NCBI GenBank assembly: GCA_016931275.1
Contig: JAFGFA010000009.1
Location: forward strand, 7,513 to 71,512
From: Parachlamydiales bacterium
GTDB lineage: Bacteria > Chlamydiota > Chlamydiia > Chlamydiales > SM23-39
Direction: 5' to 3'
Length of the DNA stretch: 64,000 bases
The notes below the pieces were generated by a model, which worked only from the letters and a program-made list of their open reading frames with translations, was not told the origin of the DNA and ran no database searches. Made by a program: the position numbers and the translations under genes. Of this stretch, positions 1 through 64,000 are shown in pieces. Positions within the stretch are counted from its first letter, which is position 1, and every line of letters starts with the position of its first letter.

Positions 1-173
1 TGCATAGCGATGTCTTTTTGATCTTTACCATCCCAATCTTTCAAACGCAACGCTTCCAATTCTTCATACAAGAGACAAACAGACGATACCTCTCTCTGTC
101 GGACCCCTGCAGGCTTAAAACAACGGATTTTAGGTTCTAAAAAAACACTTTTTTTTCTGGGAAGACGCGGCAT
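1..173 (-). CDS. DUF134 (UPF0251) family putative DNA-binding protein, N-terminal part only (gene runs off the window edge)
   Basis: Own translation of the minus strand from the ATG at 173: MPRLPRKKSVFLEPKIRCFKPAGVRQREVSSVCLLYEELEALRLKDWDGKDQKDIAM. This fits the DUF134 N-terminal pattern MPRP..R.V...P....FKP.G.....V.L..DELEALRL.D. It is missing from the ORF track because it is truncated by the edge. Confidence 0.7.
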   Translation of the reverse strand, partial: MPRLPRKKSVFLEPKIRCFKPAGVRQREVSSVCLLYEELEALRLKDWDGKDQKDIAM

Positions 174-452
174 GTTCTCCTCTGTTCGGCATATAGATTT
201 TTACGCTGACCAGCTATTAGTTATGAATATGTATTCATATTACCCTGTTACAATTTTTATTTCCATTATTTCTTATTAGAGGTTCCCCTTTCTAGAAAAC
301 ATTTCATCTCTACTGAGGACTAACAATAAAAAATTCCAGATCTTTAAAAAAAGATTACTATAAAAAGTTTTAATATTGATTAATTGCTATTATTCCCTAA
401 GTTTTTATATTATATTTATGTTTTTCATACAGTTCTAACCCCAGGACAGAAG

Positions 453-983
453 ATGCCCTCCCCCGCCAGAAAAAGCGTTAAGGTATTGCTCATCAATGAG
501 CAGAAAGAGATTTTACTCATGTGCGCTCATGATCCTAAAGTCACATCAAAGGACGGCATCTATCATGGACGTTTTTGGTTTCCTATTGGAGGAGGCATAG
601 AACAAGGGGAAACCATTCAAGACACGGCCATTCGAGAAATTTTTGAGGAAACAAGTCTAACACCAGATCAGTTCGACATCGGCCCTATTGTTTGGCATGG
701 CACCTTCGATCTCATCATCCAAGAGACGCTCACACATCTGGAACAGACATTCATCGTAGTCCATACCAAAATCCGCAATGTAATGATGCGCAAACTAGAC
801 GAATGGGAACAAAAAAGTGTCAAAACCATTTCCTGGTTTTCTTATGAAGATCTTTGTACTACCCAAGAAATCATCTATCCTGTTGTACTAAAAGACTATT
901 TGCCTGACATCTTAAATGAGAAATACCCGAAAACCCCTCTTGAACTCGATCTTGGAAAACAACCAAATCAGACAAAACAGTAA
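453..983 (+). CDS. NUDIX hydrolase
   Basis: Nudix box GGGIEQGETIQDTAIREIFEETSL. The ATG at 453 (MPSPARKS) is preferred over the ORF-track start at 384, whose extra residues are a low-complexity hydrophobic run. Confidence 0.85.
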   Translation: MPSPARKSVKVLLINEQKEILLMCAHDPKVTSKDGIYHGRFWFPIGGGIEQGETIQDTAIREIFEETSLTPDQFDIGPIVWHGTFDLIIQETLTHLEQTFIVVHTKIRNVMMRKLDEWEQKSVKTISWFSYEDLCTTQEIIYPVVLKDYLPDILNEKYPKTPLELDLGKQPNQTKQ

Positions 984-1149
984 CAATTTTTATTCCGTAA
1001 TAGATATCCTCATAGTTTTATTTTTTTGAACAACATAACAATTCATAAACTAAAATAATTTTATTAGTTACTTCAAAACGAAAAAATAACTTTATAAAAA
1101 TTATGTCCTGTGAAAAAATGATCCCACAAAAAATTAGGTAAAAGAACTC

Positions 1150-2400
1150 ATGAAAAACACTTCCTCGTTCCTAAAATGGTCTATATGGTCCCTTGCGGCA
1201 ATATTTTATTTTTATGAATTTATTCTACGAGTGTCTCCCAGCGTGATGATTCCTGAGTTAATGAAAAGTTTTGGAATTACGGCCTCTGCAGTTGGGGTAT
1301 TAAGTGCATTTTATTTATACGCCTATGCTCCCATGCAGCTCCCTGTCGGCCTGATCATGGACCGCTATGGAATTAAAAAAGTCTTAAGCGTCGCTTCCCT
1401 TATCTGCGGCTTTGGAGCTATTTTCTTTGGGATCGCTCAAACACTGCCTCTCGCAAGCATAGGTCGTTTAATGATTGGGGCGGGGTCCTCTTTTGCCTTC
1501 ATAGCAATGGTATATGTGACTTCTTATTGGTTCGATGCCAAGAAAAGAGCTTTTTTAATTGGAATTGCCAATTCCTTAGCCATGTTAGGAGCTTCTGCTG
1601 GTACCGGTCCTTTATCGATGACCATGCGAGCCCTTGGATGGCGGACTACAATTATTTTATTTGGTACTGTCGGGATTTTTCTAGGAATTGCCGTCTATTT
1701 TATTTTTCAAGCCGACAAAAAAGATAAAAAGATAGAACAGTCCACAGAAAAAATTAAAGGACATCTACTTCATAATCTCAAAACGGTGATCACCAAAAAA
1801 AATAACTGGACCAATTCGTTAACGGCTCTATTCTTTTATATAACGACCACTGCTTTCGGAGGACTTTGGGGGATTTCTTTTTTACAGACTGCCTACGGGA
1901 TCCGCAAAGAAACCGCCGGTTATGCCATTTCCATGATTTTTATGGGATGGCTTGTCGGAGGTCCTCTTATTGGACTCTGGTCGGATTATATCGCTAAAAG
2001 AATCTTTGCCATACGAACGGGAATATTCGGTACTTTTATCTGTCTGGTAACGGTCATCTATTGTCCCTTCATTCATATTTATCTCGTCTATGTCCTATTA
2101 TTTCTTGTAGGATTGTTTTCTGCAGCGGAACTTTTAAATTTTAGTGTGGCGGTAGAATTAAATAGTTTGGTCTCACGAGCTACTGCTGCCGCTTTTACCA
2201 ATTTCATCATCTCCTGTGGCGATGCGATCGTACAACCTTTAATCGGATTTTTCTTGGATATGAATTGGACTGGAAAGATTGTAGAAGGAATCAGGATGTA
2301 TACAGCTCACGATTACCAAATAGCCCTTGCATGCCTGCCGATTGGACTTTTGCTTGCGTTCTTTCTCCTATTTTTCGTACGAGAAAAAGAGTCCCTCTAA
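1150..2400 (+). CDS. MFS transporter
   Basis: 416 aa, about 12 hydrophobic segments. MFS-like loop motif GLIMDRYGIKK after TM2. Confidence 0.85.
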   Translation: MKNTSSFLKWSIWSLAAIFYFYEFILRVSPSVMIPELMKSFGITASAVGVLSAFYLYAYAPMQLPVGLIMDRYGIKKVLSVASLICGFGAIFFGIAQTLPLASIGRLMIGAGSSFAFIAMVYVTSYWFDAKKRAFLIGIANSLAMLGASAGTGPLSMTMRALGWRTTIILFGTVGIFLGIAVYFIFQADKKDKKIEQSTEKIKGHLLHNLKTVITKKNNWTNSLTALFFYITTTAFGGLWGISFLQTAYGIRKETAGYAISMIFMGWLVGGPLIGLWSDYIAKRIFAIRTGIFGTFICLVTVIYCPFIHIYLVYVLLFLVGLFSAAELLNFSVAVELNSLVSRATAAAFTNFIISCGDAIVQPLIGFFLDMNWTGKIVEGIRMYTAHDYQIALACLPIGLLLAFFLLFFVREKESL

Positions 2401-2615
2401 CTGTTTCCTGACAAAAAATTGACAATTTTTTTTATCGAAATTGTCCAAGTTCAGGCTAAAACCCCCAGAGATGATTTTTATTTTTTTATTGATCTTTTTT
2501 TTCACATTTTAGATACAAAGATTAAAAAGATAAAAGAAATTTACCATATTTACCCTTATAAAAAGCTTTTAGGCTCTTTTTATATTCTCTGTAAAAGCAA
2601 CCCAAGGAAGGCCCT

Positions 2616-5108
2616 ATGGACATATGTTTTATTCCTGCACAAGAAGCTCAAACAGAGAACCGTGAAAAGATCATGCAAAAGCTTCAGAGCTCTTTAGACG
2701 GCTTAAGCACTTCCACGGTTCAAGAAAGACAAAAAAAATGCGGTTTGAACATCATCCGGGAAAAAAAATCTTCCTTATGGCTTAAAATCTTACATTATTT
2801 TTGGGGACCGATTCCATGGATGATCGAAGCGGCCGCTATATTGTCTCTCATCGTTCAACATTTTACCGATTTTTATATTATTTGTTCTCTTCTATTTATC
2901 AACGGCTTTGTCGATTTTCTGGAGGAATTTCAAGCAGGGAATGCTATTGCGGCTCTGAAAAAGAGGCTCGCATTAAAATGTCTCGTAAAACGAGATAATA
3001 AATGGATAGAACTGGACGCCTCCCAGCTGGTCCTAGGAGATATCATCCGGTTAAGGCTCGGCAATATTATTCCTGCCGATGCAAAGCTTCTTGAAGGAGA
3101 CTACCTTACCGTAGACCAATCCATGCTCACCGGAGAATCCCTCCCGACCACCAAAAAATCCGGAGATATCGTTTTTTCCGGATCCGTGGTCAAACAAGGA
3201 GAAATGAACGCCATTGTCACAGCGACCGGACAAAATACTTTTTTAGGACAAACAACACAACTCGTTGAAAAGGCAAAACCTGTCTCGCATTTTCAAAAGG
3301 CTGTTTTGAAAATCGGAGACTTTCTTATCTATCTAAGCTTGGGACTGGCTGCCATTCTGATCATGGTACAATTATCCCGTGAAACGCCTTTGCTGGAACT
3401 AGTCCAATTCGTGTTAATTTTAATAATTGCATCGATCCCTGTCGCTCTGCCAGCTGTCCTCTCTGTCACGATGGCACTAGGAGCCCTAAAACTCTCCAAA
3501 ATGAAAGCAATCGTAACAAAATTAGAATCTATTGAGGAAATTGCCGGCGTGGACGTTCTGTGCTGTGATAAAACAGGCACCCTCACCCAAAACCAATTGT
3601 CCTTAGGAGAACCTGTCGCTATCAACAATAATGACAAACAACTTCCGATCCTCTTCGCCTCTCTTGCTTCTCAAAAAGAGGTGAAAGATCCAATCGATCA
3701 AGCCATTCTCAAAGGGCTGAAAAATCCCGCTATCCTCAATACATACGTTCAAGAGAAATTTATCCCGTTTGACCCTATTCGAAAAAGAGCTGATGCCACT
3801 ATTCGCGATGCTCAAGGAAAGATATTTTACGTCACAAAAGGAGCTCCTCAAATCATTCTAAATCTATGCAAGATAGAATCTGATCTCGCTAAGAAAATGA
3901 ATAATGCCATCGACACTTTTGCCCAAAAAGGCCATCGCACTCTTGGCGTCGCCCGCTCAACGGATGGAAAAACATGGGAATTTTTAGGACTTCTCCCCCT
4001 CTACGATCCCCTTCGAGAAGACTCTTTAGAAACCATCCAACATGCAAAAGAACATGGAATCATGATTAAAATGCTCACAGGCGACAATAAAGCGATTGCA
4101 AAAGAAATTGCCCACCAGCTAAATATAGGGGATACTATTAGCACCGCAAAAGATCTTTTAGACAAACCGGAAGATCTACAAAAATCTTCCGTGATCGATA
4201 CAATCGAAGCAACCGACGGCTTTGCAGAAATTTTTCCGGAACATAAATATGAAATTGTTCAAGCCTTGCAGCATCGCAAGCATATTGTAGGGATGACTGG
4301 AGATGGTGTCAATGATGCGCCTGCATTGAAACAGGCAGATGTGGGTATTGCCGTTAGCGGAGCGACCGATGCAGCCCGTTCTTCGGCCTCACTAGTGCTA
4401 TTAGCTCCAGGACTTTCCCTCATTATCAAAGCCATCGAAGAATCTCGCCGCATTTTCGAACGAATGAACAGTTATTCTATTTTCCGGATCACAGAAACAA
4501 TTCGCATTATGCTCTTTATCGTAACGTCTATCCTCGTCTTCCAGTTCTATCCGATAACGGCTGTGATGATCATTTTGTTAGCGCTCCTCAATGACATTCC
4601 TATTATGACCATCGCTTATGATCATACATTATTAGATATAAAACCGGTAAAATGGCAGATGAAACGCGTCCTAACCATCGCTTCCATTTTAGGTTTTTTC
4701 GGGATCATTTCCACTTTTTTGCTATTATTCATCGCCAAGGATCTATTACATCTAGATATTGCGCATATTCAATCCTTTATTTTTCTCAAGTTATGCGTCG
4801 CGGGTCATCAGACTCTTTTTATTGCCCGCACCAAACAAGCCTTTTATACAAAGCCTTACCCTTCCAAGATCCTTCTCACGGCCATATTATCTACGCAAGT
4901 TTTAGCAGCGCTTTTCGTGGGCTTTGGAATATTGATGACGGCGATTCCGTGGTCGTACATATTTCTTATTTGGGGATATACCCTTTTGTGGATGCTGATC
5001 TTAGACAGAATCAAAATTCTCATTTACAAAAGCTTCAATTTTGAAAGCAAAGAACACCAGAAATTTCTAAAACGCATTAAAGAATCGTTCCATAGCAACC
5101 CTAAATAG
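2616..5108 (+). CDS. P-type ATPase, type IIIA (plasma-membrane H+-ATPase-like)
   Basis: Motifs TGES, CCDKTGTLTQN, MLTGDN, GMTGDGVNDAPALKQADVGIAV. Long stretches resemble plant/fungal H+-ATPases (PGLSLIIKAIEESRRIFERMNSY). AGGAAGG lies 5 nt upstream of the ATG at 2616. Confidence 0.9.
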   Translation: MDICFIPAQEAQTENREKIMQKLQSSLDGLSTSTVQERQKKCGLNIIREKKSSLWLKILHYFWGPIPWMIEAAAILSLIVQHFTDFYIICSLLFINGFVDFLEEFQAGNAIAALKKRLALKCLVKRDNKWIELDASQLVLGDIIRLRLGNIIPADAKLLEGDYLTVDQSMLTGESLPTTKKSGDIVFSGSVVKQGEMNAIVTATGQNTFLGQTTQLVEKAKPVSHFQKAVLKIGDFLIYLSLGLAAILIMVQLSRETPLLELVQFVLILIIASIPVALPAVLSVTMALGALKLSKMKAIVTKLESIEEIAGVDVLCCDKTGTLTQNQLSLGEPVAINNNDKQLPILFASLASQKEVKDPIDQAILKGLKNPAILNTYVQEKFIPFDPIRKRADATIRDAQGKIFYVTKGAPQIILNLCKIESDLAKKMNNAIDTFAQKGHRTLGVARSTDGKTWEFLGLLPLYDPLREDSLETIQHAKEHGIMIKMLTGDNKAIAKEIAHQLNIGDTISTAKDLLDKPEDLQKSSVIDTIEATDGFAEIFPEHKYEIVQALQHRKHIVGMTGDGVNDAPALKQADVGIAVSGATDAARSSASLVLLAPGLSLIIKAIEESRRIFERMNSYSIFRITETIRIMLFIVTSILVFQFYPITAVMIILLALLNDIPIMTIAYDHTLLDIKPVKWQMKRVLTIASILGFFGIISTFLLLFIAKDLLHLDIAHIQSFIFLKLCVAGHQTLFIARTKQAFYTKPYPSKILLTAILSTQVLAALFVGFGILMTAIPWSYIFLIWGYTLLWMLILDRIKILIYKSFNFESKEHQKFLKRIKESFHSNPK

Positions 5109-5145
5109 CCTCTATAACTTTTATTGTAGCCTCAGACAATAATCA

Positions 5146-6192
5146 TCATAACGATAATCGCTCTGGAAAAACTCCGGCAAGCTGACCACAGGCCGCTTGT
5201 ATATCCCTTCCTTTCGCATATCTCCACGTCGTGGGAATAAAAGCTTTTTCCAATAAAGACTTAAAAGCAATGATATTTTCCTTTAAAGGCCTTTTCCAAA
5301 GGACTCCATCGACAGGATTGTAGGGAATGAGGTTCACACTAATCGGTCTTTTGCCTATTAAGGCAATGAGTTCTTTGGCATGTATCGGCTGATCATTGAT
5401 GTGTTGAATCAAGGTATATTCGAACGTGATATTCCTTCTAGTCGCTGCAAAATAGGCATCAACAGCCTTTAACAACTGAGGAAGGGGGTTTTTCTTTGCC
5501 AAGGGAATAATCATCTGACGAAGCTTTTGTGACGGCGCATGTAACGATATGGCCAAATTGACTTTCAACTGTTTCTTTTGCAAGAGCATAATTCCTTCTA
5601 TAAGGCCCACCGTAGAAATTGTGATACGTCTTTGCGATATGTGCAACTCTTTTTGAAAAAACAAGATGGCCTGACAGACCGGCTCGAAATTATCCAAAGG
5701 CTCTCCCATACCCATAAATACAATATGAGTAATTGGAGAACGTGCATTTTTATGAACAAAGAGGAACTGTTCTATGATTTCTGCAAGGGTCAAATGGCGT
5801 ATTAACCCTCTTTTTCCCGAAGCACACATGACACATCTTCCCTTGCATCCAACCTGTGTCGACAGGCAAATGGTCGTTCTATGAGGAGCATAAATAAGAA
5901 CAGACTCAATATAATGGCCATCTGATAGCTGAAATAAGAATTTTTCCGTTTCTTGAGTAGAAGAGACCTCTTTGTTCCTTTCCTGCAAAACTGGAAAAAT
6001 AAAATGGTTGTGAAGGACATACAGAATATCTTTTCCTAGATTCTTCATGGAAGAAAAATCGGTAACAAAATGTTTGTACAACCATTGATAGACTTGTACG
6101 GCTCGAAATTTCGGAAGTTGCAATTCCCTAAAAAATTTTTCCAGTTCTTCTAAGGAAAGTCCTGTTAAAGGGATATTTTTATTCATACACAC
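5146..6192 (-). CDS. rlmN: 23S rRNA/tRNA adenine-C2 methyltransferase RlmN (radical SAM)
   Basis: CKGRCVMC radical-SAM cluster motif, GMGEP, and C-terminal IQAACGQL typical of RlmN/Cfr. Confidence 0.9.
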   Translation of the reverse strand: MCMNKNIPLTGLSLEELEKFFRELQLPKFRAVQVYQWLYKHFVTDFSSMKNLGKDILYVLHNHFIFPVLQERNKEVSSTQETEKFLFQLSDGHYIESVLIYAPHRTTICLSTQVGCKGRCVMCASGKRGLIRHLTLAEIIEQFLFVHKNARSPITHIVFMGMGEPLDNFEPVCQAILFFQKELHISQRRITISTVGLIEGIMLLQKKQLKVNLAISLHAPSQKLRQMIIPLAKKNPLPQLLKAVDAYFAATRRNITFEYTLIQHINDQPIHAKELIALIGKRPISVNLIPYNPVDGVLWKRPLKENIIAFKSLLEKAFIPTTWRYAKGRDIQAACGQLAGVFPERLSL

Positions 6193-6320
6193 TATTGTCG
6201 TGAAAAACTCTTTGAGAAAAGTATACCAAAAAAAGCTTTTTGCTTCACTGTAGAACGATTTATTAAAAAAATTGATACTTATTTTTATATTTTTTTCTTA
6301 CAATCCCCAATGAGGATGTT

Positions 6321-7058
6321 ATGCGGATTTCAAAGAAATTTTTCTTACTTTTCTTGCCTTGGATACTTATAGCTCAAGATATTGAGACAATAATCGATAA
6401 AATCGACAAGCTTTTTCGTAGCGATTTTAGTCATGGAAACATTTCGATGTCTATCCATACCCCCAATTGGGAGAGGACTCTAGATCTGGAAGTATGGACC
6501 AAGGGAATGGAAGAAACTTTCATTGTAATACAAGAGCCTAAAAAAGATCGGGGAACAGCCACCTTACGCAAAAAAAATGAGATGTGGAATTATTTCCCCA
6601 AAATCGACAAAGTAATCAAAGTTCCCCCCTCTATGATGATGAGCGCATGGATGGGATCGGACTTCACTAATGACGATCTTGTTCGAGAAGTCTCTTTACT
6701 TCAGGACTATAAAGCTTCGTATCTCGATAAAGAACCGGTCTCGGAAGGATTTGTCTGGATCTCCTTAAAACCCAAGCAACAGACAGTAACTGTCTGGAGA
6801 GAAATTCGCCTTTTAGTCGATAAAGCAACGCACATTCCCCATCAGCAAATTTATTACGATGAACATGGAGAAAAGATCCGTATTCTGTTCTTAAGAGAGA
6901 TCAAAGAACTGGGAGGAAAAATGATCCCTACAGTATTGGAAATGATCCCCCTTCACAAGAAAAACCATAAAACAATTGTGCGATACCGAGAAATGACATT
7001 TAATAAATCCCTAGACCCCGGTATTTTTTCTCTTCGCAATTTACAAAAAAAACGATAA
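6321..7058 (+). CDS. LolA-like outer membrane lipoprotein-sorting protein, secreted
   Basis: Signal peptide MRISKKFFLLFLPWILIAQD. MWNYFPKIDKVIKVPPSMMMSAWMGSDFTNDDLV resembles the LolA_like family usually encoded next to FtsX-type permeases. Confidence 0.7.
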   Translation: MRISKKFFLLFLPWILIAQDIETIIDKIDKLFRSDFSHGNISMSIHTPNWERTLDLEVWTKGMEETFIVIQEPKKDRGTATLRKKNEMWNYFPKIDKVIKVPPSMMMSAWMGSDFTNDDLVREVSLLQDYKASYLDKEPVSEGFVWISLKPKQQTVTVWREIRLLVDKATHIPHQQIYYDEHGEKIRILFLREIKELGGKMIPTVLEMIPLHKKNHKTIVRYREMTFNKSLDPGIFSLRNLQKKR

Positions 7059-7062
7059 TACG

Positions 7063-8265
7063 ATGAAAATTTTAATTGCTATCGCCTTTCGCAACCTCTT
7101 TCGCCAAGTACGTCGTTCTATTTTAACCTCCCTCACGATTATCATCGGATTTATTCTCCTCTCCCTATCTATTGGAGTCAGCTTAGGAAGTTATCATCAT
7201 ATCATCGAAATGTTCACTGCTGCCAAAACAGGACATATTCAAATTCATGAGGAGGATTATTTAGAAAAACCTTCTCTTTATAAGACAATGCCTATGACTA
7301 TCGATGACAAGATGCAAAATATTCCCTTTATTCAGGCGTCTTCCCCTAGAGTTTTTTTTCAGGCTCTTGTTTTTTGCCATAACAAGACTTTTGGAACAGA
7401 AGTAATCGGAATAGAACCAAAAAAAGAATTTGCCACAACCAATATAGAAAAAAAACTCTCTAAAGGAACTTTCTCTAAGGAAGGAATTGTGATCCCCTAT
7501 CGGTTAGCACAATTCCTTCGAGCAGATATTGGAGATGAAATCGCTTTGATTACACAAGGAGCTGACGGATCTATTAGCAATGATCTTTTCAGAATCAGCG
7601 GCATCCTCGGAACACAGGAGGATCGTTCGGAATATTCCTCATGTTACCTGGATCTGAAACAAGCACAGAACTTTTTAGTCCTGGGAGATAAAATTCATGA
7701 GATTGTTATCCGAACAGACCATTATCAAAAATCATGGGAATATGTTCATAAGATTCGATTAATTCTTCAAGACAAACAATTAGACATAGAACCTTGGCAG
7801 GTTGTAGAAAAATCATTTTATCAAGCCATGCAAACCGATATAAAAGGAATGTGGGTATCATTAGCTATTATTATGCTGATCATTGCCATAGGAATTCTTA
7901 ATACTATTTTGATGTCTCTTTTAGAAAGGACCAGAGAATATGGAATTATGCAGGCTTTAGGGACCTCTTCCTTATTTTTAGTCGGTCAAATTATTGCAGA
8001 AGTCTTTATCTTAACTTGTATCAGCATTTTGATTGGAAGTATTTTGGCCTTTTTGGGAAATGCCCTGTTAGCAACTTACGGCATCCCTCTGTCAAAACCG
8101 ATTACCTACGGAGGAATGGAATTTACCTCTTATAAGAGCATGGTTTCTTGGGAAACCTTCACCATTCCCTCGTTATTAATCTTCTCTACGGCTCTTCTCA
8201 TATCTCTTTTCCCTGCTGCAAAATTATTGTATAAAAAACCTATAGAATCGTTGCGATACGTATGA
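7063..8265 (+). CDS. ABC transporter permease, FtsX/LolC/MacB type
   Basis: N-terminal TM, large periplasmic domain, C-terminal FtsX-like 3-TM bundle (LLERTREYGIMQALGTS). Confidence 0.85.
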   Translation: MKILIAIAFRNLFRQVRRSILTSLTIIIGFILLSLSIGVSLGSYHHIIEMFTAAKTGHIQIHEEDYLEKPSLYKTMPMTIDDKMQNIPFIQASSPRVFFQALVFCHNKTFGTEVIGIEPKKEFATTNIEKKLSKGTFSKEGIVIPYRLAQFLRADIGDEIALITQGADGSISNDLFRISGILGTQEDRSEYSSCYLDLKQAQNFLVLGDKIHEIVIRTDHYQKSWEYVHKIRLILQDKQLDIEPWQVVEKSFYQAMQTDIKGMWVSLAIIMLIIAIGILNTILMSLLERTREYGIMQALGTSSLFLVGQIIAEVFILTCISILIGSILAFLGNALLATYGIPLSKPITYGGMEFTSYKSMVSWETFTIPSLLIFSTALLISLFPAAKLLYKKPIESLRYV

Positions 8266-8272
8266 GAGAAAA

Positions 8273-9490
8273 ATGACGATCCCTTTTATAAAATTAGGTT
8301 GGAGAAATATCTTTCGTAACAAGCGACGAAGCCTTTTGACAGGCACGGTGATTGGCATTACACTGGCTTCTTTGATTTTACAAAATAGCATTATGCTAGG
8401 AATGATGGAAAACATTTTTAATCAGGCGACCCGCACTTTTTTAGGGCAGGCACAAATTCATAATAAACACTTTTTAGATACGTTAGACATCCATAAAACC
8501 ATTCATAACGAGGCAGATCTCCTTTCTTTTTTAAACGCCCAGAAAAATATAACCTTTAGCCGAAGAGCTGTAGGGCCCGCATTACTTTCCTCTCCTAAGA
8601 ATAGCATTTCCATATCCCTGTATGGAATAGATTCCCTTGAAGAGAAACGCGTATCCCGTATCCCTAAGGCAATACAAAAAGGCTCTTTTTCTCTAAACGA
8701 CCACTCCATTCTCATAGGCTCCAAGCTTGCGGATCTTTTAGAAATTCAGCTTCATGACCATATTGTGCTTACGGTAGCTCAGGCAAAAACAGATGATTTA
8801 GAACAAGCTCTATTACGTATAGACGGGATCTTTGAGATGGGAGAGCCGATCTTTGATCGATCCTTAGCCTTTATCCCACTCACTTTGGCTCAGAAATTGT
8901 GGAACATAAACGGCATTCATGAAATCGCCCTTCAATTCACCCATGGAAGTCTAAACTTTTCTATCCCCCAGGAATTCAAACAAGAAATAGAAAAAACCCA
9001 AAATCAGCTACTAAGTTGGAAACAACTCATTCCTTCTATGGAAGCTCTATTAGAAATGACTTCCTATGCAACATTCTTAGTGATGATCCTTGTCTTTATC
9101 CTGGTCATTTTTATTATCATCAATACATTTTTTATGGCTCTGTTCGAAAGGATGAAAGAATTTGGAGTATTACGGGCCATTGGAACAAAACCTCATCAGC
9201 TTTTTATCTTAATCTTGATTGAAGCAGCATCCTTAGCCCTGATCAGTATCATCATTGGATTGCTGATCTCCTATTGCATCATTGCTATCTTATCCGTCCA
9301 TGGTCTCAGTTTTATGGGAATTGATGTCGGAGGAGTGACGATAAGGGAACCTATTTATCCCATTTGGAACCTATCCCATATAACCCTCTATCCTCTTTCC
9401 GTTTTTGCCTTTACCCTTATTTCGGCTATTTATCCGGCTTTTTATGCTGCCAAAATAGTCCCTATAAAAGCCCTACAAAAAGAAGGTTAA
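8273..9490 (+). CDS. ABC transporter permease, FtsX/LolC/MacB type (paralogue)
   Basis: Same architecture as the upstream gene (LFERMKEFGVLRAIGTK). Confidence 0.85.
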   Translation: MTIPFIKLGWRNIFRNKRRSLLTGTVIGITLASLILQNSIMLGMMENIFNQATRTFLGQAQIHNKHFLDTLDIHKTIHNEADLLSFLNAQKNITFSRRAVGPALLSSPKNSISISLYGIDSLEEKRVSRIPKAIQKGSFSLNDHSILIGSKLADLLEIQLHDHIVLTVAQAKTDDLEQALLRIDGIFEMGEPIFDRSLAFIPLTLAQKLWNINGIHEIALQFTHGSLNFSIPQEFKQEIEKTQNQLLSWKQLIPSMEALLEMTSYATFLVMILVFILVIFIIINTFFMALFERMKEFGVLRAIGTKPHQLFILILIEAASLALISIIIGLLISYCIIAILSVHGLSFMGIDVGGVTIREPIYPIWNLSHITLYPLSVFAFTLISAIYPAFYAAKIVPIKALQKEG

Positions 9491-9494
9491 TCCC

Positions 9495-10196
9495 ATGAAC
9501 TATCCTATTATATCCATGGAACATGTCAGCAAGATCTATCAACAAGGAGAAATAAAGGTAGAAGCTCTTTCCGATGTTAACCTCACAATTAATCAAGGAG
9601 AATTCACGGTCCTAGCAGGCCCTTCCGGTTCCGGAAAAACGACCTTGCTGAATTTAATCGGAGGTCTGGATTATCCTACACAAGGTATTGTCCAATTAAA
9701 CAATATCCCTATTCAAAAAATGAGCGGAGCAAAACTCGCCACTTTTCGTCGAGACCATATTGGATTTGTTTTTCAAGCCTATAACCTCATTCCCGTTCTT
9801 ACAGCAAAAGAAAATATCGAATATGTGATGACCTTACAGAAAATATCCAAACCAGAAAGAGAACGGCGAGTTACATGGATCATGCAAGAATTAGGCCTAC
9901 AAGGAATGGAAAATAGAAAGCCTTGTCAATTATCTGGAGGACAACAGCAAAGGGTTGCCGTAGCAAGAGCCATGGTTGCTCATCCTAAAATCATTTTAGC
10001 AGACGAACCCACCGCCAATGTCGATTCCAAAACAGGTCTTGATCTTATCAATCTTATGCTGCGCCTCAATGCGGAAAAAGGAATGACTTTTCTATTCTCC
10101 ACTCACGATGAGATGATTATCAACAAAGCACATCGTATTATTCATCTGCGGGATGGAAAAATATATGAAATAAAAAAACAATCCTCAAAACAATGA
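9495..10196 (+). CDS. ABC transporter ATP-binding protein (LolD/MacB-type)
   Basis: Walker A GPSGSGKTT, signature LSGGQQQR, Walker B ILADEPT. Confidence 0.92.
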   Translation: MNYPIISMEHVSKIYQQGEIKVEALSDVNLTINQGEFTVLAGPSGSGKTTLLNLIGGLDYPTQGIVQLNNIPIQKMSGAKLATFRRDHIGFVFQAYNLIPVLTAKENIEYVMTLQKISKPERERRVTWIMQELGLQGMENRKPCQLSGGQQQRVAVARAMVAHPKIILADEPTANVDSKTGLDLINLMLRLNAEKGMTFLFSTHDEMIINKAHRIIHLRDGKIYEIKKQSSKQ

Positions 10197-11356
10197 AGCT
10201 TTTTCCCTATATTTTTTTCTTTTTATTGTACGTGTTCTCGTTACAGGCAGAGATCAATGGAAATTGCAAAAATTACGGTATTTATTATCATTGTAAAACA
10301 TCCAAGGACGATATCCGTTTTCTAGATATCTTTCGACTGAAAATGTCTAAACAACTATCAGAGGCCGTATATGGTGAAATAACCTATGAGCTTACTCCTA
10401 TGATCTCACGTAAGCCCATTATTGAGACCGTTTTTCCTCTTACGACTTTTTCTTACGACGGCTATAGTTATCGTATTGTCGATCTAAAAGATCCTCTCGT
10501 TCATAGAGGTTCCCACATAAAAGTTTTCCAAAATCTCGACCGGGTCATGCTAAGCTTGAACCTGCCTAACTGCGACATCACTCTCGGAAGACAACCGATC
10601 TCCTTCGGGGTAGCCAGAGCTGTAAGTCCTACCGATATTATTACGCCCTATCCCTATTATACGATCGATTCAGAAAATCGCATTGGCGTCGATGCCTCAA
10701 GAGCTATTTGTTCTTTTTCAGATCTTTCTCAAATAGATATGGGTGTGGTCGCCGGCAAAGATGCCAAAGTAAAAAATTCTCTGATGTTTATTTCTCCTTC
10801 TTTTAATGTCGCAAAAAATGACATAGCCCCTATTTTCATCTATTTTAAGAACAATTACTTACTTGGGCTCAATGTTCAACGCCCAATTTGGAATATGGGA
10901 TTTTGGGTGGAAAGTGCTTACGTATTTGCAGGAACAGAAAAAGCTTCCATTAAGAATCGCAACTATTTTTCTTTATCGACAGGAATGGACTATAACTTTA
11001 CCGATTCAATCTATGCCTATTTAGAATATCACTATAATGGCGCTGGAACAGTCCATAAACACAACTATCTATCCAATCTTTTTCAAGTGGCCTACTTTGA
11101 AGGAAATGTCTATTTGATGGGCAAACACTACCTAATCCCTTCGATAAATTATGAAATATCCCCTCTTTGGAATCTCAATGCCGTTCTTTTTATGAACCTA
11201 TGCGACCTTTCCGCTTCATTCAATACCGTATTGGAATATAATATTGTCAAAAACACCTATCTCGACTTCAATGCCTTGATCAATATCGGTTCCCCTAATA
11301 GCGAGTTTCATCGATTTTCCGATCGTTATTATCTAGCGGTGAGATACTATTTTTGA
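10193..11356 (+). CDS. putative outer membrane beta-barrel protein
   Basis: Overlaps the ATPase gene by 4 nt (ATGA). Has a signal peptide, alternating-hydrophobicity segments and a C-terminal aromatic residue (RYYF). Confidence 0.55.
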   Translation: MKLFPYIFFFLLYVFSLQAEINGNCKNYGIYYHCKTSKDDIRFLDIFRLKMSKQLSEAVYGEITYELTPMISRKPIIETVFPLTTFSYDGYSYRIVDLKDPLVHRGSHIKVFQNLDRVMLSLNLPNCDITLGRQPISFGVARAVSPTDIITPYPYYTIDSENRIGVDASRAICSFSDLSQIDMGVVAGKDAKVKNSLMFISPSFNVAKNDIAPIFIYFKNNYLLGLNVQRPIWNMGFWVESAYVFAGTEKASIKNRNYFSLSTGMDYNFTDSIYAYLEYHYNGAGTVHKHNYLSNLFQVAYFEGNVYLMGKHYLIPSINYEISPLWNLNAVLFMNLCDLSASFNTVLEYNIVKNTYLDFNALINIGSPNSEFHRFSDRYYLAVRYYF

Positions 11357-11497
11357 CTTGCAGATCGCAAGGCGAATATACAGAAATTTTCTATTTCTTA
11401 TGCAGAGAACACCCTGACGCAACTTAACGATTACTTGCTTTCATTGATCCAATCAATCACAATAGACCCATAAAACCTAAAAATAGGAAGACCCTAT

Positions 11498-11842
11498 ATG
11501 GACATGCCTATAAGCTTTGCCAAAAATCCTGGCCAATCTCCACATAAATATTTGCTCAACCTTCTCAAACAATTTCACAAAAAAATTCTCCGTTCTTCTG
11601 ATGCCGAAGAACTTAACCAAGAGATGGAAGCCATTATTAATGCCTCCAGGGATATCCCGTGGAAAGAAAAAAATGGGGCTATCCACAAAAAATCTGGTCC
11701 CAAAAAAACCTTCGACAAACTGTTTAATGAATTCAAACGATATTCTCTTTCTCTAGAAGCAAAAGAATTTATTTCCAACCAAGACCTATTAGATATATTA
11801 GAGGAGACCATTCATCTAATTGAGGAAGAGCCTATCCCCTAG
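11498..11842 (+). CDS. hypothetical protein
   Basis: 114-aa ORF in an otherwise empty spacer, helical and charged. No recognisable motif. Confidence 0.4.
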   Translation: MDMPISFAKNPGQSPHKYLLNLLKQFHKKILRSSDAEELNQEMEAIINASRDIPWKEKNGAIHKKSGPKKTFDKLFNEFKRYSLSLEAKEFISNQDLLDILEETIHLIEEEPIP

Positions 11843-11878
11843 TTTTCTAATACACATACTTAATAAAGGATCCTAAAT

Positions 11879-12817
11879 ATGCATATTTTATTATCTTGTT
11901 TTTGTTTTTTTATGGCCTTATTCCCCTTTTCTACTAAAGCTGCTGACATTGCAACAAAAAACGACTCTGGCCCTTTCATAAAAGCTATTGACCATAATTT
12001 TTCTTTGCAACAGATACAGTCTTTAATAAAAGACGGGGCCAATATTGATAAACAATATGATAGGGATTCCTACTCCTTCATGCCTATTCATTATGCTATT
12101 AAAGAAAAAAAGACAACGATGGCCTTACGCCTCATCGAAGCGGGAGCCGATATGGAAGCACGGGATTCGAATGGATTCTCTCCCCTTTTGCTAGCTGCCA
12201 GCCTTGATAATACAACTCTTGTTCACTCTCTAATAGCTAAAGGAGCCGATATCTACGCCAAAACAAAGGACTCTGAAAATCTTCTATTTCTTACTTCCAA
12301 CAGAGAATTAGCCGCTCTTTTCCTGGAATTAGGTTTGGACATTCATGCTAAGAACCATTTTCTGCAAACACCCCTGCTCAAGGCTTCAAGCCTTGGAAGA
12401 ACGGCAATGGTCCAACTCCTAATCGATCGTCATGCATATCTGGAAGATCGTGATATGCGGGGCAACACGCCTCTTGATAGAGCTGCTAAATATAATCATC
12501 ATGAAATTGCCAAGAGTCTTATTCTAGCAGGCGCTCATATCAATACCCAAAATCACGATGGCCTCACTCCTCTTATGAGGGCAGCTTCAAAGAACCACGT
12601 TAATATGATACAATTGCTTCATCAAAACGGAGCAAACCCTCATCTAAAAACCTTCAAAAATATGCATTTGCCGGAATTCGATCTCTGTCCCTGCTGTATT
12701 ACTCGTTTTGTTCCTAAAGGATCTTCCGCTCTGGATATCGCCAAAATTTTTTCCAATAATAGAGCAAAAAAAATCCTGATGACCCTAGGAGCCCCTTCCT
12801 ATACTTACCCTCGATAG
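11879..12817 (+). CDS. ankyrin repeat protein with signal peptide
   Basis: Signal peptide MHILLSCFCFFMALFPFSTKAADIA. Repeated G.(T/S)PL..A......(V/I)..L...GA modules (about 6-7). Confidence 0.85.
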   Translation: MHILLSCFCFFMALFPFSTKAADIATKNDSGPFIKAIDHNFSLQQIQSLIKDGANIDKQYDRDSYSFMPIHYAIKEKKTTMALRLIEAGADMEARDSNGFSPLLLAASLDNTTLVHSLIAKGADIYAKTKDSENLLFLTSNRELAALFLELGLDIHAKNHFLQTPLLKASSLGRTAMVQLLIDRHAYLEDRDMRGNTPLDRAAKYNHHEIAKSLILAGAHINTQNHDGLTPLMRAASKNHVNMIQLLHQNGANPHLKTFKNMHLPEFDLCPCCITRFVPKGSSALDIAKIFSNNRAKKILMTLGAPSYTYPR

Positions 12818-12826
12818 GAACTCCTC

Positions 12827-15052
12827 TTAAATCCACAACAAGCCTATTTGATATACTACTAACGTAATCACGTATGCAACCCCTGTCAATACGGCAAATT
12901 GCATCCATGCCCACTTCCAAGATCCCATTTCGTTCCTGGTCACCACAAAAGTACCCATACAGGGAATACTAATAAGAATAAACAAGAGGACACAAAATCC
13001 TTGCAAAGGGGAATAATGTTCCTGAAGCTTATTCTGCAATGTCTGAGGATGTTTTTCTCCGGCAGAATACACCACTCCCATCTGGGCGACAAAAACTTCT
13101 TTTGCTGCAAAAGCTCCCATCAGAGCCGTATCGATCCTCCAATCAAATCCCAGAGGACGAAAAAAAGGTTCTATAAAATGACCTATTCTTCCAATAAGAG
13201 TGTACGAAAGCATCTCTTTTTGCTTTTCTAATTGTAATTGGCTAACAGACCTTGCATATTCCTTATATTGCATCACAAAATTTTTGGAGGTTATATTCGT
13301 CGGCTTCTCGAGAAACGGATTTTCCAAACTTCCATTTTTTACTTTGGCAGCATATTCTTGTATATCTGAAGAATCGATCTGCGCCAGCACATTTTCATAC
13401 TTTTTTGTCAGAGAACGAAACGTCAAAGAATAATCCCTTGATAATTCTCTTTTAACAGGAAATACGCTCAAAACCCAAAGAAAGCACGAAAATCCTAAAA
13501 TTAATGTTCCGGCCTTTTTTAAATAACTATAAGCCTGGAACCAGGTATGAATGATCATGATCTTTAGGGAAGGACGATGATAGGGAGGCAGTTCCATTAC
13601 AAAGCCGAGATTTTCCCCTTTAAATAAGGTTTTTCTTAAAAACCATGCATAGGTCGTCGCCAGAACCACTCCTATAAAATAAAAAAGGAACAGAATAATA
13701 GGACTCCAAAAAGAGGAAAAAAAAGAGGGAATAAATAGGGTAAAAACCACTAGCTTAGCGCTGCATGCAAATAAAGGGATTACCATAATGCTCACAATAC
13801 GATCGCGCTTGGTCTCCAATGTCCGAGTGGCCATAATCGCCGGTACACTACATCCAAATCCCAGAAGCATAGGCACAAAACTTCTTCCATGAAGGCCGAT
13901 CTTATGCATAAAGCGATCCATCAGAAATGCGGCTCGAGCCATGTAACCGGAGCTTTCTAAAAACCCCAAAGAGAAAAAAAGCAAAACGATATTCGGAAGG
14001 AAGACCAGGACCGATCCCACTCCTTCCAAGAGGCCATTAATAATTAGAGATAGAAGAAAAGGATACTGTTCATCAGGCCAATGGTTCACAATGATTGTTT
14101 CTGTCCAATGCAAAAAATCTTTGAGCCCGTTGGTTGGATATTCGCCCAAACGAAAGGTGAATTGAAAAAGCAAAAATAATACGATAAAAAAAAGAGGCAA
14201 TCCCCAATGTTTATGCAACAAGACCCCATCAAGACGGTCCGAAAAGCTTTTTTGTCTTTTTTCTGTAAAAGAAAGTCCCTTTTCGCATAAAGAATCGATA
14301 AAAGCGTATCGCTCCTGGGCAATGATCTCCTCAGGAGTAAGATTCATCTTCTCTATAATCTGAAATCGTAATGATTGAGCCTTTTTTTCGATATCGGAGA
14401 TAAAATGATCGGTTTCATCCGCTTCCAAGAGTTTAATGGCATGCCATCGCTGAGACCTTTCTGTGCTTTGTTCATGCATCATAGATGTCAAGGCATGAAT
14501 AGCTTCTTCTATCGATAAAGAAAAATTCATATTGACCCCAGCACGGTCTCTTTTTTCTTTAGCAATTTTAACGGCCTCTTCTAAAATTTTCGAAAGCCCC
14601 TTTTTAGACCTGCCGACAGTGGTGACAATAGGAAGTTCTAGAACAGCACTAAAATACGGTACATCGATGACCATTTGTTCTTTTTGAACCATGTCCATCA
14701 TATTAAAAACTAGCAGCAAGGGCAGTCCTAATTCCATAAGCTGCAGTGTTAAAAAAAGACTTCTATGAATATTGGCGGCATCAATAATTTGCACTACAGC
14801 ATCCGGAGATTCTTCTAAAAGATAGTTCCTCGCAATAACTTCTTCTTCAGAATGTACGGAAAGGCTATAAATTCCGGGAAGATCAATGATCTCTATCTCT
14901 GTTTCTCGACAAGAACAAAACCCCACTTTCTTTTCTACGGTGACTCCAGGATAATTGGCTACTTTTTGTTGAGCCCCTGTCAAATAATTAAAAATAGTTG
15001 TTTTTCCAGAATTAGGATTACCCGCAAGTGCAATGGTCAATTTTTGTTTCAT
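12827..15052 (-). CDS. feoB: ferrous iron transporter FeoB
   Basis: N-terminal G domain GNPNSGKTT, DLPG, and a large polytopic membrane domain. Confidence 0.93.
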   Translation of the reverse strand: MKQKLTIALAGNPNSGKTTIFNYLTGAQQKVANYPGVTVEKKVGFCSCRETEIEIIDLPGIYSLSVHSEEEVIARNYLLEESPDAVVQIIDAANIHRSLFLTLQLMELGLPLLLVFNMMDMVQKEQMVIDVPYFSAVLELPIVTTVGRSKKGLSKILEEAVKIAKEKRDRAGVNMNFSLSIEEAIHALTSMMHEQSTERSQRWHAIKLLEADETDHFISDIEKKAQSLRFQIIEKMNLTPEEIIAQERYAFIDSLCEKGLSFTEKRQKSFSDRLDGVLLHKHWGLPLFFIVLFLLFQFTFRLGEYPTNGLKDFLHWTETIIVNHWPDEQYPFLLSLIINGLLEGVGSVLVFLPNIVLLFFSLGFLESSGYMARAAFLMDRFMHKIGLHGRSFVPMLLGFGCSVPAIMATRTLETKRDRIVSIMVIPLFACSAKLVVFTLFIPSFFSSFWSPIILFLFYFIGVVLATTYAWFLRKTLFKGENLGFVMELPPYHRPSLKIMIIHTWFQAYSYLKKAGTLILGFSCFLWVLSVFPVKRELSRDYSLTFRSLTKKYENVLAQIDSSDIQEYAAKVKNGSLENPFLEKPTNITSKNFVMQYKEYARSVSQLQLEKQKEMLSYTLIGRIGHFIEPFFRPLGFDWRIDTALMGAFAAKEVFVAQMGVVYSAGEKHPQTLQNKLQEHYSPLQGFCVLLFILISIPCMGTFVVTRNEMGSWKWAWMQFAVLTGVAYVITLVVYQIGLLWI

Positions 15053-15276
15053 ACCACCTGGACTTCGATTTTTTCAGCAATACCTCTGCCTAGAACAAGA
15101 CGGCAATTTTGTATCCTAACAATTAAGGGAAATCGACAATCATTGCGTACCACAACACATTTCACACCTACAACAATTCCCATAGAATGCAATTTAGTAT
15201 GTAACTCCCGTCCCCCCATGATCTCAATGATTTGAACCGTCTGATTTTTTTGAACCTCGCTTAACAGCATGCCCAC
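15049..15276 (-). CDS. feoA: ferrous iron transport protein FeoA
   Basis: 75-aa SH3-like protein, 4-nt overlap with feoB. L.E......V.I............L..MG motif. Confidence 0.85.
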   Translation of the reverse strand: MGMLLSEVQKNQTVQIIEIMGGRELHTKLHSMGIVVGVKCVVVRNDCRFPLIVRIQNCRLVLGRGIAEKIEVQVV

Positions 15277-15400
15277 CTATAGGAGAAAAACAAGATTTTA
15301 TGACAAAGCATATTTTATAGCTATGACCTTAAGTATTAACATCTCTTACCGAGACTACCTATTAAAAGTTAAATAATATGTTTATCCTTTCTGCCAATTT

Positions 15401-16591
15401 CTAATGAGAGACCAATGCAATAGCCTCTAATATCATCACAAAACAAGCCACCAGTAAAATCAATACTAGGGAAGGCTTTCCTCCTGCAAGAGGTCTTTCA
15501 GAAAGAAGTTTCTTTCGATATCTTCCTATCCACACAATCCACGCAGGCAAAATGCCATTAAGGAAGGCTTCTCCAAATCCTCCGGCGATTCCAAGGGCTT
15601 GTACAAAAATAGAAGGATCGAGGGTTGCTATAATAAATGGAGGGACAAAGGTGAGAAAACATAAAGAAATCCTATGATATCCGTGACGTTGCATCTTTAA
15701 TCCATCTCCCAAAAAATCAACGATGGAAAAAGAGACTCCCAGCATGGACGTCACGATAGCAAAAAGACTAAAAAATTTCCCGGCCTGCTGTATCCACATT
15801 TTTCCGGTCAGCGCCTGCAGAGCAAATGTCACAGGTTGTCCGGCTTTTAATGTTTTTTCTACCACTTCTTGGGGAATAGAACCGATGATCAGCCATTGCC
15901 ATAAGATATAGACTACCAGAGGAATGAGAGTTCCCCATAATATGCATTTCCTCATAACTTTGGCATTCATATGAAAGTGAGAAGTAAGAGACGGAATCAC
16001 ATTGTGATATCCAAAAGCAGCAAAGAGAATAGGGGCCGCATAAAAAATTTTATTCCAGTGCTGAACCTGTAATTTTTCTAGGACAACAATTTCAGTTCCT
16101 CCGCCAATCAAGGCTACATAAGACACAACCAGTCCTATCATAAGGATGTAATTAACTCGGCCGATGAATTTTAACCCAAAAGCAACAATCATTCCAAAAA
16201 TAAAACCAAAAAGAGCAAACGCCCAAATTCCGGTAATTTCTGTACCAATAAAAGGAGTAATAAAGGACATGAAAACAGGAGTGCCTCCCGCAAAATAAGC
16301 AATCATAAGACAATAGTAGAGAAAAACAAAAACACTCCCAGAAAAAACGCGTCCCTTTTTTCCTAAAAATCGCTCGGCTATAGATAAGACATTAGCTCCG
16401 GAATGCAACCACAGAGTCGCTTCTAAAAAGAGAAGGCCTGTAGCATACATAAATAACCATACTAAAACCGTAATACCAATGGCTGGAATAAATCCCGCCT
16501 CTCCAGTGACAAGAGGTATTCCCAACATTCCAGCCCCAATGGTGGTTCCTCCAATCAAAAGAGATCCAGTAATAATGTCTCTTGTTTTCAT
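15401..16591 (-). CDS. aromatic amino acid permease (TyrP/Mtr/TnaB, HAAAP family)
   Basis: N-terminus GSLLIGGTTIGAGMLGIPL, about 11 TM segments. Confidence 0.85.
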   Translation of the reverse strand: MKTRDIITGSLLIGGTTIGAGMLGIPLVTGEAGFIPAIGITVLVWLFMYATGLLFLEATLWLHSGANVLSIAERFLGKKGRVFSGSVFVFLYYCLMIAYFAGGTPVFMSFITPFIGTEITGIWAFALFGFIFGMIVAFGLKFIGRVNYILMIGLVVSYVALIGGGTEIVVLEKLQVQHWNKIFYAAPILFAAFGYHNVIPSLTSHFHMNAKVMRKCILWGTLIPLVVYILWQWLIIGSIPQEVVEKTLKAGQPVTFALQALTGKMWIQQAGKFFSLFAIVTSMLGVSFSIVDFLGDGLKMQRHGYHRISLCFLTFVPPFIIATLDPSIFVQALGIAGGFGEAFLNGILPAWIVWIGRYRKKLLSERPLAGGKPSLVLILLVACFVMILEAIALVSH

Positions 16592-16705
16592 TAAAATTCC
16601 ATTTTTATAGAAAAATAGTATAATAAGATCTGAATTAAAGGAACACTCAAAATTATACGTATTTTAAAAATTAAAGTTATTCCGGGCGCTTCTAAAACCG
16701 AGATC

Positions 16706-16921
16706 GTGAATTATCAAGAACATATCCTCAAAATTCGCATTAAAGCACCTCCGGAAAAAAACAAGGCGAATATTGCTTTAATTACATTTTTAGCGCAATT
16801 TTTGCATATTCCTAAAACATCGATCACTCTCATACAAGGGAGTGCTAGCCGGATGAAAACTATCCGCATCGATCTAGAAGATCCCTCAAAAATTGATCAT
16901 ATATTACGGAGTCTGAGCTAA
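16706..16921 (+). CDS. DUF167 (YggU) family protein; the real start probably lies upstream
   Basis: EKNKANIALITFLAQFLHIPKTSITLIQGSASRMKTIRI matches the YggU core. The conserved first strand (LKIKVIPGASKTEIV) is encoded in frame upstream of the GTG at 16706. The frame is open from 16634 with no ATG, GTG or TTG. Confidence 0.7.
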   Translation: MNYQEHILKIRIKAPPEKNKANIALITFLAQFLHIPKTSITLIQGSASRMKTIRIDLEDPSKIDHILRSLS

Positions 16922-17224
16922 CGAGATTTTTTCTTTTTGCAAATCTTCGATTTTTTGATTAATTTCTTGCACAAGAGCCTTTGAACTCTGAGCTAACTGC
17001 CAATATTTTTTAGCCGAGGAAAGTTCTGTATTCTGAAACTGCAATCGATTCGCTTCGGACTCATAAAATTCGATACGCCCTTCTAACCCTCTCTTTTCTT
17101 GTTGTAAAACGGTAATTTGTCGATCAATGTGCTCTATTTGCTCTTGTTTCGACAAGGCAAAACTTCCACATATCGGCATCAAAACCATCAAAAAACCTAC
17201 CCACATTAAGAAAAAATTTTTCAT
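16904..17224 (-). CDS. secreted coiled-coil protein (hypothetical)
   Basis: The internal ATG at 17224 gives the signal peptide MKNFFLMWVGFLMVLMPICGSFALS followed by heptad-rich sequence. The longer ORF-track start (17326) would overlap the divergent gene. Confidence 0.5.
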   Translation of the reverse strand: MKNFFLMWVGFLMVLMPICGSFALSKQEQIEHIDRQITVLQQEKRGLEGRIEFYESEANRLQFQNTELSSAKKYWQLAQSSKALVQEINQKIEDLQKEKISLAQTP

Positions 17225-17288
17225 TCTACGCTCAACTATTTCTTTTTTTACCATTCTTGATATACTATTTTTCTTCAAGGTTAGTTTT

Positions 17289-18263
17289 GTGAAATATTTT
17301 ATAGGAATCTTTTTTTTCATTTTCACCTTATACGCAGAGCCTGCGACTGTTAAGGATCGATTATTACAAGGGAAAAAAGGCGATTTTATTATTTCTGAAA
17401 AAGATCACCTTTATACAGCTCTAATTATCCATGAGATTCAAAATGATTATATCATTTTAGAACAAGTATGCACTGTGCAAAAACCCGATAGCTGGAAGCA
17501 ATGGCTGGAATCCGCTCGGAAAGGTGCTACCTCTTGGAACATGTTCTATATAGATCTCTATCATAATGAACTGATCGATATATATTCTCCTTTGCAAAAA
17601 AAACATTATATCCCCGAAACATCTTCTCATTTCATCATGACTTTATGTAATCTTCCTCTAAAACAAACCCCAGAAAATCAGCAAAAAAAAATTGGACCGC
17701 CTCCACCTTCGGGGGAACTGGACAGAAGACCCTTATGGAAACCCTCAAAATTTGTTGATGGGAAAAAAGAGCCTTTTAGTTCCCTAGATATTCGTACAAT
17801 TCGCTGGCCTGACGATCACTCTGAATTTTCCGGAAAATTATGTGATCTCTATTTTGATCACGATTTTGCTTTTCCTTTTTGGGGACAAATACGAACAGGA
17901 CATCTTCAAATTATCATGCATTCTATAGACTCTGGGAAAAATCTATCCAACAACATATCCTTTCCCGACTTACCACCCTCTCTTCTTGATCAAACTCTTG
18001 AAGAAGATTACATATTCTTGACTTTACAATCTTATCCTCGTCAACAAGACATTCTTCTGTACATTGTAGAAAACAGTCAATTCCCTAAAAAGATCACTCC
18101 TATAACATATTCTGTTGAGAAAAAAGGAACAAAAATTTATGCAAAAATTCCTATAGAACCCATCAAACAAATTCTAACACAAAATTCTCCCTATCAATGG
18201 ATAATATCGAGCCGACAAGCTCCTCATAAAACCTTGGAAGTACCGGGGAAAATTTTTAAATAA
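17289..18263 (+). CDS. hypothetical secreted protein
   Basis: The GTG at 17289 gives (M)KYFIGIFFFIFTLYAEP, a signal-like N-terminus. The ORF-track start at 17127 would read antisense through the neighbouring gene. Confidence 0.55.
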   Translation: MKYFIGIFFFIFTLYAEPATVKDRLLQGKKGDFIISEKDHLYTALIIHEIQNDYIILEQVCTVQKPDSWKQWLESARKGATSWNMFYIDLYHNELIDIYSPLQKKHYIPETSSHFIMTLCNLPLKQTPENQQKKIGPPPPSGELDRRPLWKPSKFVDGKKEPFSSLDIRTIRWPDDHSEFSGKLCDLYFDHDFAFPFWGQIRTGHLQIIMHSIDSGKNLSNNISFPDLPPSLLDQTLEEDYIFLTLQSYPRQQDILLYIVENSQFPKKITPITYSVEKKGTKIYAKIPIEPIKQILTQNSPYQWIISSRQAPHKTLEVPGKIFK

Positions 18264-18435
18264 CCCTCGTTTTTTCTTAATAATTTTCCGACATTATTCT
18301 TAAAGAAACAATCTTTTTAAAACTCTTAACTGATTCAAAAATAGAAGAATAACAAATCCGGATTTTACACAATCTTAATAAAACAAGCGATGTTATGAAC
18401 AACCTACCTCTCACAAATTGTACCTCCCTATTTTT

Positions 18436-18462
18436 AAAAGGTTTATATCCAAAACCTTTTTT
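18436..18462 (+). terminator. candidate rho-independent terminator
   Basis: AAAAGGTTT-atatcca-AAACCTTTT followed by a T run. The stem is AT-rich and lies about 170 nt after the stop at 18263. Confidence 0.35.
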
Positions 18463-18656
18463 ATCACGATTTCTCAAGCCTCTTAAAATAAAGGCATTAT
18501 GTGCTATTTTTTTTAAGAACCTGGACAGAAATCAAGATCAAAGACTCGAATCTGTACGCAAAAATTTTTTGAAGTTGTTAACAAATTTTCCACAAAAACG
18601 CCTTTGCCTTTTTATTTAAAGATGTTATGTTCATGAAATAAAAAGTGTTTTGCCCT

Positions 18657-20513
18657 ATGAGAACATCTAAGCCCCTAAAAAAAATAAAGAAAGAACTACA
18701 TTCTCTTTATTACTACTACAAAAGAAAAAGAGAGACCCTATCCGAAGAGACCCAAAAATCGTTTGAAATGTTATTGCTTTCAGCACAAGAAGCTATAACT
18801 CAAAAAGATCTTCTTGCTTTGCAAGAATACATGCAAGAACTAGAAAAATTACAAAAAGTCCATCTACCGAAAAAGAAATTCTACCGATATTTAGAATCTT
18901 TTCTAGGACTTATTTTCTTTATAATCGTGATCATTTTAATACGACAGATGTGGTTTGAAAATTACAACATTCCTAGCGGATCTATGCGTCCTACTTTTCG
19001 AGAAAATGATTTTCTAATCGTATCTAAAACACCTTTTAATATTAATACGCCTACGGTACTGGGACATTATTATTTCGATGATTCTCTACTGAATCGAGGG
19101 GATACTGTCATCTTTAGTGCCAGCGGCCTTGATTTTGTCGATACCGACACAAAATATCTCTGGATCATTCCTGGAAAAAAACAGTTCATCAAACGATTAA
19201 TTGCCAAACCAGGAGATACCATTTATTTTTATGGGAAAAAAATGTATGGCATCGATGCTGCCGGCAATGAAATTCTTGAATTTTCCACAGATCCTTGGTT
19301 TAAAAGTATTGCCCATATTCCTTTTATTCGTTTTGAAGGAAGAACTAAATATTTAGAAAAATCTCTTCCTAATGTCGTTTCTTCCGTCATGATCTATCAG
19401 ATGAACCAGCCTCTTGCCCAGATTTCTATTCTTCCTTCGGGAAAAGTAGAAGGAACTCTCCTACAAAAAAATGAGCTATTGCCAGTCCATGACTTTGGAG
19501 AATTTTGGGGTATTAATAATTATGGCATGTCTCGCATTCTGACCAAACAACTCGCTCAAATCTATAATCCAGAACCTATGCCGGAAGCTGATTATTATTT
19601 AGAAATCACGCATCATCCTTCCATCCGCCCTCCTCAAGCGTCTACGACTTTCTATGCAAAAAAATATTTTTCTTTTGTACAACCGGAATTAAGAACTTCC
19701 CGTTCCTATCTACCTTTGGATCAAAAACATCTTGAGAAAATCTTGCATCATATGACCACTTCTCGTTTTTATGTTAAAGAAGGTTTTGCTTTTGTTCGCA
19801 ATGAAAAACAAACAAACCTCCCCTATTTTAAAAATGTCCCTAATGGATGTTATGAATTTATTCAGGGAAAAGCGTATCAGGTTTTTTTCGGAGGAATCCT
19901 GAAACAACTGTCTCCTTTGCATCCTCTATACAATACCAATCCGGAACAAATTATTCTTCTCTATAATTTAGGCATTGAATTCAGCACGTATTACGCTCCT
20001 AACGACTCTGATACTTCTTTGCACCCTTCAAGATATGCCTATTACGACTATGGGGATCTTTGCCTCATGGACGCTTCCATCTTTACACGGGAAGATCCTG
20101 TTTTAATTGACTTTATTCAAAGAGAACATGAAAAAGCTTCTTCTCAACTATTGAACATCCCCTATTTTCCTTTTGATGATGCCGGCGCACCTGTAGATAC
20201 CAACGGGAAAATTAACAAAGACTTCATTCGACAATATGGGTTGATTGTCCCACAAGATCGTTATCTCGTTTTAGGAGATAATTATGCCGTAAGCGCAGAC
20301 AGCCGTGAATTTGGATTTGTTCCTCAAGAAAATCTTCGAGGGAAAGCGAGTTTTATCATTTGGCCATTTGGCCCCCGATTCGGAAGAATTTTCCAACCAT
20401 CAACACCCTGGATTACATTTCCGCATTGTTCTGTTTGGGGAATTGCTCTCATAGCTATTGTAGGAAGTATTTTCTATAACAGAAGAAGAAATAAATCAAA
20501 ATTCCAATTCTAA
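18657..20513 (+). CDS. lepB: signal peptidase I, long chlamydial-type
   Basis: Catalytic Ser box IPSGSMRPTF, Lys box KRLIAKPGD, and GDNYAVSADSREFGFVP. The frame is open from the GTG at 18645; the ATG at 18657 was chosen. Confidence 0.9.
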   Translation: MRTSKPLKKIKKELHSLYYYYKRKRETLSEETQKSFEMLLLSAQEAITQKDLLALQEYMQELEKLQKVHLPKKKFYRYLESFLGLIFFIIVIILIRQMWFENYNIPSGSMRPTFRENDFLIVSKTPFNINTPTVLGHYYFDDSLLNRGDTVIFSASGLDFVDTDTKYLWIIPGKKQFIKRLIAKPGDTIYFYGKKMYGIDAAGNEILEFSTDPWFKSIAHIPFIRFEGRTKYLEKSLPNVVSSVMIYQMNQPLAQISILPSGKVEGTLLQKNELLPVHDFGEFWGINNYGMSRILTKQLAQIYNPEPMPEADYYLEITHHPSIRPPQASTTFYAKKYFSFVQPELRTSRSYLPLDQKHLEKILHHMTTSRFYVKEGFAFVRNEKQTNLPYFKNVPNGCYEFIQGKAYQVFFGGILKQLSPLHPLYNTNPEQIILLYNLGIEFSTYYAPNDSDTSLHPSRYAYYDYGDLCLMDASIFTREDPVLIDFIQREHEKASSQLLNIPYFPFDDAGAPVDTNGKINKDFIRQYGLIVPQDRYLVLGDNYAVSADSREFGFVPQENLRGKASFIIWPFGPRFGRIFQPSTPWITFPHCSVWGIALIAIVGSIFYNRRRNKSKFQF

Positions 20514-29408: not shown

Positions 29409-29997
29409 ATGAGAAACCTTATTCTAATTGCCTTTTTAATAATCGTATTTTTTCCTCTTTTGGGAGAAGAAAAGCTTCCTCCTTCTTCTTTTTTTCAAGC
29501 AAGCCAACGACAACCCTATCATTTGTCTATAGGCGCTGTCCTTTTTAACCAAGAAGGACTTGTTGCCTGCCATCATTTTAAAGAGATTCAAGGGCATAAA
29601 GACCTTTATATTTTAATGCGAGAAACCATGGAGAATAATGAAACGCCTTTGATGACATTACACCGTGGATTAAAGGAAGAATTTGGCGCTACAGCAATCC
29701 CTAGCATTTTTAGGATGTTTGTCAGGATATCTTCCTGATTCTCGTCTTTCGTTTGAAAAGACCACTCTTTACATTGCCTGTCAACTTGTCGAATGGAATC
29801 CGGAAAAGAGGGATGCGAAAGATCCCGAAGCCTGCAGTACCATAGAATGGCTTAAACCGGATATTTTAATCTCCTTAATGCAACAACAAGGAATTCGGTT
29901 TCAACATAGGATCGATGCGGATGAATCAGAGATGGTCAAGCGCGCTTTGCCTTATATACAGAAGACATTCGCTCTTTTCTCCGAGCAGAAGTTCTAA
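29409..29997 (+). pseudogene. NUDIX hydrolase with signal-like N-terminus, split by a +1 frameshift
   Basis: ORF 29409-29738 carries the Nudix box (RETMENNETPLMTLHRGLKEEFGA). ORF 29683-29997, in the +1 frame, continues the fold (LGCLSGYLPDSRLSFEKTTLYIACQLVE..). The frames switch at or near the T5 run at 29707-29711. Confidence 0.65.
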
Positions 29998-30145
29998 AAA
30001 AACCGCTGATTTCTTACCCAGAATAAAAGAGGTTTTTCCTTTTTATCATCCTGTTTTTCATGCATTTATTTTATAGACACAAACAATGCATCACAACTAT
30101 TTAAGAGTCCTTTACTCCCCTAAAAGAGGTAAGAGATATTGCCTT

Positions 30146-31591
30146 CTAATCTTCCGATTCTTCCGCTTCCCATCCTCCTCCTAAAGCTTTATATAACGAT
30201 ACGAGATTGAGCAATACGGATGTATCGGCCTCTACCAGATTTCTCTTGGAGGCAATCCATTCCTTTTCACTATTTAACAAATCAATCACATTCACTAAGC
30301 CTTTTTCATATCGTTGTTGCATCAAGGAAACAATACGATCCTGCGAGGCAACGGAACGAGACAGGTTTTCCGACGCAAGTTTATTTTCTTTATAAGAAGT
30401 CAGATACGTCTCTGCATCTTGTAGGGCTTGCAGCACCACTTTCTGATAAGTAGCGGCAGCAGCCGATGCTGCAGCTCTATTGGCTTTAAGATTACCAACT
30501 AACTTTCCTCCTTGAAAGAGCGGCATCGCAATATCTCCCCCATAAGACCACGCCTTACTGGACATTTGAAAAATATTTTTGATCTTTAAGGCCTGCAAAC
30601 CAAGATCAGCACTTAACGTAATCGTCGGGAAAAAAGAGGCAACGGCAACGCCTACATTAGCAGTAGCAGCGGCCAGATCTCTCTCGGCTTTGCGCACATC
30701 AGGCCTTCTTCGCAAAAGATCAGAGCGCACTCCCAAAGCAATCTCATAAGGAGTTGTCGGAAGCGGTTTTTGTTCCCACATTTCTTTTAAAAGATATTCG
30801 GGGACATTTCCGGTCAATACACTAAGCGCATAGATCCCTTTGTATACCTGTCCAATCTCTCCGGGAAGAGAAGAACGGGCTTGTTCTAACGAGGCAACTA
30901 CTGTCTGCATATCTATTGCATCATTGTATCCGCTGACAACACCTTTTTGAATCACCTCTGCATTTTGCTCATAAAGCATGATGTTTTTCTCTATGAGCTC
31001 TACCTGTTTTTGTGCTTTACGGATCTCAAAATAATTTCTAGCAACTTCGGCAATCACAGAAATCAGGACATCATTTTTCTGTTCTATAGCACTTTCCACC
31101 ATAGCGCTTGCAGCCTGAACTTCTCGTCTAGTTTTTCCAAAAAGATCGAGCTCCCATGAAGCATCGAAAAATCCGTTAAACAAGTTTTGCAGCAAAGGAA
31201 CCTGTGCTTGAATCCCCGAGGTATTTCCTATAGAAAATGCCGGTCCATTTTTACTATAATGGGAACGAGAGGCATTGGCATCGGCTAATAACCAGGGAAA
31301 AAGTTTCGATGCTGCCACCTGACGAACCCCTCGTGCTTGGGCAATATTCGCTTTTGCAACTAGAACATCGTTATTATTTTTCATGGCAATTTCAATATAT
31401 TGAGAAAGCAGGGGATCTCTAAAACATTCCCACCATAATACTGGAGGTGTTTGCATAGAAAACAACAGGTCTTTTTCTTCACTATTATGCCACGCATCAG
31501 AAACATCATTCTCCGGCGGCTGATAATTAGGGCCTACCATACAGCCTCCGCAGCAAAGACCCAGCAATGTACTTATCCAAAATTTTCTCAT
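30146..31591 (-). CDS. efflux outer membrane factor lipoprotein, NodT family
   Basis: Lipobox LLGLCCGGC followed by MVGPNYQPP, the hallmark NodT N-terminus. Two OEP repeats. Confidence 0.9.
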   Translation of the reverse strand: MRKFWISTLLGLCCGGCMVGPNYQPPENDVSDAWHNSEEKDLLFSMQTPPVLWWECFRDPLLSQYIEIAMKNNNDVLVAKANIAQARGVRQVAASKLFPWLLADANASRSHYSKNGPAFSIGNTSGIQAQVPLLQNLFNGFFDASWELDLFGKTRREVQAASAMVESAIEQKNDVLISVIAEVARNYFEIRKAQKQVELIEKNIMLYEQNAEVIQKGVVSGYNDAIDMQTVVASLEQARSSLPGEIGQVYKGIYALSVLTGNVPEYLLKEMWEQKPLPTTPYEIALGVRSDLLRRRPDVRKAERDLAAATANVGVAVASFFPTITLSADLGLQALKIKNIFQMSSKAWSYGGDIAMPLFQGGKLVGNLKANRAAASAAAATYQKVVLQALQDAETYLTSYKENKLASENLSRSVASQDRIVSLMQQRYEKGLVNVIDLLNSEKEWIASKRNLVEADTSVLLNLVSLYKALGGGWEAEESED

Positions 31592-31605
31592 ATACGGTCC
31601 ACCTT

Positions 31606-32718
31606 TTATTGTAATCTTCTACGAAAACACACACTTGCTCCTACGAGCGTCACCATGCAAATAATTCCCATAGGCCATAAATTATGCCACACGATCTTTG
31701 CCGACATCGCTTTAAAAAATAATCCCTTGGAGATAACCAGCATATACCGTAATGGGATCGCATAAGTGATGGGCTGAAGCCACGAAGGCATATTCTCAAT
31801 AGGGGTTGCAAATCCCGAAAGCAATACCGACGGAAGCATAAAAACAAAAATTCCTAACAGAGCTTGTTGTTGTGTCATAGAAAGAGAAGAAATAAAAAGG
31901 CCAAAACCACTAACGGAACAAGAAAAAAGCAACAAGCTTGATAAAAATAACACAAAAGACCCTGTAAAAGGGACCTGTAACAGAGAAACACCGATCCCCC
32001 ACATCACCAATCCTTCTATAACCCCGATAAGAATCCCCGGAATAATTTTCCCGATCAAAATCTCAATTGGCATCAAAGGAGAAACGAGAAGCTGATCAAA
32101 CGTTCCCAACTCTCTTTCTCTAGCAACCGATTGAGAGGTCACCACTAAACAGCTAAGCATCGTCAAAAGAGCGACTAATGATGCGATATTAAACCAATAA
32201 TAAATAATATTCGGATTAAACCAATATCTCGGCACCAACGCCATATTATTTTCTATAACACCGATTCGAGCCATATATTCTCGGCTAAACTGATTGATAA
32301 TTGTATTGGCATATCCCATCAAAATCTGGGCAGTATTGGATCTTCTCCCATCCAAAATAAGTTGAATATTCGCTTCTTTTGCGGCATCGAAATTGCGCGA
32401 AAATTCCTGTTCTATAAATACGATCATCACTCCTTTCTGATGATCCATAAAAGGAGCGACATCCTCTACTTTTTGCAAAAAAACCACATGAGTAAATATT
32501 TTTGATCCATAAAACCTTTGTACTAATTCAAAGGATTTTTCTCCCTTATCGAGGTTCAAAATACCGATAGGGACATTCTTCACGTCTAACGTCGCTGCAA
32601 ACGCAAAAATCAAAAGCTGAACCAAAGGAGGTAGAAAAATCGTAGTTCTACTCCTGGCATCTCGCAAAACCATTAGAAATTCTTTCCAAATTAGAGCTAA
32701 AATACGTTCCCAATTCAT
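31606..32718 (-). CDS. ABC-2 type transporter permease (YbhR/YhhJ-like)
   Basis: The start at MNWERILALIWKEFLMVLRD fits the family N-terminus and removes the 20-nt overlap of the ORF-track start (32742). Six TM segments. Confidence 0.85.
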   Translation of the reverse strand: MNWERILALIWKEFLMVLRDARSRTTIFLPPLVQLLIFAFAATLDVKNVPIGILNLDKGEKSFELVQRFYGSKIFTHVVFLQKVEDVAPFMDHQKGVMIVFIEQEFSRNFDAAKEANIQLILDGRRSNTAQILMGYANTIINQFSREYMARIGVIENNMALVPRYWFNPNIIYYWFNIASLVALLTMLSCLVVTSQSVARERELGTFDQLLVSPLMPIEILIGKIIPGILIGVIEGLVMWGIGVSLLQVPFTGSFVLFLSSLLLFSCSVSGFGLFISSLSMTQQQALLGIFVFMLPSVLLSGFATPIENMPSWLQPITYAIPLRYMLVISKGLFFKAMSAKIVWHNLWPMGIICMVTLVGASVCFRRRLQ

Positions 32719-32722
32719 TGCG

Positions 32723-33898
32723 CTAATCCAATCTTTTAACAATTTTCAATCGGGCAATGAGGAAAAAAACAAATCCTAATGCAATCATAGGAAGAACATT
32801 AATAAAGACTAATTTTCCAACATTTCCGACTAAAAATAATGTTTGCAAGCAAGTGACAAAATATTTTGCCGGTATGAGATAAGTGAGATATTGAATAATA
32901 AGCGGCATACTGGAAATTTCAAAAAGAAATCCTGAAAGAATATAAGAAGGCAAAAAAGCTGCAATCAAGGCTATTTGAGAGGCAAAAAACTGATCTCTAG
33001 AAAACGTTGAAATCAAAAGCCCAATTCCTAATGCACAAAACAAAAAGATTGCCGAAACCAATCCTAAAAGAACTATGGATCCTCTAAGGGGAAGTCCGTA
33101 AAAAAACACGGAAACGGCAACACAAATAACCATTGATACCATGCCTAAAACAAAATAAGGAAGGATCTTTCCTAAAATAATTTCTAAAATAGTGGTAGAA
33201 GTGGCCATCATGGATTCCATGGTCCCTCTTTCCCATTCTTTAGCGACGACAAGAGCAGTTAATAAGGTTCCGATCAGGGTCATAATAATAGCCAAAGACC
33301 CTGAAAGTAAAAAATATCGACTTTCCAATTGTTCATTATACCAGACTCTGCTGTCGATATTAATCAAAGACAAATTTTGGACATTACGCAAAAACTTCTC
33401 TTGAAGCAACCAGTTTTGAAAAGCTCCTTGCACATAATTTTGCACGAAATTAGCAGTATTCGGTTCACTCCCGTCAGCAATCACCTGAATAGGAGCTATT
33501 TTCGAGTTTCGATATCGAAAGGAAGAAAAATAAGAAGGGACCACAACAAAACCACGAATATGGCCGCTTTCTAATTTTTCCAATACTTCTCGCGTATCCC
33601 GAACAATATCGACATCAAAATAATGAGAATCCGTCAATGCTTGGCAAAAACTGCGCGCATCGGGAGCCGTATCTTCTAAGACAAGTCCTATGCGGAGATG
33701 ATCTAAATCCAAAGACACTCCGTACCCGTATAAAAATAAAAGAAGTAATGGTAAAAAGACGCTGATCAAAAGAGTGCTGGGATCACGGATAATTTGAAAA
33801 AACTCCTTAATAAGGATCGCCCGTAATCGCCGTCTTTTTCCTTTATTGATAGCTTGTTCAAGCTGATCAGAGAGGATTTTTTGCATCGTATTCCTCAA
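32723..33898 (-). CDS. ABC-2 type transporter permease (YbhS-like)
   Basis: RLRAILIKEFFQIIRDPST N-terminal motif, a large periplasmic loop, then an ABC-2 membrane domain. Confidence 0.85.
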   Translation of the reverse strand: MRNTMQKILSDQLEQAINKGKRRRLRAILIKEFFQIIRDPSTLLISVFLPLLLLFLYGYGVSLDLDHLRIGLVLEDTAPDARSFCQALTDSHYFDVDIVRDTREVLEKLESGHIRGFVVVPSYFSSFRYRNSKIAPIQVIADGSEPNTANFVQNYVQGAFQNWLLQEKFLRNVQNLSLINIDSRVWYNEQLESRYFLLSGSLAIIMTLIGTLLTALVVAKEWERGTMESMMATSTTILEIILGKILPYFVLGMVSMVICVAVSVFFYGLPLRGSIVLLGLVSAIFLFCALGIGLLISTFSRDQFFASQIALIAAFLPSYILSGFLFEISSMPLIIQYLTYLIPAKYFVTCLQTLFLVGNVGKLVFINVLPMIALGFVFFLIARLKIVKRLD

Positions 33899-35606
33899 TC
33901 AGTTTGATAAAAGCATCCTCTAACGTAGGATTGGTATTACTCTCGCTTTTCGCATCATTTTTTAATTCATCAGGAGTTCCTGTCATAATAATTTTGCTTC
34001 TATATACCAACACAATACGATCACAGTATTCCGCTTCATCCATAAAATGGGTAGTAATCATAATCGTCACGCCCTTTTCAACCAGGCCGTTAATATGTAC
34101 CCAAAATTCTCGACGAGTGATAGGATCTACTCCTGAGGTCGGTTCATCTAAAAATAATATTTCAGGATGATGCATAGTAGCACATGCCAAAGAAAGCCTT
34201 TGTTTATATCCCAATGGCAAGGAATCTGCAGCATGATGTAAATACTGATCCAGATCAAATATCTCAATCATCTGTTGGATCGCTTCTGCTTTATGTGTTC
34301 CATCGAGGTTATAGATACCGGCAAAAAAGTTAAGATTTTGTTGCACAGTCAATTGACCATATAGAGAAAATTTTTGAGCCATATAACCAATATGAGACCG
34401 GGCTTTTCCCGGAGCTATTTGAAGAGAAACCCCCTTGACATATGCTTTCCCTTCTGTAGGATACATCAGGCCGCAAAGCATTTTAAATGTCGTAGATTTT
34501 CCGGCGCCGTTTGGCCCTAATAAACCAAAAATCTCTCCTCTATGTACAGAAAAGGTGATATTACTAGCTGCTGTAAAAAATCCGAATTTTTTCGTAAGTC
34601 CTTCTGCAACGATCAGATCCTCCACTTCTTTAGAAGCCACAGGCATAATATTTGCGAGTGCAGACTCTCCTCCCGGTCCTCCACCAAGAATATCCATAAA
34701 AGCATCTTCAAACCGGGGTTTGGTAGCCTGCAATTGGAAAGAGTTTTCTTGCTGATGAATCAAGGACATATCGATAGGTTCTTTAGCTGTTTCTCTTACC
34801 ACTATACGAATGTCCTGTCCTTGAATCACTCCATCGAGAACATTCTTTTGCTTGAGCACTTGCACTAAAAGTCTACGGCGCTGCTCCTTCACCTGCGTGA
34901 TAACAAAGACTCGATCTTTCATTTTTTGGGTTAAATCGGCCGGCTTTCCCTCATACAAGAGTTTGCCCGCGTTCAATAAAAGAACGGTATCACATCGCTC
35001 TGCCTCCTCTAAATTCGCTGTACTCCAAATAATAGAAATTCCCTCCTTGGAAAGATCCTGAATCATATCCCAGAGTTCTTTTCGGGAAATGGGATCGACA
35101 CCAACACTAGGCTCATCCAAGAGCAGCAGTTCGGGTTTTTTAATAAGAACACAGGCCAGACCCAATTTTTGCTTCATACCTCCTGAAAGCCGTCCTGCTA
35201 AACGATTTTTAAAGGGTTCTAAATTGGTGAAATGGAATAACTTTTCAAATACCTTTTTTCTCTCTTCTCTGACAACACCGGATAAATCGGCATAGAGATT
35301 CAAATTCTGTATAACCGTCAGATCTTCGTAAAGGCCGAATTTTTGAGGCATATATCCGGTTAAAAAATGTACATATTCCGCCTGTTTGATCGTATCATAA
35401 CCGGCAACACTGATAGAACCTTCTGTCGGCAATAAAAGCCCGGCTATTAAACGAAGCAATGTTGTTTTCCCAGCCCCATCAGGGCCAACCAGACCCGCAA
35501 TATTCCCGGCAGGAATCATCGAATTGATCTTTTCTATCGCCATGACATGTTGATCATGAAAAAAACTTTTGGAGAGTTGAGAAATAGCAACCAGTGCATC
35601 GCTCAT
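33867..35606 (-). CDS. ABC transporter ATP-binding protein with two fused ATPase domains (YbhF-like)
   Basis: Walker A GPDGAGKTT and GPNGAGKST. Signatures LSGGMKQK and a degenerate LGYKQR. Walker B LLLLDEPS and ILFLDEPT. Confidence 0.92.
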   Translation of the reverse strand: MSDALVAISQLSKSFFHDQHVMAIEKINSMIPAGNIAGLVGPDGAGKTTLLRLIAGLLLPTEGSISVAGYDTIKQAEYVHFLTGYMPQKFGLYEDLTVIQNLNLYADLSGVVREERKKVFEKLFHFTNLEPFKNRLAGRLSGGMKQKLGLACVLIKKPELLLLDEPSVGVDPISRKELWDMIQDLSKEGISIIWSTANLEEAERCDTVLLLNAGKLLYEGKPADLTQKMKDRVFVITQVKEQRRRLLVQVLKQKNVLDGVIQGQDIRIVVRETAKEPIDMSLIHQQENSFQLQATKPRFEDAFMDILGGGPGGESALANIMPVASKEVEDLIVAEGLTKKFGFFTAASNITFSVHRGEIFGLLGPNGAGKSTTFKMLCGLMYPTEGKAYVKGVSLQIAPGKARSHIGYMAQKFSLYGQLTVQQNLNFFAGIYNLDGTHKAEAIQQMIEIFDLDQYLHHAADSLPLGYKQRLSLACATMHHPEILFLDEPTSGVDPITRREFWVHINGLVEKGVTIMITTHFMDEAEYCDRIVLVYRSKIIMTGTPDELKNDAKSESNTNPTLEDAFIKLIEEYDAKNPL

Positions 35607-36466
35607 TTTTTCCCCTGCAGATTATACTTCTTGCCATCTAGCAGCAGTTTAATCGTCACGGGCATTCCCTGTTTTAAGTAATGATCGGGGTTATCTACAT
35701 AAATACGTAACCGATAGACAAGATCTGTACGAAGTTCGGTCGTTTCCACGGTTTTAGGAGTAAATTCTGCCACAGGAGAAATAAAACCGATCTTACCATG
35801 ATATATGGGTCCTCCTTCCGTATCTGTAATAATTTCCGCTGCCATGCCATAATAAATTTTGCCCAACTGTGGTTCGCTGACAAAGGCTCTAATCCATACG
35901 GGAGAAGCTACAGATATGGTATATACAGGATCGGAAGGATTAACCACGGTTCCTGGCTCTCGTATGCGCGTTAAAATAGTCCCCTCCGTAGGAGCATAAA
36001 CTTCCGTATAACGAAGATTATCTTGAGCTACCACTAGAGCAGCCTCGGCATAAGAGAGATCAGCGGTCAACACTTCCTGATTTGTTCGGGCATCATCCAA
36101 ATCTTCTTGAGAAACGCCTCCAACTTTTATTAATTCTTCTCGTCTTTGAACCATAATTTTCGCATTTTCCAAATGAGCTTGAACAGCACGGATACGAGCC
36201 TGCGCTTCTTCCACCTGGCTCACATAGGGCGTTTTATCCAATACGGAAAGCAGCATACCTGTTGTGACAATATCACCCTCCTCAAAAAACAATTGTTCAA
36301 CCTGTCCTGCCACCCTAAAGCCGATATCCACTTCTCTCACATCGACATTTCCATATAGGACCAATTCTCTTTTGTTTTTCGAAGGATGAGATATCACATA
36401 AGTCACAATAGCGGTCGCGAAAATAATAAGGGTTAGAAAAACTCCTAAAAATAAAAATCGTTTCAT
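35603..36466 (-). CDS. HlyD-family periplasmic adaptor (YbhG-like)
   Basis: N-terminal TM, lipoyl half-motifs flanking a short coiled-coil hairpin, 4-nt overlap with the ATPase gene. Confidence 0.85.
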   Translation of the reverse strand: MKRFLFLGVFLTLIIFATAIVTYVISHPSKNKRELVLYGNVDVREVDIGFRVAGQVEQLFFEEGDIVTTGMLLSVLDKTPYVSQVEEAQARIRAVQAHLENAKIMVQRREELIKVGGVSQEDLDDARTNQEVLTADLSYAEAALVVAQDNLRYTEVYAPTEGTILTRIREPGTVVNPSDPVYTISVASPVWIRAFVSEPQLGKIYYGMAAEIITDTEGGPIYHGKIGFISPVAEFTPKTVETTELRTDLVYRLRIYVDNPDHYLKQGMPVTIKLLLDGKKYNLQGKK

Positions 36467-36895
36467 ATCATCTATTCATAAATTTACTTTTTTCATATCT
36501 CTTAATTCAAAATTTTTCAATAACTACTTTAAAAAACAATCTATTAAAACAAACATAATTACTACGAAATCTTCTGGAAATTACTGTTATTTTTAAAGAA
36601 TTTTCTATTCAGCACTAAGCATTATTTTTAACATTAATAAAAATTTTTATTGAAGATCATTTCCGTTTCCTTTATGGAAAAGAAAGAAACATATGCTCGA
36701 TTAAGGAATCAAAATGAACTTAAGCCTCTATTCATGTATAGAAAATAGCATAAGACAAGTGAGCAACTAATATGAAAGATCTTCTTGCCCCAACTTTTAT
36801 TCTTTCCACCCTTTTTCTCCTCTCTGAACAAAAGCTTTTAACTATCCTTAACATCGGGACATAAAAATTTACACCTATAAAAAAGGAGTCATTAT

Positions 36896-37156
36896 ATGTT
36901 ACATATTTCTCTAGCATTAGAGCTTTTAGCATTCGTCGCTGGCGTGGCTTTGCTCATTTATATTAAAAATCAAGCTAAAGTAAAGAGCCTATGGCTTAAT
37001 TTCGTGGCATGGTTTGTCATTATAATATCTGCTCTATGCATTATTTGTTCTGGCTATTATCTCATCACGTGTTGTTCTCGTGGAGAATGTCCTTATCGCA
37101 TGATGCAAAAAAACATGAAAGAAATGAAATACAATAAATCTCAAAAAAATTATTAA
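36896..37156 (+). CDS. small membrane protein (hypothetical)
   Basis: 86 aa, two hydrophobic segments, Cys-rich loop (CCSRGECPY). AAGGAG lies 8 nt upstream. Confidence 0.45.
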   Translation: MLHISLALELLAFVAGVALLIYIKNQAKVKSLWLNFVAWFVIIISALCIICSGYYLITCCSRGECPYRMMQKNMKEMKYNKSQKNY

Positions 37157-37179
37157 CCATCATTTTGAGGATCTTAATT

Positions 37180-37202
37180 AGGGCGAACAGAAGGTTCGCC
37201 CT
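37180..37202. terminator. GC-rich hairpin between convergent genes
   Basis: AGGGCGAAC-agaag-GTTCGCCCT, a 9-bp perfect stem. There is no clear U tract on either side. Confidence 0.45.
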
Positions 37203-37221
37203 AAAGGTTGTACCACAAAAC

Positions 37222-38910
37222 TTATGGAAGAACGACAGAAGCTGGCTGTACAGTAGTAGAAGCTTTTTCTACCATCTCTAATGCATAAGGCAAAGCCTGA
37301 TCAAAATCAGAAAAAATATAATCCTTCCGTAAGGGAAAATTAGCTTTTTGCAGAATTTCCTGAAGGGTTGGTTTAACACCGGATAAGAGCAAAACAATTC
37401 CTTCTCTTTTCGTCTTTTCATATATATCTTCCAAAGCCCTAATACCGGTAGCATCGACAATCAAAACATGACGCAGGCGCAAAATCAACACTTTAGGAAC
37501 TCTATGAATCCTTGTAAGAGCAGTCTTGAACGATTCTGTAGCGGCGAAAAATAAAGGCCCATAGACTTCAAAAACTTCAATATCTCGAGGAATTTTTTGC
37601 AAAAGAGCTGCCGTTGACTCATCTTCTTCTACCTCGGCATTGAGATATTTTGCATGGGTCATTTTAGTCATACTATTAATGAATAAAAAGGCCGCTAATA
37701 CCACCCCAGCTTGAATAGCAACAACTAAAGAAACGAAGACCGTTAATAAAAAAGTGATAAGAAGAACTATAATATCATATTTAGGACTGCGAAAAATTTT
37801 TGCAAAATGCCTCCATTCGCTCATATTATAAGCAATAACAACTAATATACCGGATAAAGAAGCCATAGGAATATATGAAAACCAAGTACTACAAAAAACA
37901 ATAATCATAATCAAAGTGATTCCATGAATAATCGCTGCTATGGGTGTTTGTCCTCCGTTCTTGATATTCGTTGCTGTTCGAGCTATAGCTCCTGTTGCTG
38001 GAATTCCCTGGAAACAGACAGACACAAGATTTCCCACTCCTAAAGCGATTAATTCCTGATCGGAACAATGTTTCTTTCCTGTCATTCCATCGGCAACTAC
38101 AGCGGAAAGGAGCGACTCTATACCAGCAAGCACTGCTATGGAAAAAGAACACGAAAGAAGCTCCAAAAATCCACCTGGAAAAGAAAATGAAGGAAAGGAA
38201 AACGAAGGAAAAGAAGATTGGAGAACTCCAAATTTTTTCCCGATTGTGTCCACAGGAAAATGAAAAAAATAGGCTATCAGAGTTGTTACAATAATGGCTA
38301 TTAAAGACCCTGGAATTTTTGTCGTCACACGAGGCCAAAAAACTACGATTCCTATCGAAAGAATCGCAAGGAAAAAAGCAAAAAAATTAAATGTATGAAT
38401 ATGGGAAATATACGCATGTATGGTATGAATGACTTCGGAAGTACTCGCCTCCATACGCAACCCAAAAAAATCTTTCAGCTGACCAATAAAGATCACCGTT
38501 GCTAAGCCGCTAGTAAATCCTATTGTAACGGGATAAGGGATAAATTTAATAAATGTCCCAAAGCGACACAACCCCATCACAATTAAAAAAACCCCAGCAA
38601 TAAGAGTTATAAGCACCAAATTCGCATATCCATACTTCTGAACAATACTATAGATTAAAATAACAAAAGCTCCTGTAGGCCCTGAAATCTGATATCGAGA
38701 ACCTCCTAGAATAGCAATAACAATTCCCCCTATGATTGCCGTATACAAACCTTGTTCAGGACGCACTCCTGAAGCAATGGCAAATGCAATAGACATGGGC
38801 AATGCCAAAATCCCCAAAATAATGCCGGCATATAAATCTTTCGTAAAATGAGAAAATCGATATCCCTCTTGAAATACCGTTAATATACTAGGATGAAAAA
38901 AGCGCTTCAT
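37222..38910 (-). CDS. SulP family anion permease with C-terminal STAS domain
   Basis: 562 aa. SulP membrane core plus a STAS-like tail (VLILRLRHVLIVDATGIRALEDI). Confidence 0.9.
   Translation of the reverse strand: MKRFFHPSILTVFQEGYRFSHFTKDLYAGIILGILALPMSIAFAIASGVRPEQGLYTAIIGGIVIAILGGSRYQISGPTGAFVILIYSIVQKYGYANLVLITLIAGVFLIVMGLCRFGTFIKFIPYPVTIGFTSGLATVIFIGQLKDFFGLRMEASTSEVIHTIHAYISHIHTFNFFAFFLAILSIGIVVFWPRVTTKIPGSLIAIIVTTLIAYFFHFPVDTIGKKFGVLQSSFPSFSFPSFSFPGGFLELLSCSFSIAVLAGIESLLSAVVADGMTGKKHCSDQELIALGVGNLVSVCFQGIPATGAIARTATNIKNGGQTPIAAIIHGITLIMIIVFCSTWFSYIPMASLSGILVVIAYNMSEWRHFAKIFRSPKYDIIVLLITFLLTVFVSLVVAIQAGVVLAAFLFINSMTKMTHAKYLNAEVEEDESTAALLQKIPRDIEVFEVYGPLFFAATESFKTALTRIHRVPKVLILRLRHVLIVDATGIRALEDIYEKTKREGIVLLLSGVKPTLQEILQKANFPLRKDYIFSDFDQALPYALEMVEKASTTVQPASVVLP
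38177..38221. repeat. 15-bp tandem repeat, about 3 units, in frame inside the SulP gene
   Basis: GGAAAAGAAAATGAA / GGAAAGGAAAACGAA / GGAAAAGAAGATTGG. It encodes SFPSF-SFPSF-SFPGG on the minus strand. Confidence 0.8.
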
Positions 38911-39167
38911 ACAAAACCTTGTGATATGGCTAATAAAGATGAAAAATAAAAGAAAAAACCTTCTTTTTAAGACAATTTAATTTTCGCACTTCAATAAGTT
39001 TTATGTCAACAAGCTAATAAGCTTCATATTTTAAAATGTTTTCTATTATTAACATTGGCATTAAATACAGAGTTTTTATCCCAGATCCACATCAAATTAT
39101 TAAAAGCTATTCTCAAAAATCCCTTGTAGAAAAATCTACAAAACAATAGATTAATAACATAATTTTT

Positions 39168-39240
39168 GGGCGTATAGCTCAGTTGGTAGAGCGCCTGTCT
39201 TACACACAGGTGGTCATAGGTTCGAGTCCTGTTGCGCCCA
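39168..39240 (+). tRNA. tRNA-Val (anticodon UAC)
   Basis: Cloverleaf folded by hand: acceptor GGGCGTA/TGCGCCC, anticodon arm CCTGT-CTTACAC-ACAGG, T loop TTCGAGT. CCA is not encoded. Confidence 0.92.
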
Positions 39241-39252
39241 ACGAATTATTTT

Positions 39253-39326
39253 GCGGGAGTAGTTCAATTGGTTAGAGCACCGGCCTGTCACGCCGGAAGT
39301 TGCGGGTTCGAGCCCCGTCTCCCGCG
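39253..39326 (+). tRNA. tRNA-Asp (anticodon GUC)
   Basis: Acceptor GCGGGAG/CTCCCGC, anticodon arm CCGGC-CTGTCAC-GCCGG, T arm GCGGG-TTCGAGC-CCCGT. Confidence 0.92.
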
Positions 39327-39337
39327 TTTAAACGCCT

Positions 39338-40243
39338 ATGTCTAAAAATATTAAATCAAAATCTTTAAAAAAAGTAGTCATTAGTTATATTGCTATAACC
39401 ATTGGTGCTTTATTAGCTGCAATAGCTATCCGCATTTTTTTATACCCTAATAAATTAATTGACGGAGGTGTTGTCGGTCTTTCTTTAATCGGCGCCCGTC
39501 TTTTCGGAGATCATTACCTCCCCTATTTCCTATTGGCTTTAAATTGCCCTTTTATCTATCTCGCCTATCGGTCGATTCGAAAATCTTTTGTCCTTCATAT
39601 GCTTATTTCCGTTCTTTTATTTGCCGGCTTTTTATTTATTCTACGCAATGCTCCGACATTTCATGGAGATCTTCTAGAAATTATCGTGATCGGTGGCGCC
39701 TTACTAGGAACAGGAGTAGGTCTAATTATTCGTAATGGAGGATGTACAGACGGCACAGAAATATTGGCGATTTTAATTAATAGAAAAAAAGGGTTAACGG
39801 TCGGTCAAATTATTCTGATTGTCAACATCATCATTTTTTCAGCCTACGGATGGATCTTCAAAGACTGGCATATTGCCTTTCTTTCTTTAATCATGTATAT
39901 CGTTGCTTTCAAAATGATCGATCTTGTCATCGCTGGCCTTGAGGAATTAAAATCTGTTATCATTATTACTTCCGAACCTAAAAAGATCTCTGACATGATC
40001 ATGCATGAATTAGGATTGGGACTGACCATTATACCCGGTATTGGAGGCTTTTCCGGAAAAACGCAAAGGATGCTTTATATCATTGTGGAACGGTTAGATC
40101 TCGCTGCGCTCAAAGAAGTGGTTCTTCGTGAAGATCCTTCCGCTTTTATGGCCATTGAAAACCTGCATGAAGTTGCCTATGGAAAACACGTTTCAGAAAT
40201 CTCTAAGAAAAGAAAAAAAAATACCTCCCATTCTTCCGAATAA
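39338..40243 (+). CDS. YitT family membrane protein (DUF2179 C-terminal domain)
   Basis: Four or five TM segments with the GG..G motif, plus a soluble C-terminal domain typical of YitT/YpjC proteins. Confidence 0.8.
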   Translation: MSKNIKSKSLKKVVISYIAITIGALLAAIAIRIFLYPNKLIDGGVVGLSLIGARLFGDHYLPYFLLALNCPFIYLAYRSIRKSFVLHMLISVLLFAGFLFILRNAPTFHGDLLEIIVIGGALLGTGVGLIIRNGGCTDGTEILAILINRKKGLTVGQIILIVNIIIFSAYGWIFKDWHIAFLSLIMYIVAFKMIDLVIAGLEELKSVIIITSEPKKISDMIMHELGLGLTIIPGIGGFSGKTQRMLYIIVERLDLAALKEVVLREDPSAFMAIENLHEVAYGKHVSEISKKRKKNTSHSSE

Positions 40244-40275
40244 AAGCAATCGATTTTTTTATATTTTTTAAAAAA

Positions 40276-41643
40276 CTATTCGTCAATCGATAAACCGTCA
40301 AAACATTTTTTTTCGATCAGTTTATCTACATAATCGATGGAATAATTTCCATTAAGAAAGGTTTTATCGCTGAGCATATATAAATGAAAAGGGATTGTCG
40401 TATAAACTCCTTGAATATTAAACTCTTTCAAAGCCCTTTTCGCAAATCTAATCGCCTCGTCTCTATTTTTCCCTTTTACAATCAATTTAGCAATTAAGGA
40501 ATCATAGTTCGGAGGAATAGAATAGCCTGAATAACAGGCGGTATCTACACGGACATGCGGTCCGCCCGGAGAAAGAAAATGATGTAATTTTCCGGGAGAA
40601 GGAGTAAAATTATTGGAAGGATTTTCCGCATTAATCCTGAATTCTATAGCATGCCCCGAAAAGAGGATTTCTCGTTGTTTTTCTTTAAGCTTTTCTCCCA
40701 TAGCAATTTTAATCTGTGCTGCCACTAAATCGTAATCTGTCAAAATCTCAGTCACAGGATGCTCTACCTGTATACGAGTATTCATTTCCATAAAATAGAA
40801 ATTCTTATTTTTATCAACTAAAAATTCAACGGTACCTGCTGAATAATATTCGGCCTCTTTTGCAATATCAATTGCGGCCTGTCCCATTTTTTTTCTTAAA
40901 GAAGACGAAATAATAGGACTGGGAGATTCTTCTATCAGTTTTTGCCGTCTTCTTTGAATACTACAATCTCTTTCTCCCAAATGAAGATAGTTCCCCTTTT
41001 TATCCCCTAAAATCTGCACTTCAACATGGCGAGGATTTTCAATTAATTTCTCGACGTAAATATCGGTATTATTAAAACATATCTGCGCTTCTGTCTGAGC
41101 TGCAACAAACTGCTTTTTAAATTCCTGTTCATGATATATAGCTCGGATACCCTTGCCTCCACCTCCTGCTGAAGCCTTTACAAGGACTGGGAACCCAATT
41201 TTTTGAGCAATTTTCAATCCCATTGCCGCATCATCGACAATTCCGTCCGAGCCTGGAATAACAGGGCATTTGGCTTTCCGAGCCAAAGATTTGGCTCGAG
41301 CTTTATCTCCTAGCAAAGCAATAGCCGTATGATGAGGTCCAATAAATTTAATGCCACAGCTCTCGCAAATAGAAGCAAAATTAGCGTTTTCACTGAGAAA
41401 TCCATACCCCGGATGAATGGCATCGGCTCCCGTAATCTCACAGGCAGATAAAATATTTGCTATTTTAAGATAAGATTCCTGAGCAGCGGCTTTTCCAATA
41501 CAAACCGCTTCATCCGCAAAAAGAACGTGCAAAGCTTCCGCATCCGCTTCCGAATAAATCGCAACAGTCGCTAATCCCAAATCGTGACAAGCACGAATAA
41601 TGCGTACAGCAACCTCTCCTCTATTAGCTATTAATACTTTCAT
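40276..41643 (-). CDS. accC: acetyl-CoA carboxylase biotin carboxylase subunit
   Basis: MKVLIANRGEVAVRIIRAC, ATP-grasp GGGGKGIR, EMNTRIQVEHPVTE. Confidence 0.96.
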   Translation of the reverse strand: MKVLIANRGEVAVRIIRACHDLGLATVAIYSEADAEALHVLFADEAVCIGKAAAQESYLKIANILSACEITGADAIHPGYGFLSENANFASICESCGIKFIGPHHTAIALLGDKARAKSLARKAKCPVIPGSDGIVDDAAMGLKIAQKIGFPVLVKASAGGGGKGIRAIYHEQEFKKQFVAAQTEAQICFNNTDIYVEKLIENPRHVEVQILGDKKGNYLHLGERDCSIQRRRQKLIEESPSPIISSSLRKKMGQAAIDIAKEAEYYSAGTVEFLVDKNKNFYFMEMNTRIQVEHPVTEILTDYDLVAAQIKIAMGEKLKEKQREILFSGHAIEFRINAENPSNNFTPSPGKLHHFLSPGGPHVRVDTACYSGYSIPPNYDSLIAKLIVKGKNRDEAIRFAKRALKEFNIQGVYTTIPFHLYMLSDKTFLNGNYSIDYVDKLIEKKCFDGLSIDE

Positions 41644-42065
41644 TCTATTCTGATCAAATGGGTTCCAAATTCTACAGGATGTGCATTATCGACTAATATT
41701 TCGACGACCTTTCCCTCTTGTCCCGCCTTCACTTCATTCATAACCTTCATCGCTTCAATAATACATACGACGGTATCTTTCGTCACATGATCACCTTTTT
41801 TCACAAAAGGAGGATGGTCAGGTGCCGGAGCTGCATAAAAAATCCCTACCATCGGCGACTGAATATATTTATTCGTATCGACTTCCGATGGAGAAGTCCT
41901 CTGTTTCTCGACAAGCGTCGTCGGAGAAGAAACATGAGTCACTACAGACCCAAGCTCTCTTTCCAACGTAATTTCAAAGTCTTTTTCTTTCAGCTGTATT
42001 TTGCTCAAATGCTTCTTTTCCATCAACGCAATCAGTTCTTCAATTTTTTTTCTATCCACAAGCAC
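41640..42065 (-). CDS. accB: biotin carboxyl carrier protein
   Basis: Biotinylation motif EAMKVMNEV. 4-nt overlap with accC. Confidence 0.93.
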   Translation of the reverse strand: MLVDRKKIEELIALMEKKHLSKIQLKEKDFEITLERELGSVVTHVSSPTTLVEKQRTSPSEVDTNKYIQSPMVGIFYAAPAPDHPPFVKKGDHVTKDTVVCIIEAMKVMNEVKAGQEGKVVEILVDNAHPVEFGTHLIRIE

Positions 42066-42071
42066 CCCCCA

Positions 42072-42632
42072 TTATACCCTTTGAATGTATTCTCTGGCAT
42101 GCACATCTACTTTAATCACATCACCGGTTTCAATAAATAAAGGGACATTAATTTTAGCTCCTGTTTCCAAAATGGCTTTTTTAGTCGCTCCGGAAACCTG
42201 TACATTATCACCTTCCGGAGGAGGAGTCTTAACAATCATCAGTTCTAAAAATTGAGGCAATTCTACAGAAAACACAACATCACCATAAAATAAGGCCTTC
42301 AATTCAATCCCTTCTTTTAAAAAATCAACGGAATTCCCCATTATTTCTGGGGATATCTCCACTTGTTCTAGATTGTCGATATCTAAAAACAAATAATTTT
42401 TCCCTTCAGGATAGAGATATTCCAGATGATGTTCCAGTAAAGAAACCTCATCAATCATCTGATCTAATTTAAAATTTTTCTCACATACTTTTTCGCTCAT
42501 CAAATTGCACAGCTTGGTCTTCATAAAAGGAGCCCCTTTTCCAGGATCCACTTTTACAGTTGATTCCACCCGATAGATTTCTCCATCAATTTTGACAGTC
42601 ATTCCAGGGGTAATCTGATTCCCTTTTGTCAT
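42072..42632 (-). CDS. efp: elongation factor P
   Basis: 186 aa, KVDPGKGAPFMKTKL loop, three OB/KOW-like domains. Confidence 0.92.
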   Translation of the reverse strand: MTKGNQITPGMTVKIDGEIYRVESTVKVDPGKGAPFMKTKLCNLMSEKVCEKNFKLDQMIDEVSLLEHHLEYLYPEGKNYLFLDIDNLEQVEISPEIMGNSVDFLKEGIELKALFYGDVVFSVELPQFLELMIVKTPPPEGDNVQVSGATKKAILETGAKINVPLFIETGDVIKVDVHAREYIQRV

Positions 42633-43300
42633 AAGTGCACCAATAATTTACGTATAATTTTCTCTATTTCCTCGATTTCACAAATAGTGAAATCTACATA
42701 TTCATTCTTTTTTTGATACAAGCCTCTTCCATAACGCATATGAACTGTCGTCATCCCCCATTTTTTAGCCGGAACTAAATCGGCATCAATGCGATCTCCA
42801 CAGACAACAATTTCATAAGGCAAATATTGACAACAACTTACAATTTCGCCATACGCCTTTTCTTTATCGGCTGTATCTGTAACCAATATCTTACAAAAAA
42901 GATCCCTATCAATACCAGCTTTTTTCAGTTTATCAATCTGCCTTTTATACATTCCGCTGGTAACTAAAGCAAGCTCATGGTCTTTTTTTAACCGTAAAAG
43001 GACCTCTAAAGAATTTTTTCGACAGACGACGGGACAAGAATCAGGCAAACTCTCATAAAGCATGGAAAAAGCCGAAGCCATAAAAACGTTTCCCTTTTTT
43101 CTTTGCAAATATTTTTCTATAGCACTTTTGGAACTAGGCTCCTTCTTATTCAATTCTAAAAGAAGCTGCTTTTCACGTTCTATGTCTGAAACGGGAAACC
43201 CTTTTCCTTGCATTTCGATAAGAATTTTTTCGAAAAGAAAAGGAATGATCGTTCCTGAAGTATCTATTAATGTGTCATCTAAATCAAAGATTATTAACAA
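42629..43300 (-). CDS. HAD superfamily hydrolase
   Basis: Motif I FDLDDTL, motif II LVTSG, motif IV CGDRIDAD. Confidence 0.85.
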   Translation of the reverse strand: MLIIFDLDDTLIDTSGTIIPFLFEKILIEMQGKGFPVSDIEREKQLLLELNKKEPSSKSAIEKYLQRKKGNVFMASAFSMLYESLPDSCPVVCRKNSLEVLLRLKKDHELALVTSGMYKRQIDKLKKAGIDRDLFCKILVTDTADKEKAYGEIVSCCQYLPYEIVVCGDRIDADLVPAKKWGMTTVHMRYGRGLYQKKNEYVDFTICEIEEIEKIIRKLLVHL

Positions 43301-44249
43301 TTTTCATGATCTCTTTAGCTAATTTTTTACTGTCATGCCGAATCAAATTTCTCTTAATACGGTCTTCAGAAGATTTTTTGGCAATAGGACCTAAAAGGTC
43401 TGCAATAATGACTCTTTCCTCTTCTACGTCATTTTCTACCAATTCTCCTTCCTCAGCATAAACATCGATCAAATGCTTGGGAGGCCTTGTCTTATTGACC
43501 AAAATAAAATCAAATAAATCTTTTTCTAAAAATTTTACAAGTTCCGCAAGATAGTCCTTCACTTTAAAGCCGGAGGTTTGCCCAAATCGGTTCATCAAAT
43601 TCACGACAAATAATTTTTTAGCTTGAGAATTGTGCAAGGCTTCAACAACCCCTTCGACAAGAAGATTTGGTATAATAGAGGTATATAAGCCGCCAGGACC
43701 AATGACTATGAGGTCTGCTTGTTTTATTGCTGCAGTAACAAGAGGATTTACTTTAGGAAAAGGCTCCAAATATAAGCTTTTATATCCCTGATCGATTTCT
43801 TGCGAAAGGTAGATCTCCGCCTCTCCTTCTAAAAGTTTTCGATTATTCAAAATCATTTTCAAATGCACCTGATTCATCGTAACCGGAATGACTTTCCCCT
43901 TAATAAATAAAATTCTACCGGCTTCTTCAACAGCTCTTTCAAAACTCCCCGTCACTTTCTCCAATGCAGAAAGTAAGATATTTCCTACACTGTGTCCTCC
44001 AAGATTTCCATTTTCAAAACGGTAATTCATCAAACTACGCATCAGTCTAGACGAATTGGACAGGGCAACCAGGCATTGTCGCACATCTCCTGGAGGCAAA
44101 ACGCCTAATTCATCTCGCAAAATTCCTGTAGAGCCTCCGCTGTCAGCCATAGAAACAATCGCTGAAAGATCAACGTCATATTTTTTTAGTCCTCGCAATA
44201 CAACAAAATTACCCGTACCACCGCCAATTACCACAACTTTTTTCATCAC
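43284..44249 (-). CDS. YvcK/CofD-like gluconeogenesis factor family protein
   Basis: VVVIGGGTGNFVVLRGLK, VSMADSGGSTGILRDE, PPGDVRQCL. Confidence 0.88.
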   Translation of the reverse strand: MMKKVVVIGGGTGNFVVLRGLKKYDVDLSAIVSMADSGGSTGILRDELGVLPPGDVRQCLVALSNSSRLMRSLMNYRFENGNLGGHSVGNILLSALEKVTGSFERAVEEAGRILFIKGKVIPVTMNQVHLKMILNNRKLLEGEAEIYLSQEIDQGYKSLYLEPFPKVNPLVTAAIKQADLIVIGPGGLYTSIIPNLLVEGVVEALHNSQAKKLFVVNLMNRFGQTSGFKVKDYLAELVKFLEKDLFDFILVNKTRPPKHLIDVYAEEGELVENDVEEERVIIADLLGPIAKKSSEDRIKRNLIRHDSKKLAKEIMKIVNNL

Positions 44250-44929
44250 GAATTTCTCAATGTTTGTACGCCTTCTTGCATTACAGGAAGACTAAATAGG
44301 TAATGGCCGGAAACGACAAAGTTAGCTCCCGCATCAATTACCTGCTTTGCCGTATCGGGATTGATGCCCCCATCCACCTGAATCATTAAAGGATCTTTGC
44401 TTTTTCGAGACTCTTGCCCCCCGCTTTTTAGATAGCATCCCTTTGCGATCTCGATCTTTTCTAAAACATCCGGAATAAATTGCTGTCCTCCAAACCCCGG
44501 ATGCACAGACATGAATAAAACCAAATCACATAGATCAAAATATTTCAACGAGAGAGATACCGATGTCTCCGGGTTAAAAGCAAGCCCTGCTTTTTTGCCG
44601 CATCTATGAATAAATTGTATTGTTTCTTCAATATTCTCCGTCGCTTCAAAATGAAAGGTAATAAGATCGGCTCCCACTTCAATAAATCGTTCGATATAAT
44701 CAAAAGGATTATACATCATAAGATGCACATCTAAAAAAAGATCGGTAGAACGATTGATCGCCTCCACCGCTTTCGGTCCCATGGTTAAATTCGGCACAAA
44801 ATGCCCATCCATAATATCGATATGAACCGCATCTGCCCCAGCATCTTCTATTCTTTTTGCCTCATCTCCCAAACGAGAAAAATCTCCCGATAAGATAGAG
44901 ACCCCTACCTTGGTACTTCTCTTAACCAT
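44246..44929 (-). CDS. rpe: ribulose-phosphate 3-epimerase
   Basis: SILSGDF, HIDIMDGHFVPNLT, MSVHPGFGGQ. Confidence 0.95.
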   Translation of the reverse strand: MVKRSTKVGVSILSGDFSRLGDEAKRIEDAGADAVHIDIMDGHFVPNLTMGPKAVEAINRSTDLFLDVHLMMYNPFDYIERFIEVGADLITFHFEATENIEETIQFIHRCGKKAGLAFNPETSVSLSLKYFDLCDLVLFMSVHPGFGGQQFIPDVLEKIEIAKGCYLKSGGQESRKSKDPLMIQVDGGINPDTAKQVIDAGANFVVSGHYLFSLPVMQEGVQTLRNS

Positions 44930-45274
44930 CCATTTTCCCTTATTACTACCTATAAAGTTAAAGGGTTATTCAATGAGCGTCAAGGAGAAGTTATTGCCTG
45001 CGGCAAAAAATATACATCGTCCAATGGCATATATCCCATAGGAGATACGCCATTATCTATTTTTTCAAAGAATTTTTTGCTCTTGGTTTTTATAAAACCA
45101 AGAGCCATGAGCCCAAAACAGATTATCTACTGATCAACGAATATCTTAGTCCTCTTTTAGAACTTTTTAAAAAGGATTGTCGTATAAAATTTTTATAAAA
45201 AAATCTAATCCCCCTCCATAACACATATTTTTGTGTTATCCTCTTTGAAAAATTCCGGGAATAAGAAAATATTC

Positions 45275-45697
45275 TTAAATCTCTTCTTCTGAGGACCTAG
45301 GTGAGCATAACTCGCGGGAAACTCTTTGCCAGTCATCATGCATGTCTACAATAGCATTTATTGAAGTCCGACTCAGACTTTGTAATTTAAGAGCCTGTTT
45401 GGCCGCTAAGCTTATTTTTTGACCTAACAGTATTAAATCATCGATTGCCTTAGTCGAATCTTGAAAGTCTTGATACAACTCTGCAATGTTTATTTTTTGT
45501 TGCTCTTCAGTCAAACAACATCGGGTCGGATAGACTAAAAGAGTATTCTCTACGTCCCTATTGATTTCATTCCATTCTCGAGTCACTTCACTTATTCTAT
45601 CAGAGATGGAAGAAGGAATTTTTCGAATCTCTTCTCGTATCCTATCTTCTGCTAGTTGTTCCGGATTTCTAAAGTCACTAGATATAGTAATAGACAT
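45275..45697 (-). CDS. hypothetical acidic helical protein, last gene of the exporter string
   Basis: The ATG at 45697 (MSITISS) has AGGAG 7 nt upstream. The ORF-track start at 45730 lacks this. 140 aa with no recognisable motif. Confidence 0.55.
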   Translation of the reverse strand: MSITISSDFRNPEQLAEDRIREEIRKIPSSISDRISEVTREWNEINRDVENTLLVYPTRCCLTEEQQKINIAELYQDFQDSTKAIDDLILLGQKISLAAKQALKLQSLSRTSINAIVDMHDDWQRVSRELCSPRSSEEEI

Positions 45698-45786
45698 GAT
45701 TTTCTCCTTTTTGAGGCTATATGTTGCCATATCGATTTGTTTTAATCGATATTTTTCTATTAGAGACTAAATACAGAAAAAACGCG

Positions 45787-48681
45787 TTACCTCTGTTGAG
45801 CTACCCAAGCTGCAAACGGCTTATGTTGTTGCACCAATTCTTCAAATGTCCCAAAAGCTTCAATTTTACCGTGATCGAGAAAATAAATGCGATCCGCATT
45901 TTTTATAGTAGAAATACGATGAGCAATAACAATACGCGTAATCTTTAAATGTTCAATATTTTCTGATACTATCGCCTGAGATTTGCTGTCCAGAGCATTG
46001 GTAGCCTCATCAAAAATTAAAATTTTAGGATTTCCTAAAAGGGCTCGAGTGATAAGAAGCTGTTGTTTTTGTCCCCCCGATAAATTTTTTCCACTATCCG
46101 TAAGATAGGTATGCACTCCCATCGGAAAATCTTGCATAGTCACATCGAAACCGGTCAGCTGCATCGCTCTTGTGACCTCTTCTTGAGAAAAAATTCCTCC
46201 GCAGATTAGGTTATCATAAATAGTTCCTGCTAAAATCTCAGAATCCTGAAGGACAACGCCTAATTGTTGCCGTACTTTTTTAATATCTAAATCACTAACA
46301 TCTTTTCCATCATAATAAATACAGCCTGAAGAAGGTTCATTAAATTTAAGTAGAAGTCGAACTAAGGTCGATTTTCCACATCCTGAAGGACCGACAATGG
46401 CAATAAATTCTCCGGGTCTAGCTACCAAAGAGATTCCTCTTAAGATATCCGAAAGATTCTCCTCATAATGGAAAAAGACATTATCTATTTCTACAAGACC
46501 TTGCAACGTCCCTGGAGAAACCTGGTCTTTTAAAATCTCTTCCGGAGACGTAAAAATGACCTTAGACATTTTCCAACGAGGAATAACATTGCCAAATGTC
46601 TGAATTGCGATAGAAAAGGCATTATACATCGCAATAGAAAACGAACCGAACGCTGCATTAAAGGCAATAAAGTTCCCTATTTGAAATTCCACAACATTTT
46701 TGACCAGATACACTCCCAGAGAAAAAATGGAGAAGGTTCCTAGTATGGGCATCATCTGGTTAAATGCCTGCATAAAATTGGCGATATGCAACGAGAGAAT
46801 ATTATAAGACTGAATACGGGTATATTGTTTTCCCCATTTGGAGAAAATAATATGCTCAGCGGCTTTTAAACGAATTTTTTCTATCCCGGAAATCACCTGT
46901 ACTATAAAACCATTAAACAATCCTTGTTCCTGTAATATCATGGAGTCTATTTTCACTTTCCAACGAATACAGAAAATATTGATCAGGATTCCCAAAAATA
47001 AAACCATGATTCCCAATAAAGTCAATGGCCAACTATAATAAAACATCATTACGAGATAAAGAAGGGAAAAGACTCCGGTAAAAAGAACATTGAAAAAGCT
47101 GCTCGACAAAATGTTTTGGATCTGCCAAATAGAAAAGACCCTGCGAACGAGATCTCCTATAGTAAAGCGATGAAAAAAAGAGACCGGTAATTTTAGCAAC
47201 CTATCCCATAATCCTCCCTGCAACTTATTATGGACGAGTGTTTGTAAATGAAGAACTGCATAGGAACTGATAAAAGAAAACAGAGAAGCGCTGATGCCAA
47301 AAACAAGAAGACCAACCACTAATTGATGAATCAAAGAACCCTGTGCCAAGGGAATAATATAATTGAAAATAATCCCGTTTGCTAATGGCACAAAAAGGGC
47401 ACATACAATGCTTCCAAAACCCAATGCAATAATAGTCAAAATATCTTTTCTATGATTTTTAAAAACAGATTTCCTAAGATTTTTTTTCTCCGTAATATCC
47501 CCTTCTAAGGGAAGATAAAACATATAGGCATCTTTTTGGAGCGCAGATACCGTGTGAGAATTCATTTTTATTTCTCTCAATGTTTTAGGCTCAACGCTAT
47601 AATAAGAACCTCCTTTTCTAATCAAGGCCAAAGGAGAGCCTTCTTGATCCCATGCAAGCAAATGACCATTATCCTGTTTCCACCATTTTCCTACCAATCG
47701 CACCTGCCGGTAACGAACATGAGAATTTTCACAAATATGCATTAAGGCAGAATAGTCATTCTTTCCTTGGAACAGATCTTTTGGAATTGCAAACAAAAAA
47801 CCACTGTATTTTCCTATGATCTGACAACATTGCCCTATCATAGGAAGATGTCGCTCAACATAGGGAAATGTGCGTTTTTCAAAAACATCGATTAAACGCT
47901 GAAAAGCCGCATCGAGAATTTTTCTCCGTCTGTTTTTACTTTCCTTAATTCTTTTTTCTTCCTGTTTTTCCTTCTCTTCATAGGAGTAAATCAAGTACTG
48001 CACAATAAAATGATGAAAAATGGTCAACCCCTGTATCCATGATTGTTCTTCAACAATCTTGCTCGTTTCGTAAGTAACCAAGGAGCCTTTCTCCGTAATA
48101 CTCATCCAGTTGATATAGCATAACGGAAAAATACCCTCAAGAGGCATTAAAAAGGACTTTTCTCCCAAAAAATACAAATTGCCCTGCGTTACCTTAACCC
48201 AGATCAATTGATCCTTTTTGGTATGTTCAAAATAAGGGGCTATCTCCATAGAAACTTGAGGAGAAAACGTCTTTTCTTCTCCTAAATAAAAATAAGAGGA
48301 TATTTCCTTTTTAGGAATATGAATAATACTCTCATTCAATTCGATCACCCAACTCGAAATGTCTCGAATCAACTTGGTTCTGACATTTGCATCATTTTGA
48401 ACGATACTCTCCCAATCCTGTATGGAAATCTGTCTTAAAGCAGTGCTTGCATCAAGATAAGCTTGAATAAGGACATTGTCTAAAGAGACCCTAAAAGGAA
48501 AAACGATCTCTCCTTCCTGACGATGAATCAAAAAAATAGGAAGCTCTTCATTTTTTCCTTTTCTTTCAAAATAAATATCAATAGGGCCCTTTTCCACAAT
48601 CCAAACAACGTCATCCCTTTGAAGGGAAACATAACTAGTTCCCTCTTTTGCATGGATCAGTTCTCCTATGGATATATTCAT
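45787..48681 (-). CDS. NHLP-type bacteriocin-system ABC transporter, second subunit (cNMP-binding-like N-domain, degenerate peptidase-like domain, TMD and NBD)
   Basis: 964 aa. N-terminal beta-barrel-like domain, six-TM exporter domain, Walker A GPSGCGKST, LSGGQKQQ, ILIFDEAT, IAHR. Abuts the upstream ABC gene with 0-nt spacing. Confidence 0.8.
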   Translation of the reverse strand: MNISIGELIHAKEGTSYVSLQRDDVVWIVEKGPIDIYFERKGKNEELPIFLIHRQEGEIVFPFRVSLDNVLIQAYLDASTALRQISIQDWESIVQNDANVRTKLIRDISSWVIELNESIIHIPKKEISSYFYLGEEKTFSPQVSMEIAPYFEHTKKDQLIWVKVTQGNLYFLGEKSFLMPLEGIFPLCYINWMSITEKGSLVTYETSKIVEEQSWIQGLTIFHHFIVQYLIYSYEEKEKQEEKRIKESKNRRRKILDAAFQRLIDVFEKRTFPYVERHLPMIGQCCQIIGKYSGFLFAIPKDLFQGKNDYSALMHICENSHVRYRQVRLVGKWWKQDNGHLLAWDQEGSPLALIRKGGSYYSVEPKTLREIKMNSHTVSALQKDAYMFYLPLEGDITEKKNLRKSVFKNHRKDILTIIALGFGSIVCALFVPLANGIIFNYIIPLAQGSLIHQLVVGLLVFGISASLFSFISSYAVLHLQTLVHNKLQGGLWDRLLKLPVSFFHRFTIGDLVRRVFSIWQIQNILSSSFFNVLFTGVFSLLYLVMMFYYSWPLTLLGIMVLFLGILINIFCIRWKVKIDSMILQEQGLFNGFIVQVISGIEKIRLKAAEHIIFSKWGKQYTRIQSYNILSLHIANFMQAFNQMMPILGTFSIFSLGVYLVKNVVEFQIGNFIAFNAAFGSFSIAMYNAFSIAIQTFGNVIPRWKMSKVIFTSPEEILKDQVSPGTLQGLVEIDNVFFHYEENLSDILRGISLVARPGEFIAIVGPSGCGKSTLVRLLLKFNEPSSGCIYYDGKDVSDLDIKKVRQQLGVVLQDSEILAGTIYDNLICGGIFSQEEVTRAMQLTGFDVTMQDFPMGVHTYLTDSGKNLSGGQKQQLLITRALLGNPKILIFDEATNALDSKSQAIVSENIEHLKITRIVIAHRISTIKNADRIYFLDHGKIEAFGTFEELVQQHKPFAAWVAQQR

Positions 48682-50856
48682 TTATATCCCCTCTGCTTGT
48701 ATTAAAGTCTTATACAGGGGCGACTTTTCCATAAGCTCCTCGTGCTTTCCCCGTTCTACGATCTTGCCTTTGTCCAATACAATAATTTCATCGCAAGCCC
48801 GAACCGTAGAGAGTCTGTGCGCTATAATGATCATGCTACATCCTCTTCGACGAAGATTACGCATGATATCTCGCTCTTTTTCATAATCTAGAGAAGAAGT
48901 CGCTTCATCTAACACTAAAATAGTCGGATTAATCACTAAAGCTCGAGCAATTTCAATTCTCTGCCGTTGTCCACCACTCAAATTTTTTCCTTCTTCTAGT
49001 AATGGAGCATTATAACCTTGTGGGAGAGAGATAATTTCCTCATGAATACAAGCATCCTTGGATGCCTTAACGATATTCTCTTCAGAGATTGTTTCATCCC
49101 ATAAGGTAATGTTATCTTTGATCGTTCCTTCAAATAAAAAAATCGTTTGATCAACAGAAGATAACGAGCGAACACGATGGGCACGATCGATAGCAAAAAG
49201 CGGTTTTCCATCAATCAGAATCTCTCCGCTCCACAGTTCGTACAGTCCCATAATCAACTTGGCTATCGTCGTTTTTCCACATCCCGAAGCTCCAACAAGA
49301 GCAATAGAACTGCCGGGAGAAAGGTTCAGGGAAAAATGATCAATGAGAGGCTGTTTATAGGGATTATAACCGAAAGAAATATCGATCAATTCTAGATGAC
49401 CGCGAAGAGGGGAAGAAAATTCCGAAAGGTTTTCTTGAACCTCATCTATAGAAAGCTCTTCCTTGTTGTCTAAAACATCATCGATACGATGCAGATCTCC
49501 TTTCACCTGCTGAATCGTTTGCCCCAAGCTTATAAACTGACTAAAAGGAGTTAAAAAGCTTATAATAAATACCTGCAACGCCAAAAGCATTCCAATAGAA
49601 AGATTTCCTCTTAACACTTCTATCGAACCAAAATAGAGAAAAAAAGCCGTCGTAATCATTTGCATCAATGGAGGCACCGCCGTTAAAAAAAGATCCTTAA
49701 AATTGATCTCTTGCATAGAAAGAGACGCTTTCGCAAAGTGTCCTGCCCAACGACTGAAAAAATCGTTTTCCATACCGAAGGCTTTTATCGTTTCCATATT
49801 GCGCAAGGCTCCTACAGAGACCCCTATGCTTTTTCCAAAATCCTGCTGAGAACGGGCATAAGCATCTTTTCTAGAACGATTGATCACTAGTAAAGTAAAA
49901 AGGTTGACCCCTGCAGAAGCAATTGCAATTCCCGAAATAGACAAGCTTACCTGGACCATGACAAAGAGATAAAAGACCACAAAAATCAGATTTACTCCCG
50001 CAATCACTATTTGTCCTGTAATTGCCTGGATCACCGTATCATTAGTCAGCAGACGATTGGCAATTTCTGCAGGATATCTTTGCGCAAAAAAACGAATGGG
50101 AAGACGTAAAATATGCCAGAAAAATTTACTCGACAAGGTAATAGAAAGCTTCAGATTCATCAACATTAACACATAGCGCTGTAACCAAGAAAGAGCTCCG
50201 ATCAGCAGCATTGTGACAAAGAGAGCAACAAAAAACATATGATATGAAAAATGTGCCGGCAAAATTTTATCAAAAAATATCTGTGTAAAAATCGGGATCG
50301 ATAATCCGGGAATCACCAATGCAAAAGTGGTAAGAACAATATGAGCCAGAGAAGCAACAACCCCCTTCATTCTTTTTCTCAATGCATCGATAAGGCTAAG
50401 AGGAGTACCGCCTTTTTGAAAACCCTCTCCCGGCTGTAATTCAATAACAATACCGGTAAAGGATTCATCAAATTCTTCGTAAGAAACACTCCTCGGTCCT
50501 GAAGCGGGATCGTTAATAAAAAACTTGCTCCCTCGAAACCCTTCAACCACGACAAAATGATTAAAATTCCAAAACACGATAAAAGGCAAAGGCAAAGAAT
50601 ATAGATCTTGGATCTCTTTGGTATATCCTGCTGCAGTCATTCCCAATTTTTCTGCACCTTTGACCACTTGAAGGGCATTACTGCCATCTCGAGTAACGCC
50701 GCAAATAGTTCTCAATTCTTCTAAAGGCACGAATTTCTTATAAAAGGACAAGACGATGCTTAAAGCCGCTGCTCCGCATTCTACGGCTTCCATTTGAATC
50801 ACTGTAGGAGTTCGGATCCTGTTCCCCAAGAATCTTCTTTTTATCTTCTTCCACAT
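48682..50856 (-). CDS. C39 peptidase-domain ABC transporter (bacteriocin processing and export; NHLP-type first subunit)
   Basis: C39 domain with catalytic Cys27 (TPTVIQMEAVECGAAAL), His (NHFVVVEG) and Asp (INDPASG). Type-1 exporter TMD. Walker A GASGCGKTT, LSGGQRQR, ILVLDEATSSLD. Confidence 0.9.
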   Translation of the reverse strand: MWKKIKRRFLGNRIRTPTVIQMEAVECGAAALSIVLSFYKKFVPLEELRTICGVTRDGSNALQVVKGAEKLGMTAAGYTKEIQDLYSLPLPFIVFWNFNHFVVVEGFRGSKFFINDPASGPRSVSYEEFDESFTGIVIELQPGEGFQKGGTPLSLIDALRKRMKGVVASLAHIVLTTFALVIPGLSIPIFTQIFFDKILPAHFSYHMFFVALFVTMLLIGALSWLQRYVLMLMNLKLSITLSSKFFWHILRLPIRFFAQRYPAEIANRLLTNDTVIQAITGQIVIAGVNLIFVVFYLFVMVQVSLSISGIAIASAGVNLFTLLVINRSRKDAYARSQQDFGKSIGVSVGALRNMETIKAFGMENDFFSRWAGHFAKASLSMQEINFKDLFLTAVPPLMQMITTAFFLYFGSIEVLRGNLSIGMLLALQVFIISFLTPFSQFISLGQTIQQVKGDLHRIDDVLDNKEELSIDEVQENLSEFSSPLRGHLELIDISFGYNPYKQPLIDHFSLNLSPGSSIALVGASGCGKTTIAKLIMGLYELWSGEILIDGKPLFAIDRAHRVRSLSSVDQTIFLFEGTIKDNITLWDETISEENIVKASKDACIHEEIISLPQGYNAPLLEEGKNLSGGQRQRIEIARALVINPTILVLDEATSSLDYEKERDIMRNLRRRGCSMIIIAHRLSTVRACDEIIVLDKGKIVERGKHEELMEKSPLYKTLIQAEGI

Positions 50857-50859
50857 ATC

Positions 50860-51744
50860 TTATTTAACTTTTATATCATGAGATAAAGCATCGTTTCTAT
50901 CGGCCCAAAAAGGTAACAAATAGGAAAAGGGATGTCTTTGTTCTATGATCACCTCAAGAGTGACGAAACTCCCCAGAGGGATTTCCTCTTTTTTAGGCCC
51001 CTTGCCTGATGTCCAAAGAAATTCATCTGCAGCTATTGAAGAAGGCACAGGACGCACAATGACAGGAAGTAAAGGAGTATTTGCAATCATATGTTCTATA
51101 TAAGTCTGATTAAGATAAATACTTTTAAAATAGCTTTCCGTTGCGGGAAGATAAGAAATTTTCTCAACAACCGCTTCGATTCCTCCATATAGCCCTCGAG
51201 CAATACCCCACGGATAGACTCGCACACTCATTCCCTCTTTGACCTGATCTCCGAGTTTAGGAGGAAGAAAACAATAAAATCGGTCTTCCCCTTCTTCTTT
51301 TCTTCCTAATTGCAAAGAGGCAATGACAGCATCTACTGTAGCCCGATTTCCCTTCCCTTGATAAATGTCGATTACAAGTCCCGCATAGGGGGTTCTAATT
51401 TCTGTTTCTTTGCTCGCATTTTTATCCCATAGAACGGCGATCACCTGCCCCTTATCGACCCGATCTCCTAAGGTTACAGGAATACGCAAAATATCTCCTT
51501 CAATAGGACTGGAAATATGATGGAAACGGGTAAAATCAAGATAGATCCCTTCTCCGACAGCCAGAGTATTAATCGTCCCAAAAAGTGCCCATAAAACACC
51601 GAAGACAATGATGAAGGACAAAACTATTAATGCAATCCATGCCTTGGGCTTCACGACATGCAACAAAGTATCTAATTGTTCGGGAGAATATAACTTTTTC
51701 AAGGCCGATTTACGAAAAATAGGAGATGTTTTTTCATGATCCAT
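50860..51744 (-). CDS. HlyD-family secretion adaptor, NHLP bacteriocin-system type, hairpin-less
   Basis: N-terminus FRKSALKKLYSPEQLD followed by a TM, as in NHLP-system HlyD proteins. The lipoyl halves (SPIEGDILRIPVTLGDRV.. and IRTPYAGLVIDI) are separated by only about 10 residues. Confidence 0.8.
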   Translation of the reverse strand: MDHEKTSPIFRKSALKKLYSPEQLDTLLHVVKPKAWIALIVLSFIIVFGVLWALFGTINTLAVGEGIYLDFTRFHHISSPIEGDILRIPVTLGDRVDKGQVIAVLWDKNASKETEIRTPYAGLVIDIYQGKGNRATVDAVIASLQLGRKEEGEDRFYCFLPPKLGDQVKEGMSVRVYPWGIARGLYGGIEAVVEKISYLPATESYFKSIYLNQTYIEHMIANTPLLPVIVRPVPSSIAADEFLWTSGKGPKKEEIPLGSFVTLEVIIEQRHPFSYLLPFWADRNDALSHDIKVK

Positions 51745-51802
51745 AGAAATGTGAGCTCCTTAAGCTCACAATAGTCAAATCTGTGAAGAATATCAAATAT
51801 TT

Positions 51803-51985
51803 TTACAAATTATGCGTCAATGCATAATAAATCACATATATCCAAGAGAGAAAACCATGAATGATCGCCCATATCAAGGACTTGTTTACAGTATAAGAGA
51901 CGACCATTGCCAGAGCAGAACCAAAAGAAATTCCCTCGCGAATAAAATATTTTCTATAAAAACAACCTTTTTCCATTTTGCTCAT
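51803..51985 (-). CDS. small conserved two-TM membrane protein
   Basis: The start at MSKMEKG (51985) avoids overlap with the RND gene. The core ISFGSALAMVVSYTVNKSLIWAIIHGFLSWIYVIYYAL resembles a widespread small-protein family of unknown function. Confidence 0.55.
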   Translation of the reverse strand: MSKMEKGCFYRKYFIREGISFGSALAMVVSYTVNKSLIWAIIHGFLSWIYVIYYALTHNL

Positions 51986-51992
51986 TCCTTTT

Positions 51993-54900
51993 TTAGAGAA
52001 CATCCATAGATTGCGATCCCCCACCTTTTTTTGATGAGAAAAAACGAGAAAAAACCCGTTTTATTTTTTCTATATAATAAAACACTATAGGCGTCAATAC
52101 AAAGGTGAAAAGAATCGAGGCGAGCATCCCCCCCATCATAACAGCTCCCATAGAAGATTTTGTCTCTTCAATGGCGTGAAGCTGAGGAACGACACCAAAA
52201 ACAATTGCCAAAGAGGTCATTAAAATCATTTGGAAACGCTCTTTGCTCGCTTCCCATAATGCCTGTTTCAAATCCAGAGCAGCCATTTTTTGAATAGTGC
52301 TGTCGACCAACAAAATAGAATTGTTCACAACAAGCCCCACTAACATAACCATCCCAAGCATAGAAGCGATATTAATAGATTCTTCCAAAAAGAAAAGAGT
52401 ATAATACACCCCAATAAAAGATGTTGCCACAGAAAGGATAATCGATATTGGATAAGAAAAAGAGTTTAAAAGGGCCGCCAGTAACATATAAGTTAAAACT
52501 ACAGCGAGGAAAAATGCTTTTACAATTTCCAATGCAGATTCTCTTTGTGTCTCATCAGCTCCAGAAAAAACATACCAGGCATCTTCTGTTGTAAGATCCT
52601 TAAATTCTTTTTCTAATATCTTCTTCATATGAGAGGGATTCGATTTTCCTAACATGCCATCGAGTTTAATCACTCTTTGTTTATCCTCATGGACAATAGG
52701 AGGAACTGCCTCTCTTTTTTCTATTCTTCCCAACGATGTAATGGGCAAAAGTCCGTTTCTAGTAATCAAATGAATCTGATGAATATCATCCAGTCCTCGG
52801 ACATATCGGTCATTCATTTTGACAGAAATATTATATTCTTTTCCTCCTTCTTTATAAATATTGTTGTCATCTCCATAAAGAGCTGTTCGTAATGCAGCAC
52901 CCACTTGAACATCCCGAATCCCGTTCTCTAAAAGGGTTGAAGTATTTGGTAAAAAACATAATTCTTTTTTAGGCTTTTTATAAGAGGAAGAAATAGATTG
53001 AAAATATCCCGTGGCAATCATTTTATCTTCCATTTTTTGAGAAAGATCGATCATTTTATCATAATCATTCCCATAAATCGCTAATGTCATATCTCCTTCA
53101 TCAAATCCTTTCTGCGCACCTCGAATAATAGAAACGTCCAAGTCGGCAATCTGCGAAAGCTTGGAAATAATGCTAGTGATAATTTCTGTATCCTTTCTCT
53201 TTCTTTTCTCTCTAGAAGACAAATGGACCGTCACGGAAGAATTTTCAGCCCCCTTAATCCCAACAAGGGAAATATAGGATTCAAGTTCCGGAATATTCCG
53301 AACAATCTCTTCAACGCGCTGCGTCAACGAAAGAGTATAATCCAGAGAAGATCCCTGTGGGGTCTGTGATTTGATGATAAATTTATCTTCATCAGAACGA
53401 GGAAAAAAATTCCCTGAGATATAAGGGGTCACATATCGAACAGACACAAAAAAGATCAGGACAGCTACAACTGTCCATTTTGGAAACCGAAAAATAAAAT
53501 GAAATAATTTTTCATACTTTTTTATTAAGAATTCCACTGTTCTTCGAAGAGGAACAAACCGGGTAGGCTTAGCATTTTTTAATAAATAACAACATAACAT
53601 GGGCGTTAAAATAAATGAGACCACCAGGGAAAAAATCGTAACAAACACAACAGTCATCCCAAAAGAAAACATAAAACGGCCGATAATACCTTTCATAAAG
53701 GCAATGGGAAGAAAAACAACTAAGTTCGTCCCTGTAGCAGCAAGAATTGCTGAGGTTACTTCCTTCGTTCCCTGAATTGCGGCATCAAAAGAGTTCTTCC
53801 CTTGTTTCAAATGCAGCCAAAAACTATCGATAATGACGATCGCATTGGAAATAAGAGTTCCTAATGCTGACGCTAAGGCCAAAAGAGTTAAGAAATTAAT
53901 CGTAAAGTCAAAAGCATCCATAAGGAAAAAAGTAGCAATAATAGAAATAGGAATAATCAAAGATGCTATAAAAGTTAATCGCACATTACCGGTAAAGAGA
54001 AATAAAATTACAACTGTCAGAACAATCCCGATCAATATATCCATCTCTGTATTAATATTCTCCCGGATAATGACCTTAGTATTATCCGTCACAATATCCA
54101 AAGACGTATCTGTTGGTAATGATGCTGTAAAGTCTTTCATTTTTCGCTGAATTTGACGGCCGATATTAACTGCATTGCTATCAGAAGATTTTTTAACGGA
54201 AAGAATCAAAGCGTTTTTTCCATTTAGTCGAGCTACTTTTTCTATTTTTTTATATCCATCTTCAATAGTCGCTATGGAAGATAAAGGAACAATCTCTCCG
54301 TTGCGTGTAATTAAAGAAACCTTTGCAATATCTTCCATCGATTCAAATTCCCCCACGAACTTCACATTATAAGAAGCCAGGGTGTTTTCGATTTCTCCGC
54401 TGGGAATATTCATATTCTGCGTCTGCATCATGCCTAGGACATCTTCCGTACTGATATAATGTTCTTTCATAAGCATAGGATCCAGACGAACATTAATTTG
54501 TCTTTCTTGTCCTCCAATGATCTCGACACTGGCAACATCTTTAATAGCCAATAAACGATCTTTCAATGTTTTATCGGCATAATCATACAATGCTTTTTCA
54601 TCTAAAGAGGAACTTGTCAGAGCCATTTCCATAACTGGTTGTACAAAAGGGTCAAATTTTTGAACAATCGGCTTCTGCATCCCCTTAGGAAATTTATTGG
54701 CCAGAGCATCAATCTTATCTTTGACCTCGATAAATTTGGTGTTGGAATCCGCAGAGAGCAAAAATTGCACAAGAACAAGTCCAAAATTTTCATACGATTG
54801 GCTTCGGATTTTTTTGACCTCGGAAAGTTCCGACACAGCATCCTCCACCTTATTGATGACCAAAGATTCCATTTCAGCGGGGGAAGCTCCGGGATAGACA

Positions 54901-55040
54901 AAAGAAATCGTGATCAAAGGAAATTCGACTTTCGGTTGTTTATCTAAATTCAAGTTAAAAAAGGAAACGATTCCCAATATTACCAAAAGAGACACAAACA
55001 TAATAGTCGTTACAGGTCGTTTGACAAAGAACTCAATCAT
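51993..55040 (-). CDS. RND efflux pump inner-membrane component (AcrB/HAE1-like)
   Basis: 1015 aa, N-terminus MIEFFVKRPVTTIMFVSLLVILG, 12-TM plus two large periplasmic loops. Confidence 0.92.
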   Translation of the reverse strand: MIEFFVKRPVTTIMFVSLLVILGIVSFFNLNLDKQPKVEFPLITISFVYPGASPAEMESLVINKVEDAVSELSEVKKIRSQSYENFGLVLVQFLLSADSNTKFIEVKDKIDALANKFPKGMQKPIVQKFDPFVQPVMEMALTSSSLDEKALYDYADKTLKDRLLAIKDVASVEIIGGQERQINVRLDPMLMKEHYISTEDVLGMMQTQNMNIPSGEIENTLASYNVKFVGEFESMEDIAKVSLITRNGEIVPLSSIATIEDGYKKIEKVARLNGKNALILSVKKSSDSNAVNIGRQIQRKMKDFTASLPTDTSLDIVTDNTKVIIRENINTEMDILIGIVLTVVILFLFTGNVRLTFIASLIIPISIIATFFLMDAFDFTINFLTLLALASALGTLISNAIVIIDSFWLHLKQGKNSFDAAIQGTKEVTSAILAATGTNLVVFLPIAFMKGIIGRFMFSFGMTVVFVTIFSLVVSFILTPMLCCYLLKNAKPTRFVPLRRTVEFLIKKYEKLFHFIFRFPKWTVVAVLIFFVSVRYVTPYISGNFFPRSDEDKFIIKSQTPQGSSLDYTLSLTQRVEEIVRNIPELESYISLVGIKGAENSSVTVHLSSREKRKRKDTEIITSIISKLSQIADLDVSIIRGAQKGFDEGDMTLAIYGNDYDKMIDLSQKMEDKMIATGYFQSISSSYKKPKKELCFLPNTSTLLENGIRDVQVGAALRTALYGDDNNIYKEGGKEYNISVKMNDRYVRGLDDIHQIHLITRNGLLPITSLGRIEKREAVPPIVHEDKQRVIKLDGMLGKSNPSHMKKILEKEFKDLTTEDAWYVFSGADETQRESALEIVKAFFLAVVLTYMLLAALLNSFSYPISIILSVATSFIGVYYTLFFLEESINIASMLGMVMLVGLVVNNSILLVDSTIQKMAALDLKQALWEASKERFQMILMTSLAIVFGVVPQLHAIEETKSSMGAVMMGGMLASILFTFVLTPIVFYYIEKIKRVFSRFFSSKKGGGSQSMDVL

Positions 55041-55043
55041 TTT

Positions 55044-55721
55044 TTACTCCTCACCATATATGTGAATTTTTTCTTTATGATTCAAATATTTTCCTCCTTG
55101 GATTACCACAAGGTCTCCCTCTTCGAGTCCTCTCTGAATCACCATGGTTTCACCATTCTCTTTGCCACAAACCACATAGGTCTTAAGGCAATGACCATCT
55201 TTCACAACCCATGTATAGGCAAGATTTTTTTCTCTATAGACCGCTTCGATCGGTAAAACAATCGATTGAGAACCGTGAGGGTTCGACAAGTCCGCAATAA
55301 ACGTCCCCGAAGGCAATTCGCTCTGCAAAGGAAAAAGCCCTTCGACACGAAATAAGCCTTTTGCGCGATCCAAACTCTCGCTCAAAAAAGTAATCTCTCC
55401 GATAATCGGACGTTTATCTCGATACAATAGAACACGAGTATCATTTTTAATTTGTTCGCTCATCTCCTGCGAAACATAGGCATAAAATTTATTATCGGCA
55501 ATACTGGTAATAGTCAGAGGAACAGTCGTAGAAACATCGGACAAACGGATCTGTAACACTTTTACGGGCTTTCCTAATTTTTGCCGCTCTCCAGAAAAGC
55601 TCACAATAGGCTGTTCATTTTTAGTGATAATGCTTTTTTGCTTACCCCTTACTAATCCAATAAACAAAAGGATTAACAAGAAACATAAGAATGTGTTTAG
55701 CAACTTTTTACTCATGGGCAT
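55044..55721 (-). CDS. truncated-architecture RND periplasmic adaptor (MFP) lacking hairpin and lipoyl regions
   Basis: 225 aa. N-terminal TM, then beta-barrel/membrane-proximal-like sequence ending GLEEGDLVVIQG. Positioned between the OMF and RND genes. Confidence 0.65.
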   Translation of the reverse strand: MPMSKKLLNTFLCFLLILLFIGLVRGKQKSIITKNEQPIVSFSGERQKLGKPVKVLQIRLSDVSTTVPLTITSIADNKFYAYVSQEMSEQIKNDTRVLLYRDKRPIIGEITFLSESLDRAKGLFRVEGLFPLQSELPSGTFIADLSNPHGSQSIVLPIEAVYREKNLAYTWVVKDGHCLKTYVVCGKENGETMVIQRGLEEGDLVVIQGGKYLNHKEKIHIYGEE

Positions 55722-57012
55722 ATTCTCTCCCTGTCAGCATTTCAATTTTCGCAAGAGCGACATTCAACTTAAACAAGGTCGTCGCCGTCTTCATCTTCTG
55801 ACTAGTAAGCATCATTTCCGCATCATTTAAGTCCGTAAGTGATATTTGTCCCGACTTCAGAAGTTCTTGACTCATGATAAAGGATTGTTGCGCTAAAGAA
55901 AGCGCTTCTTTTTGGGCAGGCAACACTTTAATTAATTCATTATATTCCAAGAGGCTTTTTTCCAACTCAAGAGTAAGCTGTTTGTGGATCTTCTTATACG
56001 AAAGTTCTGTATTCATTTGATCCATTCGAGCCTGTTTCACTTTAAACATCGTCGTAATACTAGTCGTCAAAGGGACCTGCAAGTTAATTCCTACCGTAGC
56101 ATAATAGCGCAAAAAGACATCTCCTACATAAAAATCATCGTTGCTAGCCCCTTTGTAATTATAACGCGCAAAACCGGAAAGCGTCGGATAATAATAGGCT
56201 TTTTTGTTTTTCACAAAATATTCTTGCCCTTCTGACACAAGTTTCATCGCTTTCAATAAGGGATGATTGGCCAACATTTGCGATAACGCTTCATCCGAAT
56301 CTACAAAAGGATATACTTCAGGATATTCTGAGGACAACTCTATGGACCCGACAGGTTCCATTCCCAACTGTTTTTTCAACGTCTCCGTTGCCGTATTATA
56401 AGAAGTTTCCGCACTGGCAATCATGGGAACTCGGGCCGCAATATCGGCATCGATTTTAATATTGTCTCGTTTCGATACTCTCCCTTCGCGAGATCGTTGA
56501 AACAAAATTTCCTTATTTCTTCTCGTACTATTATAGGATTGCTGCATTACGTCTAACATTTCATGCGCACAAAGGACGTTATAATACATAACTTTTGTAG
56601 AAAAAAGAACCTCTTGCCTTGTATTCTCTTTTTGAAATACCGCCGCTTGCTCCATTTTTTTAGACCCTTTTAATAAGGAAGAAATTTTCCCAAAAGTAGT
56701 AATAATCTGATTCGCACTAATCCCATAATCTAGAGTAAAATCCCTTATGGAAGCAGAATGAGGCATATCTTTCGGATATTTAAAATTTCTAACCCAAGTG
56801 ACATCTCCTGCAACTTGAGGAAGCAGTGTCGATTGTATTTCTCGATATTGAGCAATGCTCTTATCTACATCGTTCACTTTAATCTGATATTCCTCATTTT
56901 CATCTACGGCCATCTCTAAAGCTTTTTGAAGAGATAGGGAAGAAAGATCGTCATTTCCCCATAAGGGAAAAACAAAACACATTAATAAACATGTATGAAC
57001 TATTTTGGACAT
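55708..57012 (-). CDS. TolC-family outer membrane efflux protein
   Basis: Signal peptide, two OEP repeats with long helical segments. Confidence 0.85.
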   Translation of the reverse strand: MSKIVHTCLLMCFVFPLWGNDDLSSLSLQKALEMAVDENEEYQIKVNDVDKSIAQYREIQSTLLPQVAGDVTWVRNFKYPKDMPHSASIRDFTLDYGISANQIITTFGKISSLLKGSKKMEQAAVFQKENTRQEVLFSTKVMYYNVLCAHEMLDVMQQSYNSTRRNKEILFQRSREGRVSKRDNIKIDADIAARVPMIASAETSYNTATETLKKQLGMEPVGSIELSSEYPEVYPFVDSDEALSQMLANHPLLKAMKLVSEGQEYFVKNKKAYYYPTLSGFARYNYKGASNDDFYVGDVFLRYYATVGINLQVPLTTSITTMFKVKQARMDQMNTELSYKKIHKQLTLELEKSLLEYNELIKVLPAQKEALSLAQQSFIMSQELLKSGQISLTDLNDAEMMLTSQKMKTATTLFKLNVALAKIEMLTGREYAHE

Positions 57013-57650
57013 TGTAATGATTCCTGTAAGGTATGCAAATGAAACTTATATATGTTAGTCAACTTGTTAAAATTCTGACTATTCAATGAAAGGGGCACTC
57101 CTATTAAGATGGAATGAAAGATATAACTCAAGTCCTGTGCCGAAAACTTATTAGAGAAAACATTTGCTTTCTGAGCCTGCTGAATTAATTCCCGAAACAC
57201 TTCTCGTAGCGGAATAATAGTAATCGTATCAATCGCCTCATAATGAGGAAATAAAATCTTTTTCTCAAGAACATCTAATTGCTCTATCTGCGGAATGTTT
57301 TGTTTCCATTCAAACAAGACCCCTACTACTTCAAAAAATAAATAGGGATGAGTAATTTTTTTTTCGAAAAGCTCGAACAACAATTCAATTTTCTTAAGAG
57401 GAGCCAGATGTTTTTCTCTATAAAAAAGGATCCATAACATTTCTAAATGTTGTGTTAGGGTAAAATAACAAATAACATCGATTTTTTGAGGAAAATAATT
57501 ATAAAAGGTCGCCTCAGAGACTCCTACTTCTTCACAAATCTCTTTAATGGAAATGGCGGAAAATCTCACGGAATAAAGCTTCTGTATGAACGCTTTTGTC
57601 AACGCTAATTTTGTCTCGATTATTTTTCTTTTTCGCAATGTTATTGTCAT
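57000..57650 (-). CDS. TetR/AcrR family transcriptional regulator
   Basis: N-terminal HTH (FSAISIKEICEEVGVSEATFYNYFPQK). 13-nt overlap with the OMF gene. Confidence 0.88.
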   Translation of the reverse strand: MTITLRKRKIIETKLALTKAFIQKLYSVRFSAISIKEICEEVGVSEATFYNYFPQKIDVICYFTLTQHLEMLWILFYREKHLAPLKKIELLFELFEKKITHPYLFFEVVGVLFEWKQNIPQIEQLDVLEKKILFPHYEAIDTITIIPLREVFRELIQQAQKANVFSNKFSAQDLSYIFHSILIGVPLSLNSQNFNKLTNIYKFHLHTLQESLQCPK

Positions 57651-57688
57651 CCTAACTACTCTATCGTTGAAACAGAAAATCTAAATTT

Positions 57689-57714
57689 AGTTAACTCTAT
57701 TTTTAGAGTCAACT
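57689..57714. promoter_or_regulatory. candidate TetR operator (imperfect palindrome)
   Basis: AGTTAACTCTA-tttt-TAGAGTcAACT, with 10 of 11 positions complementary. It lies 39-64 nt upstream of the tetR-like start. Confidence 0.4.
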
Positions 57715-57804
57715 CTAAAATTTTCTCTATACTCCTCTGACAAAGAACAAATACTGTTCCTTTTAAGAAAAATGAAGCTTATTGCCAAACCACTTATTAA
57801 CTTT

Positions 57805-59643
57805 TTAAGGAAGGTTCGAAATCTTCAAGCCAATCTTTTCCAATTCCGGATACAAAATGCCTAATTCCTGAGGAAAGATAATATATCCCGCATAGGTAAT
57901 CTCCAAAAAAACCGATTCAAAAAAAAGACTTTTATTTAAATAAGGATGGAGAATGCGTAAAAAATCTTCCAACAATTTAGAACGAGCTCCTAAACTGGGA
58001 TACGTGAATACAAAAAACGCCGATTCATTATACATCATCATCTCGGGAAAAGAATAAGACGTTCTTTTCGCGGCATCTAAAGCCAACAAAAAGAGCCTAT
58101 GGATCTCCATTTTATAACGAAAAAGAGCTTCTACCGGCCTTATTGCATAAAAAAACTTTTCCACAAAAAGCTCTTTTCCTTTTACAAAATCCTTCACGTT
58201 TCTTTTAAAAGATTCGTAAGCCTGATTTTGCTTGAAGATCATCCCTCCATTATAGTCCCTTAGATCCTGAAATAAACGAAGAAGCTCTGCATAAGCCTCT
58301 TGCCGCGCTTTATGAATGTCTAAAGAATGGTCCTCCCTCAGATAAGGAGCTGCCGGCAAAAGAAGGCGAAAGACAAGAACCTCTTTGGGATATTTCTTTC
58401 GCACTTTTCCAACAACACGGCTTCTCTCTAAGACAATTTTATAGACTGATTTTTTCGCACTTAGTATTTCTTCTACAGAAGGAACAGAAGGCTTGACTAT
58501 GCGCGCTAATATGATGCTAAACCCTATTTCCTGATCATTTTGCTGATCAAACTGAATGATGACTTGGGGAATATCGTCGACATATTTTAACTCATCTGCA
58601 AGAACGGAAATATTTTTGAGGATTTCTTCTTCATTTCTCGGCATAAAAATCGGATGAATTAATTTCTCGATTTCCGCCATTGCATAAACGGGCAACTCCA
58701 TTCGCAACTTCTGTATCTCCTTTTCATGAAAAGGCATTCCGTTCCTCTCTACTTCCAAATATATGGTATGAATTCCGTTTAATGACGATTTATCCTCGTA
58801 ATAAGAATGAATCAAGGGATGAAGAGAAGGATCCACTTTTTGTAGGGCTCTTAAAAAATGCTCCCGATCAAAAACCTCATTTTTCTGAAGCATCCAGGAA
58901 AACAAAATCGCTAAAACGCTTTTTTTATTTTTTCCATCCTGTACGCCATTTTTCAAAAATTTCATGAGATGATGGCGAATCAAAGAATTTTTTTTAATCT
59001 TCTGCTCCAGCAATTTCTGCATGATAAAAAGGGTAAAGATCACTCGACTAACATGATAAGGTTCTCTTTGCTCGATAAAATCAGAGGAGACATGGACTAA
59101 AAAACGACGCATATAATCCATAATTTCCGATCCAAAATCTTTGGAATGTCCTCTCATAAGATGTGCAATTTTTTCTTGAATCAGATACGAGCGATTATCA
59201 ACACCCAGCGGCTTAAATCCCAAAACCTCTTCCGCTTCTTTTTCTCCTTGAAGTCCAAAAATCAGCTCCTCTTCTATCATAGACTTTATTCGGATCATCT
59301 GATCTGCTTCTTCTTCGTTTTCCATCTCAATTGTTATAGAAAAATAACACAAGGAATTTTTGCGATCTTCTACAGAAAAACGACACATGGACCATGCCGT
59401 CAAAGATCGTTTATATTGAGGAGTCAGCAATAAACGATGACGCAACGTATAAGAGATAAAAGAAAGGAGATGTTCTTTGTAAGGAGCAATACCCTCTATC
59501 TCTAAAACCTTTCTGTTACGATTCCATATAATAAAAGGAATCAAATCGGAAGAAAGTTCCTGATCGTTTTTCTCGAGGAGATTCACTATAAAAGGATAAA
59601 AATGATCCGGCGCGTGAATTTCTTTTAGAACAATGCCGCCCAT
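57805..59643 (-). CDS. hypothetical protein (612 aa), translationally coupled to the upstream kinase gene
   Basis: Long uninterrupted ORF. Its ATG overlaps the aspartokinase stop (TAATG at 59641-59645). No motif recognised. Confidence 0.6.
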   Translation of the reverse strand: MGGIVLKEIHAPDHFYPFIVNLLEKNDQELSSDLIPFIIWNRNRKVLEIEGIAPYKEHLLSFISYTLRHRLLLTPQYKRSLTAWSMCRFSVEDRKNSLCYFSITIEMENEEEADQMIRIKSMIEEELIFGLQGEKEAEEVLGFKPLGVDNRSYLIQEKIAHLMRGHSKDFGSEIMDYMRRFLVHVSSDFIEQREPYHVSRVIFTLFIMQKLLEQKIKKNSLIRHHLMKFLKNGVQDGKNKKSVLAILFSWMLQKNEVFDREHFLRALQKVDPSLHPLIHSYYEDKSSLNGIHTIYLEVERNGMPFHEKEIQKLRMELPVYAMAEIEKLIHPIFMPRNEEEILKNISVLADELKYVDDIPQVIIQFDQQNDQEIGFSIILARIVKPSVPSVEEILSAKKSVYKIVLERSRVVGKVRKKYPKEVLVFRLLLPAAPYLREDHSLDIHKARQEAYAELLRLFQDLRDYNGGMIFKQNQAYESFKRNVKDFVKGKELFVEKFFYAIRPVEALFRYKMEIHRLFLLALDAAKRTSYSFPEMMMYNESAFFVFTYPSLGARSKLLEDFLRILHPYLNKSLFFESVFLEITYAGYIIFPQELGILYPELEKIGLKISNLP

Positions 59644-60437
59644 TATACTATTTCCTCAAAAAGAATAGGCGGTCTTTCTTGCGAACAGGTCTCTCCAATC
59701 ATCGTTCCACAGAATTCCTTCTCTGCCTCTTTAAAAAAATTTCTATAAGAGCGAACATGCATAGGAAGAGAATTTTTTTGAGCAAGAACGATAGACCGTC
59801 TATGCAATACTTGGGCTCCGGCATCAATGACTTTCAACGCTTCTTCATAAGACAATTTTTTAAAAAAAACGGCCTGGGTATTTTTTTTAGGATCTTCCGA
59901 ATAAATTCCCAAAACATCTTTGAAAAATTCCACTTTTTCTGCCTGTAATGCTACAGCCAGAGCAACAGCGCTTGTATCAGAACCTCCTCGTCCCAACGTG
60001 GTAACCTCTTTTTCTCGGCTCACTCCTTGAAATCCCGCTATAATTACGATTCTCCCTTCCTCTAAATGAGACAATAATCGAATAGGACGCACATCGATAA
60101 TCTTACCATCTTGATGATCAGAAGAAGTAATAATGCCTGCTTGAGATCCTGTAAAGCTAATAGCCTCTTTTCCTTTAGCATGGAGAGCCATGGCTAAAAG
60201 GCTCATGCTGATTCTTTCTCCTGCCGTAAATAACATATCTTTTTCTCTTTTAGGGGGTTGAGGATGAATTTTCCCTGCAAGATTCAAAAGCTCGTCCGTC
60301 ATCTCTCCCATAGCGCTGACAACAACGACAATAGCGGAATATTTCTTCTGACGATAAATAATAATATCCGCTGCATGCAAAATTTTTTTAGGAGTCGATA
60401 GACTATCTCCTCCGAATTTCATCACTAATATTTTCAT
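59643..60437 (-). CDS. aspartate kinase catalytic domain only (no ACT domains)
   Basis: KFGGDSL, VVVVSAMGEMTDELL, GERISMSLLAMAL, LGRGGSDTSAVALAVAL. The protein ends about 20 aa after the GTMI motif, at 264 aa. Confidence 0.85.
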   Translation of the reverse strand: MKILVMKFGGDSLSTPKKILHAADIIIYRQKKYSAIVVVVSAMGEMTDELLNLAGKIHPQPPKREKDMLFTAGERISMSLLAMALHAKGKEAISFTGSQAGIITSSDHQDGKIIDVRPIRLLSHLEEGRIVIIAGFQGVSREKEVTTLGRGGSDTSAVALAVALQAEKVEFFKDVLGIYSEDPKKNTQAVFFKKLSYEEALKVIDAGAQVLHRRSIVLAQKNSLPMHVRSYRNFFKEAEKEFCGTMIGETCSQERPPILFEEIV

Positions 60438-60617
60438 ATGATGAAGAGGTGTAAGATAATTTCATCAAAGATTGCTTATATCAAAAGGAAAAAAAATATG
60501 CATCAAATCTTTTTTCTATACCAAACTTCAAAAATCCATTAAACAGTTTATTATTGCCTTTTTGTCTCTCTATTTGTTACACTTTCGGTAAAACAAATTA
60601 ACAGGAGCTGATCTTAA

Positions 60618-62327
60618 ATGACAAAACCTCAATATGATTGGAGCAATCAAACCCTCTTAGATAATGAACCCTTCCTAGAAAAGGATGCTGCCGAATTTCA
60701 ATCTCTTCTTTTTGGCCAAGAAAAAATCCCTTCTGAAGATATTTCTTCTCAAATGATCGCTGGAACTCTGATCACTGGAAAAATTGTAGAAATTACCAAA
60801 GATTTTGCTATTGTCGATGTCGGTCTAAAATCGGAAGGTCTAGTTGCTGTCTCAGAATTTGTTAATCCCAAAGAACTGAAACTCGGCAAGGTCATTGAAC
60901 TTCTTCTTGACAAAACAGAAGACGAAGAGGGGCAAATTGTCCTTTCTCTCGAAAAAGCTCGACGACAAAAACACTGGGATCATATTATCAACAACTGTAC
61001 CGAAGGCTCTATTATCGAAGGAAGAGTCATTCGCAAGGTAAAAGGTGGATTGATTGTAGACATCGGAGTGGAAGCATTTCTTCCGGGCTCGCAAATCGAC
61101 AATAAAAGAATTAAAAATCTTGATGATTTATTAGGACAGACTTTCAACGTTAAGATCCTGAAAATCAACATAGAGCGAAAAAACATCGTTGTTTCCCGTC
61201 GTGAACTTCTCGAAGAAGAAAAAGCTTATCGAAAAACAGAAGTATTAGAACATCTGAAAGTCGGAGAAATCGTTAAAGGTGTTGTAAAAAACGTGACAGA
61301 TTTTGGAGCTTTCATTGAACTGGAAGGAGGCATTGATGGTCTTCTCCATATTACAGATATGACATGGAAAAGAATACGACATCCTTCAGAAATAGTCAAA
61401 ATAGGCGATATATTGGAAGTAATGATCCTTAGTATTGATCATGAAAAAGGACGTGTTGCTCTAGGGCTCAAGCAAAAAGAGGAAAATCCTTGGGAGCTTG
61501 TAGAAAAAAAATATCCGCCAGGAACCAAAGTACAAGGAAAAATTGTTAATCTTCTTCCCTATGGCGCTTTTTTAGAAATTGAAGATGGTATCGAAGGTCT
61601 TATTCATGTTTCGGAAATGTCTTGGACAAAAAATATCACCGATCCCAATGAAGTCGTTAAGGTAGGCGATGTTGTTGACGCTATTGTTTTATCGATCCAA
61701 AAAGACGAGGGAAAAATTTCTTTGGGAATCAAGCAAACCCAAAAAAATCCTTGGGAAGGTATTGAACAAAAATTTCCTGTTGGATCGATCCTTAAAGTAA
61801 AAGTGCGAAACTTCACCAATTTTGGCGCATTCGTAGAAGTTGATTCAGGAGTAGAGGGCTTGATTCATATTTCTGATCTTAGCTGGATCAAAAAAGTGTC
61901 TCATCCTTCAGAAATTCTTCAAAAAGGCGACGAAGTGGAAGCAAAGGTTCTTTCCGTCGATTCTGAAAGCAAAAAGATTACACTGGGATTGAAACAACTT
62001 ACGCAAAATCCTTGGGAAACAATTGAAAAAGAAATGCCGGTAGGATCCATTGTAAAAGGAACCGTAGCCAAAACAACCGCTTTTGGAATTTTTGTGCAAC
62101 TGGAAAACGGCATAGAAGCTTTAGTCCACGTAACAGATATATCTGATCAACCATTTGGCAAGGTGGAAGATGTTGTCTCTATCGGGGCTCCTATTGAGGC
62201 AAAGGTTATTAAACTTGATCCTCAACATAAAAAAATTGCCCTCTCTATTAAAGATTTTTTAATCGAGAATAATAAAGTAAATCGCGATGATATCATCGTG
62301 GGAAAGGAACCGAAGAGAAAATCCTAA
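60618..62327 (+). CDS. rpsA: 30S ribosomal protein S1
   Basis: Six S1 repeats (G..V.G.V......GAFV.....EGL.H.S). Confidence 0.95.
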
Positions 62328-62362
62328 GAAGGATTTTTTGATAACATTCTAAAGGTTTTATT

Positions 62363-63640
62363 ATGAATAAAGATCTCATAGCTATTTTTGAATACCTTGA
62401 AAGAGAAAAAGGTATCAAAAGAGAATTAGTTGTCCAAGCAATCAAAGAGGCTGTTATTGCTGCTGCAGAAAAAAGCTTACACAATTCTGGTAATGTCAAT
62501 GTTTATATCGACGAAAAAACAGGAGATCTCGATGTCTTCGTGGAAAAAACCATTGTCTCTCAAGTCAATGACCCTAACACAGAAATTTCCCTTAACGATG
62601 CTAAAGAACTTGCCGCAGAATCCCAATTAGGACAGCGCATTGAGCTCTCAGTAAATCCCTCCTTTTTCGGCCGTATTGCCGCTAAAACTGCGCGGCAGTT
62701 GATTACTCAGAGAATAAAAGGAGCGGAACGAGATGTTATTTATGAAGAATTTCGGCATAGGCTTCATGAAATTGTATCGGGAAAAATCAAACGATTTGCT
62801 CGCGGAAGAACAATGATCGTCGATTTAGGAAAAGTTGAGGCTATTCTTTTTGACCGAAACTATCCTATCACAGAAAAATATCAAGTAGGTGATCGTGTAC
62901 AGGCTCTTTTATGGGAAGTTCGAGATACGGACATTGGAGGCGCTGAAGTTATTCTAACCCGTTCTCATCCTGAATTTGTTGCGGCATTATTTCAACAAGA
63001 GGTTCCTGAATTGGAAGACGGATTAGTCACAATTGAAAAAACTGTTCGCGAAGCGGGATATCGGACAAAAATTGCTGTCGCTTCTCATGATCCCAAGGTG
63101 GATCCTGTCGGCACTTGTGTTGGTGTAAGAGGAACTCGCATCAAAAATATCATTCGTGAAATTCATAATGAAAAAATCGATGTGATCCCTTATTCTGAAG
63201 ATCCCATACAATTATTGCATAATGCCCTAGAACCAATTGAAGTCAAGCGTCTAAAAAGCACTGATGAAGGGATTACGCTAATCATCAACGATGAGGATTA
63301 TCCAACGGTCATTGGCAAAAAAGGTCAAAATGCTCGGTTGCTCTCACGTTTAATTGAAAAAGAAATCACGATTCAAAAAATTAGTGATTATCAAAAGTTG
63401 GTTACAGTCCAAATGGCAGAACTTGGAGATTCTAATGATCCTGACTTAGATGCTCCTCTTCATTTAGAAGGAATGAGCTCTTTAATCGTAGAAAGCCTTA
63501 AAAGTGCCGGTTACGATACCTTGCGAAAAATTCTTCAGGCAAAACCGATAGATTTAATGGCAGCTGTACCTGGTTTGAATTATTTAGATTTATCCGACAA
63601 AATCTTTGAACAGCGAGGTACTTCTTGGCCAAAGACCTAA
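62363..63640 (+). CDS. nusA: transcription termination/antitermination factor NusA
   Basis: N-terminus LIAIFEYLEREKGI, S1 domain, KH domains (DPVGTCVGVRGTRIKNI). Confidence 0.95.
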   Translation: MNKDLIAIFEYLEREKGIKRELVVQAIKEAVIAAAEKSLHNSGNVNVYIDEKTGDLDVFVEKTIVSQVNDPNTEISLNDAKELAAESQLGQRIELSVNPSFFGRIAAKTARQLITQRIKGAERDVIYEEFRHRLHEIVSGKIKRFARGRTMIVDLGKVEAILFDRNYPITEKYQVGDRVQALLWEVRDTDIGGAEVILTRSHPEFVAALFQQEVPELEDGLVTIEKTVREAGYRTKIAVASHDPKVDPVGTCVGVRGTRIKNIIREIHNEKIDVIPYSEDPIQLLHNALEPIEVKRLKSTDEGITLIINDEDYPTVIGKKGQNARLLSRLIEKEITIQKISDYQKLVTVQMAELGDSNDPDLDAPLHLEGMSSLIVESLKSAGYDTLRKILQAKPIDLMAAVPGLNYLDLSDKIFEQRGTSWPKT

Positions 63641-64000
63641 AAATTAAGATCAAAAACACACAAATTGCAGAAGCACTAAAATTTACTACGCAAAAGAAAA
63701 AAACAACAGCGACGAAGAAAAAACTTTCCAAGACGGACGTATCTTCCATTGTTTCCGAAGAAAGTGAAAAAACTTCTAAGAGAAAAGTGCGGCTTCTCCC
63801 TTCAAAAGAAGAGCCAAAAGAAAAAAAACAACAAGCACCTTCTTCACAAAAAATAGAAGAATCTTCTATCCATGAAAAAATCCCTCTTTCCTCTCAAGAA
63901 ACTTCACTGGTAGAAGAAAAAATATCTTCTTCTTCTCAAGAAGAACTCTCTCCAAAACCTTCTTCATCGACCTCAGCAGAAAAAACACCCCAACCGATCC
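63625..64000 (+). CDS. infB: translation initiation factor IF-2, N-terminal part (runs off the window)
   Basis: Own translation from the TTG at 63625: (M)AKDLKIKIKNTQIAEALKFTTQKKKTTATKKKLSK.., a Lys/Ser/Glu-rich N-terminal region as in chlamydial IF-2. The frame opens only at 63610, so TTG is the only available start. GAGG lies 7 nt upstream. It overlaps the nusA end by 16 nt. Confidence 0.75.
   Translation, partial: MAKDLKIKIKNTQIAEALKFTTQKKKTTATKKKLSKTDVSSIVSEESEKTSKRKVRLLPSKEEPKEKKQQAPSSQKIEESSIHEKIPLSSQETSLVEEKISSSSQEELSPKPSSSTSAEKTPQPI

Follow-up and report, generated by a model that had tools for sequence, protein, structure and literature searches.

The locus examined here lies in a 64,000-nt stretch of a Parachlamydiales contig (JAFGFA010000009.1; hereafter the window) and raises the question of whether nine consecutive genes, encoding an RND efflux pump and a peptide exporter, form one machine or two. 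The original prediction was of a composite, co-regulated module in which both systems shared one outer membrane factor (OMF). This did not hold up against a closest relative without the pump, pumps that stand alone elsewhere, an exporter adaptor without its hairpin and a second OMF gene. The string was probably formed by two separately inherited export modules, A (tetR-omf-mfp-rnd) and B (small membrane protein, adaptor, C39-ABC, second ABC), whose adjacency in this lineage is coincidental.

Open reading frames were recomputed across the string. All nine minus-strand frames were present, from 57650 down to 45275 (Table 1), and the junctions from the TetR gene to the 140-aa frame were -13, -14, 3, 7, 58, 3, 0 and 89 nt, exactly as first described. 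The co-directional run around the string comprised approximately 20 kb (60437-40276), longer than the nine genes, so shared strand alone is weak evidence on operon structure. Scanning for terminator-like sites returned no strong intrinsic terminator at the boundary between the RND gene and the exporter, in keeping with the early claim that no convincing one lay inside the string. Description of the organism as chlamydia-like was borne out by a CT021-family protein and by nearest homologues named Chlamydiota or Parachlamydiales.

Table 1. Features of the gene string, with positions in the window
Feature	Position	Strand	Basis or remark
tetR promoter-operator region	57683..57720	-	palindromes and overlapping promoter-like element
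TetR-family regulator, 216 aa	57000..57650	-	PF00440; pump module gene 1
TolC-type outer membrane factor (OMF), 434 aa	55708..57012	-	PF02321, TIGR01844
Short periplasmic adaptor (MFP) of RND pump, 225 aa	55044..55721	-	TIGR01730, in part
RND (HAE1-type) inner-membrane permease, 1015 aa	51993..55040	-	PF00873; final pump-module gene
Small hydrophobic protein, 60 aa	51803..51985	-	exporter module gene 1, not pump
Promoter-like element and palindrome before adaptor gene	51750..51796	-	scans, L003 conservation
NHLP-type HlyD-like adaptor without coiled-coil hairpin, 294 aa	50860..51744	-	TIGR03794, hhalign
C39 peptidase/permease/ATPase exporter subunit (C39-ABC, ABC1), 724 aa	48682..50856	-	TIGR03796
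Second ABC subunit (ABC2), 964 aa	45787..48681	-	TIGR03797; N-terminal extension
140-aa protein, no assigned family	45275..45697	-	probably outside both modules

In the closest relative, L003, the gene order was kinase, 612-aa gene, small membrane protein, adaptor and ABC1 (71%, 54%, 65%, 64% and 76% identity, respectively), and no pump cassette was present. At three orthologous pump loci elsewhere no exporter followed. In L089 (RND 67% identical) the cassette was followed by a glycosyltransferase-like gene, in L086 (65%) by a convergent BipA gene and in L087/L088 (56%, with tetR) by an integrase gene. L089 and L003 came from the same sequencing run or sample, on different contigs, and may stem from different genomes. 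As a stand-alone unit of three to four genes the cassette was widespread in relatives, including named Parachlamydiales, Waddliaceae and Omnitrophota; RND homologues at 48-67% identity included source-named members of these groups and of Chlamydiota.

Thirteen other short adaptors (41-64% identity) formed a clade with the 294-aa adaptor. None of the eight relatives of this clade with informative upstream context had an RND operon on the same strand ahead of the exporter genes, and the neighbours there varied (Fic; TLC and then a terminator-like hairpin; unknown genes; S66 peptidase; GT92). The trio of adaptor, ABC1 and ABC2 was retained in at least nine further loci of the clade (adaptor 41-64%, ABC1 50-76% identity). 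On sequence comparison, the exporter trio is the conserved unit and its neighbours vary; adjacency of RND pump and exporter was not conserved in relatives, a finding specified beforehand as counting against the composite.

The upstream genes had been read as a tripartite RND pump with a TetR regulator, and profile searches upheld this. The regulator matched TetR_N (PF00440; 27.2 bits, cutoff 24), the OMF matched OEP (PF02321; two repeats, E 7.5e-41) and TIGR01844 (E 4e-26), and the permease matched ACR_tran (PF00873) over its full length at 685 bits. The OMF gene overlaps tetR by 13 nt and its product shares 48-59% identity with OMFs from the stand-alone cassettes L086-L089; the regulator is 35% identical to the product of the gene preceding the orthologous OMF-MFP-RND genes in L087/L088. 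A full-length ACR_tran permease, a two-repeat OEP channel, an adaptor gene between those for channel and permease, and a leading TetR gene whose promoter is overlapped by a palindromic operator are features in common with RND (HAE1) pumps of the AcrAB-TolC and MexAB-OprM type that have a TetR-family local repressor, whereas the order regulator-OMF-MFP-RND on a single strand and a 225-aa adaptor without lipoyl domain and hairpin are not.

Upstream of tetR, the palindrome TTTTAGAG-TTGA-CTCTAAAA (core 57703-57718) and a second, imperfect palindrome (57683-57702) were both overlapped by a promoter-like TTGACT-17-TAAATT; promoter calls throughout are consensus matches, which occurred at background rate (40 found, 37.8 expected). 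The exact motif TTAGAG-N4-CTCTAA had this single site in the 64 kb window, and in L088 its half-sites (TTAGAG-cctg-CTCTAA) sit between a TTGACA and the tetR start. TetR probably binds this motif over its own promoter, and module A would be a TetR-autoregulated tripartite HAE1-type RND efflux pump.

Assignment of the trio to the three-gene NHLP/N11P transport cassette (TIGR03794 HlyD-like, TIGR03796 C39-ABC, TIGR03797 second ABC; Haft, Basu and Mitchell 2010, PMC2887384) also stood. ABC1 scored 945.1 bits against TIGR03796 (cutoff 853.3). TIGR03797 and TIGR03794 were by far the best matches of ABC2 (704.6 bits over residues 284-963, cutoff 709.4) and of the adaptor (149 bits in two stretches, cutoff 156.2), both 5-7 bits under the curated cutoffs. 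The ABC pair was assigned to NHLP transport models, not to an unrelated family. ABC1 comprised Peptidase_C39, ABC_membrane and ABC_tran domains, with residues Q21, C27, H100 and D116 and the Walker A, Walker B, signature and H-loop motifs present; the nucleotide-binding motifs of ABC2 were likewise intact. Judged by these catalytic residues and both nucleotide-binding domains, the exporter module looks functional. By family, module B would be an NHLP-type peptide-processing exporter: removal of a Gly-Gly-type leader would fall to the C39 domain, and peptide translocation to the two ABC subunits, which would probably pair as a heterodimer.

Gene order, intact C39 catalytic residues and colinearity of the adaptor with full-length family members outside the hairpin are common to module B and the described cassette. 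Unlike that cassette, module B has a small hydrophobic protein gene before the adaptor gene. Its adaptor, although from a chlamydia-like organism with two membranes, is missing the coiled-coil hairpin of approximately 135 residues. Searches of the window, and beside the trio in short-adaptor-clade relatives, revealed no precursor with an NHLP, Nif11 or other Gly-Gly leader, and no modification enzyme was found near the trio; by these searches the window carries no cargo gene.

The N-terminal 283-aa extension of ABC2, conserved in NHLP loci of other phyla, had been labelled cNMP-like. This label was not confirmed: no Pfam match was found at E up to 1, a 13-sequence profile gave no PDB sequence match, and hhalign against E. 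coli CRP returned E 0.26. [quoted passage not shown]

The 60-aa protein has two hydrophobic stretches and matched no Pfam or NCBIfam family in profile searches. With its 65%-identical homologue directly upstream of the adaptor in L003, where there is no RND cassette, the protein is by sequence and position assigned to the exporter module rather than the pump. Its ATG, preceded by an AAGGA Shine-Dalgarno sequence, lies 7 nt past the RND stop, and at least this gene therefore probably shares a transcript with the pump in this genome. Some transcription may run on from module A into it, and perhaps further.

The 58-nt gap that follows contains, immediately ahead of the adaptor start codon, a perfect 8+8 palindrome, TGTGAGCT-N5-AGCTCACA (51770-51750; spacer taagg), which encloses the AAGGAG ribosome-binding site of the adaptor. 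It is unique in the window and unrelated to the TetR operator, and the statement that the only palindromic operator candidate lay upstream of TetR had to be corrected. Directly upstream of the palindrome is a promoter-like TTGATA-17-TATTGT; at the equivalent place in L003, TTGCCA-17-TATTGT occurs together with a 23-nt block, ACTATTGTGAGCTTAAGGAGCTC, identical to the one here. Immediately ahead of its adaptor gene, module B has a promoter-like element separate from that of tetR. A motif search of the 64 kb window placed no TetR operator in the exporter's upstream region. Co-regulation by TetR was not upheld, with the operator motif only upstream of tetR and a conserved promoter-like region belonging to the exporter.

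A looser coupling of two separate machines is possible but unlikely. Read-through from the TetR-controlled pump promoter would co-induce the exporter, and translation of the resulting transcripts would be tuned by a hairpin covering the adaptor ribosome-binding site. The 7-nt gap after the RND gene leaves room for a promoter only inside that gene, and the stem-loop, listed as the first terminator-like site in the scan with a weak T-tail, would sequester AAGGAG; a transcript from the internal promoter-like site would have its start within the 5' arm, leaving the ribosome-binding site free. Against this, L003 does not keep the outer 3 bp of the stem and the fold of the region is modest (-14.9 kcal/mol, z -1.9; 8 of 200 shuffles folded as well or better). 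The arrangement is confined to this lineage, and any coupling would therefore be recent and may be incidental.

A single TetR-controlled nine-gene transcript, with RND pump and NHLP-type ABC exporter docking to one OMF, is very improbable. It would account for co-directional, tightly spaced genes without a canonical terminator and for the start of the 60-aa gene so close to the RND stop, and type 1 secretion OMF genes are usually elsewhere in the genome, serving several systems (PMC6959600). Absence of the adjacency from L003 and from every stand-alone pump locus, and of the TetR operator upstream of the exporter, argues against it. The survey covered 165 other adaptor loci (96 of 12 kb or more), and in only one of them did the NHLP-adaptor gene have an RND gene nearby. 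There (L005, short-adaptor clade) an OMF-MFP-RND operon adjoins the adaptor gene, a second such case, so that the pump/exporter association may yet be recurrent; however, this operon is divergent and its RND protein is 24% identical and non-orthologous. The OMF had been called the single one encoded, but a second OMF gene lies in the window at 30146-31591, 14 kb away.

The exporter adaptor also bears on docking. It aligned with full-length NHLP adaptors (hhalign probability 100, E 1.6e-54) colinearly save for one gap of approximately 135 residues, and its AF2 model (pLDDT 77) consists of a TM helix and then all-beta domains. By alignment, model and fold match it is without the alpha-hairpin, the part through which adaptors of known ABC-type tripartite systems touch TolC; in the survey this form was mostly from single-membrane bacteria. 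Most likely, therefore, the cargo of module B crosses the inner membrane with no canonical tip-to-tip docking to a TolC-type channel. The best PDB fold match (E 2e-13) was the hairpin-less BesA of Borrelia burgdorferi BesABC (PDB 4KKS/4KKT/4KKU; PMC3807786), an adaptor showing that such a form can serve a pump using a TolC-like channel (PMC3807786), although the partner of BesA is an RND pump rather than an ABC exporter, and sequence identity is just 12-17%. The MFP of module A is hairpin-less yet always linked to an OMF gene, so a missing hairpin alone does not rule out OMF use in this lineage.

Least probable of all is a module B in decay or orphaned, left without cargo and now functionless in a host-associated genome: the lack of a nearby leader precursor, an apparently frameshifted ABC1 in L003 and two of three proteins scoring just below cutoffs would fit, but the three frames are full-length with catalytic and ATP-binding motifs intact, the trio is kept in at least nine further loci of the clade, and NHLP/N11P precursor genes are sometimes apart from the transporter genes (PMC2887384).

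Two separately inherited modules remain the preferred reading, and the 140-aa protein probably belongs to neither. Its frame has a strong AAGGAG ribosome-binding site 89 nt past the ABC2 stop; Pfam/NCBIfam and further profile searches gave no family match, no Gly-Gly leader was present, and no homologue adjoined the trio at any of 169 loci searched.

The 225-aa MFP aligned only to positions 163-320 of 322 in TIGR01730. Its AF2 model (pLDDT 93.4) has a membrane anchor, beta-barrel and membrane-proximal (MP) domain only, with neither hairpin nor lipoyl domain, and can be superposed on AcrA/MexA for approximately 170 columns, in the beta-barrel and MP domains. BesA was also among the best fold matches, but is described as missing the hairpin alone (PMC3807786, PMC8277102). 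Short orthologues (219-228 aa) occur in L086-L089, and more than 100 clusters of 217-241 aa proteins align with the MFP end to end, making it a member of a large family having just beta-barrel and membrane-proximal domains.

The open reading frame list of the window confirmed the nine head-to-tail minus-strand genes described in the original prediction, and the junction distances, when recomputed, matched exactly. The co-directional run was longer than this string: all nine genes were contained in an interval from approximately 60.4 kb to 40.3 kb, and GC skew was below zero across nearly all of the window. The source organism is chlamydia-like. The window encodes a CT021-family protein, a chlamydia-like sign, and the closest homologues of the adaptor and the RND protein included proteins named at source as Chlamydiota, Parachlamydiales and Waddliaceae. 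The string is best read as two known modules, a pump (tetR, OMF, MFP, RND) and an exporter (a small membrane protein, an adaptor, ABC1 and ABC2), juxtaposed by lineage-specific rearrangement, with incidental read-through possible.

Positions of features in the window and in homologous loci (L-numbers) of other genomes and metagenomes
Feature	Sequence	Position	Strand	Remarks
tetR	window	57650-57000	-	
OMF	window	57012-55708	-	
MFP	window	55721-55044	-	
RND	window	55040-51993	-	
60-aa ORF	window	51985-51803	-	AAGGA ahead of ATG; alternative GTG at 52024 gives 73 aa
Adaptor	window	51744-50860	-	
ABC1	window	50856-48682	-	
ABC2	window	48681-45787	-	
140-aa ORF	window	45697-45275	-	AAGGAG ahead of ATG
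Short MFP	L086	1401-2081		226 aa; order OMF, MFP, RND (65% identical), then convergent BipA gene
Short MFP	L087/L088	9339-9998		219 aa (27% identical); order tetR (35%), OMF (48%), MFP, RND (56%), then integrase gene
Short MFP	L089	1072-1758		228 aa; order OMF, MFP, RND (67% identical), then glycosyltransferase-like gene; same sequencing run as L003
Palindrome core	window	57703-57718		5' of tetR
Imperfect palindrome copy	window	57683-57702		5' of tetR
12-bp inverted repeat	window	45079-45105		3' of 140-aa gene
605-612-aa protein	window	57805-59643	-	
605-612-aa protein	L003	2866-4683		
Small hydrophobic ORF	L003	about 4733-4903		5' of adaptor gene
Small hydrophobic ORF	L006	248-478		5' of adaptor gene; 76 aa
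Split ABC1	L003	5876-7589		two ORFs
RING-finger protein	L001	7786-8250		just upstream of the trio
Export operon with second OMF	window	30146-36466	-	OMF at 30146-31591
LolA-like/FtsX-MacB series	window	6321-11356	+	
Ankyrin-repeat protein	window	11879-12817	+	
CT021-family protein	window	17127-18263	+	
tmRNA gene	window	23952-24314		
Fic/DOC-family gene	window	24421-25572		
26-nt direct repeat	window	24291-24316, 25614-25639		96% identical

Profile searches of the three exporter proteins against the TIGRFAM models supported the NHLP-type family assignments. ABC1 scored 945.1 bits against TIGR03796 (cutoff 853.3), with residues 15-720 covering the entire model, and comprised Peptidase_C39 (Pfam, E 1.7e-34), ABC_membrane and ABC_tran domains. 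By sequence inspection, the C39 catalytic residues Q21, C27, H100 and D116 were intact (motifs QMEAVECG, NHFVVV and INDPA), as were the Walker A, signature, Walker B and H-loop motifs of both ABC1 and ABC2. ABC2 matched positions 6-685 of the 686 in TIGR03797 with 704.6 bits, 4.8 bits under the cutoff of 709.4, and led the next family by over 380 bits. The adaptor gave 149 bits in two stretches against TIGR03794 (cutoff 156.2), a shortfall that arises because its hairpin is missing. The trio is ordered adaptor, ABC1, ABC2, with gaps of 3 and 0 nt, and this order was kept in 83-84 of 85 surveyed loci. In L003, the closest relative, ABC1 is broken around position 7100 into a 410-aa ORF and a further piece; the break marks a frameshifted pseudogene or else a fault of the assembly.

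The N-terminal domain of ABC2, previously described as cNMP-like, is an extension of approximately 280 aa that is conserved across the NHLP second-ABC family. No cNMP-binding signal was found in it by Pfam at E values up to 1, and its profile gave no relevant match to PDB sequences. Comparison with CRP in hhalign was insignificant (E 0.26), with the alignment in register with the beta-roll. A precedent for a cNMP domain combined with an ABC exporter is provided by HetC (PMC10986499).

The pump genes were assigned as follows. TetR scored 27.2 bits for TetR_N (cutoff 24), the OMF contained two PF02321 (OEP) repeats, and RND was a full-length 12-TM permease (PF00873, ACR_tran, 685 bits, model positions 1-1020 of 1021; 645 bits against NF033617, under its cutoff of 1250). 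The MFP aligned to TIGR01730 over the C-terminal half of that model alone. Its AF2 model (pLDDT 93.4) consisted of a TM helix, a beta-barrel and a membrane-proximal domain, with approximately 170 columns superposing on AcrA/MexA at 3.3-3.8 Å; of the four-domain adaptor plan (membrane-proximal, beta-barrel, lipoyl, hairpin), the lipoyl and hairpin domains were missing. A word-index search returned the MFP alone. Exhaustive phmmer searching recovered a large family of proteins of approximately 220-240 aa, in which over 100 clusters (50% identity) align end to end, and short MFP orthologues were conserved in the orthologous cassettes. This family is more reduced than the Borrelia adaptor BesA, itself an aberrant adaptor according to reviews. 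In the literature searched, no account of a two-domain MFP family was found; such proteins could help in modelling the way outer-membrane channels are recruited by RND pumps whose adaptors have no hairpin.

The original prediction proposed that the pump and exporter may form one composite module sharing a single OMF, which would have meant a new kind of envelope machine. Conservation of the adjacency was not borne out by the relatives. On contigs of the short-adaptor clade (relatives of the 294-aa adaptor), the adaptor, C39-ABC and second ABC formed a constant unit with differing neighbours: Fic, unknown genes following rpoBC, a divergent S66 peptidase, a divergent GT92 glycosyltransferase, or an ATP/ADP translocase gene after which came a terminator-like, T-run-bearing hairpin. 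In L003 the synteny of the window was kept exactly, without tetR, OMF, MFP and RND in between (identities of 71% for the amino-acid kinase, 54% for the 612-aa protein, 65% for the 60-aa homologue, 64% for the adaptor and 76% for ABC1). Homologues of RND were many and 48-67% identical. The pump contexts of four (L086, L087, L088 and L089) were read; linkage of the OMF to the pump was conserved in all of them, and none carried an NHLP-type exporter after RND. The evidence against the composite reading thus removes a false lead.

The wider survey covered 165 NHLP-type adaptor loci from genomes and metagenomes, 96 of them at least 12 kb long, and the RND, OMF and MFP of the window were searched in the locus flanks by tblastn. 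The adaptor locus search was run on a 5-sequence alignment subset. Profile scanning of genome contigs recovered one short-adaptor-clade locus only (L006); the metagenome contig scan recovered none, its full-length matches all being at most 33% identical. An RND gene was found in the flanks of a single adaptor locus, L005, a member of the short-adaptor clade whose adaptor shares 43% identity with that of the window. Its operon comprises OMF, a 379-aa MFP with a hairpin, and RND, in divergent orientation, and the RND is just 24% identical. L005 is an independent juxtaposition. As one more case among approximately 8 informative relatives it is weak evidence for a recurrent link, and the window itself had been chosen for showing the pump-exporter adjacency.

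Sharing of the OMF was also considered from the anatomy of the adaptor. The short-adaptor clade comprised 281-328-aa proteins, 13 others being 41-64% identical to the 294-aa adaptor. Profile-profile comparison with full-length NHLP adaptors (383-431 aa) gave a probability of 100 and an E value of 1.6e-54, and the alignment was colinear apart from one gap of approximately 135 residues, exactly where the long forms have their coiled coil. The AF2 model of the adaptor (pLDDT 77) showed one TM helix followed by all-beta domains, with no long helices past the TM, and its top PDB fold matches were the eight chains of hairpin-less BesA (E about 2e-13). The alpha-helical coiled-coil hairpin for OMF contact was therefore absent in both the profile alignment and the model, whereas the periplasmic adaptors of HlyBD-TolC and MacAB-TolC contact the OMF with such a hairpin. 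Canonical TolC docking is difficult to square with an adaptor that has no hairpin on an ABC exporter that lacks a large periplasmic domain. Among the genomes surveyed, short adaptors came mostly from single-membrane bacteria, e.g. Microbacterium, Cohnella, Paenibacillus and Lactobacillales; forms of approximately 410 aa came from Acidobacteriota, Myxococcota and Campylobacterota.

The hairpin argument is not absolute: the MFP of the pump is reduced still further, and nevertheless its gene is in every case linked to one for an OMF. Hairpin-less adaptors might be the rule in the chlamydial clade, with the two-domain MFP and the NHLP-type adaptor engaging TolC-type channels non-canonically, by a BesA-like contact, and with the two independent juxtapositions in the window and L005 reflecting real OMF sharing. 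If so, a host-associated bacterium could send a Gly-Gly-leader peptide or effector through both of its membranes. This reading was considered very improbable. Nor is the OMF of the string the single one encoded, a second OMF being present in the same window. This 481-aa protein sits in a complete, envelope-spanning export operon, together with an HlyD-family adaptor (287 aa), a double ABC ATPase (579 aa) and two ABC-2 permeases (391 and 378 aa).

A foreign origin of the pump cassette gave no signal in the GC test (0.369 for the cassette, 0.378 for the window). In L003, no ATG, GTG or TTG separates the stop codon 5' of the small-protein ORF from the conserved part of that ORF, a hint of rearrangement on the L003 side. 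The juxtaposition may stem from insertion of the cassette in the window, or from its loss or relocation in the lineage of L003. The 605-612-aa protein, conserved in the window and L003, belongs to no Pfam or NCBIfam family, and its gene shares 1 nt (window) or 4 nt (L003) with the amino-acid-kinase-fold gene upstream of it.

Candidate control elements were located for both modules. The region 5' of tetR contained the palindrome TTTTAGAG-TTGA-CTCTAAAA and a second, imperfect copy, and a promoter-like TTGACT-17-TAAATT overlapped the palindromes. The exact core TTAGAG-N4-CTCTAA occurred in the window at this site only; with two mismatches allowed, the match count in the window was at chance level. 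In L088, TTAGAG-cctg-CTCTAA was placed just downstream of TTGACA, before the tetR start, and recurrence of the same half-sites supports a conserved candidate TetR operator for the pump.

The 58-nt gap ahead of the adaptor gene contained a promoter-like TTGATA-17-TATTGT, followed by the perfect palindrome TGTGAGCT-taagg-AGCTCACA, with an AAGGAG ribosome-binding site within its loop and 3' arm. This palindrome occurred once in the window and was unrelated to the candidate TetR operator. At the equivalent position, L003 has TTGCCA-17-TATTGT and an identical 23-nt block, ACTATTGTGAGCTTAAGGAGCTC. Promoter-like matches as a whole numbered 40 against 37.8 expected, no more than background, and real support for an internal promoter comes solely from this conservation in L003. 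As RNA the region gave -14.9 kcal/mol (z -1.9), and given the weak T-tail the palindrome could act at most as a terminator that leaks or as a hairpin affecting translation. Transcription probably reads through from the pump into the small gene, whose start is 7 nt past the RND stop. In the 345-nt gap 3' of the 140-aa gene, GCTCTTGGTTTT-ata-AAAACCAAGAGC forms a perfect 12-bp inverted repeat, a candidate transcription-unit end with an A-rich, not T-rich, sense-strand tail.

What defines the NHLP transport family is co-occurrence with precursors of the NHLP or Nif11-leader type that end in Gly-Gly, and precursor genes are not always next to the transporter genes (PMC2887384). Inspection, regular expressions and NCBIfam scans of candidates revealed no NHLP (TIGR03793) or Nif11-type (TIGR03798) precursor in the window's set of 65 small ORFs. 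No Gly-Gly precursor was visible beside the trio in the short-adaptor-clade relatives, all regular-expression hits to Gly-Gly leaders, in the window as in L001-L006, were false positives, and NCBIfam scans of small ORFs returned no leader families. The 60-aa protein was rejected as a bacteriocin-like cargo (FGS, residues 21-23): positions -4, -7 and -12 misfit the leader consensus, and it is membrane-protein-like, with two hydrophobic stretches. The 140-aa protein was rejected as cargo or module member, having no Gly-Gly motif and no homologue beside any trio.

The 60-aa gene belongs with the exporter and not the pump, because L003 keeps its homologue without tetR, OMF, MFP and RND. A small hydrophobic ORF lies 5' of the adaptor gene in three short-adaptor loci (the window, L003 and L006); the L006 protein has no detectable homology to that of the window and L003. 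A small membrane partner may recur in the exporter module while evolving fast. The remaining value of the locus lies in the two-domain MFP family and in an NHLP-type exporter with a hairpin-less adaptor in a double-membrane, chlamydia-like clade, which raises the question of what these bacteria secrete through it and where the cargo goes.

Several other features were noted. The RING-finger protein of L001 and, in the window, the ankyrin-repeat and CT021-family proteins are candidate eukaryote-like or chlamydia-specific proteins. Closely packed on the plus strand are genes for a LolA-like protein, a pair of FtsX/MacB-type permeases and an ABC ATPase, after which comes an overlapping 387-aa protein of no Pfam family. 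The tmRNA gene, with the Fic/DOC-family gene after it, is flanked by a direct repeat of the tmRNA 3' end; the interval 23952-25639, with no integrase present, looks like a small islet integrated at ssrA.

Follow-up and report, generated by a model that had tools for sequence, protein, structure and literature searches.

An NHLM-type peptide export cluster with no neighbouring precursor gene in a chlamydia-like bacterium

We examined a locus in a 64-kb stretch of DNA from a chlamydia-like bacterium (hereafter the window), in which comparison of ORF coordinates showed that positions 45787–51744 hold exactly three contiguous minus-strand ORFs. A first-pass annotation had described this locus as an orphan peptide exporter with an intact C39 protease. 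The family membership of the trio, the ~12.9-kb gene string that contains it and its chlamydial relatives were all overlooked there.

Family and architecture of the three proteins

The three genes are co-oriented on the minus strand in the order adaptor, first ABC protein and second ABC protein, spaced by 3 nt and then 0 nt, and their ~1,980 codons contain no stops and no frameshifts. An identical protein is also encoded on an independently assembled public contig (locus L080). Scans against NCBIfam returned TIGR03796 (E = 2e-284), TIGR03797 (E = 1e-211) and TIGR03794 (E = 2e-43), and Pfam detected Peptidase_C39 (E = 1.7e-34) together with ABC_membrane and ABC_tran in both large proteins. Judged by sequence, the trio is the NHLM three-gene export cluster, consisting of an HlyD-type adaptor (TIGR03794), a C39-ABC protein (TIGR03796) and a second ABC protein (TIGR03797), as defined by Haft, Basu and Mitchell in 2010 (PMC2887384). 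The window has the same three proteins in the same order, with the C39-ABC protein above the equivalog cutoff. It differs from the described cluster in having no NHLP or Nif11 precursor, in its chlamydia-like host and in that the trio is joined in one gene string with an RND efflux operon. The adaptor and second ABC protein also fall slightly under their NCBIfam cutoffs, yet the NHLM families are by far their best match.

The 724-aa protein (48682–50856, minus strand) is a peptidase-containing ABC transporter (PCAT), comprising a C39 protease, a six-helix membrane domain and a nucleotide-binding domain (Pfam Peptidase_C39, ABC_membrane and ABC_tran). Its match to TIGR03796 is full-length (residues 15–720) and, at 945.1 bits, exceeds the cutoff of 853.3. 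The best solved match of the C39 domain (residues ~15–145; 50422–50814, minus strand), by phmmer against the PDB, is LahT150 (6MPZ; E = 3.8e-44, 136 residues aligned). Gln21, Cys27, His100 and Asp116 align opposite Gln21, Cys27, His101 and Asp117 of LahT150, the latter three being the triad named for LahT together with Gln21 (PMC6363468), and are invariant across eight family members (alignment A4). The ATPase motifs comprise Walker A GASGCGKTT at 522, LSGGQ at 626, DEAT at 650 and AHR at 679. LahT itself (the AMS/PCAT of Lachnospiraceae C6A11; Bobeica et al. 2019, PMC6363468) thus shares its C39 Gln, Cys, His and Asp with the window protein; it sits in a lanthipeptide cluster with many precursors, whereas the window has neither precursor nor LanM and adds a partner ABC protein and a periplasmic adaptor. 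Full-length matches were also obtained to PCAT1 of Clostridium thermocellum (4RY2; E = 1e-95) and streptococcal ComA (E = 1e-83). Both have the same C39, membrane and nucleotide-binding architecture, but they are single-gene homodimeric pumps with adjacent cargo, in contrast to the two different ABC proteins and adaptor of the window.

The 964-aa protein (45787–48681, minus strand) is the second ABC half-transporter. Residues 284–963 match TIGR03797 with 704.6 bits, 5 bits under the cutoff of 709.4, and the next family scores 318 bits. Its full-length relatives (936–980 aa, 29–37% identity) include some named NHLM/NHLP exporter, and lengths of 890–1010 aa are typical of the family. At the N terminus, tandem cyclic-nucleotide-binding (CNB)-like barrels lead through a long helix to a C39-like domain, which is followed by the membrane domain and then by the nucleotide-binding domain with GPSGCGKST at 764, LSGGQ at 867, DEAT at 891 and AHR at 920. 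The AlphaFold2 model of the barrel region (residues ~1–210; 48052–48681, minus strand; mean pLDDT 85.5) resembles the tandem CNB domains of PKG and PKA-R in a Foldseek search of the PDB (E ~1e-6, probability 0.98–1.0). Nucleotide binding by this region is doubtful, because Pfam did not detect PF00027 even up to E = 10. For the C39-like domain (residues ~278–395; 47497–47850, minus strand; pLDDT 84.1), Foldseek placed the HlyB C39-like domain 3ZUA first (TM 0.64, probability 1.0), with HlyB/D, PCAT1 and LahT next in the ranking. Profile comparison with true C39 domains was not significant, and the aligned segment sets 'SPLALI' against 'NHFVVV'. An invariant proline, Pro73, occupies the position of the catalytic histidine (alignment A2), and the domain is therefore predicted to be non-catalytic. 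Neither the C39-like domain nor the barrel region is peculiar to the window copy; both are shared by the whole family. The motif check of the two nucleotide-binding domains agrees with the first-pass annotation, which had reported canonical Walker A/B and signature motifs in both, and the alignment with LahT upholds its claim that the C39 domain keeps its catalytic residues. With its genes intact, the machine looks functional, as had been proposed.

The 294-aa protein (50860–51744, minus strand) is a short-form HlyD-family periplasmic adaptor (Pfam Biotin_lipoyl and HlyD_3). In a BLASTP comparison with the 410-aa adaptor of a related locus (L082), residues 4–116 aligned with 3–114 and residues 119–279 with 243–403; the window adaptor lacks the ~128 residues that form the coiled-coil hairpin of long-form adaptors. 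The missing hairpin accounts for its score on TIGR03794 (NHLM_micro_HlyD) of 149 bits against a cutoff of 156.2, with the match split over two stretches. An equally short adaptor from Simkania scores 159, and short adaptors of 266–295 aa occur in many relatives across phyla. A short adaptor and a second ABC protein with a long N-terminal extension, both present in the window, are widespread in the NHLM family. Compared with the HlyB/HlyD/TolC type I system, whose HlyB domain 3ZUA is the best structural match of the predicted non-catalytic C39-like domain, the window likewise has an HlyD-family adaptor and a TolC-like factor encoded nearby. By contrast, its adaptor lacks the long TolC-docking hairpin, a catalytic C39 pump is added and no RTX-type substrate is present.

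Search for cargo and maturation genes

The whole window contains 100 intergenic ORFs of at least 20 aa, and no leader among them ends in GG, GA or GS. From related loci, 37 Nif11-type and 14 NHLP-type precursors served to build HMMs, which found nothing better than E = 0.65 in the six-frame translation of all 64 kb. Applied to stop-to-stop six-frame translations of at least 20 aa, these full-length leader models recovered the NHLP precursor of Simkania, described below, at E = 8e-15. A 16-residue cleavage-site HMM also yielded nothing in the window (best E = 3.8); it is insensitive and missed the Simkania precursor as well. A double-glycine regular expression returned a single unconvincing 47-aa segment, and the spacers flanking the trio (56–345 nt) contain no plausible ORF. 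The second ABC gene is followed directly by a 151-aa ORF (45275–45730, minus strand) with no Pfam or NCBIfam family and no homologue in related chlamydial or other NHLM loci. Its sequence contains no GG, GA or GS dipeptide, which rules it out as a canonical C39 substrate.

Pfam and NCBIfam scans of all larger ORFs of the window revealed no LanM, LanB, LanC, YcaO or similar maturase, and the sole radical-SAM protein is the housekeeping RlmN (5146–6192). A precursor gene accompanied by at least one maturase, the hallmark of a RiPP biosynthetic gene cluster, does not occur within the window. ORF reading, regular expression and HMMs together confirm the earlier statement that no double-glycine cargo is present; a canonical GG-leader gene overlooked in the string was looked for and none was found. 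The accompanying statement that no RiPP maturase lies nearby holds across the larger ORFs.

The term orphan is apt in so far as the window has no precursor, but this does not make the locus unusual. Among 41 related loci with full 10-kb flanks, a Nif11 or NHLP gene lies within 10 kb in 20 and is absent in 21. Because about half of the sampled related systems likewise have none, the missing nearby cargo is mostly ordinary. Haft et al. linked the NHLM cluster to NHLP and Nif11 peptides by phylogenetic profile and local clustering, and noted that precursor genes are sometimes far from their modification enzymes and form big paralogous families with as many as 29 members in a genome, the drawings being restricted to the members closest to modification enzymes (PMC2887384). 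The window copy is one more instance of the family described in 2010, and the absence of neighbouring cargo is a common trait of that family.

Genomic setting and chlamydial relatives

The trio lies within a ~12.9-kb lineage-specific insertion relative to chlamydial gene order (44930–57804), between the gene for a 612-aa protein (57805–59643) and rpe (44246–44929). Upstream sequence of 2 kb or more was available for 70 chlamydial loci; in 27 of these the homologue of the 612-aa gene ends less than 700 nt upstream of rpe, and in 18 more it is 1.4–10 kb away. None of the string genes is carried by any of 80 chlamydial rpe loci. The flanks of the insertion contain neither repeats nor tRNA genes, and its base composition does not differ from that of the remaining window. 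The window Rpe is 64–66% identical to those of Parachlamydiales and Chlamydiales MAGs, the order rpe-yvcK-efp is as in chlamydial loci and a CT021-family protein is present; these features identify the host as a member of the Chlamydiota.

The upstream part of the string (51993–57650, minus strand) encodes a TetR regulator (57000–57650; Pfam TetR_N), a TolC-like outer-membrane factor (55708–57012; Pfam OEP, E = 7.5e-41), a truncated-looking RND adaptor of 225 aa (55044–55721; TIGR01730, profile positions 163–320 only) and an AcrB-type RND pump (51993–55040; Pfam ACR_tran, E = 1.7e-205), all on the minus strand and overlapping or at most 3 nt apart. Formally, the TolC-like gene is part of this RND operon, and a second TolC-like OEP gene lies elsewhere in the window (30146–31591). 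A small hydrophobic ORF (51803–52024, minus strand; 73 aa if started at GTG, 57 aa in the gene call of the identical public contig, L080) is situated between the RND pump gene and that of the trio's adaptor; it has no family match and no homologue in related loci. In ~145 other NHLM loci, no trio was seen beside a TetR, outer-membrane factor and RND operon.

In a neighbour-joining tree, the window C39-ABC protein groups with those of three further Chlamydiota and of an unassigned contig (bootstrap 96/100). Identity to the nearest relatives is ~50% for the first ABC protein and 33–37% for the second; the window system forms a long branch, and its substrate could have changed. Within this clade, a Simkania sp. 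encodes a TIGR03793 NHLP precursor (71.8 bits against a cutoff of 50.9), divergently oriented and adjoining the short adaptor gene. Simkaniaceae loci (L200 and L230–L232) contain a conserved NHLP precursor of 88–100 aa, again divergent beside the adaptor gene, whose leader ends in ...LSHIVAG, that is, in VAG and not GG. This precursor family adjoins the trio in every case with readable context. The order of short adaptor, C39-ABC and long ABC is the same as in the window, and the C39-ABC proteins belong to the same bootstrap-supported clade, but the window has no divergent precursor. The LSHIVAG motif was found in Simkaniaceae genomes only and not in the two other trio-carrying chlamydial genomes, which have no recognizable precursor within 10 kb. 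Gene calling splits the second ABC gene of the Simkaniaceae contigs into three fragments (147, 644 and 159 aa), possibly owing to assembly error. In the literature searched, we found no description of the Simkaniaceae locus and no paper connecting Chlamydiae with NHLP peptides.

Proposed export route and alternatives

We consider it probable that the trio is a functional-looking three-component system of the NHLM type for processing and exporting peptides of the NHLP/Nif11 class. In the route we propose, the 724-aa protein would recognize an NHLP- or Nif11-type precursor by its long leader, cut after a Gly-Gly-type site using Cys27, His100 and Asp116, and pump the core peptide over the inner membrane. 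The 964-aa protein probably tethers or gates the substrate, as heterodimer partner or second pump, and the short HlyD-type adaptor would be located in the periplasm. To cross the outer membrane, the peptide may pass through the TolC-like factor, whose gene lies 4 kb upstream in the string; this coupling is doubtful, because the adaptor has no hairpin and the RND adaptor next to it also looks truncated. With no precursor in the window, the cargo class is drawn from relatives only. As the trio is an NHLM cluster and its Simkania clade relative has an adjoining NHLP precursor, the cargo is likely an NHLP/Nif11-type peptide, from one or more precursor genes elsewhere in the genome. The first-pass annotation had offered a substrate encoded elsewhere or an unconventional cargo as its two options, and either may hold.

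Alternatively, the precursor was lost or never co-transferred, leaving three idle and decaying genes. The lack of a precursor throughout 64 kb and in the vicinity of the trio in two other chlamydial genomes is consistent with this, as is the unusual divergence of the window proteins from all relatives, which could reflect relaxed selection; the fragmented Simkaniaceae ABC gene, if not an assembly error, suggests that decay may occur in the clade. We nonetheless regard decay as unlikely, since the ~1,980 codons are open, the catalytic and ATPase motifs of both ABC proteins are all canonical, an identical protein was assembled independently and half of the intact family members likewise have no nearby precursor.

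The exporter may instead have been repurposed, either for unconventional cargo without a classical double-glycine leader, such as the 151-aa product or a host-directed factor, or by joining the RND pump and the TolC-like factor in a TetR-controlled island for general efflux. The tight, co-oriented packing with the TetR, outer-membrane factor and RND operon, seen in none of the ~145 other NHLM loci, would fit such a role, as would the position of the 151-aa ORF and the HlyB-like domain of the second ABC protein, a type that tethers large unfolded substrates. Against this, the intact C39 domain closely resembles a protease that cuts double-glycine leaders, which favours a cleaved, leader-bearing substrate; the 151-aa ORF lacks a GG, GA or GS site and homologues; and the C39-like domain and barrels occur family-wide. 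Repurposing thus appears rather improbable.

We give slightly less credence still to the idea that no NHLP/Nif11 cargo exists anywhere in the genome and that the trio and the TetR, TolC-like and RND genes form a composite export island, through which an intracellular chlamydia-like bacterium would secrete an unconventional substrate (such as a peptide or protein that is aimed at the host or at competitors and has no classical double-glycine leader). In a milder version, environmental Chlamydiota might use short NHLP-derived peptides, such as those of the Simkaniaceae ...LSHIVAG|FHYA family, as in-host signals or weapons, with the window as a divergent branch. That cargo lies inside the window but was missed (being shorter than 20 aa, having a non-standard start or a leader unlike those of NHLP, Nif11 and class II bacteriocins) is very improbable: precursor genes are small and often overlooked, and the VAG-ending Simkania leader eluded the short cleavage-site HMM, but the full-length models recovered it and the narrow spacers beside the trio hold no plausible ORF.

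Related NHLP-type peptide exporters are present in several lineages of environmental Chlamydiota and fall into a single clade, for which the Simkaniaceae precursors offer concrete, conserved candidate cargo and thereby testable biology. The 12.9-kb insertion that combines the exporter with an RND/TolC operon illustrates how export functions are acquired where a chlamydial gene order that is otherwise conserved has a variable spot. A secreted peptide, if found, would represent a type of extracellular product new to chlamydiae.

The export trio and its architecture

The trio occupies 45787–51744 on the minus strand and encodes a 294-aa adaptor with Pfam lipoyl/HlyD signatures (50860–51744), a 724-aa C39–ABC protein with Pfam Peptidase_C39, ABC_membrane and ABC_tran domains (48682–50856), and a 964-aa second ABC protein, whose ABC_membrane and ABC_tran domains lie within the C-terminal 560 residues (45787–48681). 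Gaps of 3 nt (adaptor to C39–ABC) and 0 nt (C39–ABC to second ABC) separate the genes. A single curated NCBIfam system accounts for all three proteins: the C39–ABC protein scores 945 bits against TIGR03796 (NHLP-family export ABC with peptidase; cutoff 853), the second ABC protein 704.6 bits against TIGR03797 (partner ABC; cutoff 709.4) and the adaptor 149 bits against TIGR03794 (HlyD-type secretion protein; cutoff 156.2). We assign the trio with high confidence to the three-gene ABC transport cluster (NHLM) whose co-occurrence with NHLP- and Nif11-type RiPP precursors emerged from phylogenetic profiling by Haft, Basu and Mitchell (2010; PMC2887384). It is a divergent new copy of an already known export system.

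The top solved-structure match for the C39 domain is LahT150 (PDB 6MPZ; E 3.8e-44), the leader-protease domain of the PCAT transporter LahT from Lachnospiraceae C6A11 (PMC6363468). In the alignment, Gln21, Cys27, His100 and Asp116 stand opposite LahT Gln21, Cys27, His101 and Asp117, bearing out the first-pass annotation, which had described the catalytic residues as intact. Its claim of canonical motifs in both ABC proteins also holds: each nucleotide-binding domain has Walker A, signature, Walker B with the catalytic Glu, and H-loop. Taking the whole chain together, we consider it probable that the trio is an NHLM-type exporter in intact form and that its cargo, of the NHLP/Nif11 type, is encoded beyond the window. 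That the trio is instead a remnant left without cargo seems unlikely to us.

The N-terminal 400 residues of the second ABC protein align with 14 full-length relatives, which are 20–26% identical to the window protein; most relatives measure 890–1010 aa. The length is thus a family trait, and we discarded it as a special feature of the window copy. An AlphaFold2 model of the N-terminal region predicts two beta-barrels (pLDDT 85.5) that resemble the tandem cyclic-nucleotide-binding domains of PKG and PKA-R (Foldseek, E about 1e-6). Ligand binding by these barrels is doubtful, because the Pfam cNMP model gives no match to them even at E up to 10. A 50-residue helix separates the barrels from a domain at residues about 278–395 (pLDDT 84), which in structure comes closest to HlyB's non-catalytic C39-like domain (3ZUA, TM 0.64), with PCAT1 and LahT next. 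Comparison with true C39 domains by sequence profile (hhalign) was not significant; in the sole aligned segment, a conserved Pro occupies the position of the catalytic His. The C39-like assignment is therefore a prediction drawn solely from fold comparison, not from the sequence profile. This architecture of two barrels, long helix, HlyB-like domain and transporter core is family-wide (window protein and relatives P0002–P0015); the curated TIGR03797 model spans only the last 686 residues of the partner ABC protein. Because the second ABC protein carries the HlyB-like domain in the model, the system would couple a cleaving pump to a second pump bearing a substrate-tethering-type domain. Such a pairing is a property of the family and not peculiar to the window copy.

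Host and chlamydial relatives

The host belongs to Chlamydiota, as indicated by its Rpe, 64–66% identical to those of Parachlamydiales and Chlamydiales MAGs, by the gene order rpe-yvcK-efp-accB-accC and by a CT021-family protein (17127–18263). The CT021-family gene, an ankyrin-repeat protein gene (11879–12817) and a Fic-domain protein gene (24421–25572) are of types typical of host-associated Chlamydiota. The exporter content of the window is unusually high. A second export string (30146–36466, minus) encodes a 481-aa TolC-like factor and a 287-aa HlyD-type adaptor, together with two ABC-2 permeases and a double-ATPase ABC protein, and a LolA-like gene with a MacB/FtsX-type ABC set lies at 6321–10196.

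To look for relatives, we queried with the conserved stretch of the second ABC protein's C39-like domain. The trio is present in three further chlamydial genomes: a Chlamydiales MAG (L164, on the same contig as locus L081), Chlamydiae bacterium RIFCSPLOWO2_12_FULL_49_12 (L167) and the complete chromosome of a Simkania sp. (L200). The window clusters with all three in a neighbour-joining tree of 122 C39–ABC proteins, and so does L082, a contig of unassigned taxon. Bootstrap support in a 50-taxon subsample was 96/100 for the five including the window and 100/100 for the four without it. The window forms a long branch, so that a long-branch artefact is possible, and raw identities give its proteins no clear nearest neighbour. 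With this caveat, we rejected a recent transfer from outside the phylum, since the bootstrapped tree puts the window in the chlamydial clade.

In L082, the trio adjoins a LanM lanthipeptide synthetase gene (1410–4259, minus), and the C39–ABC protein shares 64% identity with its counterpart in a Chlamydiae MAG. An 83-aa ORF beside LanM was considered as a precursor and rejected, as it has no NHLP or Nif11 leader. If the contig is chlamydial, it would place a lanthipeptide cluster in that phylum. In two Simkaniaceae loci (L230:4037–6943 and L231:4037–6943), the second ABC gene is called in three pieces (147, 644 and 159 aa), which suggests frameshifts or decay; an assembly error could also explain it.

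The inserted gene string and the outer-membrane step

The trio lies in a co-oriented, tightly packed string (44930–57804) that begins with genes for TetR, a TolC-like factor, a 225-aa RND adaptor and an AcrB-type pump, and continues with a small hydrophobic ORF, the trio and a 151-aa ORF of unknown family. A gene for a 612-aa protein (57805–59643) adjoins the string. Among the 70 chlamydial loci whose upstream sequence is long enough, a homologue of this gene ends directly upstream of rpe in 27 and lies 1.4–10 kb from it in 18 more. In the window, 12.9 kb of DNA holding two export systems separates the two genes; the interval seems to be a variable spot in Chlamydiota. The string genes were present at none of 80 chlamydial rpe loci searched. 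Mobile-element signatures were sought at the string borders and dismissed, with no tRNA, flanking repeats or composition shift there; the tmRNA gene (23952–24314, tag GKEPAIAA) and the tRNA-Val and tRNA-Asp genes, adjacent to each other (39167–39327), do not lie at the borders of the insertion.

The 225-aa RND adaptor (55044–55721, minus) matches only positions 163–320 of its 322-position family profile, retaining the C-terminal half; the half with the lipoyl and hairpin parts is missing. The DNA leaves no space for it, since the gene for the outer-membrane factor overlaps the start of the adaptor gene. This protein belongs either to a degenerate pump or to an unusual short-adaptor type. A 9-bp stem-loop, TGTGAGCTTAAGGAGCTCACA, lies at 51750–51770 (minus) in the 58-nt spacer that separates the small hydrophobic ORF from the trio's adaptor gene, with a weak promoter-like site directly upstream; counts of such sites are no higher than in shuffled controls. 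The spacer may be a transcriptional boundary that divides the RND part from the trio. Recruitment of the trio for an unconventional substrate, or its joint action with the neighbouring RND/TolC genes, is a still fainter prospect than loss of cargo. None of the other NHLM loci has RND genes beside the trio, apart from one distant AcrB-like match (locus L052).

For an intact exporter with distant cargo, passage across the outer membrane may involve the string's TolC-like factor. This is the weakest link of the mechanism, because the trio's adaptor has no hairpin, the element that contacts TolC in HlyD-type systems. Adaptor length among the NHLM loci (L001–L229) is bimodal, at 266–295 aa or 417–540 aa. 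Adaptors of the window (294 aa), L164 (277 aa) and L200 (277 aa) are short, and those of L167 (404 aa) and L082 (410 aa) long. Short, hairpin-less adaptors occur in Anaerolineae, Gemmatimonadota, Verrucomicrobiota, SAR324 and Chlamydiota, a spread showing that the form has no tie to single-membrane cells. Being common across the family, the short adaptor was set aside as a special feature of the window.

Cargo in the window and in Simkaniaceae

The first-pass annotation had reported neither a double-glycine cargo nor a RiPP maturase near the trio, and our searches agree. No spacer ORF of at least 20 aa throughout the window has a Gly-Gly-type leader. Leader HMMs were made from 37 Nif11-type and 14 NHLP-type precursors recovered beside homologous transporters; run against all 64 kb translated in six frames, they gave a best match of only E = 0.65, while the NHLP model picks up a chlamydial precursor outside the window at E 8e-15. 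A precursor in the window emerged neither from a double-glycine regular expression nor from a cleavage-site HMM of 16 residues. We consider a missed cargo inside the window very improbable. The 151-aa ORF and the small hydrophobic ORF (73 aa) were rejected as cargo or immunity proteins, having no cleavage site, family or homologues. The window contains no RiPP maturase; its only radical-SAM protein is RlmN.

An "orphan" exporter such as this one is not unusual. We compared 79 loci with C39–ABC relatives at 46–50% identity (cyanobacteria, Anaerolineae, Acidobacteriota and others), 41 of which have full 10-kb flanks; a Nif11 or NHLP precursor is found in only 20 of these 41. Being an "orphan" is a common state in the NHLM family. 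Haft et al. described big paralogous precursor families, with up to 29 members per genome, their drawings showing only the members closest to modification enzymes, and precursor genes sometimes far from their modifying enzymes (PMC2887384).

Neither L164 nor L167 has a recognisable precursor within 10 kb of the trio. In the Simkania sp., a 90-aa gene (L200:5794–6066, minus) is divergent from the neighbouring adaptor gene and encodes a genuine NHLP precursor (TIGR03793, 71.8 bits; cutoff 50.9). The family comprises 12 public protein clusters (P0122–P0133; 88–100 aa, 50–93% identity) and also occurs in L230–L232. Its leader end, LSD[DEA]xLSHIVAG, is strictly conserved over the 12 clusters and terminates in Ala-Gly rather than Gly-Gly; a tail of 3–15 residues follows, mostly starting [FY]HYA. 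Wherever the context is readable, the gene divergently adjoins a trio of short adaptor, C39–ABC and long ABC genes, and no maturase is evident near these loci. A DNA pattern for the leader motif, run on 185,579 species representatives, found only three Simkaniaceae genomes and four chance matches. We found no literature tying Chlamydiae to NHLP peptides. As a lead, the exporter draws some value from its chlamydial setting, from the insertion context and from the Simkaniaceae precursor family.
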